Source of the DNA: Cycas panzhihuaensis | Taxonomy: Eukaryota; Plantae; Cycadophyta | Length of the DNA: 64,000 bases | Direction of reading: 5' to 3' | Assembly: GCA_023213395.1 (NCBI GenBank) | Contig: CM041465.1 | Location: forward strand, 88,233,741-88,297,740 | Part shown: piece after piece, positions 1 through 64,000 of the stretch | Numbering within the stretch: the stretch's first letter is position 1 | Layout: each line of letters begins with the position of its first letter | The notes under the pieces: generated by a model | What the model saw: only the letters and a program-made list of their open reading frames with translations | Database searches by the model: none | Told to the model about the DNA's origin: nothing | Position numbers and translations under genes: made by a program

Positions 1-3000
1 AGAAATGAAGCTAAACCTTAAGATGCAGGTGATGCTAAAACTAATTGGGAAGAAAGGGATAATACTGGACTCATAATATTAAAACTATCAATATCTGACC
101 CTCTTTTCATTTATGTAGAAAGTCTTTATTCTACCTAAAGCATTTGGAAATATCTAAAGAATTTGTATGGCGAAAAAAATGGAGCTAAGATAATAACTCT
201 TAAAGAGGAATTATTCAAACTCCACATGAAGGAGTAAAAAATAATCATAAAATTTTTACATAAGGTGATTTCGCTAAAAAATGATCTGGCTAGTGTAGGT
301 GATCTAATCTCATATTAGGCATTAGTGGAATTCATGGTTAGAAAACTACCCAAGTTATTTGATATTATAATAAACACCATCACTAATGCAAATCAAATAA
401 CAACTATGATAAGAGACACCTTGATAGGACTCTTACTCCAATAGGAGTAAAGAAATAGGCGATACAAAGATGTAGGAGACCTTGAGGACACATTTGCATC
501 CAGAATGAGTGTGGGATCTAGAGGGTCAAGTAGAGGAAGAGGAAAAGCTCCAGAAACTCGTACTCCATCACGAGGACATTGGTAAGACTCAAGAGGATGA
601 GGCAGCAATACACCATTAAAGATTTGTTACTCTTGTGATAAGATTGGTCACTTTGTTAATTCCTATAAAGCCTTTGATATATGTTACCATTATGGAAAAT
701 TAGGACACTACCCATACTGGTGCAAGAAAGCAAACATCTAAAGAGGGAAGAAGCCCATGGGAAACTATAGCAAAGAATAAGAAGGCGACGATGAGAATGA
801 TGAAGAGGAAGAAACAAAGTTCATTGTGGCACTTACAATAAGCATCCAGGATAAAGACATATGGTACATAGGTTTAGGAGCGTTACATCATATGATAGGT
901 CGAGAAGAGTGGTTCAAGACTTTACAGCCCTATACCACCAACAAATTAGTAGAATTGGGAGATAAATACTCCCTTGAAATTAAAGGAATTGGAATTGTTG
1001 CAGTTAAAATAAAAGATAGAATTAAAAAAAATTAGAAATATAATTTTAGTGTCAAGTCTAAAAATGAATCTCCTATCTATCTCTCAACTAAAAAAGAAGG
1101 GATTGAGTACTGTATTTGATGAAAAGGGTTTTGTTACATCCTTGATATGAAAAATAATAGGAATATAATTGTAAAAGGGGTTAAAAGTAATGACCTATAT
1201 AGGCTGCTATCACACCCCATTTTGCTTGATGTAAAAACTTGTGCTACTATAAGTCTTAATGAGAAAATGTGGCATTTGAAGTATGGTAATCTTCCCATAG
1301 AAAAATTAAAAAATACAGAGAAGAAAAGCTTAGTGACTAGTTTGCCTCACTTCACATCAAATAATTTCATTTGTAAAGGGTGTCAATTTAGTAAACAACA
1401 CAGACAACCATTTCAAGAAAGTAAGTGGCAGGCCCAAGAAAAATTAGAATTGATACATACAAATCTATGTGGTCCTTTCACTCCACACTCCATAAAAGGA
1501 AGTAGATACATTTTTACTTTTATAGATGATCTGACTAGAAAGATTTGGGTTTATTTTTATGTACTAAATCTGATGTTTTTGATATGTTTAAAGAATTCAA
1601 AGCTGAAATAAAACTAGAAACTAATACCAAAATCAAATGCATAAGGTCTAACGATGGAGGTGAATATATCTCCAAAGAATTTTTGGAGTATTGAAAAGCT
1701 AGGGAAATACAAAGATAATTTTCAACTCCCTACACACCCTAATCCAATGGGGTTGTAGAAAGAAAAAATAGGGTTGTCATGGAAATGGCAAGGAGTATGA
1801 TGCATGGGAAAAATGTTCAAAAGTCATACTAGGATAAAGCAATTAGTATAACCTACTATTTACTAAATAGAAGTTCAACAAAGGCAATGGAATGATACAC
1901 TCCAAAAGAAGCATAGTCAGGAAGGAACCCTGACATAAGCCATCTAAAGGTATTTGGAAGTCAAGCCTTTATTCATATCCCAAATAAGAGAAGAACTAAG
2001 CTAGATTCAAAAAGTTTGGAATGCATCATGGTAGGATACAACAAAAGTTCAAAGGCATACAAGTGTATAGATCCCAAAACCAATAAATTTTATGTAAGTC
2101 GAGATGTTATCTTCAATGAGGAAGACAAAGAAGAAAATACAAGTAATAGAAAGGATACCTCAAGCAGCTCCACCATGCAACTTTGTAAAAGAAAAATCAG
2201 ATATAACTTTAGAAGAAATCTCAAAAGGATCCGCCTCATCCCCGAAATTGTACTCAGACTCCACCATTGAAGAAGGCCCCTCTGAAGAAGCAAATGTTGA
2301 AGGAAAGAAGGTCCCCAGATGGTATCTCAAAACTATAAAGGAAAGTAAAGGTGAGATATTTTCTCATAAAACTAGAAGCCAAAATCCAAGGGCCTTATTT
2401 AGTAGTATAGAGTCATAATCCCTTTCTGAAGCCAAAGATCATACATAATAGAAGAAGGCCATGGATGATGAGATAAATTCAATAAATAAAAATCAAACCT
2501 AGGAATTAGTAGATCTACCATTAAATAGATCAACTATAAACTGCAAATGGGTATATAAAATAAAAAGGGGCCCTGATGGAAAGATTGAGAAACACAAGGC
2601 TAGATTAGTTGTAAAAGGATATACCCAAACTGCAAGGATAGACTACGAAGAAAATTTCTCTCCAGTGGCCAAATTAAACACAGTAAGAACAGTCATAGCC
2701 CTGGTAGATCAAAGAAATTGGAAAATATTTCAGGTGGACATAAAAAGTACTTTTTTGAATGGAGAACTAGAAGAAGAGGTGTATATATCCTAACCAAAAG
2801 GCTATATCAAAAAAGGACAAGAGCATTTAGTATACAAGTTAAAAAAGGTTCTATATGGTTTGAAACAAGCTCTCTATGCATGGTATGCTAAATTAGATAG
2901 CTATCTTAGCAAAAATGGGTTCTGAAGGGGTAGCTTAGATTCAAGTTTATATATAGAAAATAGAAATGGAACAATAAGCATAATAGCAGTTTACGTAGAT

Positions 3001-3933
3001 GACATGATCCTTACAAGTGATGATAACGAATCATTATCTGATATAAATAAGCAATTGGAAAAGAAATTTGAGATGATTAACTTGGGACTTCTCAACTATT
3101 ACCTGGGGATCTAAATTAAACAATAAACTGGTTTAGTTACCTTCTGTCAAAGAAAATATGTTAAAGATTTGCTCATGAAGTTTAGAATGGAAGAGTACAA
3201 TCCTTGCTCTACTCCCATGGAAGAAAATTGTAATCTAGTGCTAGTTAAAGAAGAACCCTGCTTTAATGCTACATTATACAAACAACTTGTTGGAAGTCTT
3301 ATCTACCTCATAGTAACTAGACCTAACATCTTGTATGATGTGAGTCTAATATCAAGATATATGCATGAGCCAAAAATAAGACATTAGAATACTGGAAAAA
3401 GAATCTTGAGATATCTCAAAGGAGTAATTGAATTGAAACTAATATTTCTAAAGGAAACATCAGGCCAACTAATAGGATTCTGTGACTCAGATTGGGCAGG
3501 TGATAAAGAACAAAGAAAGTTAACCAGTGGATATTGCTTCTTCTTAAGATCATCACCAATCTCTTAGAGTAGTAAAAAATAAGCTACTATAGCACTATCA
3601 TCAACCAAAGCAGAATATAAATCAGTCATCAGTGTCGTAGTAGAAGCAGTTTGGCTCAGAGAAATAATGAAAGACTTAAAAGCTCCTCAAAAATCTACAA
3701 CGACTCTTTATTATGACAATTAGAGTACAATCAAGCTCACCAAAAATCTAGTATTCCATTCCAGAACTAAATACGTTGAAGTTCAATATCACTTTATTAG
3801 GGAAAAGGTTCAAAATAAAGAAATAGATCTTGTTTATTATCCTACAAATGAACAAGTAGCTAATATATTAACAAAACCACTAAGGAAAGATAAATTTCAA
3901 ATTCTTAGAGACAAAATAGGACTAGTTAGATAA
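1..3933 (+). pseudogene. copia gag-pol, multiple stops and frameshifts
   Basis: ORF fragments 826-1035, 1147-1611, 2016-2270 and 3169-3387 carry copia motifs; the gaps contain stop codons at Q/W codons. Confidence 0.93.
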
Positions 3934-3948
3934 AACATTAAGAGAGGG

Positions 3949-4134
3949 TGTTAGAAAATAATATTTTATCCTAAGTCATAAGTTAATATGTCTTATGCAT
4001 CCTTAAGTGACCGTTAATATAGATCAATTACTGGTTAGTTTCAGGGTGGTTACAAACGTTATTAGTATATATGTACTTATATCATGAATAAGAATTGAAT
4101 CAATTCTCTTTTTGATCGTTGAGTTTATCCAACA
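3949..4134 (+). repeat. 3' LTR (~186 bp) of the first copia element
   Basis: Starts TGTTAG directly after the PPT and ends CCAACA. Its partner LTR is not in the window. Confidence 0.7.
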
Positions 4135-4957
4135 AACAACGACTTCTATATCATTATTTAGGGCTTCAAATCTTTCAACTTAGAATAGATAATGGCATGC
4201 GAACCTATCAATTCTACACCATGGTCTCATTGCTCGTAATCTCAGAGCTTGCATAATAACAATAGTTGTAGCGATAACATCCACACCTAATGTTTCAAAT
4301 AGTTATCATAGGACTTTATTATTATTATTTTTTAATATTTTTGATAATAGATTTAATACGTTTGACTCCTTCTTACTTATAGTAGGTTTGTTATTTGTGC
4401 AAGGTGATCATGCCTACATTTAGAGCTCTTTTGTAATAATTTTTTGCTTCAAACAATAAGCTTTAAATATATGTTTTATAACCCTTGAATCAAAACCTAC
4501 ATGTTATAAAATGGACCCACATGCAGCTTCAAATCTGGTCACAAAAAACATAAATCTATAGCTTTAAAACAACTCTACAGTAACTTCAAATCTCTAAAAA
4601 TTAAGCTTAAAAAATAGTCTTAAAATAGCTTCAGAACAAGCTTCAAAGTAGCCTTTAATAATAACTCCAATTAGGATTTGAACAGCCTTTAAACAATATC
4701 AAAACAACTCCTTTAAATTTAAAAAGTAATGATGAAATACCCTAAATACTTAAAAAAATAATCCCTTAAAAATATGCATAAAGTGCAATAAACGTTGGCT
4801 CCAAATAACTTTAAATAATCCTTTAAATAAACAATGAACATGTCACTAATCAAGCACAGTATAGGTTCCTCAAAAATTTGAAAAGGCTTCAAAAAATCAA
4901 AAGGATAACATGTACAAAGGCTCTATAATATTGTCCTTAAGGATTCAAAACCTTGGA

Positions 4958-5312
4958 CTCTCATACCATGTTAGAAAATAAGCATGCAAAGCTCTATACT
5001 ATGTTAGAAAAATAATATATTATGCATGCAATAGATGAACTAAGATGGTGAGTTAATGATGCAACAATGAAGCTTAAAGAAGATGAAGTATGTATAAATG
5101 AACACGAGAGATAGAGAAATAGCCAAAACTTAATTTAGAATGAATGATAATATACATTCTTATAATACAAGTTTACCATTAATGAGAGAACCCCATTGGT
5201 CAATCTTAAAGGTAACATACATCTCTATAGCTCACAACCTTAAATATAAAATATACATAAATGTAGAGAGTATATATGAGAGTGATTATATACTTCGGTA
5301 TTACACCTAATA
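4958..5312 (-). mobile_element. PBS(Met)-like site and part of a minus-strand LTR, interrupted by the next copia
   Basis: CTCTCATACCA|TGTTAG is the reverse complement of a degenerate TGGTATCAGAG abutting an LTR end; the motif recurs at 4991-5013. Confidence 0.55.
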
Positions 5313-5568
5313 CTTTGTTGATATATTAACCAATTATTTCATTATATTTTTAGGGTGGTTTGCTTATAAATTAAGCCCATACCTTATGCTTTATACATTG
5401 GATTTTATTACATGCAGAAGCTCTACCAAAATTGAGATGCACAGTGTAATCAATTAAACCATAGAATATTTCTGTTGTATTTAACTCTATTATCTTATAT
5501 TTTGATCTTAGTTTATAAGTTATTTATGTTAATGCATATTAATTTAGATCTTGTTGCTTGATTTAACA
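5313..5568 (+). repeat. 5' LTR, first ~120 bp missing
   Basis: Aligns to 15623-15878 and ends TTTAACA before the PBS. Confidence 0.9.
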
Positions 5569-7535
5569 TGGCATCATAGCCTATTATGTGTATTTCGTTT
5601 AATATTTTGTGAGTTTTGGTTAAAAACAATGGTCTTTTTATCAATAATGACATCCCATTCTCATCATTTTAAAATTTTTTAACAAATATAAGTAGCATAA
5701 GATAAATATGATTCTACAATAGGTGCTTTCCATCACATATTATCTTCTATGTACAGGTCGACATGTTTGTAGTAGTCCACATGCCTCTTTGCTCTAGTTT
5801 CATATGAAAATGATAAAAATGACACATCATTTCCACCGTTCAACCTCTATTTTACTATGTACCAATATATGGTGGTTCTAAAGCTATTCATACTCATTTT
5901 ATTTTACTACAAATCTGTTTAGAGGAGGGATGTATAGACATATAGGCCCATTGAGTCTAATTTAATCTACCATTAAGGAGTCACTACTTATTTTTTGTCT
6001 ATAGTTCACGTGGAAATCCTACGAAGGCTGTGGATATGTTTGAGCTACTGGAGCCATTTGAAAGCCTATAATAGTAGAAAACCTGATCATACATCATATC
6101 TAGACTAGCACAATCATCCCTAGATAGATATGTATCGAAAATGATAATGTTTTCATCAATTTCTCCTCATTGTGGATGCAAAAAGTTGTAATCTAACATG
6201 ACTATTAAAATTTGATTTTAATCTTTATTTTTTTCTAAAGTTTGATCTATATTAAATTAAATTTGATTTGGGATTGAGATTTGTTGAAGAGGACTAGTCT
6301 ATTAGTCATATTTAACCCCATAGGATTGGGGTTTAGTTATAAAAAGGGGCAGATTCTAAAGATTATAAGCTACTTTTTATAATTTTTGTATAATAAAAAA
6401 CTTTATTCTATATTTCATACTCTTTTGAGGTCTATTAAGCCTTTTGGAGTCTATTCGGTGGTCACATGCATTTGTTTTATGATTGGGGGCCAACCAATAA
6501 AGAGGGCTTAACCCAACTCTACCTTATCTTTTGCCCTTAAGGAGTACTTATTAATATTTTGACCATAACGTTTCAATGGAAAGTCAAATTTAAGCACTAT
6601 CTAAACCATTAGAAAGTTGATTCACAAGGATACAACTTGGAGGTTCATCTAAATTTGAGTATTCTTTTAAGGGATTATTGGTAAATAAAGTTGACATTCT
6701 TATTTGAGTTGTGCTAAGGCTTATTTTCATTAATTAAAAGCCTTAGTTTTATTTTGCAAAAGATATTTTGTTACTAAATGCTATTTTCATCATTTAGTTG
6801 GTTGTCCTACTCTATTTTTTGGGCTAATAAGTACTTGTAGTTTGTTATTGTATGTGTCCTCTTGAGTGAAAGAGGTTAGGTTTCACCTGTGAAAAGTCCA
6901 TAAAAAAGAGCTCCATAACCCTATCTTTTCTCTTTAAGTTATTTTCCTTAGTTTCTTTACTTTTATTTTTCATAAAAATAATCTTGTATGTAAATAAGAC
7001 CACATCCTAAAATCAATTTTTAACTCAAAACTAAGAAAGATAATTCCTAATTCATAAGAAAACCTTTTCTAGTCTTGTAAGGAGAATGATTAAGACCTCT
7101 GAAGTTACCACTCCACATACATCTTTAGTTTTTCTCAAACTCTAAATACATTAAAGAAACCCATTAGCTATTAGGTGTATTAAGTGGCAAGTTGAGATAT
7201 AAACCCTACCTTAGTGTTTAGAGGCTTGACTAAATGCAGAGGGAGTGAGTTCCTTAGTTAATAATTTTCAACTAGATTTATCACTAGACATAAGTTTGGT
7301 ACATGTAGACTAACAAGTCAAGGGGTTTTTTGACCTTCTTAGTAGCTCATATACTGAGTTATATAGAGCATTAAACTTATGTATCAGTATATAGCATCCC
7401 TAATTTGCTACTTATGGGTAGATACCACTAGATAGGATAGCAACCAAGGACTTCTTGGAGCCCCCTAAACTTAGTAACACATTAGGTAGATAGGACATAA
7501 AAAGGATACTAAAAGACACATAGAGTCACTCTAAA

Positions 7536-10500
7536 ATGGCAACCCAAATGTTCCTATCTAATATTATCAAACTTAATGGCATAAATAATTTCTTAACTTA
7601 AAAGAAACAAGTTAAGAACCTCTCTTATCATGAATGACTATTGGGCTTATATCAATGGAGATATACCCCTACCTACATCTACCAACGACCCAAATGATAC
7701 TACCATTGTCATCCCACTTGATCTAGTTGCCTTAACCAACTTCAATGTTAAGGATAATATAGCCTTATAATTTCTCCACTTGACTGTAGAAGACTAAGTG
7801 GATCAAAATATAGAAATTATTCAAACCTCTCATGAAGCTTAGAGCATCTTATGCTCCCTCTATAAGAGGAGAGATGAGTCAAGATCAACAACATTAAAGG
7901 TACACTTGTTTAAAATACCTTTATTAGAATTGTCATCATCCACTTAACTAAGGTAAAAATAATAAGAAACCAACTCATAATTCTTAGTGAACCTACATCT
8001 GATCATGACTTAGTGTCTAGCATCCTTAATATCCTTCTTATAGAATATAATAGCTTTGTGTCCAAACTTTATAATAATTATACCAAAATGGACTTCATCA
8101 CTTTTGAAAGACTTTTTCTCAGAGAGGAGAACATCCTTAATTACTAAAGAGTGGCATCTACTTTTAACTTTGTGCTTATATTTATAGCCAAGAATTTAGA
8201 AAAGAATAGACTAAGTAAATAGCCAAGTAAGCAGCCATGTCATTGATAAACCCTTAAGCAAGAGTTTGACTCCCTTAACATCTCATAACAACCACATTAG
8301 TAGCCAACATATCAATAATCATGATCTTAATAAGTTGGCACTTCATCATAACAAGCTCATCAGCCTCAACAACCACATCAACCATAATAACCTTAATAAC
8401 CAAGGAATCAATAGTATTAAAAAAAATATCACTTGCATGTATTGTGGGAAGAATAGACATTTGGCTATTGACTGTAGGAGAAGACAAGCTTATTTTTAGA
8501 TGTTTCAAAATTAAGGGGAATAATTTTGTAGGCTAAACTTTCAATAAGGTGGATCTAGCTTCTAATAAGGTGGACTTAGTTTTTAACTAGGAGGCCCAAC
8601 CCTTCAACAAGAAGCCCTATACTTTTAATAAGAAGATTTCAATCTTCAACAAGGAGGCCCTAATTTTCCATAAGGAGGGCTAATTGATCAATAACTAGGC
8701 TAATTCTTATAATAGAATTGGGATCAAAGACAAAATTGAAATTAATGCCAACCAAATATATAGTGATTCTAACCAAGAACTCTAAAGAACAACCAAAACT
8801 CTCAATAAGGAGGTAATATGCTAGACACTCAATACTCCTCCTAAAATTTATTCTTTACAACTTTGTCATCCCAACATGATGATAATTCTTGGTTACTAGA
8901 TTCAGGTGCCACATGCCAATGGATCATTATAAAAGACATGTTGGAGGAGATATATCCATTCAACACTCAAATAATCATATTTCGAGGTAACCTCACCTAT
9001 GATATGACCAAAAGTAGAAGGGCTCCCATTGTATTAAAGGATTCCAAAATATGACAACATATCAACAATGTATTCTTAATTTTAGGCATGAAGATAAACC
9101 TACCTTCTATTAGTCAAATTGATAAGAAGAACCTAGATGTCCTCTTTAGTTAAAGCATCTGTATTATTATTAATTACACTAATAGATAACTTATTGCAAC
9201 AAGACATGAGGATAGTAGCTTATATAAGCTTGACAGAGTTCTCCTTGCCACTAGTCCACCATAAAAATCCTGTTCAATGGTATAGAATAATCAACTTGAC
9301 AAGGAGAAAACAATCATGGTTGAAGACTTATCTCTTGTCTAAGAACAAGGTGAATTCTCTAATTTTAAAGAAAAATCTACCTTAAACAACACCAAAGACT
9401 AGCTATGACATCAACACCTTGGTCACTTAAATATGCAGAGCTTAAATCATATGTCTAGGCTTCATATGGTACATGCACTTCTAGTCATCTAGAGAAATAG
9501 ATGCATTTGTGAGGATTGCTTAATGAGAAAATGATAAAGAGAAAAATTTCCATCTAAGAATAAATGAAGCCTCAAAATCATTGGGATTAGTCTACTTAAA
9601 TATTTGTAGACCCATGTTAGTCCCCTCTCTCAATGGAAACATGTTCTTCATGACATTTATAGATGACTATTGTAAGAAAGTATGGGTCTACTTCCCAAGG
9701 AATAAGTACCAAGCCCTTGAAAAATTTAAAGAATTCAAGGTTAAGGTAGAGAATGAAAGTGGCATGAATATCAAGATCCTAAGATTTGATAATGGATGGG
9801 AGTATATATCAAACAAATTCATCAATTTTCACAAATAATATGGTATCAAACACGAATTCTCAGTACCTCATACACCTTAGTAAAATAGTGTAGTAGAAAG
9901 GATGAATCAAACATTGGTGAATAAAGAAAAGCCATGTTGAGTGTTGCCAATATCAACTACTGCGTATTTGACTAATAAAAATATCACAATAATAGTCAAA
10001 GATATCACCCCTATGGGGGCTTGGTCAAGAATCGAACTAATAGTTTCTTACTTAAAGATATTTTGATGCACAACTTACAAATTCATTCCTAAGGAGAATA
10101 GGAAGAAGTTAGATGACAAAAGCCTTAAGTATATTTTCCTTGGTTATGTACCTGGACGTAAAGCTTATAATGTTTATGACATTATTAGAAACTAAGTCTA
10201 CACTACTCAGGATATAATATTTGCTAAAAGTACTTAGGACCTAGATACCTCAAAAATCTAATTTATAGTAGAATATGATGTTCATACACCTGAAGTGCCT
10301 CTTGCACTAATTTTGGAGCCACTAACACCTACATCCTCTCATATACTAGGTTCATCTTTAGCTCTAGTAGCCCCAACATCTACATCAGATGCTAGCACAT
10401 CAATGCCACCCATTTCAGTTGATGACCTTTAGTTGGAAGCCACCAATTTTAACCACCTCCTAAGTGGGTCCAACAATTACTAAAGGATGCTTCTCCTCCT

Positions 10501-11752
10501 CCCATAACTGCCAAAAGATCATAAAAAGTAAGACACTCCATCATCTTTGCCTTAATGGAACATGTCTTAGAAACCTCTAAGCCTTCTACATTTAAGGAGG
10601 CAATCGAAGACCAAATGTAAAAAGTAGCAATGGATGAAGAGATGAGTTCCATCTTGAAAAATGAAACTTAGGAGCTAACAGTATTACCATATAGGAAAAA
10701 TCCAATTAATTATTAATGGCTCTATAAAACTAAGTTTCATGCAGATGGCACTGTCGAATGTTACAAAACTTGTCTAGTTGCAAAAGGTTTCAAATAACAG
10801 GAGGGGATAGACTATGATGAGACTTATGCATTGGTAGCCAATATAACCACATTCCATTTGGTGATGTCTCTAGCAGGCCAATTCAACTGGCCAGTATACT
10901 AAATAGATGTGAAGAGTGCTTTCCTCAATAAAGAGCTCATAGAAGAGGTTTTTTTAAAGAAACCTCTTAGCTATGTTGTTCTTGGTAAAGAACACTTAGT
11001 TTGTAAGCCTAAGAAGGCCTTATATGGATTGAAGTAGGTACCACATAACTAGTATATAAAAATTGATGCTTTTTTCAACCAGCATGGATTCCATCATTCA
11101 CCTTTTGTGTTAAACTTATACATTCAGATTAGAGAAAATTAGATCACCATTATTATACTCTATGTAGACAACTTGGCAATCATAAGCAATGACAATAAAG
11201 GCATAGCCTAGTTATAATCTAAATTGAAAAGCAACTTTGAGATGATAGATCTTAAGTTGCCACACTATTTCCTTGGCATTGAAGTATGGTAGGATCTAGG
11301 ACATATCTTCCTATCACAATCAAAGTATGCCAATGAACTCTTACAATAATTTAAAATAATAGAATGCAGGCAAGCCCCAATTCCAATGGAAATGGGAACT
11401 AAGCTAAACCTGGATGAACAAGACAAGCCATTTGATCCTACTTTGTACTGCTGGTTAGTTGGAAGCATCATTTACCTCACACATATTTTCCTAGATATTT
11501 CTTATGCAGTTAAGATATGCTCCAAGTACATGTCAAAGCAAAAAATATCCCATTGGAAAGATGCTACTAGAATCCTTAAGTACATTTGTAATATATATCA
11601 ATTTGGATTTGACTACAACCAAACTAAATTTCTTATCTTGAAAGGATACATAGATGCTAATTGGGTAGGTTGCTAAGACACATACCATTCAATATTGGGT
11701 ACTATTTTGATATAGATTTAGCTATAAACTCTTGAAGTTACAAGAAGTAGCT
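7536..11752 (+). pseudogene. copia gag-pol, 5' part
   Basis: ORF fragments 8266-8499, 8863-9054, 9581-9838 and 11386-11676 carry copia motifs. Confidence 0.92.
8537..8685 (+). repeat. 21-bp tandem repeat in gag, consensus ~F-Q-Q-G-G-P-N
   Basis: About seven units such as CTTCAACAAGGAGGCCCTAAT and TTTCAATAAGGTGGATCTAGC. Confidence 0.75.
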
Positions 11753-14700
11753 TGTAATGACCCCATACTACATGTAATAGGGTAGAAGGTTAAGGGTTAA
11801 GGAGGATAAGAATATGGGATTAGGTAGCTTAGTAGTAACATAATATAATAATGGGTGGCCCTCTTATAAATATGGCACCCCCATCTTATGTAAGGTAGCT
11901 TGATATATTTTGAATACAATCTATTAGGGTTCACTTCAGTGCCCCTTTTAGTCTTCAGTTTGGTGACCATTCTATTTTCCAGCTTTATTCCCTCTTACTC
12001 TCTTATGGTTACAGGAGTTGGCTTATAACAAGTGGTATCAGATCTAGGGCAAGGGTAATTTTTTTTTTATTTCCTCTTTATTTATTGTAGGTATTAAAGA
12101 TATAATCCTTAGTGGAGGATTGGAAATCCTATTGAAGGGTTTACAAAGCTAAAGATCGTACTTATGGCTAAAAATAAATACCCTAATAAGGATTTGTTCA
12201 CTTTGCTACTAAAGTTTCAAGAGACCCATTATTATTTTACATTTAGTGTTTATGTGAGAAGCAATTTATCACTTATGAAGAGCTACCATTCTAAGAATAT
12301 TGGAGATCTAGCTGTAGTCTTCATTATAGATGATATTTGATATCACTTAAAATCATAGTGGATGGACATAATATAGGGTCAAAGCTCTCTATTATCATGA
12401 AGGATTTTCACCTATTGGCCCATGCCCAAATCCTTGTTGTGAGTATAAGACTCTATGCCTTTAGATCACCTACAACTTGGTGATTTCCCACTATATAGAT
12501 GCTTGTGACCTATGGCCATTGAAGAGCCAACTCTTAGATCTAGGGCTGAGCAACATCTTGCCTATTTATGCATGAGTCATATGTAGTAATTGAAGTGCCC
12601 AACAACTAAAAGATGGTCATTTTCTGTTGAGATCTAGTTTTAGGTGTGTGAAGTAGTACCTTACTAACAAGAAAGAAGAGCTTAATCACTTAGCTATAGA
12701 GCATGAATGGCACTCCTTAGTAGCTTTACTGGTGGTTGCCTTGTTAACCCCCACTGTCTGTATTCATAAAGGTGACTATGGAGAACCCTGGTTTCCTATT
12801 CTAAGTGACTAATCTTTACAAGATATGGTTATTAGATGGAACATATAACTCAAGATCCTAAAGATCCTTCGAAGCATCAATTCCATATAGGGTTTTAAGG
12901 TCCAAGAGGAAGAGGATTTGATGCTTTCTTGACTATCTAGTTCATTTGTCCTTTTGTCCACTTGGAGTTGGGATTCAATTCATGATAAGGTAGGGAGGAT
13001 GCACATTAAGCAACACCATAAGTCCTTGTTATATGGATGAAACCAATAGAGGGACATGAAAGCTGCCAAAAATCAGAGCAGAATAAGCACTTTGATACCT
13101 TGCTTATTCAAAGGATAAAGAATTTTCGAGGACACTATAGGTTTTGAACCACTGATATATGAATCCTTATTGCATTATCTGAAACAGAAATTTTGGCATT
13201 TATATCTTCATTTTCCTTGGATACCTTCATAAAGATCTTTGTGGAGAGATCCTCTTAGATTGCAAATCGTCCTTATCACATCATAGACACCTACGCATTA
13301 ACTTTAAAACATGAATGAAAAAATGCTACAAATGCAACATTCAAATACAGTTTATAATAAGTCAGGATATGGTAAGTGAAAATGTTTGTAAAATTATTTG
13401 TATTATGGTTTTAAGTCAAATCACGTAGGTACTAATGATGACAAATCGTTTAGTTATCAATAACATTGATAAGTTTCTAATTTTAATATTTATTTGATTA
13501 CTAAATTGCTAAAGTTAAATTAAATTAAATTAAATTACAGTTGCACTTGAAATCTACCTCTTTCATAAGATAATCAATGGTCACATGGAATGCGTAAAAT
13601 GATTCTTTTTCTTTCTAAAAGGGGCTTAATGACAATTAAAATAGTCTTCTAAAAAATATTTTATACGTATGTACACCATTTTTGTCATATCTTCTTCATA
13701 AAACTCAGAATTCAGTTCTCCCAGATTTATTTGGTTCTTTGGTTTGAAAGCTTTGATTTGGAATATGATATGTGATATTTTAAACTTTTCTTATAGTATA
13801 TATTAATGTTTGAAGTTGAGTCTCATGATTATATGTCATTTTTTATATAATTTTTATAGTTTTTTAGGTTGTTTATATTTTAGCTTGCATGCCATTGCTC
13901 TTAAGGTGACAACATTAAGGGGGCTAACCATTTATGGACACCCCCTTGAAAAAAAGGGGGACAAATGGAGCTAGGGACTGATAGGAAATTACTTGTATCC
14001 TATGAAAAAAATGGTCTTCTTGATTGGTACTATGACTATGAATAATTCTTTTTTGACTACAATGCTGACCTTGAACCTGTTTACTTTGGGATGGATGGTG
14101 ATATTCAACTTTATGACTAGGTTGCTACTCTAGAATAGTTCTTTTAAGATTATTCTACACTTTATTACTTCAAGCAGGACTATGCCAAGGTCATATTTGC
14201 TATGCTATTCTTGCAATAGGACCTCCATCGAATGGTTTGAGAGTGGTATATTTCATACCCAGATCTAAATTGAGCTCCTTTAAGATGGAACTTCAAAGAG
14301 AAATAGGGGCTTGTCTAGCCATTGAGGCTTTTAGAAAAGAAAATGTGCAAGACCAAGATATTGGGTTGCAAGATGATCATCAACATATTGAAGCAATCAT
14401 TCCTAATTAGAGCACCCATCTAGAAGGAGAGGCTAAACAAGAGGAAGAAAAAGAAGATGAGGTACATTTTACTTTGAATCAACATGATGAAATCCCTTTA
14501 CTTAAAGGTGTAAATATTAAGCTAGCTCCATCATCATTCAAATTACAGGAGCATTTGGGTTCTCATTTTTATGGATTCTCATATCACTACACCACATGCC
14601 CACGTTTCTTTGGTTTTTATAGTTAGATGAAGGAGTCACTCTTTTTGGGACCACATCACTATTTACATGGACTTATGCATCTTTTCTCAATAATAAGATC

Positions 14701-15124
14701 TCAATAACATGATCTGTAACAATAATATCTCCTCATCGTCACCTTGATCAAACTACTACTTATGACATATTATCAGTGATAGGTGGTAGATATATATTTT
14801 TTGTATTAGGATGCTTTGAGGGTAAATCATCTGACAGGAGAGGGCATGCAATGACCCCATACTACATATAATAGGATAGAAGGTTAAGGGTTAAGGGGGA
14901 TAAGAATGTAGGATTGGGTAGTTTAGTAGCAACATAATATTATAATGGGTGGCCCTCTTATAAATATGTCACCCCCATCTTATATAAGGTAGCTTGATAT
15001 ATTTTGAATATAATCTATTAGGGTTCACTTTGGCACCCATTTTGGTCTTCATTTTGGTAATTATTCCATCTTCTGGTTTTCTTTCCTCTTGCTCTCTTAT
15101 GGTTATAGGAGTTGGCCTATAATG
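11753..15124 (+). mobile_element. Non-autonomous LTR element (3.4 kb), probably gypsy-derived, nested in the copia RNase H
   Basis: LTRs 11753-12030 and 14847-15124. PBS TGGTATCAGATC at 12033, PPT AGGAGAGGG at ~14836. Decayed TSD TAGCT/CATCC, both derivable from CAGCC of the host KKQP codons. Weak gag-like remnant at ~14050-14310. Confidence 0.9.
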
Positions 15125-15505
15125 CATCCTAATATTACTCTCTCATCTACCAAAATAGAATACAAAGTAACTATCCATACCACCACAGAGTTGATTTGGC
15201 TTAGAAGGATTCTTGTCGAGCTTGGACTTTAACAAAATTTAACTACCATTCTCTATTGTTACAATTAAAGTGTATTAAAGATGACAAATAATTATGTTTT
15301 CCATGCTAGAACTAAGTGCATAAAGGTCCATCATCACTTCATCTATGAGCATGTTCAAAATGAAGAAGTAGACCTTGTAAATCGACCAACTAAGGATTTG
15401 GCTATAGATATCTTCACCAAAGCATTTGGTAAACCAAAGTTTGAATTATTTTTTTATGACCTCAATATCAGATGTAATAAAGCTTTCATTAAGGGAGGGT
15501 GTTAA
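15125..15505 (+). pseudogene. copia RNase H C-terminus, continuing 7536-11752
   Basis: FHARTKCIKVHHHF...DIFTKAFGKPKFE...IKGGC. Confidence 0.92.
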
Positions 15506-15878
15506 AACATCTAATGACCCCTTCATTACCTTGTAATTTATAAATATTTGTATCTATGTAATATAGGTATGACACCCTATTATAAATTTAATTGTAATAT
15601 AAAGATTTGTTGGGTCTGTCTCCTTTGTTGATACATCATCCAATTATTTCATTGTATTTTTAAGGTGGTTTGCTTATAAATTAAGCCCACATCTTATGCT
15701 TTGTACATTGAATTATATTACATGCAGAAGCACTGCTGAAATTGAGATGCATTGTGTAACCAATTTACCCGTAGTGTATTTCTACTACATTTTACTCTAC
15801 TGTCTTATATTTTGATCTTAGTTTCTGAGTTATTTATGTTAATGCACATTGATTTAGATCCTATTGCTTGATTTAACA
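15500..15878 (+). repeat. 3' LTR (379 bp)
   Basis: TGTTAAA...TTTAACA after the PPT; matches the 5' LTR. Confidence 0.92.
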
Positions 15879-16349
15879 ATTACCCATTCTAGTCAATAGG
15901 TAGTTCTTTAAAACTTTCTTTCAATTGGAATGCAAAGGAATCACCACTATAAGTGTTGTATGTAAACCCTTCCTTAGCTAGGTAGTATAAATATAAATTT
16001 TGGCTTTCAACAACAAAGATTAGGAGGTAAAATTTAAAATTTTTAAATAAATATTTTAAGTCACTCGTAGGGGGTGGCTCAATGTAGGAGGCTAATCATT
16101 ACCATATTAATAATGTCTTTAAAATTTTTCTTAGAAATTTATAGATGCATCAAGTGGGAGTAAGGATTTCTAGAAATAAGGCAATTACATAGAAGAGGTA
16201 GCATGGGGTTATTAAATATAGATATAAATAATTTTTAGGGTTGATAGACTAATAGGTTTATTTAGTATTTCAGAAAATAAGCATTGCATATTTGTTGTTC
16301 ATTACGAGTGATATTGCAAAGAAAAAATTATGTTAGGTAATGATTTGTA

Positions 16350-17900
16350 AGAAGGGAGAACCTTGAAATCAATTGCCACCATGGATTTGCTAACACACAA
16401 CGTCATCTAGAGCACTTGTAATGTTAAACTTTACTTGTTATTAGTCTCAACAAAAATGGTTCTATTTTGTGAATTGTGAAGGAGTGACTTGTGAGTCTTA
16501 TCATAGTTGTTTAATTAAGGGATATGTGAAAAAATCTTGGCCATTCACCAGATAAGTCATTGCTCATAAGAAATAATGAAAGAAAAGGAGCATTTGCATA
16601 TTAATTTATAATTATTAGATTAAGGGATACATGGATGTCTCTAAGAGTATTTGTAAGACTAAACTTTATACATGAGAATTTTAGTCAGAGGTAGGTTTAT
16701 GAAGAGGCCCTTATAAAGATAGGATTTGCAAAGTAAATCACCACCATCGAATTATCTGCCATGACTGAATCTTAGATCATTCATAAGAAATTTATCAATC
16801 TTTGTGAAGTGATAGGAAAAAAGAAGAAGTGAATATGATGTAAAATGATGTGATGTAAGGAAAATCATGGCCGTTAGATGGTGGTCATGTGGCATTTGTT
16901 AGAAGGATTCATGAGAGGAGGATTAGTAGAGGGGCTGTTTATTACAAAGGCAACCCTGCGAAAAGGACCATGGCCATTGATTTGAGAATATATGATTGCC
17001 ATCTAACTATACTCATAGTTAGACTCTTCACTTGAAAAGATAAATGAACTAAAGCAAACTATGAATGGATGAGTTGCAAAGTAAATCATAGCAGTTGGTC
17101 AAATGACATGTTTTTATATTTGAGAGCACTCACAAGACTATTCTTCATAAAGGGATATGAGTTGTAAATATTAGCTCATAATGGATAATGCCATAAGGTA
17201 CATCATGACCATCTATAAAGAACATATAGAGGAATTCTATGGTATTACAGAAATGAACCTGGCTCAAATGATTGGTTAGGAAATGATGAATCCACAAAGT
17301 TGGAAGGTGTGAAAGGAACTATAAGCATTGATGTCATAACATGTATTTGCATCTAGGATCACTTGCAAAAAGTAATAGCTTGTTCATTATGAAAAATGAG
17401 AAAAGGAAAATAGGGATTTGGGAGTAAATAGAGTTGTGAATCTAATTAGGGCTATTGATTGAAGGACATGTAGATATAACATAAGTCACCTCTCAAACAA
17501 GGACTTCATCACTAGTGAATAATCAAATGAGTGTACATTGAATAATCTATGAATGAGAAGAGTGCGAGTTAAGATCTTGGCCATCAATTTAAAGGACACA
17601 TGGAAAAATCATAAAACATTTGTAAGGGACATATTTGACAACTTTGAATGATATATTAAAGTTTCAATTGTGTAAAATATAGAGTAGTAGGTCACATGGC
17701 AAGGTTGACTATTAGATCTAATAACTTATGGCCATCATCCAAGGATCCTTGCATTTGGATACTTCACTAAAGGGAAAGAGGAAGTCGGAGTAATTTGTGA
17801 ATGAGTTGAGCATGAGGCAAAATCAATTGCCTAATTTAGGTACATGTATCAATATCGAAGCAATTTCATAGATTAGCTATTTAACAAAAATAGGGGATGT
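16350..17900. repeat. Highly diverged tandem array, period ~105-130 bp
   Basis: A recurrent AAATCATGGCCATTGAT...ACATG-like core at ~16737, 16862, 16966, 17083, 17200, 17317, 17443, 17572, 17700 and 17820. Confidence 0.55.
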
Positions 17901-18794
17901 GGTAGCAATGATAGATTGTAAACCAATTATTTCCAAAGTGAGTCAATATCGTCTATGGATAAACATCCAACGGCTTTACGAGTCAATAACCTTCTCCCTA
18001 AGATAAAGATAAATTTAAAAATGATTGAAAATAATAGCAAGCTAGTGAATATGCAAATCAATATTGACCATTAGCCTTGAACATTTATAGGATTACTAAA
18101 CTATGGGGATGAATCAAGTTCATCTAATGGGTTGGTGATGTATTAAATCTAGATTTTACAAGGTGCTAAATGCTTCATTAAAATTTAAGCTTGCGAAGGT
18201 GGAAACTTTGTTGAGTGTTTGATCGATAAATTTTAACTTTCACATTTTCATTCTTCACATTATTCATAATGCAAATCATATTGAAGAATAAAGCATTTCC
18301 TAGGGAGAGTTTGAAGAACTTAGGAAGCTAAATTGGCCAAATCATACTTTATTTATAGTTTTAAAATATATGCAAATATTTATAAGAATTCTAATCATTG
18401 AGGACATTGTTACTGGCTACAAAATATGAGATTGGGAGCCTTTTAAAGTAAAAAGGGATGTAAAGAGTGATCTAAGGTAAATTGAACTAACACAATAGGT
18501 TTTAATCTTTTAGCTTTTTGTTATCCTAAGTTGGTTTTCTTATTTTTCCAACGTCTCAATTCAAACAAGAGGATTATCATGAACCCAAATAGCCAAGTAA
18601 TTTATGGTCTTTTGCCAAACAAGTTTTAAACAATTTCCTATTTATCTAATCCCACCATACCGTTTGATGAGATCAAACTTGAACAAGCTATGAAGGACAA
18701 ACAAATGGATATGAATATGTCATCTAGAGAAACTCAAACTTAATAGGAAAAGAGATGGTTTGAAAGTAGAAGTTGTTGGCTAATTGGGGCCTCA

Positions 18795-19228
18795 TGACCT
18801 CACTCCACCAATGTGCCATTATAGTGAATATGACATAAACAATCAAGTAATATTCATAATAATTGTATCAACAAGGCATCAAATAGTACCACAATCATAA
18901 GAGGAGAGAGAATATTAGAAATAAGAGAATGTAAATATGAGCAGTAATGTTATTATTTATTAACAAAATAGATTACATAGTCAATTACATAGTGAAGGCT
19001 GCTAGCCTTAAATCAATAGATCAATCTTCTACCAATCCCTCACAACTACTCATCTTATATCTTAATGACTTTCTCATATAGCCTATTTATACATCACTTG
19101 GGTGGTTCAACTACCCAATTAATCCTTCATTAATATATTTATTTATATTAATTAATCATAATTTAATAATAGTATCAATGATCCCCCATTTTCTAATGTA
19201 TTATTAAATGTTTTTACCGTGGCCCTTT
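18795..19228 (-). mobile_element. Putative 5' LTR and PBS of a minus-strand LTR element
   Basis: The minus strand reads ...GGCACA-T-TGGTGGAGTG (LTR end plus PBS-like site). TATAAATAGG at ~19082-19091 (minus). Interrupted at 19229. Confidence 0.45.
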
Positions 19229-20886
19229 TGAAGGATTATAAAATGATGGAGACAGAGTAGAGCATAATCAAATAATCAAAACATTGTTGCATAAACACAT
19301 AAATCTTTTGTATTCAATCCATGATGAGTGAGTATATAATAAATTTCTAAATATAGGCAGTGTCTAAAGACACCAGGGTTGTACACCCCTCCAAATATAT
19401 AATTTGGGAGAGGAGGGAAACTCCTCAACCCTTAGAATTCAAACAATAATAAAATATTACATAACATAATTTAACTTAACTTAACTCAAACTAACATAAC
19501 CTTACCTTATACTTACCTTCATATGTGAGTACCCACATATATAAATTGGTAGGAGTGGGGTGTGCACTCCTAGGTTAAAGGTGGGAGTGGGGTGATAATC
19601 ATTAACCCCAACATTCTCCTCCTTAATGGTCATCATGAACAACTTTGTTTTCTCTTTAAACTTGTGAAATTTGAACTTGAAAAAAACTTTGAAAATATGC
19701 CTTTTAGCTTGATCACTACTCACTTGCTTTATCCTTTTAGCAGTGTGTGTGTCTTTGCTATTGAGTGGTTCAAAAGATCTCTAAATAAATGTAGCTTGAA
19801 CTGAATGAAGGTGAATGACTGTAACTCTAACTTTATCTTCTGGAACTTTAACTTTATCTTTTGAAGTCTTTATGTTGTGAGTAACTATCATATCATAAGA
19901 TTTCTCCTCTTCAAGTGGAGGATCAAGTACTTGTGCAACAAGATGATTATACATTTGACTTGAGTTTTCCTCCTTGGTCTTTTCATCACAATCCATCTGC
20001 TCTGACATCTGTCTCACATGTTTAATAATATTAATATTAAATTCATTTACATTAAGGGTATCTCCCCCATAAGTAGAAACTAAGATGTCCCATATGGATT
20101 TGGAAGTTGTTAATTCATAAACTTTAGAGAAAACATTATTATTTATAGTGTAAAAAAGTAAAGCTAAGGCTTCATTATCTTTTTTAATATCTTCTTTAAT
20201 ATTAATATCATATTCATTTTGTAAGTATTTCTAAAAATCATTTGTAATAAAATAATTTTACATTATTTTATATCATTATGAAAAATTATGTCCATCAAAT
20301 ATAGGGAATTGGATTTTGTTTAGATTGATTGCCATTTGTATTAAAAAACTTTAGTATATAAACAAAAAGATATGTTTTTACCAAATGAGTTTTTTGTACT
20401 TCTCAACAAAATATGTGCCTTTAGAAGGAATGAAAGAACTTAATAAATTAATAAACTTATATAATTTCAAATATACTCTTTGAAAGAACTATGTAAGTAA
20501 TCACAATGCAATGAAAGATGCCTTTAGAAAATAAATCAACTAGATGCAACTTTTATAAGTGCCATATATAAATGATCTTTTCAATAATGATAAATAGAAA
20601 AAATACTTTTAGTAAGTGTGTGCATTTAGAATAATTGACAACCTTAAAAGGTATGATTTTAGATAAACTTTGAAATGTAATAAATATAAGAGCAAATTTT
20701 GTATGTAACTAAGACCCTTTTAACTATGCAAATCTAAAATAAGACTTTTGATGATGAAAAATAAAGAATTCTTAAGCTATTAATCTTTTAAGTGAATAAC
20801 CACAAATTTGAGCAAGAAAAATATTTTTTTTTTCAATGCATGAAATCCTTTTGCCTTGATGAAGATATATAATATTGAAAAATATG

Positions 20887-21981
<1,095 letters not shown>

Positions 21982-23893
21982 GCTTTCACTTTGGAAAGAT
22001 AAAAAATGAAGAAAAAACTTCCAAAAAAAATGAATTGTACCCATTTTTATATTATAGGACCACTTGACTTGTCACTTGTTTTAGATGTATATGAGTAATT
22101 TCTGCTATAAATAAACTTAAAAAAAACTATATGAAAGTCAAATAAAAACCTTAAACATGTATTATAAATGATCAATAGGAAATGAAATAAAGAACTTCTT
22201 AAAAAAAGTTTAGAAGATAAGACTGTTTGGATATCTTAAGTGATCAAGTTGAGCAGCTTCAAATCTATAATAAACAGTGGCAAAATAAGATGAGATTACA
22301 CTAATTTAAAGATTAATGAAATATCTAATCAACGAAACTAACCGTTTTGAAAATGGATTCCTACAAGTCAAAATTTTAATGTACTAAAGATGTAGTCCTC
22401 CTTTTGAGGCTTAACGGGAGCTTGAGGCTTAAAATATTATGAAATGCTAGGAAAATAACTTGTAGGACAATGTAAAATAATCAAATATAGTGTAGAGATA
22501 TGCTTAATATACTTTTGAGTTAAAAACTTTGAGAAATAATGTATTAAAAATATGCAATAATGGTAAATTAGGAACTATTTTGTACCTCAACTTTGATGGC
22601 TTAGAACACCTACAAAATAGACTTAAAATGAAGTAAAAATAACTTAAAACTATAGATCTCTAAAAATTCTTTCACCAAAATTAGATGATACTCAATTTTG
22701 AGCTATGAATCTCAAGACATTAAAGAAACTGTAAAAGGTGTCCTGCCATGATTAATAAAATAGGGAGCAAAAAATAAGGTCAACATTGACCTACTTAAAC
22801 TTGCAAGATATTGAGTCAAATTAAGAAAAAAATACCTTCAAGTAGTAGTGATCTAAATCAAGATTCTAATGAATCTTACGGTTTTGAAATCTGATTTCTG
22901 GTTGAGGAGATATAGCTAAAAATGTAAGTATTATTTTTTATGTAAATATGTTGAAAAACATAAAAGTGTCACTTTCACTGATTAAAATAAATCCTAAAAA
23001 ATAAAATGAGTAGATGGTGATGAAGTTTGTTGAAAATAAATTACTACAGAGTAGATCTAGATAAAAAATAATATTTCAGTGATAAAAATATAACTTAATA
23101 AAAAAGAGATTTTGTGAAAATAGTTTAAAAAAACTTTAAAAATGAATAATTGACTTTAAACTAATTAAAAGCAGGTCAAATTAGCTCCAAATATGGCATA
23201 TGATCAGTCAAAATTATACCTTAGAAAATTTTAGATGCAATGGGATAGGTTTCGTTAGAAACTGATGACCCAATCAAAAGATACGACAAAAATTAGCTAG
23301 GTACCCTATGTTTAACGAATAATTAAAAAAAAGAAAAAAAGAAAAAAAGGTTATAAAGTTTAAGAAGCCCTTTTAGCAATGAGCTAATGGTCACATGGAA
23401 GAGATGTGACCGGGGGCTAAGTTCTCAAGGGGGCTTAGGCCTTAATAACCTAGAATTCAAAGTTTATATAACATAATTTCATTAAATTTAAAGTTTATAT
23501 TAAAAAAATAAAAATAAAAATAAATAAAAAACAGTATGCCACTGTCATTTGTTGTCATTCAGAGTGTGATACGCTACCACTGTGAATCATCATCACCACC
23601 GTGATTGCAAAAATGGGTGAACAATGACTCGATCTACCTAGACGCTGCCTGTCTCAGTGGGTGCCGAGCAATAATCCTCCAATCGCAAGATTCACAGAAG
23701 ACGAGAAGGTTCCAGATACTTCTTTTAGATGTGGGGGATTCCTCACACAGGGTTGGAAGTAATGGTAGTGAGTCTAAGCTACAGAATTTCATTAAAACAT
23801 AACATTCATGGCAAGCATTTAAGGAATTCAAAAGTTAATTATGGGCTATCTTAAGTAGAAATAAAAGAGGGTAACAATGTCCTAGAAAATTCA

Positions 23894-24220
23894 GGGAAGA
23901 AACAATGGTGCTTTCCACCGAGAGTAGCTGTGAATTCAGCCTCTCTTGTGCTAATTGGAGATACTATTGCTCAAGTTAGAGGGCATTGGGGATACGAAGA
24001 AAATACCTCCCAGACTGATATCCTCTGCCACAAGAGGAAGGAAATTTTGAATCAAATAATCGTTGGTCCTTGTGTAGTTGGCATTATTTTTACCTAGAAT
24101 AGTCTTTAGCAAGGCAAGCTTGGAGAACTTGCCATATAGTATCAGAATAATGTAATCCCTACCCTTATTATAGGTTGGAAGTTTTGGGTTCCAATCATCC
24201 TTTTGAATTTTTGGGTACCA
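23894..24220 (+). pseudogene. Captured fragment of an Mpv17/PMP22 (PXMP2/4) family gene
   Basis: One frame reads FPPRVAVNSASLVLIGDTIAQ...KEILNQIIVGPCVVGIIFT*NSL*QGKLGELAI*YQNNVIPTLIIGWKFWVPIILLNFWV. This resembles plant Mpv17/PMP22 proteins (GDxIAQ; KVLLNQIVLGP...WNNLWQGKL...FWIPVSILNFW). Confidence 0.85.
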
Positions 24221-24455
24221 AATGATGGATAATAAAATGATGGAGTAAAAACCACAAATACAAAACAGGAAATGCTAGGGGACTATTTTTCTAGCAAAAA
24301 AATCAAGCTCAAAATGGGAACAAGGCAGTATATACCATATAAATAGTTATAATGAAGAAATGTTTCAAAAAATTATATATTTATATAAAAAAACATAAAA
24401 AATATGGTGATTCAATGGAGCCACAAATGAAACCAAAAAATTTTTCAAATACAAT

Positions 24456-24457
<2 letters not shown>

Positions 24458-24527
<70 letters not shown>
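24458..24527. repeat. (TA)n microsatellite
   Basis: Directly visible; lies at the junction of two truncated elements. Confidence 0.98.
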
Positions 24528-24531
<4 letters not shown>

Positions 24532-27500
24532 GTCACGATTCATCCCAACGTGGCCTTGTTTAAGCAAGAGGAGAGATTTCATTCCACTCTCAAAAGGATG
24601 AGCCACATCAAAATAGTTGATGAACTCATCCACAAGTTGTTGGAATAAGAAGATGGAATGGGCGAATAGGCGATAGAAGCATTTGAGGGCATCGCCTTGA
24701 AGAGATCATAGAAATAGTTTCATTAATATGTGATCGTAGGCCTAGTAGTCTATGCATTCCATAGAGAAACTATAGACATGCTTTGTTAGATCCTGCGATG
24801 AAGTTCTATCAAACTTGGGAACTTCAGGGGGATGAGGCAGTAAGTTGGTTCTTAGCACCTCGATAAATAAGGGTGTCGATCCATAATCTATAAAGGGATG
24901 CACCCTTGCCTGGATCATAGGATCGAAAAAGGATATGGGAGGCAATGAACAAGGAACGAATGGGGGTGAAAGGCCCATCCCTCCTTAAGGAAATACCCCT
25001 TGTTGAAAAAGGACTTGAGGATAAGCACATTGAAAGGAAATTGGGTTTCCTTGCAAAGGCACGGCATAAGGAGGTACGCAAGATGGTGGAAATGAGGGCT
25101 TAGGGACTGGGTTCTATCCATATGGGCTACCCGTGGGTGGTGCGACCCCATATGGATGTAAAGGGTTCACCCCATAAACTGAAACATGGTTCCCTTTACC
25201 ATGCCCCCAAGGCTGAGATGTATAGACTGGGGGTACGTAAAGAGAAGGACCACTAGGTTGGATTTAGGCGCATATGGAGACGGATCTTACATGACTAGAA
25301 GTAGAGGCATTAGTGGTACCTCTATGCCGACTAGGGAATACGTGTTCTACGTTAGGAGGTGGCATGTTGGTTTGACTAGGGAAAGGTATACTAACCCCAA
25401 GATGGGAGAAAGACATACCGTGAGAGGCACCTCCCCCAACCACCCGAAGAGTTGGGACCGTGATGAGAAGTAGGAGGCGCAATAGACGTCCCTAGGGTAG
25501 ATGTAAAGATCGAACGGGACGGATGCGTAGGCACAAATGAGTTATTTGTTGTAGGAGGTATAGATGTGGATAAAGATGGTGGGTCAGGGACAGATGAGGA
25601 AGGTTCCCCACCACGCAAGGTGTCCTCAAACCACCTAGGATGTGATTGAAGACAAGCAGCATGAAAGCACTCGTTAAGGGCTTCAACCACGTTGATAGGA
25701 GGGGTATCCACCTAATCGTAGGAGGTAGATGGGACCTCAAATGAAGTGGACCTCTCAGGGTTCTCCTCGTAAGAATCATCACCTGGGTGATGAATCTCAA
25801 GAGAAGATGGGCCCTCTACTCCATGAGTAGAGGGATGGACATCAAGTGGGTGTTGTTGATCACCCAGATAGTAGATAGGATCATCAGCCTCATGGGTGGA
25901 CCCTGGAAAGGATGTGGGAAACTCATGAGCTCAGGAAGCAAAGGCATGATATGCCCAATCCGAAGGGTATCCTTCCATTGTCAAATCAGAATCCAATGAT
26001 GGAAGGAGGCGGTATGTAGGATCTTCTAACAACGGAGGTAAACCTCATAGGCGACATGAGAAGCATCGTATACAAAACTTGCCAATGCATTAGAAGAAAA
26101 AAAAAGAATGCAAAGTATGCATTGGGGGCTGCCCAATGAAAGATATAAAGGGAGAAACTGACTAAAAGGTAGTAGTACCAACAAGAAGGGATAGAAACTA
26201 GCTCCCTTACTGGCAAGTCCCTAATATAGTCACTAGTGGAACTGCGTCTACGGGATGGTCACTATGCTTGATAGGGACTGAGATGGTCAACAACTGAAGC
26301 TGGGGGTATGAATGGAAACCTATAGGCGAGAGGGAACACCACATAGAGCATCTATGCGTCAGAGCGCGAGTTTGGGACCCGTGAATGGTGCCCAACTACC
26401 TCGGTGTAGTTGTCAAATTCAAGAGAGAAGACACACGCAGGGGTATCCTGGATGGTCTTAAAGAGGGAGGTCCTCCCACCCTCGGATGGTCGGAAGGGAG
26501 GACGAGGAACCCTCGATGGAGAGGTTCCTATGGCGAAGGAACACAAGACAAAAGTGTATAGGTAAAGGGCCTAGGACAAACGTAGGTAGGCTTCCCTAGG
26601 CTAATTGGTCTAAGCAAATCTAATCAAGGGAAGGAGTAAAGAAAAGGGGCTAAGAGCTACTCTCTCTTTCATTCAACAACCAAAGGGCAAGAGAAAAAAA
26701 GAACAAGCATCTTGTATGCATTCAAGCAAGCAAACTAAATGAAGTACAACTATGGGTACTTTTAGGCTAGATAGGAGAAAGGGAGAGGAATGTAGTCCCT
26801 ACTATGCCATTTTCCTATGAAAAATAAGCACACAACACACTTATGCAAAATAAATACAAGTAGCTAATTTATTACCCTTTTTGCTTTTACATGATCTATT
26901 AAATAAATACAATAGATTTTAGATAAGAGCAAAAAGGGGAAGGGGTGGATGGAGAGAGACGATGCGTACCTGGGAAGTATAGATGTTGATGAAGAGCCTC
27001 ACTTGTGCACAACATACGCCTTCTTACCAATAGTCAGTGCATGACCAAAGTTGGTGTGAAAAACAGGGGCTTCCTTACCTTTCCCATATAAAAGACAAAG
27101 TGAAACAGAAAAGCAAGGAAAGCAAGTAAACGTACCAAGAAGCAAGTAAAGTGGAAGACAAGAAAAAGGGTGAAGGCTTACCAGGAGTTGAGTGTTCTTC
27201 CTCTTCACAGATGTTGCTTCAAACCTACATCCACAAGAGTCTTTCCCTTCTAAGAAGGGGGCTGCAAGAAACTATATATGCAAATATATGATATGAATGC
27301 TAAAACTTATATTTGAAGTTAGTGTAACTACTGCTGAAAATAATTCTACTTTCCTCAAAGTAAAACCATGCATACCAAGTAAGAAATGAAAGGGTAGCTT
27401 CAGGATGTCGAAACCCTCCGCTAAAGGCTCTCCACGTAGCCTCAACACACAGCAAGGTCAAGGTTATGCAACAGTCTATGAGTAGAAAATAATCATGAGG

Positions 27501-28816
27501 ATAAATTATACCAGATGTAGGAGAGATGCTTAGGTAACGAAGCTGCTATGGACAGTGAATCGCCGTGCAAGCCTCACCAAAGGTCCAAAAGGATGCCGGA
27601 CAAGATTAGGGGTATAGAGAAGGCCCAAAAGAAGGGCATGTAGGCCTGGAATCAACATAGCAAGGGTCACATCTTTGGTATCCAGAGCGAGGATTCCACC
27701 CACTCCTAGTTAACTCAAGGAAAGCATGGGCATAAGAGAGGAAGGATGGGAAGGGGTTTTCCCTTAGGGAGTAGGTCTAACTGGGAAGGATCCCATCTTA
27801 CTCCCTTTGTCCAATGCTTATGAGCCCTCTAGTGCAGCTTTCTTGAAGAAAACCAGTGGAGAAATAGGATGGAAATCAAAGGATACAAAGCCAAACACTA
27901 GGAAAAATAATCCTTCCTATAGCCAACGAATAAAAGAGAAGGAAAAATACAGTTTCAAGTAGGCTCTAATGGAACAAATGCATACTAAATCATGAAAATA
28001 AGGTAAAGGGTACCTGCTAGGCTGAGATGAGGGCAAATTTGCCCCTGCAACCAGCGGGAGGGAGCAGGTCTTGCAAGGTTTGCAGGGTGTTTCCTAAAGT
28101 GGGGTTGTAGAAGACACTTGCTGGGCGAAGTTGAGGAAGAAACGAGGAGATCTTGCATACAAATGCTTGGAGGAGAGTCTCCAACCACGAAACAGAGCTG
28201 CTATAGGCGGATCCTGAGCTAGAACAGGAGAAAACGTAGAGTTGTAGGTGCACATGTGAAGGGGAAGAGGAAGAGAGTAGAAGTACAGTAGTAAAGCGTG
28301 ATGTTTGAGAGCCAAGAGATGTGAAATGATGAACTTTTTAGGATTTATACTCATCTCAACCCCAATCGAGTGATTAGGGTGCGAATAGGGCTGAGTTGGT
28401 CACTTGTCTACGTGGCAATTCCGTGAAAAAAGTGAGAATTACCACAGTGGATTAAAAAAAAAAAGTGCAACAATCACACCACAGTAAACTTCACGGTACT
28501 GCTTAGTTTATAGCAGTGCGAGACTAGAAAGCCAAAATGATAATGGCCAAGGTTCTAAGAGCCCTAAAAGAGGTGTGATAGGCCTAAGAGGGGCTAGATC
28601 TCCTGTCCAAGTGGTTAGGGACAGTTCGGATGACATATGAACTAGGCTAAATGAGGCACCAAGAGCTAGAAATCCTAGAAATATCATGATGAGGACATAG
28701 GACCAGGGTATGAGTAGATCATACTAACTTAATGGGGCTTGAGGTGACGTGGAGGTAGCGCGGAGGGTCGTAGAGTACCGTGGGGATGCCTACCTTGCAA
28801 AAAGGTAGGTCCTACA
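24528..28816 (-). mobile_element. 5' fragment of an Ogre/Tat-like gypsy element (long LTR, PBS, gag start)
   Basis: Gag-like PKFDRTSSQDLTKHVYSFSMECIDY at 24742-24978 (minus) after a Pro-rich leader. PBS-like TAGTGACTATATTAGGG at ~26219-26235 (minus) resembles the tRNA-Arg PBS TGGCGACTCCACTGGG. Putative LTR ~26237-28816 begins TGTAGGACC. Confidence 0.6.
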
Positions 28817-29052
28817 GGTCTTCATAGGCTAAGAGTATGAACATTGGGATCAAAATCCATTTTTGAATTCTATTTTAACTTTTTCTTAAGGTCCTCCAAC
28901 ATTGATTGGCTAAATTACTAAATACTTGCTCTTTAATTTAATGAGTTTACTCTTAGTGGAACTTTCATGTTGATCACTTGGACTTATGTTTCTAAGAGAA
29001 TCAAACCTAAACTTATCACCTACCCTTACCTTTTATTTCTACCCCTCTATTC

Positions 29053-31840
29053 TGAAGAACGTATGAGGACAGAACAAAGCAGGTAAAATTTTTCTCAATC
29101 CATATTGACAAAGTTTAAACAAATTTACAATGTGTTAGTGGTATTGATGAATATTGGGGGTATTATGCCCCAAAACATATAGTTTGGGAGGCGATCAGGA
29201 GCTCGCCTCAATTGTCATAATTTAAAAATAAAATAGCAATAAACAAAATATTAAACTAAACTTACCATTACATAATGATAGCTTGTGGCAGTTAGAGTAG
29301 GATCACATACTCTAATGTACACTCTTAATAATTAGTAATGAACATTAGACCCAACATTCTCCCCAATTATGTTCATTACATGAAACTCTATGCTTTTCTT
29401 TAAATTTGTGGAACTTGTCCTTTAGACAAACTTTAAGAAAGAGATCTATTGCTTGTTCTTTTACTTTGTCATCATCTTATATTAATGTCTTTGCAATGTA
29501 GTTCCCCTTGATAATATAAGGTTCATGTGGTTTCCAAGCTTATCTTAGTAGGACGAAGTTGACTTGATTTAAATGAGTAGGTCTAGCTTCACTAGGATCT
29601 TTATTTTCTTTATATTTTATTTTGGAGTGATTATCAACTTTATTGGAGTCATCAATAGTATATACAATATTATCAAATACATCATTGTTATTCTACTCTA
29701 TCATTTATCCTACATATAAAACATCATCAACATATTTAATTTCTTCTAGTTTTGTAATGGCTCCCCCATAAACCAATTCTAAAATATCCCATGCATTCTT
29801 TGATGTAGTTATCTCACTAATTCTAGAGAATGTATGGTCATCTAATGCATAAAATATTAACGCTAAGTCTTTGTTGTCTCTTTTACATTTTCTTTAAAGT
29901 TTTATTTGTCTTCATTGTAGCCATCATTTATAAGTTTCTAAAGATTATTAACAATAAAATATAATTTCATTAAATTTCTCCAAAGTTAAAATTTGGTTCC
30001 ATCAAATATAGGTATATGTATATCACCAAGATTTATTGTCATTATAAACACTTTAATACATAATCCAAAGAGAAATATATGGTCTTATTAATCAAGTTAG
30101 AATCCTTAACATCAAATGAAAATAAATTAATAAGAATGCACCTTTTTTAATGAAAAATATATATATGACTCAAGAAATCATTTAAAAAATAATTTAAATA
30201 AGGTATAAAATAGTATACAATTAAAGGAAATACGATACCCTTTGAATGATCTTATACGCATGCAATAGGATGCACTCTAAATGCACTTTTAGATGCAATA
30301 AAAGAACCTTAGGTGATGTTTTAAAAATAAACTTTAATAAAGAGATAAAATGAGCCTATTATGAGTTTCAATATATATATATTAATAAACTAAAGATAAA
30401 TAAGCAATAAATACACTTTTATATGGGCCCCTTTCAAACTACAAAAAGATGTAAAGTATGCTTTAAATATAGCCTTTAAATATGCACTTTTATTTTAGCC
30501 TTGAATGCACTTTTAAAAATATGCTTTAAAAGAAGTAAGTTGACCTTTAAATGAATAAAATAGGCTTGATATGAGCTTTGACATAAAGTGAATGGACTAT
30601 AAACTAAAATAATAGCCTTAAAACAAAGTTACTAAGGGTTAGCAAGCATTGGTTTGTGAGATTGGCTATCAAAAGTCTTCCTTTCTTTCAAGAGGCCAAA
30701 ATTTGTAAAAATCAAATGTGAGCCTCTACAAATCAAGTAAAATTAGTCAAAAATAAATTAGTAACTCAATATCATATAAATATACTTGAATGAAATAATA
30801 AAATAGCTCAACATAGTTGAAAAATGCTTAAACTTTAACTAAATAGAATGACTAATTTTAGTAAAGTTAAACTCCTATAAGATATCTTTAAAACTCAATA
30901 AAAGTAGGTCGAGTATGTAGACAATTAAATTCTCTTTCCAACAGATCCAACTGTTTGAAAAATAGGCTACTTGATCAAAAGTTATAGTCAAAATTGTACA
31001 AAGATCTTTTTAAGGCAAAAAAATGAGTAAGGGGAGGGGGGGAGGGGAGGGGTGTTAAGCCCCTTTGAACTGAGGCCCCAGGTCACCTAAAGGGAAAATA
31101 AGATCACCTGCTAACCTACAATGATGGCTAGTGGATTTGAAATATTATTAAAAGGAATTAAATCTTTTAAAAACTAAAATAATCAAAAAGAACCTATAAC
31201 TTTTTCAAATTAGATGCCTTTTTTGACTAAAAACAAGGTTACGTGAAGCCTCAATCGAACCACCTGTTGGGGGCTTAAGAGGGCTAACTCTAAAGATTAT
31301 AAAATTAAATTAAATCAATATTTAAACTGTGAAAAAGAAATATATGTATAAAAAATAAATAATAGATGCACGACGAGAATGAAGAAATGGTGAACACAAT
31401 CTAGCTTCAGAGAGTTAGATCTCTCAATCGAGGTAACTAAAATCTGATCTGATTTCTCTATCATAAAGATAACTCTGTTGGGATCATAACAAGAGATCAT
31501 ATGGCAGGGTTTTATTATACCAGCAATGAACTACAACAGTTTAAACATAGGAGTTTTTCCCATAACTTCAAGGAAAAGATAAACTGAGATTTAGAACATA
31601 TGCAGAGCAGTAGATTTATCAAATTTTTAATGTTGAGTAAGGTCAGAGTTGCTTGTCGCCTAAATAATACATGGAGTCACCCAAAATTATATCACCAAAA
31701 GCAACAGGATATGCCCAAAATGGTCATAATGAGGAAGCCATAAGTAAGGAACAATTGGTGGCTCTTATGGTCAAAGCAGGTTCCTTATACCCTACAATTG
31801 TAGAGGATATTAGAGATTTTGCAAGAAAGGACCCTACTCA
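29053..31840 (-). mobile_element. Related non-autonomous copia-derived cargo element, copy C (5' end deleted), inside the Tekay 3' LTR
   Basis: Interrupts the 28845-32287 vs 45300-45964 LTR alignment. LTR 29053-29356, PPT GGGGAGAA, an RNase H tail remnant, and a gag remnant at ~29760-30050 similar to copies A and B. Confidence 0.8.
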
Positions 31841-31844
31841 TCAG
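31701..31844 (+). pseudogene. Fused fragments: PPR motif plus UBP1-associated protein 2 (UBA2)-like segment
   Basis: ATGYAQNGHNEEA matches the PLS-PPR motif GYAQNGxxEEA. It is in frame with SKEQLVALMVKAGSLYPTIVEDIRDFARKDPTHQ, which resembles the UBA2 pre-RRM segment (GSQYPSIAEEIKSVASADPAHR). Confidence 0.65.
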
Positions 31845-32329
31845 ATCCGATCTTCATATATACTACCCATAAGAAATTATCTATTTGGCTTCTGTATTAT
31901 ACAAGCCACAATAATGTAATGATTATAACATTCAAGGCATTAGGTAAAAGTGTCTAACACCTTATAATCAAATCACATCATAAGAAACTAACTATTTTAA
32001 GAAACACAAAATGGTCCACTCTCACACCTAATGGAGTACCATATGAACTTCCCACCTCACATATGGTGAACAAGACAAAATGGTGCACCCTCACACTTAG
32101 TAGAGCATAGAGTAGGCTTCCTCCTTAATAAGGGTGAACAAAAATATGAATATGAAAAGAAAATATTTACTTTTTAAGTATGGCTAGAAGGATAAAAAAG
32201 GTTTATATACATATGAAGTTATTAGATAATCTATCTAAAGGGAAATAATTCTCAAGTCATAAGTCACCTTAGGGTTGGGCCTTTATAGTCCCCTACCCTT
32301 TAATGAACCATTAACCTAATGCAGTTCAA

Positions 32330-35300
32330 CCTATTGCGAATAGCTATGGATACTATTATAACATATCATCTTCTAACTCCAATGTAACTTCATCTAGAGT
32401 CAAATGTTGCCATTGTACCTTTACTTAAATGACTCTATTTAGTAATACCTTCTCTCTATTATCTAAGATTCCGATAGGTTCTTCTTTAAAATTAAGACTT
32501 GATCTTGCTATCATGTTAGTATAATTAAATATATGTTTTGAATCTAGCACATATTTCTTCAATAATAAGACATGGAAAATATTATGTAGTTTTAAGTTGG
32601 TGGCAAGGCTAACTTGTATGTAACGTGTCAAATCCTTTTAAGGACTTCAAATAGGCCACAATTTCTTGGTGACAATTTCCCATAGTTACATAGGCTAAGA
32701 GAACTATACTTAGGTCTTACTTGTAAGAAGACTTGACCTCCAACTTGTAACTTTTTTACTTGTCCTATGCCATCTTCAGGTTCTTGTCTTAGGTTAGGTA
32801 CCTACCTTTGCATCTGTTGCAGTGTTTCTAGTCCCAAAATATACCTATCTTTCAAATTTCCCAGTTAAGTGGTATCTTGCAACTCCTACTATACAATGCC
32901 TCAAATGGACTTATACCCAAAATGCGGTATGCATTATTATAAGTAAATTTTGATAAATGAACATAAGCTTCTCAATGAGTTGATTAGTCCTTGGTATACA
33001 TTTGAAGTAAGTCTTAGAGTACTTGATTTATTCTTTCTATTTACTCATCTATCTCTAGGTTGTAACTCATGCTAAAATTTAGCTTTGTTCCTAACTCTTA
33101 AAACATTGATTACCAAAACTTGGAGGTAAATTTAGCATCTATGTTAGAAATAATTACCTTATGCATAGCATACAACTTCACTATTTCTTTCATAAAGATG
33201 ACAACAATGTCTAGCATTTTGTTTATAGAGCAAACAGGTATGAAGTATATTGACTTGGTCAATTTATCCACTACCATTAGAATAACATCATGTTGCCTGG
33301 ATCTTTTAGGCAGACCTATGATAAAATCCATAATTAAAGTCCCCCACTTCTATTCTAGAATATCAATAGGCTACAACAATCATATTGGATGCTTATGCTT
33401 GACGTTCACTCTTTGACATGTTAAACATTTGGCAACAAATCTCACATCATCTTTCTTCATACTTGGACAATAGAATTATCTTTTCACAACTATATAGGTT
33501 TTATTATATCCTAGGTGTCCTTCATATGGAATGCCATGTGCCTCATGTAAGATCAATTCTCTAATTTTTTATCTGTGTAGTACACAAATCTTTTATGGAT
33601 ATGCCAATGCGTCATCCTCCATCATTTTAAACCCTACAAACTTTCTCAAAAGCATAGCATCTATACTTTCCCATTTTTATTATTGTTGTAAGATATCTTT
33701 TACTTGATTATAAAATACATCTTCTATACATGCCATTGAAATAGAATCGAGTAAATCAATTAGAGCATACTCACTAAAGTAACATGCCTTCTTCAACTCA
33801 AGGCATCTTGCCTTTGATGTATTTTAGCTAAAAGTCAAACTTGCTTAGGTATTCCATCCACCTATGCTATCTAAAATTTAATCATGGTTGTGTGAAAATA
33901 TATGGGAGACTATTATTATATGTGTGTAGTTTGAATCTCCTCCCTATCAAATAGTGCCTCTATGCTTTGAGCATGTACTTAACTACTACAAGATCTAAAT
34001 TATGAACTAGATAATTCTTCTCATACTCTTTCAACTTCCTTGATTAATAATAAATAACTTTTCTTCCCTACATCAAGATTACACCAAGTCCTCCAATGAT
34101 TGCATCAATATAAACCAAAAAATATGAGTTTGGATTTGGTATAATAAGAATGGATGCTATGGTAAGTTGTTTCTTTAACAACTAGAATCTTTCTCTATAT
34201 AATTTTGTCCATTCAAATTTAATATTCTTCTTTTGGAATGAACCAATAAGGAGCTACTATTATAGAGAAGTTTTCATATACCTTCTACAATATCCAACAA
34301 AACCTATGAAACTCCTTACTTCCTATATATTTCTAGGTGATGGCCAATCCATGATTACCATTATCTTATATGGATTAATAGAGGTCCTTACTAGTAAAGT
34401 AAAATACTTCCTCCTTATAAAACTCACATTTGCTAAATTTGGAATATAACTTGTACTCTCAAAGTAGCTATAACACAATGCACAAGTATTTCTCATGCTC
34501 CTACTTAGTCTTAGAATAAATTAGTATATCATTAATAAATACAATAATAAATTTATCTAAGTATTTCTAGAACACATTATTCATCATGCATATGAATGTT
34601 ACTAGTGCATTTGTTAAGCCAAATGGCATTATTACAAACTCGTAATATCCATACCTTGTTCTGAAAGCTATCTTAAAAATTTCTTCATCCTTTAATCTGG
34701 TAATATCCAAACCTTAGATCAATCTTAGTAAATAATGTTTTACCTTCCATTTGATTAAATAAGTCCTCAATTCTAGGTGATGGGTACTTATTCTTGATTG
34801 TTGCTTTATTTAGTTTCTTATAATCTATGCATAGCCTTAAGGTTCCATCATTATTTTTGACAAATAAAACTGAAGCTACCCAAGGTGAAATACTTGTTCT
34901 AATAAAGCCTTTATCGAGCATATCCTACAACTACATTTTTTTAATTTAGCTAGTTTAAGTATGACTAATTAATAAGGTGCCTTGGAGATTAGTTCTACCC
35001 TTGGCATAAGTTTTATGGCATAATCAACATCTTTCTTTAGGGGTAACTTTAGTAATTCATCCAAAAATATACCCTTAAAATTTTGTATTACTGGAATGTC
35101 TTCTAAGTTAGATCCTTTAAGCATTCCTTCCTTGTTCACATGGGCTACATAGGCTTAGCAACCCTTCCAAAAATATTTCTATACTTGTGTAGAAAAAATC
35201 TACCATACACTAACTAAGATCTTCTTCCCTTGAATAGTTACACGTTCTCCAACATCATTCAGACATTCAATAAGTTTCTCATAATAATCAAATTTGGTGG

Positions 35301-36890
35301 GGTCCTCCAACCATTCCATACCAATAATAACATCATAGTCACATAGTGGTATAATTTGAAATGTTGTATATGTGGACCATGTTCCCCACTCTAATGGACA
35401 AGAAGGTACAAATTCTATTACCTATTTTTTGTTGCCATTTGCCATGTGAGTATTCTATTTTATCTCATGGCATTGCAGCTTAAGTTTGTATTTTTCTGCA
35501 AACCTAGGACGTATGAAATTATGACTACTTCCTAAGTCAATGAATAAAGTTTGTTCTTATCCAACAATCTTACCTATTGCTTGCACCATGATGAATTGGT
35601 GATTGACTTGTCTTCCCTCAATTGCTACATGCACATGCACATGCATATGCCCTACTTCTTGGGCTTCTTCTACAACTATAATGTGCAAGTCCATATTATG
35701 AGATCTTCCACTCGTTCATACCTTTTGTGGACAATTTGTAGTAAAATGCTCTCACATGTTGTATATGTAACATCTTCCTTCACCTCAGTTTCTTGGGACA
35801 TTGGTAGGCTACTAGTTAGGCTTTGGATTTCTCCATGGAGGATTGAAAGTTTTTTCTATTTTTTCTATCTTAATTAAATCTTTGGATACTAAAATCTCTT
35901 CTTAGTGGACCTTGCCTTGCTTTTTGTTTTTCCCTTCCAGCCAATTGGCTTATCATGTGGCCTTGCCCATTGCTTTTCACAACATCTAGCTTTACAAATT
36001 GCCTCTTCAAGGGTCTTTGGTTTAATTATTTTGATACTATTTTGAATGCCTTCATTAAGCTTACTAATGAACCTATGTACCTTCACTCTCTTCTCTTATA
36101 TATAGGGTACATATTGAAGTAATTCCATGAATGTTCTCTCATATTCATCAATTGCTCTCCTTCCTTGCTTCAACTCATGGAAGCCTTTATTTTCTTATCA
36201 TAACATTGTTATAGGAGGTACTTCTATTTGAAGTACTTCACTAACTTGGTCCATCCCATCTCTCTTTCTGGAAGGCCCTTTACTTTCTTGTGATGCTTCC
36301 ACCACAAAAATGCCTTCCTTGTCAAAATGTAGATAACCACTCTCACCTTTTAATTTGAGTGGAAATCATTCAAACCAAAATATTTTTCAATATTAATAAG
36401 TTAAGCTTCTAGTTCTCCTTTATTTATGATTTCTCTACTAAAGATAAGTAGCATTATCTTCCTCATCTCAAACTAGAGTGTGTTCCTCCTTCCTTTATCT
36501 TCCCTTCATGTTGGTTTTGGCATTACATTCGAAGATTTTATGTTAGAGAAATGATACCCTTCCCTATGATCTCATGTTCTTCTTCTAGTTCTTTTATTGG
36601 AGTGCTCACAAATTGATAGCTCATGTGACCTAGTCCTTCTTCCATTGCTTTTAATATTCTAAATCCTTTCGGACCTCTCTTGCTTAATGGTTCTTTGTAT
36701 GTTAGAGAGCATTACTTCATGGCTTCTTAAGATTATTGTGTTGTCCTCCTTATGACTTCTTAGTTACTCTTTCAATTTATGAATAGTCTATACTACAACC
36801 ATGGAAATATCTACCTATGTGTTTCCTCTTTAACTTTGAAATTCCTCCTTTTCCATCTATATAGGATTTAGGTTTCCCCAGCCTTCATGT
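32330..36890 (-). pseudogene. gypsy gag-pol with chromodomain, degenerate
   Basis: ORF fragments 35889-36086 (gag), 34685-34921 (RT), 33110-33331 (integrase) and 32425-32631. Confidence 0.92.
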
Positions 36891-38389
36891 GCCATTCTAT
36901 AATCATCTCTAAATCTATCTATTCTTTGCTCAACTATTTGGTCTACAATTTTTGTATCTTATTAACTTTCAAATTGAATGTTATTCAACCTTTAAACTCC
37001 ATTGCTCTAATACCACTATATTAGGGCTTGATTTGCTTAACATTGAAAACAACTGTTACAACCCAACTTAAGGCCAACACCTGATTTTTTGATGCTTGAA
37101 TTTGTGAAGGCTTCTCAACTATTAATTTACACAGTTGAATTGTTTTCCCAATGAAAGTGACAAATTCAAGACATAAAGGTGCTTATACAATTTTAAAAAA
37201 TAGCATATATAAAGATACAAGTGACCATAACTAAAGCATTCATTACTAAGATAACATTTGCTATAGATATAATAAAGAATAGAAGGCCAACTAGCTAGAT
37301 TACTTCTAATGCGTTCACCCATCCAACCTTTCATGATCTTATAGCGAAAAGTACCCTCAAACTAGAGTACATAATATGAATGTAGGAGTATTGATGTTTT
37401 CTCTCTTCACATAAGACCCCCAAGCTATCCTATCACAAAGGTTTCTTTAAAATACAAATCTTACAAATAGTTACTACTGTAATCTTACATATTCTATTAT
37501 AACCACACTTACTTCACACTTTTCTTGTATATCAAAATAATAACTAAAAATATCATATATATATATATATGATTCTTGCTAGACTAATCTTATCAGACTA
37601 CCATCATTGTGCAAACTAGTATGTCAATAATCCCATGTATTCACTTTACCTACTCATTTCAATGGGTTGTTTGTTTCATACCACATAACTCACATCAATT
37701 GTTGAGGTTAATAATCATCACCCCACTCCCACCTTTCAATCAGGAGTGCACACCTCACTTCCACCAATTTACACATGTGAGTGCTTACATGTGAAGGTAA
37801 GTATAAGATAAGGTTAAGTTGATTTGACTTAATTTGAGCTAAGTTCATCTGAGTTAAATTAAGTTATATTTTATTATTATTTAAATTTTAAGGGTTAAGG
37901 AGTTTCCCTCCTCCCCCAAACTATATGTTTGGAGGAGTGTGCAACCTTGATGTCTTTAAATACCACCTACTTTTGGATATTTGTAATGCTCTCTCTCAAA
38001 TAATGGATTGAATACAAAGGATTTTCTGTTTATGCAATATGTGTTGATTATGTATTTATGCTCTGCCATGTTCTCCATATTTTATTTTCCTACATTTGGT
38101 ATCAGAGCAGAGATTGTTGGCCTATTACACCTCCATTTGAAGTTTTTTGAAGAGCAAGAAGATCTATTAGCATTTTGAGGCAGATCTACTCACAACAAAG
38201 AAATATCAGTTATATTTATCTTCTACAAAGTCTTTTTAGCAGTTTTTTGTATTATTTTTTCATCAAGATCTAATTATTCTTTATTTATACTTGTGAAATA
38301 ATAAATATTTTTTTAGATCTATGAAGGAACATAGCTACAATCGCAAGTATTCAAGATTTTATCACTCTATGGAGGTTTTATTCTTCAGA

Positions 38390-38560
38390 TCTGTATATTT
38401 TATCAAATATTTAGCTATTTTTCTAGTTTATTTTTATTTATATATTTAATATTTTTTTTAGATCTGTAATATTTTCTCCAAATCTATAATATTTTCTCTA
38501 AATCTATAATATTTTCTTCAGATCTATGTAATATTTGCTCTAGATCTACACATTTTGTCA
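38390..38560 (+). repeat. ~20-bp tandem repeat (AGATCTRTAATATTTTCTCY)
   Basis: Five to six adjacent units. Confidence 0.7.
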
Positions 38561-38860
38561 AATATTTAACCATTTTTTTGGTACATTTGGTCTATTTATT
38601 CAAGTTTTTCTTTCATATCTGTGCAAGTTTTAATGCATATTCAGCCTAACAAGCCTCTTGGAGAAGTTATACTATAGTAGATCCATCTACTGGAAGAATC
38701 TAAAGTCTATTTTCTGCAAATCAACCACAGCTGCATTACTAGGTTCTTCTTCCTCTTATATTCAAATTTAAACATATATATTTCTTATTTCTTTGATATA
38801 TTTTCTTTAACATATTTGAAAAAAAAAAAAATTTGGTTTCATTTGTGGCTTCTCTTCCTA

Positions 38861-38989
38861 CTCTTTCCTTTCATTTACAAGAAGAAGAGCTATTGCACCA
38901 GCTGCTTGTATAAATTTGGTTGTACATTTACCTCGTTGCACCAACACTGCATTTCTAATAAGCTTTTCAGTTGGATTAGTGCAGCAATT
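38861..38989 (-). pseudogene. Captured fragment of a signal peptide peptidase-like (SPPL) PA domain
   Basis: NCCTNPTEKLIRNAVLVQRGKCTTKFIQAAGAIALLLVNERKE resembles SPPL DCCSxPxxKL...LVxRGxCxFTTKA...AAGAxAxLxxN. Confidence 0.75.
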
Positions 38990-39056
38990 TCCCTTTTTTC
39001 TGTTGCTTTGTAAGTTTGTGGCCTTCAAGTTCAATGCATTGCTTGCTTTAGATCAC

Positions 39057-39167
39057 TTTAAGCTGGATAAGCTGGCTATAGTAACGCTTGTCAATGTCCT
39101 TTTACTCTGCTTGTTTAAGATTAACTTTATTTTTTGAGATGTTACTATGATAGACTGATATTCTTCC
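39057..39167 (-). pseudogene. RAD50: Captured fragment of DNA repair protein RAD50
   Basis: GRISVYHSNISKNKVNLKQAE*KDIDKRYYSQLIQLK vs recalled plant RAD50 GTxSVYxSxISKNxVxLKQAQYKDIDKRxFDQLIQLK. Confidence 0.88.
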
Positions 39168-39174
39168 CTAGTAT

Positions 39175-39650
39175 TTGTTCCTCTGCATTGTTTGCTCTAC
39201 ATGTTTCTATTTCATTCTCTGCTCTCATTCTAGACACTAAAAGATCATACTCCTCTTGCATCCTTGAAATCTCAGCATTCAGACGATTAGTGTTCCTTTT
39301 AGCAGTTTTAGCTAACTTTTTCACTTTCTCCTCAAGCCTTGCTACATTTTCATTTGCAGTTATTAGTTTAGACCCTGCTTCAGCATGCGACTTCATTTCA
39401 TGTTGAAACTTCATCTCAAACTGACTACAGCGCTTTACTTGTGTCTGAAGCCACTCCTGAAACTGTTTGACCTCTTTTGTGAATGGTTCCTGGACTGCTT
39501 TCTCACGCCCATTGGCAGCCACTAACTCTAGTTCCATGACCTGAATGTGAGCCTCTAACTTGTTCTTATGAATTTCTTGATTACTATTGTCTTCTTTCAA
39601 GGATTTAACAACAGATTCAAGCTCCATAAACTATTGTTTCTTGATACTGG
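39175..39650 (-). pseudogene. MAD1: Captured N-terminal coiled-coil fragment of spindle checkpoint protein MAD1
   Basis: ORF 39145-39627 reads ELELVAANGREKAVQE...CSQFEMKFQHEM...RLNAEI...CRANNAEE, vs recalled plant MAD1 EQELAAAKAREKMLQE...CHELEVKLQNEM...RLNNDI...CRAQNAETE. Confidence 0.85.
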
Positions 39651-39709
39651 TATTTTGAACCACTTTTGCAACTTACACAGGGGATCATAAATCACATCCA
39701 AGTTTCTAT

Positions 39710-40243
39710 TCATGTAAGAAGTTTGCACGTCCATAAGTGTGCCTCTAGTAAATCGTGTGCCATTTAGTTGATTCCACTACAATGCTGTAGGTTTAAGACA
39801 AGCAATGTTTCACCTATTTGGTGAACCCGACGTAAACCCATCTTCCCCATATAAGGCAGACACTTGTCTGTAATCTGCATAGAACCAGAAAAAGAAAGAA
39901 TCCGTAAAGTATATTTTCTTGCATATGCTAAAGAAGTAATTCCACTATCTGTAATACCACATTTTGACATGTCCAAGTCTTATAGAGTTAAGTAGCAATC
40001 TGCAATAATCCTGAGGCTTTGATCTGTCAACTTTCTATAGCCATCCAGATTTAGAGTCTAAAGGGTCTCTCCAAATAGGTTAGCTATAGTATATATAGCC
40101 ATGTCTATTACTTCAATACATCTAGATAGGTTCACTTTCACCTAGGTTATTTTATTGCTTTCCATGAGTGCAAAAAGACCATCATTAGAGACCCCAATAA
40201 GCCCGTTGAGGTCAATATATTGCACCTGAGGACATACCATTTC
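39710..40243 (-). pseudogene. EBF1: Captured C-terminal LRR fragment of an EIN3-binding F-box protein (EBF1/2-like)
   Basis: CPQVQYIDLNGL...KVNLSRC...TLNLDGYRKLTDQSL...DLDMSKCGITDSGITSLA...ETLLVLNLQHCSGI...LWTCKLLT* matches the EBF C-terminus (LLGLNLQHCNAI...LWRCDIL). Contains stops and a frameshift; the paralogue cannot be resolved. Confidence 0.88.
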
Positions 40244-41989
40244 TAAGGGAACAAGAAGAGGAGACTACGAGGGAGTCGGAAAAGAAATTAGCCCAAGTAG
40301 CGGGGACGAAGAAGATTAAGGTGGAGGAGTGACCATTCTTCGCTGCCTGGGAGGAGTCCTGAACATCATCTTGGACCTTTAAATTTTTCTTTTAAATGGA
40401 AGAGCTATGACCACGAACCCTAACACTGCTCAGTGCATCATATATTCTCCACGTCTTCGAGCCCCCAACTTTCGACTGAAGCGCCTCTTTTTCATCGATT
40501 CGATAATCGATATTAGAGTGCGATTCGCCCATGGCGGTCGCTTTGCATGATAGCCCAACAATGACGACAACAGCGTTCTAAGTTTTGTTTATTATTTTGT
40601 ATATTTTTTTTTTTTAAGTTTCAAAAAAATAAATTTTATTGTATAAAATTTAAGTTCTAGGGTTTTAAAACCCTAGTCCCTTTAGATCTTTAGCCCTTAG
40701 TTTTATGACCCCTTTACATGACCTTTAGCTTTTTTAAAAGGGGCTTCAGTACCTTTATAATTTTTTTTCTTTTTATTTTTTTCATTAAACATAAAGTACT
40801 TGGCAAATTTTTGCCATATCTTTTCATTAGGTCATCGGTTTCTGACGAAACTAGTCCCATTACATCCAAAATTTTCTGAGGTATGATTTCAATTCGTTAT
40901 ATTCCATATTTGAAGCTGATTTGACTTATTTTCAATCAGTTTAAAATCAGTCATTCATTTTTAAAACTTTTTAAAACTAGTTTTACAAAATTCTTTTTTT
41001 TATCATATTATATTTTATCACTGGGAGACTATTTTCTACCCGAATATGTTTTGCAATCATTTATTATCAGTAATCTTCATCACCATCTATTCATTCTATT
41101 TTTTAGGATTTATTTTAATTATTATTTTAATCAATAAAAGTGACACTTTAGCGTTTTTTTAATATTTTAACATAAAAGTACTTACTGCTATTATTATTAT
41201 AACTTTTCTGTTTTATATTAGAATTCCAATCTATCAATTTTGTTGGGAATCTAACTCACTCATCTTTGAACTAACACTATTTTTTATAAGTTTTAAAGTG
41301 TTTTTATAAATTTTCAAATCCATTAAAGTTAAAATATATAATAGCCTCCAATTTGTCATTATTACATATTTACATATATTACTTCTCAAAATTTTCAACT
41401 GAAAATATATTAAGCAACTCTCTAAATTATATTTGATTATTTTTTTATTATTCTATAATTATTTTTACTAGCATTTTTATAATATTTTGAGCCCCAGGCT
41501 CTCGTTAATCCTTAAAAGATGACTGCATCTTTTGTTCATTAAAATATTGACTTGTAGAAACCCGCTTTTAAAACGGTTAGTTCCATTGAATAGTTTTTCG
41601 TTGATCCTCAAATTAGTATAATTTCATTTTATTCTGACATTGTTTAGTATGGCATTGAAGCTGTTAAACTTGAACATTCAGTATATCCTAACAGGCTTGT
41701 CTTCTAAACCCTTTCTTAAGGAGTTCTTCATTTTATTTCTTATTAATTACTTATACTATATGTGATCATTGTCAAAGTTTCAATTCAGATTTGCATAATT
41801 AAAAGGATCTTAGTTACATTTACAATTTGCTTATATATTCATCATATTTCAAATTTTATCTGAAATTATATCTTATAAGTTTGTTGATTTATTGAGTTCT
41901 TTAACTTAGTAAAATCATATTCCTTTTTATGTGTTCAAGTTTTATGTAAAATGGTAATCAATCTTAATAAAGTACAATTTTTTATATTT

Positions 41990-42660
41990 GATGGCCATAA
42001 TTTTTCACAATGACATCAGACAATGCAACATTATTTTATTACAAATGATCTTTAGAAATACTTATAAGATGAGTATGATATTAATATTAAGGAAAATATT
42101 AAAAAATATAATGAAGCCTTAGCTTTACTATTTTGCACTATAGATGATAATGTGTTTTCTAAAGTTTGTGAAATGACAACCTCTAAAACCGTATAGGACA
42201 CTCTATATTCCACTTATGGGGGAGATACCCTCAATGAATTTAACATTGATATTGTTGAGCATATGAGATAGATGTCAGAGTAGGTGGATTGTAATGAAAA
42301 GACCAAGGAAGATTCAATTCAAATGCATGATCATCTTGTTGCACAAGAACCTGATCCTTCATTTGAGGGGAAGAGATATGATGACATGATAATCACTCAC
42401 AATATAAAATTTTCAGAAAATAAAGTTAAAGTTTCAAAAGTTAAAGTCAAAGTTGCAGCCACACCTCCACATCTAAATCAAGCTTCATTTACTTGCAGAT
42501 TTTTTACACCACTCAATGGCAAAGACACATACATTGCTAAAAGGATGAAACAAGTTAATAAAGATCAAGCTAAGAGACAGATTTTTAAAGTTTTTTTTAA
42601 GTATAAATTTTACAAGTTTAAAGAGAAGACAAAGTTGTTCGTGCTGACAATTAAGGGGGA
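41990..42660 (+). pseudogene. copia gag N-terminal remnant joined to an RNase H C-terminal remnant
   Basis: GHNFSQ*...NDL*KYL and a UBN2-like helix, then DQAKRQIFKVFFKYKFYKFKEK...IKGE ending at the PPT. Confidence 0.7.
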
Positions 42661-43099
42661 GAATGTTGGGGTTAATGATCATCACCCTACTCCCACCTTT
42701 CAACCAAGAGTGCACACCTCACTCCCACTAATTGATACATGTGGATGCTCACATGTGAAGGTAAGTATAAGGTAAGGTTAAGTTGATTTGAGTTAATTTG
42801 AGTTAAGTTATATTTTATTATTTTTTGAATTTTAGGGGTTGAGGAGTTTCCCTCCTCCTCCAAACTATATATTTAGAGACGTGTGCAACCTTAGTGTCTT
42901 TAAACACCGCCTACTTTTGGACATTTATAATGCTTTCTCTCAAACAATGGATTGAATATAAAGGATTTTCTGTTTATATAACAATGTATTGATTATGTAT
43001 TTATACTCTACCCTGTTCTCTATATTTTATTTTCCTACATCAACAATGAGAGTATGAATCCATACCCTATAAGGCATTTCTCATGCTTATCTAAAATTC

Positions 43100-43590
43100 A
43101 AGAGGAGACACACTCAATATCCTTAAAGAAATAGAAAGATACACTTAACATCCGTATTCTTATAATTAATTTCATAGTATAGGAGAGACAAATGCAACAT
43201 CCTATCTCAAGGAAAATGAGAGACACACTCGACATCCATATTCCTATAATCGATTTCAAAGCATAGTGAGACTAACTCAACATCCTGTCTCAAGGAAATA
43301 AGGAGAAACTCTCAACATCCATATTCCTTCAAATCAAGTATAAAGTATATAAGAGACTAACTCAACATCCTATCTAGAATTGTTATGTACATCAATAACA
43401 ATAGTCCAATGAGAATAATGTTACAATTCACACATATATTTATGATATAATCCAAACTTATCTTTTCACAAAATGCTAGCAATCACCAAATGAATATTAA
43501 ATAATTAATCAAGGGGAGACACACTCAACAACCTTATTTCTTTAATCCAATTAAAAGCATAGGGAAGACTAACTGAATATCCTATCTTAA
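43100..43590. repeat. Degenerate tandem repeats in the LTR (GAGAC-ACA/TAA-CTCAACATCC core)
   Basis: The core recurs roughly every 35-50 bp, about ten times. Confidence 0.7.
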
Positions 43591-44024
43591 ACTCTTTAAG
43601 TGAACCTCTCTGAATAAATGGATCTAAGTTGTAGAACCTCTTATCTACTAGATAACAAATGACTTAAGCTTGAACTAAAATCAAAATAACCTTCTAAACC
43701 TTTTACTTGATCTCAACCATAAATTCTCGAGGGCAAAAAACTCTATCTGTCATAACTACAAGAGTCTTCAATGAGCTACCATTGAATAATCCTTATTGCG
43801 CCCACCAAAAATTTTAATTCTCTAATAGCCCAATAGTGAATAGATGTTAAGAACAAGTAGTGCCAAAATCTCTATCATTTAGGAAAACACCTATTAATGA
43901 GAAATATACCCAAGAATATGAAAACTTAATAGTAAGGCAATTTCAAATTGAGCAAGGAAAAAAAATGGTACCTAATAGTAAACCCAAAAACCCAAACCTC
44001 ATTATAATGCAAATTCAAAAACTA

Positions 44025-44520
44025 TCATCAATGTAGACCTAAAATTGTCTTTGTTATAGACCAAAACTATCTTTAATGTAGACCCAAATATATCTTTAAT
44101 GGAGTCCCATATATATATTTAATACAAACCTAGACATGTCTTTAACATAGTCCTAGATATGTCTTTAATGTAAACCCATATTTGTCTTCAATGCTATCCC
44201 AAATATGTCTTTAATGCAATCCTAAATATTTCTTCAATGCAAACATAGATTTTTCTTTAATATAGTCCCAAACTCTCTTTTAATATAGATAAAAAATTGC
44301 CCTCAATAGAGACCAAAAATTAACCACCATATAGATCAAAAATCGACCATCATGTAGACTAAAATAATTGACCATTGTGGAAATCAAAAACCACCCTTAA
44401 AGCAAACTTTGAATGGACTATTATGGAGACTAAAAAAAAAAGATGACCATAATGCAAATTTTTAATAAATTGCTATAGAGACTAAAATTGACCTTAATCA
44501 AGTCTAAGAGTTGGCTTCAT
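44025..44520. repeat. 21-bp minisatellite (TAGACCCAAATATGTCTTTAA-like) in the LTR
   Basis: About 20 consecutive diverging units. Confidence 0.8.
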
Positions 44521-44591
44521 ATAGACTATCCAATGCATCCTTCAATGCCCAAAGACTAACTTAATATAGGCTATCAAGAAGAAAAGTAAAT

Positions 44592-44730
44592 AACTAACTC
44601 CAACTTCCTAAAGACCAACTCTAACTATCCAAATTTGACTCTAACTTCCTAAGAAAATCAACTCCAATTATCCAAAACTATCTCTAATTATCCAAAAGAA
44701 ACTCCAACTATTTAAAACTATCCTCTATGA
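44592..44730. repeat. ~20-bp tandem repeat (AACTCCAACTWTCCAAAA) in the LTR
   Basis: About seven units. Confidence 0.7.
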
Positions 44731-47250
44731 GTATCATCTAACTGGTATAATATTTAAAACTAACATATTCAAGTTAAACTCTCTTGTTACAGATGAATTC
44801 AAGGTGACAATTTCAACATATATGGATCTATGTCTATAATGGGTGGAATGCTAGTGTGAGGGTTTTGTTTGTATGACATATATAAAGCAAGTTTATAGAA
44901 GACTGTCATATAACCAAATCAAGTTTTTGCTTAAATTTCTATCTTTCCTGTTTCAATGTTTTAAACAACTTTCTATTATAATCTCAACATTGGCACCCTT
45001 TAACTCAATTTTTGTAGCTTTAGATTCCACATTCAAACACTTCTTAGTGCCTATTTTGTTAAGTTGTTTTTGAGTATCTATATGTTCCTTATATTACTCA
45101 TCACCTACCATCTCCAAAGCATATTCCAATGAGTCTCTTAGTTTGCTTTTGCCAGCATTGGATGACTCACTTGAGCTTTTGGGTGGCAAGGAATCTGATT
45201 ATATTTTCCTCTCTTTTGATGCCTATTATCACATCTTTAGCTTGTTTACTCCAAAGAGAAGCTTGAGTGATACATCATCCATTCCAAAAGATTATAAAAA
45301 CTAGGATCGAAATCCATTTTTAAATCATGTTTCAACTTCTTTTCAAGGTCTTCCAACATTAATGGGATATATTATTTAGCATATGCTCTTCAATTTGGTG
45401 AGTTTAAAATTAGCAATACTTTCATGTTAATCACTTGGACTTAAGCTTCTAAGAGAATAAAATATAGATCTATCACCTACCCTTACCTTTGTTTCTACTC
45501 CTCTATTCTTCCTCTGTTCATATCATCTACTCTGATATATACTACACATCAGAAGTAATCTAGATGGCTTTTGTATTATATAAGCCACAACAATGTGATA
45601 GTTACAACATTCAAGGTATTAGGTAAACGTGTTTAGCACCTTGCTATCAAATCATATTACAAGAAACTAACTATTCTAAGAAACATGAAATGATGCACCC
45701 TCACACCTAGTGGAGTATGACATAAACTTCCACCTCACGTAAGATGAACAAGACAAAATGATGCACCCTCATACCTCAAGGATCATGGAGTAGTCTTCCA
45801 CCTTACATAGAGTGAACAAAATTATGAATATGAAAAGAAAATAATTATTTTTAAGCGTGGTTGAAAAGATAAAAGGAATTTACATATATATGAAGTTATA
45901 AGATAATCTATCTAAAGAGAAATAATGCTTAAGTCACAAGTCAAATTAGGATTAAGCCCTTATAATTAGAGTTAGATACATGTGAATGGGAGATTAGCTC
46001 TAAAGTTAAAAAACTAGATTTCAGCATGGTTGTAGATGGGCATAACAAGTATCATGGAATTATACTTTTATCCATCTATCTTCCATCAACAATTGATTTA
46101 ATGATACACATTTGACACATGACTAATTAATTGAAGCAAGGTCAGTACATATGACCTAAGTACTTGTACATAGATAGATAATGGAGGTTTTCATGCAGTA
46201 TTGGATGATCTCAAATGATAACCAACTAATCTTTGGCACGATAAATATCTTAACATTAGTATTAAGCTATGTCTAGCCATACCATAGTATACTATAGATA
46301 GAAAAAGGCTTTAACAATTTTTCTAAGATTTATTATGTCCTAACTATAGAACTAAGGAATAAGATATAATAAGAAAAGGTGTAAAAGAAGGAAGGGGTAA
46401 TAAGAAATGAACCATCTTTTAGCGAGGGATTTATAGAGGCCTAGGTACACCTTTTTTCTTTTTTTTTTTCTAGAATTCATTTTTTCCTCTCTACTTTCTA
46501 TTTCTCTTCTTCTTTTTTACTTGTATTTGTCTACCATACATCATGGCAAAAAATTATCTTTTATTGAAAGAGAATTTACATGCAATGTGCTTCCTAGACT
46601 TGGGAACTCTTTAGTAAGTACATTAAGCTACCAAAGATCTAAGGTCATTATGATTTTATCAATTTGTATTGAAAGACTTTACTAAATAGCATTCATGCAC
46701 TTAGGCATTCTATTGTATGCAGATTATTTCATATTAAAATATAAGTATTTTAAGATTGGATTATTTTTCTCAATTCATTAAGCATATTATCTAATAGTTC
46801 AATGGAAAATGAGTCATTTGGTGAATACAAATGCACATCTTACATATGGTTTGTTGCTTGTTGAAGGTTCTTTCGTAGTTTCTTCTAAATCAATAGTTAA
46901 TAGTTGTAAGAATACATGTTAGGGTTCTTTGACAGAATTATAATACTCAACCTTATAGATTATTAGGGAGTACATAATTTGTATACTAGTGTTGTATGTT
47001 AATGTTAATAATGTATTTAGCGATAGGTCAGTGATTGTAGTTAGGATCAAAATCCCTCATTATTCTACAAAAAGTTTTTGCTTATTATTTTAGCCCAAGA
47101 TAAATCAATACATTGATCCAATTCTTCTAACAAACACAAAGGGGAAGAAGTTGAACTCATCCTTTTATTGTTTTCTTCTTTATTTAGAATTTTATTTTCA
47201 CTTCTTTTTTCTTTTTATTTACATCCTCACCATTTCTTTTATCTTTCTTT

Positions 47251-49569
<2,319 letters not shown>

Positions 49570-49984
49570 GGTATCAATTTTGTTAATAATGCCATAAAAG
49601 ATAATTAATTTCGAATTAGTTCAAGTTAGTTATCAAATGACATATGATGGTTCAAATATGTATATGTATGTAATATGAACAAATCGGTAAGGGTGGGGGG
49701 CGCGGGGAGAGATGGCGCATCCTAGCCCAGGTGGATAGTTCCGAACTTGCTTTAGATGATCATATCCAACTTTTATACATCTGGTTTTGATACAATAAAA
49801 GTAATATTGTGCATATTGTATGTTACTTCGTGATCTGTCTGTGCTGTGATGATTTGTATATATATAGTATAAATAATGTGGATGGTGTATGTACTAATGG
49901 AGTTGTAACCTTTCTCTCTCCTTCTTCCCTAGTACGAACTTGGAAATTAAGGAGACAACATCTGACGTCGTTGCCAACCTAGGA

Positions 49985-52515
49985 ATGAAGGAAAAGATGG
50001 GGAAGACAAGATAACGACCCATAACCGTTTTGGGAGACATACTACAGTAGATGAATTAAATCTCGCGCAATGGTTTGAAGAAAATTTTAGGGTCATACTT
50101 CAGTTAAAATCTCAATTACTGCGAGAAGGCATCATCAACTAGTATCTCGATGATATTATCATCCAAGAACCAGTAATGCTTGCAAATATCATTGAACATC
50201 TTCGATCTAATGCACGACACAAAATAAATAACATACATATTTAGACAGGAAAAGAAGTAATCAATATAACTGAGACGATCCAATCGATTACATACACAGC
50301 AGCAACAAAATTTAAGAACATTAATGCAGATTGATTGGTCAATAATTAAAAAGGGATGGAAAGTCTGCCAGACTTGGAAACAGAAGTATGATTCAAACGA
50401 GGACTTAAGGGAGATCAAGGAAGCTTTCACACATCTGAGTTTACATGAAAAGGAGAAGGCTAGCATACAAGATAAAGATCAAAAACATCAAGATCAAGAA
50501 CATCAGCCCAGTCCAAAGGCAAAAAAAGCAAGATTCAGAAATTATTACGAATAGAGAAAGAAAAAGAAACCTACAAATGGATTTAGACAACGAAGAATAT
50601 AACAACTCAAGCATATAAGAACATCAACAAAGCCATTAGAAGCAGCAACAATAACAATAGCGGCATCATGCGCAGCAAAGAAATGAGGAGTGAAACAGAA
50701 ATTTCTAACATTCAACGGAAAGGCAAAAGAGGATCTAACGAGACATTGTAATATCTGCAAAACAATATGGATGGCCAATAGCAAGATTGACAAAGATCTT
50801 TGGGTATAATCATTTCTAGTCACACTATGGGACGTTGCGAAGGACTGGTTTAAAGAATTCAAAGAGGGACATTTTAAAAATTGGGCTTCCCTATGCAAAG
50901 CAGTTGAAAAAGAATTTAGACTTTTACAAGATGATAGTGAGGTGGTAGACCAAATCTACAACTTGAAGCAAGAACCCAAGGAAATAATAAGAAGTTACAA
51001 CACAAAGCTGAAAAGTCTAATAAAGAAAATAGAAAGTGAAGTGACGGATGGGTTAAGAAAAGATGGTTTCTAGAAGGATTACTTCCGAAATATAAAAGGA
51101 AGTTACGAGTCATTCTACTTGCATCATATCAAGAAGCAATAAACCGAGCAATGAGTCTTGAAATCAAAGAGAAAGCAGAGGCCTGGCACCAAGAGAAAAT
51201 AAGTGATGCACAAGTAAAAGAAGAATCTTCAATAGAAGCACTTAGGGAAGACTTGATGAGGATGTTCATAGATTTTACACAAAATCAACCAAAAGAATGA
51301 CGCTACATATGATATGTCAAGTGTCGTACAGAAGGCCACTTGGAGTCGGAGTGTCTAGATAACCAAGGATTCAAATACTGCTATATATGTATAATGAGTA
51401 ATCAATATATTAAACAGTGTGGATTCAATGTTCAAACATGCAGAAGACAAGAACGGGATGTCTTCTTTACTCGGCAAGAAACAAATAAACCACCTCTTGG
51501 AAGGGAGCGAGGTGGACAACCAGTACAACAAGATGCTCAAGGTCGATCAATGGTACAATACTTTTAGTACAAAGTATGGGGCCACTTTAGCAGAGATTGT
51601 CCCAATCTAGAAAATAATGTCTCTACACTATGTTGATGGTACGAACCAAGTGACCATGATGATGACCATTGCACAAAGCAACAAAACAAAAATGTCAACC
51701 TCGTAGGAGTAATCACAGAGGAAGTACAACCTTTACTGACATATGCAGTGTATACAAGAAGGCCTAAGCAATCAACGTATCCTAATGCTCAGAATGAAAA
51801 AGAATGCCCGAGTCAGGCCACAGAATTGGTACAAGCACTACAAAAACAAGAGCACGATGCGACCTTGACCAAGCCACAATCTGTAGAACCAAGGGGTAAT
51901 GGATCGACGGAATCAACAATAACGCCCAAAGAAGATACAACACATAAGGATGGTGTTAACTAAAGAGTTAACAATTAAATTATCAGCGTTACTCGAGAAT
52001 GATAAGCTTCTACTACAAACATTCGAGGACTATATACGATGAATCAAGACAACAAGAAAAGAAAGAATATCAGTAAAAGAATGTAGGACTCCCATGTAAC
52101 AACCTCACATAGAGGACCAGCATGTATGATCTCTTAGGATCAACCAAGACATAATTATTTCAATGAATATACTAGGGCACATATTGGAGAATACAGTAAT
52201 TAATGGTGGGGCTATAGTGAACATTATCCCAGTTACAACTTGGGAAGCAAACGTTAGACCTCAACTATGGCCTCCTACATTTCAGCTACGACTGACTAAT
52301 CAACATGGTGTGTAATCATTAGGGATGATGCAAGCACAAAAAATAAAATTAGGGAACCAAGACTTTGTAATAGATTTTGTTATAATACCGATGATTGATG
52401 AAATACCACCAACTTATGACGCCTTGTTAGGTCGACCCTAGTTACGAAATGTGTGCGTACTCCAAAATTAGCGATGTAACACATTGATAATTAAACAAAG
52501 AGGAAAGAAGCAACT
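49985..52515 (+). pseudogene. gypsy gag and protease, degenerate
   Basis: Gag-like segment at ~50700-51150, zinc knuckles at ~51315-51605, protease at ~52190-52500 (GGAIVNII...YDALLGRP). Confidence 0.8.
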
Positions 52516-52647
52516 TGTAGAAAGAAGGGCACATGCACAATGTAATCACTAGATCATAAAATAAGCAAACATAGGTAACAAGATAACACTGCACATATAC
52601 ACTAGTTTAACATGTGGAAAACCCCTTCTGGGGAAGATAAAACACCT

Positions 52648-54117
52648 CCTAATCGTGCATGCCAAAGTTTGCTGAGTGAGTTAGGTTTGGCAATAAAGGC
52701 ACTAAAAGATTTTGATTTGTTATTTTGTAGACTTGTTAGACTATAGAGACGTGTTATGATCAACAGGTCATGAGGCAATACGTCTAAATTTGTTTAATGG
52801 TTCCCTAATGATAAATTTATTCTTCTAGAATTTGACGACAAGGTTTTTCTGACAGATTTGATAGACAAAGAGTAGGTTTGGTAATAAACCAAGTACGTAA
52901 AATATGTCCTTGATTGAACCATCTTTTAAGGTAACATCACATGATCCTTTGACTTTAAGTTAAGTACCACTTCCGAAAGAAATCTCTTCTTCAGAGTTCG
53001 TTTCAAATTGATAAGTGGTTAAATTTTTCTGGTGTCCAATCATGTGATGGGATGCACCAGAGTCAAGGATCCACTGTGGTAGATGATTTGTAGGGGCAAC
53101 AAATACAGAAGTTGTTGCTGCTAAAGAATGATTATGAGTTTGTCAATTTTGAGGTCATGATTGAAGATGGGATTGAGGTCGATTTTGCAATCCCTTGGAA
53201 GCTTTCCATGCTTCTGAAGCTATTCTACTTCTGCAGACATCAATAGTGTGGCCTCTTTTATGACAATAGGCACAACTAGTGTTCTGAGAAGAAGTTGCGT
53301 TGTTCCTATTATAAAAGAACTGATTAGAAGTATTCAGGTATTTAGATGGACCAGAATACTTAATATTATTTTGTAAATTTGATGGTGAACCTCTATGAGG
53401 TTTCTAAAATTTTGGATTATTATTCTGTTGTTTGTTTTTAAATTATGGCTTAGTTTTGGAAAACAAAGCCTGTGATGGATCTTTTAATGTGCCTATTTGA
53501 ATTAACATTATTTGATGTTCAATCAGCTGGTTTATTAACTGATTGAATGTTATAGGCGGGTCGTCAGCTTGTTGTTTGGCAGTTTTGTAGAGATTAAAGT
53601 GTTTTGGTAATTTGTTTACTGCAAGACGTACGAGTGTATTGTTGTCTCTAGCATACGTGATTATTTTCTCAGTATCACCTTCTTTAGTTTTAAATTTGAT
53701 GTAGTTTCCTAGATCTTTATTAATTAATTGAATTTTACTTAAAAAATCCTCAACACTAGAAAAATCGTCAAAAGTAAGGTCATACAATTGCTGTTATAGG
53801 ATAGCCACTTGATGTGTATCGACCTTGTCATATTTTTCTTGCAAGGTTTTCCAGACAGTGGCTAAGTCATCTATTTCGACTGGTCGATTTACGGTGAGTG
53901 GGTTTAATATGGTGCCTAAGGTTGCATCTGAGTTCATTAGATATACCATATAACTCTCTATAGTATCTTCTTTAGGTTTTTTAAATTCACCTATCACATA
54001 TCGCCATATTTTTTGTTGTTTGAGCTGATGGAATATGCGATTCCTCCAGTCGGCATAGTTTGAGCCAAGTGATACTAGAATTGGAACGCAGGAAGTTATC
54101 CCTGGCATTAATGCCAT
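52648..54117 (-). pseudogene. copia gag, protease and start of GAG-pre-integrase
   Basis: GSNYADWRNRI...IWRYV, zinc knuckle CAYCHKRGHTIDVC, WILDSGASHHM; ends at LWHARLG. Confidence 0.9.
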
Positions 54118-55421
54118 ATTGGGAGCTATGAAGTTTGATTGAAGATGAAGAATATGAAGGTGATTGAAAAAATAATCACTTACTAAAAGTACTAATCATT
54201 AGATTAATAATTCAAGAAAGCATTGTAGTATGCATTACTTGTACTTAAAGAAAAAATCACATGTTTGCATATAGATTGAACAAACGACTTCTTAAAAAAT
54301 TGCCTTAAGCAGTCCCTTTTTGAAAAAGATTCTCCCTTAATTTTAAGAAATAGGCAGTCCCCCTTAAGTGTTTAAGTTTGAATATGGTGCATTAATAAAA
54401 TTGATTTGCAATAAAAAAAGGTTAATGATTTTTTATTAATTAAGTTTTATGTTTGAAGAAAGATAAATGTATAAAGAAGGTATTCAGATAAAAAAAAGAT
54501 AATTTACTTGATCTTGGTCAAAAAAACAAGAAAAAAAAATATTAGTTTTGCCTAAGTTAATTAGGCTTTGTTAATAGTATGTATATGTACAACTTTTAAA
54601 TAAATGTTTGATAGATAATGTATACCTTATATATGACAAAGATTAAGCTAAGATATTAGGGGAAAATAGGGGAAATTTGTTCAATTCATGATTAAGGTAA
54701 AATGTGAAGGTATGCACTTATGCAATACCTATAGTAGAATAAGGAACCTAAAAACATAGAAAATTATACTAATCTTATATGAAGTTTAAATGTAAAGGAT
54801 GGTTTAAGAGAATATTAAAAATCATTAACTTAGTGAAGAGAGGGGTTTAGTTTAAAGGAAGGGGGGGGATTGATCTATATGTTAATGTAATAGGGGAGTT
54901 TTGGATTAATTTTACACTAATGTGATTAAGGGGGGGTTGAGTTACAGATCAGGTTGATTAAAAAAAAGAAAAGTTTTAAATTAATTTATACTAGAGATTA
55001 TTTAAAAAAAGGAAGTTCAATTAAAAGGGATTTTAATTAAATTATAAATGTGATTAAGGGGGGTATAAACTTAATGTGATAAGGGGGTATTTGATTAAAT
55101 CAAAATGTAATAAGGGATGGAGGGATTATTGTTTTATTAAATCAAAATAATTAAAAAAGGAATTAAAAAACCGAAATCGACGGACAGACCCGACGGTAGG
55201 TTTGATTTTAACAAAGAAAATTAAAATTAAAACAAAAAAGAAATCTGGGAGGGGGGTTAGGGTAGAAACCCTACCTACCTGGTTATGGCGGTGGCGCACC
55301 TTTGTTTACAGGTGAGACGAAGATCGAAGGCGGAGGTCCTGGCGATGAACGAAGGCAAACGATCCCAACATGGAGGGCTTCAGTGACGCTCTACTGTGCA
55401 AGTCTTTCCCTTATTCATAAG

Positions 55422-55859
55422 GGTTCAGATCTGGTTATTTGTTTCAAGGGTTCTAACTCTGCACAAGCTCCGTTTTATGTCGTTGATGAGGCTAAGAAAC
55501 GATTTAAGGAGGCTGGCTGCTGCTTCGACGGACGCGTATGTAGATCAGAGTGGGGACTCATATCCTCTACGAGATGGTGTATTTGAAGTCACTGAACTTC
55601 TTGGTGGGCCTGCTTTACCCCTTCCAGCCATTCTATGTGCAGGAGTCTTCCTCATCTATTTTTGATACCTGACGAGATGCTGAACTTCCCCAAACAGAAC
55701 CTTTTGATGAAGGGGCTAAGCTACCTGCAAATATCTGAAAGAGCTTGGTGGCAAATACTTCTTTACTCGACCATTATTGCATTCGTCGTGGGACACAAGT
55801 ATAGTGCCAGTAATGGTATTTATGTAATAGGAGCTCATACAGACAGTTCATGCCTTAAG
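55422..55859 (+). pseudogene. Captured aspartyl aminopeptidase (M18) N-terminal fragment, split by a 204-bp insert
   Basis: SDLVICF...APFYVVDEAKKRFKEAG (55422-55517) and YLQISERAWW...STIIAFVVGHKYSASNGIYVIGAHTDSSCLK (55722-55859) match TAFHAVDEAKKRL..AGY.QISER...STIVAFAIGKKY..GNGF.IVGAHTDSPCLK. Confidence 0.88.
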
Positions 55860-56900
55860 ATCTCTCATGAGCACCCAACTGCTTGTGTTTGTGCGGGTGC
55901 TTTCATGTCAGTGCTGAGTACTTCAACTTATACAGGTTTGATTAGGCTTCATTCAACATGTGCAAGTGGGTCAACATTAGCAGGAAAGACCCTTGTACTC
56001 CTTGGTGTTAGTGGTAATGATACCTTTGATAATTACCAGACATTTTCCTATTTGAAATGCTCTCAATAAAAATCCATCATGGGAGATTCTTTAATTTTTC
56101 GTTGAAATATCATGATACTCTGCGTCCTTTGTAAAAAAGTTTTGTTGGAAAAGTGCATACTTGTAAGCCAGTTGTACATAGGTACTCATGCGTCTTTGCC
56201 GAAAGCTTGACATGAGGAATGTTCAGGTTTACTGAGACTTATAAGCTTCAACATTCATGCAAATTTATAACACTTTATGATTGTTTAGTTCTGAATGAAA
56301 TAGCGTTTCAGCATGCGCTCTCCATTCTTTATTTCTCTGTTTCAGAGTAGTGGTGATGGTGTGTGTGGTACGAATGCTTGTAGGGCGACAAGTTTCATCC
56401 TTGTATCAAAATCCATCTTTACACAGATAGACATGTAGCTCTGATACCATGTAGAAAGAAGGGTACATGCACAATGTAATCATAGGATCATAAAATAAGC
56501 AAACACAGGTAACAAGATAACACTGCACATGTACACCAGTTTGACAAGTGGAAAACTCCTTCTGGGGAAGAAAAACCACCTCCTAAATTCGTAGTTTTAT
56601 TAAGCAAAGTTTGAGAAATAGAAGACTACATACATAAACCACCTAACCACTAAACTAGCCTTATAAAAGGCATTTAGACAATCTTCCTAGATTCTCGGAA
56701 CCATCTCCTTGAATCTAGGAGATGAATTTATACAAAGAAAGGTTCGTTGAAATGCAGTTTCGCATTTCAACCACCTTTCACATAAGATAATTAATAAATA
56801 TTAAAGTTTAAACCTTATAATAACTTAAATACAAATTTAGACATGTGACTTAAATATAAACTTTAAAAAGAACATAAAGATTACATTAATACTTCTAACA

Positions 56901-59900
56901 CAACTAATTAATCTAAACCAACACACTATAAGCGATGAACTAGTAGATTCTAGTTCATCTGATGATGGTGATGATATTGATGTTGATGAGAATAGTTATA
57001 TTAACAATACTAATGAGGAACATCCTCTGAGTACAATATTTGACTATGATAATATATGTGAATCTATTGAAGGTGTTTAATACTTGGATGCATGTTCCGA
57101 TGATGAATTAGACTCAAATAGTGGATTATTTCGTTGGCAATAGCAAGAATATGAAATGTTTTCATGTTATCTTATTCACAAGGAACCTATCGACAATGCA
57201 ATTGTTTATCATATTTAAAATAATAATGGACAACCCGAATATCCAGAACACTTCTATGAGATTACTAAAGGAAATCAAATAATATCACAAGATCCAGCAT
57301 ATAGATTTCATAATGAAATCCGCTATAAAGAAGCACCACAACAACTTATAAATTTGGGAACAGAACAGAGCAAACAAGTGATTACGTTAGGAAAAACATG
57401 GGATCCAATGTTAGTAGCAACAATAACAGAAGTTTTCATAAAATACATGGATGTTTTCGCCTGGACATACAAGGATTTAAAAGGAATACCGAAACAATTA
57501 TGTGAGCACAAAAAATGAACTCGTACCAAGATCAAAACCCATAAAATACAGACCATACATAATAAATCCTAAATATGCAGAACAAGTGGATGCTGAAATC
57601 AAGAAAACGCTAGATGCACACATTATATTCAAAGTTGAGACCAGTGACTAAGTATCCCCAATAGTGGTAGTTCAAAAAAAAAAAGGGAAAGTACATATCT
57701 GCATAGATTTTCCGAAATTAAATGCGGTAACTTACAAGGACCCATTTCCTATACCATTTACCAATACAATATTAGAAAAAGTGGCAAGACATGAGGTACA
57801 TTCATTCTTAGATGGGTTTTCAGGATACAATCAAATCAGTATCACCAAAAAAGATAAATTGAAAACTACTTTTATTACTCGAACTGGAATATTTGCCTAT
57901 AATCGGATGCCATTTTGGTTGTGTAACACACCTGCCACCTTTCAACGGATAATCATCAACGTCTTTGACCACTTATCCTTGAAGTCAGTAAAAGTATTCC
58001 TAGATGATTGATCTATCTATGGTAATATTGAAAATCACTTGGCATTATTAACAGAATGCTTAAAGATTTTCCAGAAAATAAGATTGTCATTAAATCCTGA
58101 GAAATGTCAGTTTTTGGTTCCATATGGGAAATTATTGGGCCACATTGTATGTGTCCGCATACTGAAAACAGATCCAAACAAAATTAGAGTAATTATGAAC
58201 TTAGCACCACCATCAAATAGCACAGAGGTATGAATCTTTCTTGGACACATAGGGTATTATTATCGATTTATAAAAGGATTTTCTTATATTGCACACCCTT
58301 TAGAAGAATTGCTAAAGAAATGTGTGAATTTCACTTGGGAAGACAAATACCAAATAACTTTCGACCACCTTAAAAACAAATTCGTTACAACTCTGATATT
58401 ATCCCATCCAGACTGCACTAAAGAATTCCATATCCATATAGACACATCACAAATAGTAATTGGATGTACACACGCCCAAGAAGGAAGTCACAAATTAGAC
58501 TTACCTATTTATTTTGCAAGTAGACGTTTGAATAAAGCAGAAAAGAATTATTTGACAACTGAAAGAGAAGCATTAGGAATGATATATGTTGTACAAAAGT
58601 TTCGACACTATCTCTTAGCAAACCCATATATATTCTTTGTCGATCACCAAGCTCTTTTGTATATGATCAATAAGCCTATAATACAAGGCAGAATCAGTCG
58701 AAGGTAGGTGTTGTTGTAAGAATTCAACTTTAAAGTAATAGTCTAACCAGGATATACCCAAACGAGAGAAAAACCTTCTGGTGTAAATGATGATTTTCCA
58801 GATGCTAAACTTTTTCAAATAGTCGTAACACTCCCGAGCTATAATGATATAACAAGCTATCTCAATTTGGGTTCATTTCCCAACAATATGCCTACACAAC
58901 AATGCAAAAATCTGATAAAGAAAGCAGCATCCTACCAACTAATAGAAGGACTTCTATACAAACTAAGAAAATATTATGTATTAAGACGTTGTGTAATGCC
59001 AGAAGAAACACTAGCGATACTTGAGGAAGCTCATCAAGGGGTTGTCAGTGGCCATTTAGGCCCTAAAAGTACAGCCAGAAAGATATTATTATCTGGATTA
59101 TGGTAGCCAAAATTATTTAAAGATGCAAAGGAATTTGTTTCTACATGTGATGTTTGTCAACAAATGGGATGGCCTCTGTAGCACGATTTTATGCCCTTAC
59201 AACCATCATTGGCTCAAGGAGTTTTTTAACGATGCGAATTAGATTCTATTAGACCATTTAAATATGTTACAAGAATGAACCAAGCAAGATATATTATAGT
59301 AGCAACAAACTATCTCATAAAGTGGGTCGAGGCAAAGGCACTTCGGGATAATTTGGCACGAAGTACAACTATATTTTTATATGAAAATATTATAACAAGA
59401 TTTGGTTGTCTCTTGGAATTTGTAAGCGACAGAGGAGCACATTTTATAAATGAAACAATTCATTGTCTAACTCAAGAATTTATTATTACACATCACAAAT
59501 CAACACCTTACTACCCAAGGGCTAACGGGTAAGCAGGATTAAGTAATAAAATAATAGTTACAATGTTAACAAAATTGTGTAATGCAAGTAGAAATGATTA
59601 GGCGGAGCAACTCCATTCGGTATTATAGCCTTTTAGGATAGTGTATAAAACTTCAACTGGTCATACACCATTCCAATTGGTATATGGGGTAAAAGCTGTG
59701 TTACTTATTGAATTTATAGTACCAAGCTTAAAAATTGTAGTTCAACAAAAATGGCCCGATACAGACAGCATACAAGATCAGTTAGAAATCATTCTCGCCC
59801 TGGACAAACGACGACAATATACACAATGGGTAATGAACTCAATACAACAATGAAGAAAGGCATGGCATGATAAGAAATTACATCCCATAATATTCAAAGA

Positions 59901-60117
59901 AGGGGATTTGGTTCTTAAATACGATGGTAAACACTTCATAAAACTAGACAAACTTAAGGTTCACTGGCTCAGTCCATTTATAGTAAAAACCATCTTTCAG
60001 AATGGCTCGGTCGAAATAACGCATATCAATGAGAACAGGCAAATAATTATAGTTAACGGATCGAAACTTAAGCCGTATAAGATAAGGATTCAACTTAATG
60101 AAGAACAACAAAAATAA
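56901..60117 (+). pseudogene. gypsy pol (RT, RNase H, integrase), degenerate
   Basis: ORFs 57664-58011, 58309-58707, 59275-59532 and 59908-60117. Confidence 0.95.
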
Positions 60118-60669
60118 GGACAATAAGAGTTTGACAAAATGCCATGTGGAGCAACCAAGACATGATTGCACAAGACGGGATTGAGTTTTATGCCATGATC
60201 AATGGTAATCAATTGGACTCCAGATTACGAAGTCGCCATGGCACCGTCTTATAATTCTGCTAAGACCGGCATCCCATTGGTTATTCAAAGGTTAAAAAAA
60301 AGAAAAAACATTCACCCCATTCAAATTCAAGGACCAATAATTATCATTTAGGGGAAAAAAGAAAGAAAACAAAACCATTTCCTATTTGTGCCTCTCCATT
60401 CATTTAATTAAATATGGATTTTGAAAGAACCTCTCATGATGTTTTACCTTTGTTAAAAAAATGATAATAATAAATAAATTAATTAGTTAATTAAAGAAAT
60501 AAAAAATATATATTAAAAAAAAAAAGTGGGAGTCATTTTTATGATGTCAACGCGGATTACACTTCACAGATCCAAAGGCCACCTTAATGGCTACTTCAAA
60601 TCTCTATAAAATAATAATAATAATAATAAAGAAAAATAAAAATTATTAAAAATTTTAATTTTTTTCTTT

Positions 60670-61150
60670 CTCAGACGTTAGTAGGCCACAATTAATCGAC
60701 CAAGCTGCGTTGACGCCGTGATCGGTCAATCACCGCGACAATGTCGGGCGACAAGGCCAATTAGCGGCCTGGCCGTCGGCCAGACCGCTGCGAGCCGGTG
60801 GTAACTGCCGCACATGCCGTCCGACGCCGACGCAGCCACGCCGAATCGCCGATTAAGCGTAGCCCGGCCAACTACACCAGCGCAGTCCGACGGCACAGGC
60901 ACACGCATGGTGGCCAATTGGCCAATGCAGGACGTGGTGGCGGACGACGACGTTAGAAAATTCAGAGAAGTTGGTGGAGACCCCAGGAAGAGTTATCTTT
61001 TCTTTTTAACAGTCTGCCCACCCTAAAATATCGAAAGAAAATCAGGTTAATATTCTCAAACTAGGACGTTGGCATCCACGGAGGATGAACGGCCAGCCTC
61101 GCCGATGGCTTCTTGCAGTACGACATGCGAACGACCACTGGAGTTCGAAC
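60670..61150. promoter_or_regulatory. GC/CpG-rich island upstream of the 3' ORF
   Basis: Abrupt GC rise with many intact CG dinucleotides, preceded by an AT-rich block. Function is inferred only. Confidence 0.4.
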
Positions 61151-63427
61151 CACGTGAAAACAAGTTGATATTTACACATGGGTATTGCCTTCCTATGATA
61201 CTTACAGGATTTGGTGATGAATTAAAATAGGATCGTCAGTACCCTCACAAGTTGCCATTGATTCAAATATAAGCTGATGAATATACTCTAGAAGCAAATT
61301 TGTCGTGGGACTAGATACTCCATGAGTTCGACTTCAGACCTCTTTGATCATCAGATCCAATATGGGGATGGAGGAAACTATGGCTAGAATTGTGAAATAC
61401 CAAGCTCTCCATAGTGTGACCATGATTGATTCAGTACGTCACTGTTAATGAATCTTGATTGCAACAAAACCATGGGTGGCCCATGGTGTGTAAAACCATG
61501 GGTAGCCCGATGTTTGGCTACATTTTGATTTCTCCACCACTAAAGAGTTTCTTTATCAACAAGCAACAAGAACTCTTCTTTCTTCAGAAGGACTTGAAGG
61601 AATTATTAAGGACGATGATAGGTGCACTATATTCGATGGCTACATTATAAGTTTGGATACGAAGGAGGTGTTAACTATAGCAGTAATGTCTGGATTCGTG
61701 AGATTCGCCCAAACCACCCTACCATTTGTAGAATCGTCAGAGAAAATGACTGAGGACGAGATCGATATAGAGTTGCCATTTGAGATTGGGGGCCACCAAA
61801 TCATATGGCAATTACTGGATTCCCTAGTGCTTCGAAAATGGGTGGAACTTAAAAGCCGAAGATCGCAATGCTTTACTACGAGAGCAATTGAGAAGCGCCA
61901 AAGTGGTTCAAGCATATTTTCTAATTTTTTCTAAGAATTCCAAGAAACTACAGGACATGTTATAAGGATATAACCTGGTAGACTAAGTACTGACAATTAA
62001 CAACAAAGTTATAAGCATGGAGTCAGAGGACATAGCCAGATTGACAAGGTGTCCTAAGGAGGGACATGAAGTCAAGAAAGCAGGGAATCTAACGGCATTA
62101 ATGAAGGATCAGATCATTCAGACAATATATCGAAGAAAATTTCATACTCAGCATGGTGGATGAGGAATTCCGGTAACTCACTTAACGAACACAAACATGA
62201 TGGTGGTTGCAGTTCTCATGTATACGAGATTACTAGGGGAACAACGTTGCAATGCACTACCATGGTGGATGGCTTCTTATTTGCAAGGGCTCATGAAGGG
62301 AACAATATATAATTTGTCAGCTTTTATTTCAAAGAAGATGAAAACATCTTTACATCAGCTCATTACGGGAACACAATCCAGTTTTAATTTTACACTGTAT
62401 TTACTTGGGTTATGCTATGAGGAGTTTCACCTACCATAGTTAGCTCGGAATCTGACTATTTCATTACTTGCCGCATTCCATAAGGATTCCACACCAAAAA
62501 AGAACCAACCCAAGATTCTAAAGAATGTCAGAACAAAGCAAAAGAAGCGGAAAATTGTAATGGTGCAAGGAACAAATGAATCAGATACCTCAGTTGACTC
62601 AGATGATTTAGATGAAGATTATGTAGTGGATTACTCGGACTTCAGTTCAAGTGGAGGGGAGGACGATGAACTAGACGTGGACAATGAGTCTATACCGGCA
62701 AGAGAAGAGCAAGATATGTCTACTGCACCATATTTAAATATTCTGGCATCTCCTACTATTAATAGTGAAGTTGCGAGATACGAATTGATGGGAGCAGTAA
62801 GTGTAGAGGTCGTAATGCCAGAGCACGAGAATCCACCAAAACCAAGAAAGGGGGAAAGAATAATAAACCTTATCACTGCATATCAAACAGTATTACAAGT
62901 ACAAGAATCATTTTTGAAGATGATGGAAGATAATTTTGAACAATTACGAAAAGAGTTGCAATGAGCAAAAACAATTAGCTTGCGACATAAAAGAATTATT
63001 GCAGAAGAAAGGAGTATAGTCAGTTATTTAAAGTAAATGAGGAAATGTACAATCGAGAAATTCATCATATTCAACGGATCAGCACATTGAAAGATCATCT
63101 TCGCAGCATTGAAGAACAACTTCGAAGTTCAAAAGAACATTGTCATCAGAATGAAGAATGGCCCCAAGTTTGGAGCAACGAGTTAAGGAATTAATGAGCC
63201 AAATCGAGGAAGAAAAAGCATGCTGACAACGAGTACTTCAATGCGTTGAAATAGTAAGTAGGGAGAACCGTAAATGGCGTCAAAAGGCAAGTTCAGACCC
63301 ACTTTATTCTAGGGCATCTTCAAAGCCAGCCCTGGGGGAAGCTTCAAATCTACCTACGACTCCAGCTCCGGACACGACTCTTATTCCAGATCAAATAGTA
63401 AACCTTGAGCGAGATGCTCAAGACTAA
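61070..63427 (+). pseudogene. Additional 3' ORF of the Athila-like element (env-like position), degenerate
   Basis: Sense ORF fragments 61653-61934, 62197-62439 and 62560-62964 (acidic tract, then coiled-coil) run up to the PPT. Confidence 0.6.
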
Positions 63428-63822
63428 AAAGGAGGGGATAGATGTTGGGTATCAATTTTGTTAATAATGTCGTAGAAAGGGAGTTAGTTTTGAATTAGTT
63501 TAAGTTAGTTATCAAACGACATATGACTGTTCAAATATGTATATATATGTAATATGAACAAATATGGGGGAGGTGAGGTGGCACATCCTAGCCCAAACAG
63601 ATGGTTCCGAACTTGCTTTAGACGATCATATCCAACTTTTGTACATATGATTTTGATACAATAAAAGTAATATTGTGCATATTGTGTGTTACTTCGTGAC
63701 TTGTCCATGCTGTGATGATTTGTATGTATATGGTGTAAATAATGTGGATGGTGTATGTACTAATGGAGTTGTAACCTTCCTCTCTCCTTCTTCCCTAGTA
63801 TGAACTCAGAAATTAAGGAGAC

Positions 63823-63826
<4 letters not shown>

Positions 63827-63869
<43 letters not shown>
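63827..63869. repeat. (CA)n(TA)n microsatellite
   Basis: Directly visible, abutting the LTR terminal CA. Confidence 0.97.
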
Positions 63870-64000
63870 GACAGTTGCCAAGCAAAATTATTTATCCAAG
63901 AAACGAGAGGGAGGGAGCAAAATGGATAGCTACTAAATAGCATAATCTACCCTTAAACAAAAATTGAACTAAAAGAAACTATACAAAAGAAGAGTTACGA

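What the first reader, a model, noticed from the sequence alone, without database searches (positions are those of the whole stretch)
38820..40580. Four-gene mosaic EBF-MAD1-RAD50-SPPL inside one TSD-flanked LTR element
Seen: on the minus strand an EBF C-terminus, a MAD1 coiled coil, 37 codons of RAD50 and an SPPL PA-domain piece follow head-to-tail within ~1.4 kb. They are co-oriented and show no visible introns. The element has two LTRs, a PBS, a PPT and a TSD (TCAAT/TCAAC), so the mosaic plausibly moved as one unit. Inference: serial template switching between co-packaged mRNAs. The parents act in ethylene signalling, the spindle checkpoint and DSB repair, so element-derived antisense RNA or siRNA could affect them.
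Basis: partly seen in the sequence, partly recalled or inferred. Interest (0 to 1): 0.88.

Follow-up and report, generated by a model that had tools for sequence, protein, structure and literature searches.

The report
Antisense host-mRNA mosaic in copia element
A decayed, non-autonomous copia-type jumping element in a gymnosperm-like plant genome carries a 1.7-kb patchwork of reverse-transcribed pieces of at least four host genes; such capture is known, but here the patchwork sits backwards (antisense) in a recurrent slot between the primer site and gag.

Summary
The element (37700-43039, + strand) has two LTRs, a tRNA-iMet PBS, a PPT and the TCAAT/TCAAC duplication. Its leader carries a 1.73-kb cargo (38853-40582) made of six co-oriented pieces. 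In sense order on the minus strand they are:
- an unidentified 5'UTR-plus-ATG piece;
- MAD1 5'UTR and codons 1-44;
- the EBF C-terminus and start of its 3'UTR;
- MAD1 codons ~101-252;
- 40 RAD50-like codons;
- a PA-domain (SPPL-like) piece.

MAD1 and EBF are confirmed by protein searches. RAD50 and SPPL rest on weaker evidence. Four pieces match long transcript-like contigs of a related organism at 92-95% identity and without gaps. One MAD1 contig matches on both sides of the EBF piece. Contigs from other DNA runs span three junctions, so the mosaic exists in further copies.

MAD1 is split by EBF. The whole cargo is antisense to the element, which simple copy-choice onto co-packaged mRNAs does not predict. 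Serial reverse-transcriptase switching in plus-strand polarity is my best reading. No data support an siRNA effect.

The scan's first readers noted the same antisense-slot pattern at many other places in this genome; those notes are unchecked. Verdict: a new variant of a known kind, interest 0.55.

The parts
37695..37699 (.). left target-site duplication TCAAT
   Evidence: Read directly. Contigs of three DNA runs join 37685/37689 to 43036/43046 without the element, which are empty-site copies of the host repeat.
37700..38094 (+). 5' LTR (TG...CA)
   Evidence: Matches 42664-43039: 84.6% with gaps, 89.3% ungapped, K2P 0.118, 34 transitions and 6 transversions.
38097..38108 (+). primer binding site, tRNA-iMet type (TGGTATCAGAGC)
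   Evidence: Exact match, 2 nt after the LTR end. This sets the element's polarity as +.
38109..38852 (+). family-conserved leader, ending in the 18-mer TTTGGTTTCATTTGTGGC (38832-38849)
   Evidence: Summed depth of 2,500-16,000 in DNA skims, against 3-90 in the cargo. The 18-mer is identical in the sister copy at 24420-24437.
38853..39047 (-). PA-domain fragment (SPPL-like), 3'-most piece of the mosaic
   Evidence: Pfam PA, E 0.0013, below the cut-off. PA-bearing M36 peptidase models hit weakly. By depth arithmetic a transcript-like contig covers only about 38976-39047, and it diverges at 39047. The SPPL name rests on a motif recalled from memory.
39048..39060 (.). 13-nt filler between two pieces
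   Evidence: Lies between the contig end at 39047 and the contig start at 39061.
39061..39180 (-). RAD50-like fragment, 40 codons with one internal stop
   Evidence: 110 of 120 nt match positions 3268-3387 of a 5384-nt contig of run X24. No hit in PDB or NCBIfam. The RAD50 name rests on memory of the plant sequence and on the transcript's length.
39181..39629 (-). MAD1 codons ~101-252 (161-aa open frame 39148-39630)
   Evidence: tblastn against Ginkgo MAD1: E 2e-64, no gaps. 415 of 449 nt match X24 record 11 at positions 1859-2307.
39629..40235 (-). EBF (EIN3-binding F-box) C-terminal LRR, about 175 codons with several stops, plus about 80 nt of 3'UTR; 24 extra nt at 39812
   Evidence: P0025 'EIN3-binding F-box protein', 62%, E 2.8e-16. 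The tblastn match runs to the C-terminus. Pfam LRR_6. X24 record 12 (2925 nt) matches at positions 523-1105.
40237..40418 (-). MAD1 5'UTR (49 nt) plus codons 1-44
   Evidence: The same X24 record 11 matches at positions 2482-2663, 173 of 182 nt. MMFRTPPRQRRM aligns with the Ginkgo MAD1 N-terminus MILRTPPRPRRM.
40419..40582 (-). unidentified piece: 5'UTR-like sequence, ATG at 40532 in a GCCATGG context, 38 codons
   Evidence: Read directly. No Pfam or PDB match. No contig of X24 covers it.
40583..42652 (+). family-conserved internal region with a truncated copia gag remnant (about 41930-42260)
   Evidence: Homologous to the sister copy at 23529-19614 on the minus strand. Weak Retrotran_gag_2 hit, E 0.025. 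blastn links it to a gag at 29708-29893 with E 2.1e-5. High depth.
42653..42663 (+). polypurine tract AAGGGGGAGAA
   Evidence: Read directly; it abuts the 3' LTR.
42664..43039 (+). 3' LTR
43040..43044 (.). right target-site duplication TCAAC

Best explanation
This is an old, non-autonomous Ty1/copia-type LTR retrotransposon with no pol and only a gag stump. Its long leader, between the PBS and gag, holds a 1.73-kb mosaic of processed host-mRNA fragments in antisense orientation.

Shown:
- the element's anatomy;
- the MAD1 and EBF identities;
- gap-free matches of four pieces to long transcript-like contigs;
- the co-orientation of all pieces;
- the MAD1-EBF-MAD1 interleaving;
- near-seamless joints;
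- further copies that contain the same joints.

Inferred: the mosaic was made in one episode inside a virus-like particle. A reverse transcriptase switched serially between host mRNAs, each copied 3'->5' for 120-600 nt. Two pieces run into 5'UTRs, as expected if the enzyme ran towards or off an mRNA's 5' end before jumping.

Because the cargo is cDNA-sense on the element's plus strand, the growing strand was most likely the plus strand. After the PBS-mediated second transfer it would have left the minus-strand DNA in the leader, copied host mRNAs, and landed back upstream of gag. The alternative is that the minus strand copied host first-strand cDNAs.

The chimera then retrotransposed as a unit using proteins supplied in trans. 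It is now a decaying pseudogene mosaic with no demonstrated function.
For: - Anatomy and polarity.
- MAD1. EBF.
- Transcript colinearity: X24 record 11 (2809 nt) matches 39181-39629 and 40237-40418. The 174 nt skipped equal the 58 codons missing relative to Ginkgo MAD1. Record 12 (2925 nt) matches 39629-40235. Record 10 (5384 nt) matches 39061-39180. Identity is 92-95% throughout, which fits a single capture episode.
- Joints: 39180|39181 has no gap, 39629 is a 1-nt overlap, 40236 is a 1-nt filler, and 39048-39060 is a 13-nt filler.
- Other copies: DNA contigs from other organisms span the PA/RAD50, RAD50/MAD1 and EBF/MAD1 joints at 87-93% identity.
- Age: LTR K2P is 0.118 and cargo-parent divergence is 5-8%, so the capture was about as old as this insertion.
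- Slot: a sister copy shares both slot borders but carries different cargo.
- Second case in the window: another copia element has Peptidase_M18 cargo (E 3.3e-8) antisense between its PBS and gag.
- Published context: multi-gene LTR-mediated retrocopies and their re-mobilisation are documented (PMC5131818). A first/second-exon bias of TE-captured fragments is reported in gymnosperms (PMC13477047).
Against: - The parental genes' exon-intron structures could not be fetched. Loss of introns is therefore inferred from colinearity with contigs of a run whose RNA nature is only a guess by the tool.
- Known LTR-mediated retroposition gives sense cargo and microsimilarity at the joints, median 6 bp (PMC5131818, PMC7264820). 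Here the cargo is antisense and the piece-to-piece overlaps are at most 1 nt.
- Plus-strand switching onto RNA is my inference and, as far as I know, not a demonstrated pathway.
- The RAD50 and SPPL names lack tool support.
Confidence: 0.68

Rival explanations
1. DNA-level capture. A double-strand break in the leader of an integrated or extrachromosomal copy was repaired by end joining or synthesis-dependent filling, which patched in cDNA or genomic fragments.
For: The joints have overlaps of at most 1 nt and fillers of 1 and 13 nt, which is typical of end joining. Capture of reverse-transcribed spliced mRNA at breaks is documented in mouse zygotes (PMC4516963, title and abstract only).
Against: All six pieces share one orientation, which random ligation would give about 1 time in 32. 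The same MAD1 template resumes 174 nt further on. The same slot borders recur in a sister copy. A second element in the window also has antisense cargo. Random ligation explains none of these.
Confidence: 0.15
2. Nested insertion. The cargo is another mobile element that landed in the leader, such as a Helitron, a Pack-MULE/CACTA, or a LINE-made chimeric retrocopy.
For: Helitrons and Pack-type elements carry co-oriented multi-gene fragments (PMC13317346). LINE reverse transcriptases make chimeric retrocopies.
Against: There are no terminal inverted repeats; only A13/T13 runs lie about 20 nt outside the cargo. No poly(A) follows the 3'-most piece and no duplication flanks the cargo. The pieces follow mature transcripts without gaps. 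A sister copy has the same borders with other cargo.
Confidence: 0.07
3. Functional antisense module. Element transcripts carrying antisense MAD1, EBF and RAD50 pair with host mRNAs and trigger siRNAs, so the orientation is kept by selection.
For: The cargo would be transcribed as antisense from the 5' LTR. At about 92% identity many perfect 21-mers would remain. The antisense orientation recurs in the window and in unchecked notes elsewhere in the genome.
Against: No contig of the RNA-like run crosses a mosaic joint or links cargo to leader. The cargo decays like a pseudogene, with stops in EBF and RAD50 and transition-rich change. Cargo genes differ between copies and have no common theme. 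The copy is old (K2P 0.118).
Confidence: 0.08
4. Assembly chimera or chance similarity.
For: The region is repeat-rich and nested.
Against: Independent runs from other organisms hold contigs across three of the joints. E-values are 4.5e-28 for MAD1 and 2.8e-16 for EBF.
Confidence: 0.02

Closest known systems
Maize Bs1 and LTR-mediated retroposition (Elrouby & Bureau 2001/2010; Tan et al. 2016, PMC5131818)
   Same: A non-autonomous LTR element whose interior is partly replaced by intron-free fragments of several unlinked host genes. Bs1 has three. A mouse 'Super' retrocopy has four genes plus an Alu. The chimera can be re-mobilised as a pseudo-retrotransposon.
   Different: [quoted passage not shown] Here the mosaic is antisense, lies in the leader between PBS and gag, has overlaps of at most 1 nt between pieces, and one donor (MAD1) is used twice around another.
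Bulk TE capture of gene fragments in gymnosperm genomes (Platycladus orientalis study, PMC13477047)
   Same: A gymnosperm-type genome. Ty1/copia LTR elements carry exon fragments. About 14% of host TEs carry two or more fragments. Captures are ancient and biased towards first and second exons, which matches the two 5'UTR-plus-first-codon pieces here.
   Different: As far as I read it (abstract, the section on fragment capture and searched passages), that survey does not report orientation, a fixed slot, splicing status or junction anatomy.
Pack-MULE / Pack-CACTA / Helitron gene-fragment carriers (review PMC13317346)
   Same: A non-autonomous family whose copies carry different mosaics of host-gene fragments at a set position.
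   Different: Those capture genomic DNA with introns and have TIR or Helitron ends. This cargo follows mature transcripts and sits in an LTR-PBS-PPT element.
Conserved antisense additional ORFs of plant LTR elements (Grande, RIRE2, Retand; PMC7264820)
   Same: Antisense sequence inside an LTR retrotransposon.
   Different: Those ORFs lie between pol and the 3' LTR, are conserved across copies and have no host homologues. This cargo lies before gag, varies between copies and is plainly host-derived.

Membership tests
Ty1/copia LTR retrotransposon (non-autonomous derivative) | Two direct LTRs ending TG...CA | tested here: met
   37700-38094 and 42664-43039, 89.3% identical ungapped.
Ty1/copia LTR retrotransposon (non-autonomous derivative) | PBS complementary to tRNA-iMet just after the 5' LTR, and a PPT just before the 3' LTR | tested here: met
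   TGGTATCAGAGC at 38097-38108. AAGGGGGAGAA at 42653-42663.
Ty1/copia LTR retrotransposon (non-autonomous derivative) | 5-bp target-site duplication | tested here: met
   TCAAT/TCAAC, one mismatch. Empty-site joints appear in three runs.
Ty1/copia LTR retrotransposon (non-autonomous derivative) | copia-type gag | tested here: inconclusive
   Retrotran_gag_2 E 0.025, below the cut-off. The region is homologous to one in the window whose gag scores E 2.1e-5.
Ty1/copia LTR retrotransposon (non-autonomous derivative) | pol (protease, integrase, RT, RNase H) | tested here: not met
   No such ORF or Pfam hit between the LTRs. The element is therefore non-autonomous.
LTR-mediated retroposition / transduction (Bs1 type) | Host fragments derived from spliced mRNA (no introns) | tested here: inconclusive
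   Gap-free matches of 449, 182, 583 and 120 nt to contigs of 2.8-5.4 kb in an RNA-like run. 165 MAD1 residues align to Ginkgo without gaps. Parental gene structures could not be obtained.
LTR-mediated retroposition / transduction (Bs1 type) | Cargo lies between both LTRs and replaces internal element sequence | tested here: met
   Cargo at 38853-40582 inside the element, and pol is absent.
LTR-mediated retroposition / transduction (Bs1 type) | [quoted passage not shown] | tested here: not met
   All pieces read on the minus strand. The PBS, gag remnant and PPT define the + strand.
LTR-mediated retroposition / transduction (Bs1 type) | Microsimilarity at switch points | not testable with these tools
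Contig ends give a 0-1 nt overlap at three joints and a 13-nt filler at one.
Pack-MULE / CACTA / Helitron carrier | Terminal inverted repeats, or 5'-TC...CTRR-3' with a 3' hairpin, around the cargo | tested here: not met
   The inverted-repeat scan found only A13/T13 runs outside the cargo.
LINE-made chimeric retrocopy | Poly(A) after the 3'-most piece, and a target duplication | tested here: not met
   The sense strand has T13 downstream and A13 upstream of the mosaic, and there is no flanking duplication.

The most novel reading that the evidence does not exclude
The mosaic may be one product of a systematic pathway in this gymnosperm-type genome, not a one-off accident. In that pathway copia plus-strand DNA, at or after the PBS-mediated second strand transfer, habitually continues on host mRNAs. 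This would fill a fixed leader slot with antisense, 5'-end-biased mRNA pieces that differ between copies, a 'Pack-copia' system. It would give a mechanism for the very large number of TE-captured first and second exons reported in gymnosperms. It would also make every transcribed copy a source of antisense RNA to host genes.
Probability: 0.3. Interest if true: 0.8.

Novelty: new variant of a known kind. Interest (0 to 1): 0.55.

Why it matters
Capture of host-gene pieces by LTR retrotransposons is known, but its mechanism rests on a handful of dissected cases, all with sense cargo.

This copy is unusually legible. It has six pieces and near-seamless joints. One donor is left and re-entered 174 nt further on. 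Two pieces reach 5'UTRs. There is a shared slot, and the polarity is the reverse of what the textbook model predicts.

If the antisense leader slot proves general in this genome, three things follow:
- it would point to the plus-strand transfer step as a capture route;
- it would help explain the exon-position bias seen in gymnosperm giga-genomes;
- it would raise the testable question of whether such elements feed antisense RNA against host genes.

As a single locus it is an old, inert pseudogene mosaic.

Tried and rejected
- RAD50 piece: no hit in PDB or NCBIfam.
- PA piece: nothing useful in PDB, no usable Atlas hit, and no word-sharing homologue.
- EBF piece in the Atlas: only generic F-box/LRR clusters.
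- Unidentified 5' piece: no Pfam or PDB match.
- TPR/MLP1 (nuclear pore anchor) was the best Pfam hit for the coiled coil, E 1.5e-5 and below the cut-off. I rejected it in favour of MAD1.
- A stem between the slot's flanks (A13...T13) is no stronger than in shuffled sequence, for this copy or its sister.
- A PBS-like resemblance of the conserved 18-mer (TTTGGTTTCA against TTTGGTATCA) was noted but is too short to count.
- Literature look-ups for the MAD1 gene structure gave nothing.
- Full-text searches found no description of antisense leader cargo. That is not proof of absence.
Full report
**The element.** The window is AT-rich (about 32% G+C) and packed with nested LTR elements.
- Direct repeats at 37700-38094 and 42664-43039 begin with TG and end with CA. 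They are 84.6% identical with gaps and 89.3% over ungapped columns. K2P is 0.118, from 34 transitions and 6 transversions.
- Two bases after the left repeat lies an exact tRNA-iMet primer binding site, TGGTATCAGAGC (38097-38108).
- The polypurine tract AAGGGGGAGAA abuts the right repeat. The flanks are TCAAT and TCAAC.
- Contigs from three independent DNA runs join 37685/37689 directly to 43036/43046. These are copies of the surrounding repeat that lack the insertion.
- There is no pol. The only coding trace is a weak copia gag remnant on the + strand (Retrotran_gag_2, E 0.025). That region is homologous to another in the window whose gag scores E 2.1e-5.

The element's sense strand is the + strand.

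**The cargo.** Six-frame translation and searches give the following.
- *MAD1.* The 161-aa open frame at 39148-39630 (minus strand) finds MAD1 proteins among 1.84 billion representatives. The best hit has E 4.5e-28, is 731 aa long and aligns at residues 79-229. Four full-length hits (P0001, P0006, P0007, P0009) carry Pfam MAD. The frame is 71% identical to Ginkgo biloba Gb_26246 residues 102-252, 44% to Welwitschia and 31-38% to angiosperms. The genome is therefore of a gymnosperm, and probably not Ginkgo itself. The first Pfam scan had favoured TPR/MLP1 below its cut-off; I set that aside.
- *EBF.* The 71-aa piece at 39767-39979 finds a protein that its source names 'EIN3-binding F-box protein' (62% identity, full coverage, E 2.8e-16). 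A local tblastn shows the match running through three in-frame stops to the protein's C-terminus at about 39713.
- *PA piece.* It scores only E 0.0013 against Pfam PA. The SPPL assignment rests on a motif I recall (NCC...KL...RG.C...AQ.AGA.ALL..N), not on a tool.
- *RAD50 piece.* No protein tool named it. The name rests on my memory of the plant RAD50 sequence around SVY.S.ISKN.V.LKQA.YKDIDKR...QLIQLK, and on the contig described below.

**Laid contigs.** The most informative result came from laying public contigs on 37400-43300. Run X24 is small: 50 million letters, contigs up to 16 kb, and the tool only guesses that it is RNA. It holds long contigs that match the cargo at 92-95% identity and then run on into unlike sequence.

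| X24 record | Length | Window match | Record positions |
|---|---|---|---|
| 10 | 5384 nt | 39061-39180 | 3268-3387 |
| 11 | 2809 nt | 39181-39629 | 1859-2307 |
| 11 | 2809 nt | 40237-40418 | 2482-2663 |
| 12 | 2925 nt | 39629-40235 | 523-1105 |

- Record 12 shows 24 extra bases in the window at 39812. These are the eight extra codons that are also absent from P0025.
- The 174 nt of record 11 that the window skips equal the 58 codons missing between Ginkgo MAD1 residues 44 and 102.
- 40369 onwards reads MMFRTPPRQRRM, against the Ginkgo N-terminus MILRTPPRPRRM.
- So MAD1 is present as 5'UTR plus codons 1-44, then the EBF piece, then MAD1 codons ~101-252.
- A further piece, 40419-40582, looks like a 5'UTR followed by an ATG in a GCCATGG context and 38 codons. 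It matched nothing.
- The joints are tight: none at 39180|39181, a one-base overlap at 39629, one base of filler at 40236, and 13 bases of filler at 39048-39060.
- The contig lengths fit full-length mRNAs. For MAD1, 2809 nt is roughly 196 nt of 5'UTR, 2268 nt of coding sequence and 345 nt of 3'UTR.

The cargo is thus colinear with mature coding sequence. Intron loss remains an inference.

**Copy number and spread.**
- In three DNA skims the LTRs, the leader (to about 38850) and the region from about 40750 to 43040 have summed depths of 10^3 to 10^5. The cargo has depths of 3-90.
- So the framework is a very abundant family, and the cargo is rare within it.
- Even so, contigs from other organisms cross the PA/RAD50 joint (38919-39167), the RAD50/MAD1 joint (39091-39276) and the EBF/MAD1 joint (40111-40293) at 87-93% identity.
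- That level of divergence is what paralogous copies as old as this insertion would show. The mosaic was therefore copied as a unit after it formed, which rules out an assembly artefact.
- Cargo-to-parent divergence (5-8%) and half the LTR distance (about 6%) put the capture close in time to this insertion.

**The slot.**
- A sister copy on the minus strand (19229 to about 24510) is homologous to 40583-43039 and to 38757-38850, but not to anything between.
- The 18-mer TTTGGTTTCATTTGTGGC, three bases before the cargo, is identical in both copies. The surrounding leader is only about 70% alike.
- Both copies thus share the slot's borders to within a few bases and hold different cargo.
- A different small copia element on the minus strand has its PBS at 56438-56449 and its gag at 53446-54195. 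It carries a Peptidase_M18 fragment on the + strand (E 3.3e-8), again antisense and between PBS and gag.
- Many first-reader notes elsewhere in this genome describe the same pattern. They are unchecked, and I use them only as leads.

**Mechanism.**
- Co-orientation of six pieces, the return to the same MAD1 template 174 nt further on, and uniform divergence point to one episode of serial template switching by a reverse transcriptase.
- The usual model has minus-strand synthesis hopping from element RNA to a co-packaged mRNA. It yields sense cargo, as in Bs1 and in animal LTR-mediated retrocopies (PMC5131818). [quoted passage not shown]
- Here the element's plus strand carries cDNA-sense sequence. 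The simplest fit is that the growing plus strand, after the second strand transfer at the PBS, left the minus-strand DNA in the leader. It would then have copied host mRNAs 3'->5' one after another, and rejoined the minus strand upstream of gag.
- Two pieces end in 5'UTRs on the side towards which such synthesis would run. That agrees with run-off and end-to-end jumping, and with the first/second-exon bias reported for gymnosperm TE captures (PMC13477047).
- A mirror-image model, in which the minus strand copies host first-strand cDNAs, fits equally well. I cannot separate the two.

**Rivals.**
- Break repair with captured cDNA explains the blunt joints, but not the polarity, the re-entry into MAD1 or the recurrent slot.
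- A nested Helitron, Pack-type or LINE-made insert lacks any terminal signature.
- A stem between the slot's flanks is no better than chance.

**Function.**
- Nothing indicates function. EBF and RAD50 carry stops, and the changes are transition-rich.
- The RNA-like run shows the parents' transcripts, not the joints.
- The 161-codon open MAD1 frame is not remarkable for 34 substitutions.

**Novelty.**
- Multi-gene, intron-free mosaics in LTR elements are known: Bs1, and the mouse four-gene 'Super' retrocopy (PMC5131818).
- Mass capture of gene fragments by gymnosperm TEs has been published (PMC13477047).
- The new features are the antisense polarity, the leader slot shared by copies with different cargo, and the interleaved use of one donor. 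My full-text searches found no description of these.
- I rate it a new variant of a known kind, of moderate interest as a single locus. It would be of high interest if the slot proves to be a general pathway.

**Housekeeping.**

Noticed in passing
window 19229-24510 (minus strand): Sister copy of the same family. It is homologous to 40583-43039 and 38757-38850, but holds about 0.9 kb of different cargo (23530-24419) between the same borders. Its 5' LTR was not found, and an unrelated GC-richer block follows from about 24700 to 28700.
   Followed up: partly
window 20841-22000: Very AT-rich tandem array (G+C 14%, period 8-14 nt, more than 100 copies) inside the sister copy's internal region.
   Followed up: no
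window 52200-56850 (minus strand): Another small copia element, with LTR pieces at 52516-52652 and 56450-56586, PBS at 56438-56449, and gag plus a zinc knuckle at 53158-54195. It carries a Peptidase_M18 (aspartyl aminopeptidase) fragment on the + strand at 55596-56066. That cargo is antisense and lies between the PBS and gag, reaching close to the PBS.
   Followed up: partly
window 29335-31916: A related element on the minus strand, with copia gag at 29708-29893 (E 2.1e-5). Its possible + strand cargo at 31588-31916 gave no Pfam match.
   Followed up: partly
window 38832-38849 and 24420-24437: The 18-mer TTTGGTTTCATTTGTGGC is perfectly conserved three bases before the cargo in both copies, although the leader around it is only about 70% alike. 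Its first ten bases resemble the PBS context (TTTGGTATCA). Its meaning is unknown.
   Followed up: partly
window 39567-39763: The stretch holding the start of the EBF 3'UTR and the last EBF codons has 5- to 30-fold higher summed depth in two DNA skims (about 400) than the rest of the cargo. Something in it is repeated more often in those genomes.
   Followed up: no
window 39812-39835: A 24-nt, in-frame insertion in the EBF piece that is absent from the matching transcript contig and from the EBF protein hit.
   Followed up: partly
window 11750-15122: A small LTR element of 3.4 kb (LTRs 88% alike) with a one-mismatch PBS at 12033. Its content was not examined.
   Followed up: no
window 37004-37015 and flanks of 37695/43044: The studied element is itself inserted in another repeat, which carries a PBS-like site on the minus strand. 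A wider direct-repeat pair (31856-32287 and 45535-45964, 80-83% alike) encloses the whole region.
   Followed up: no
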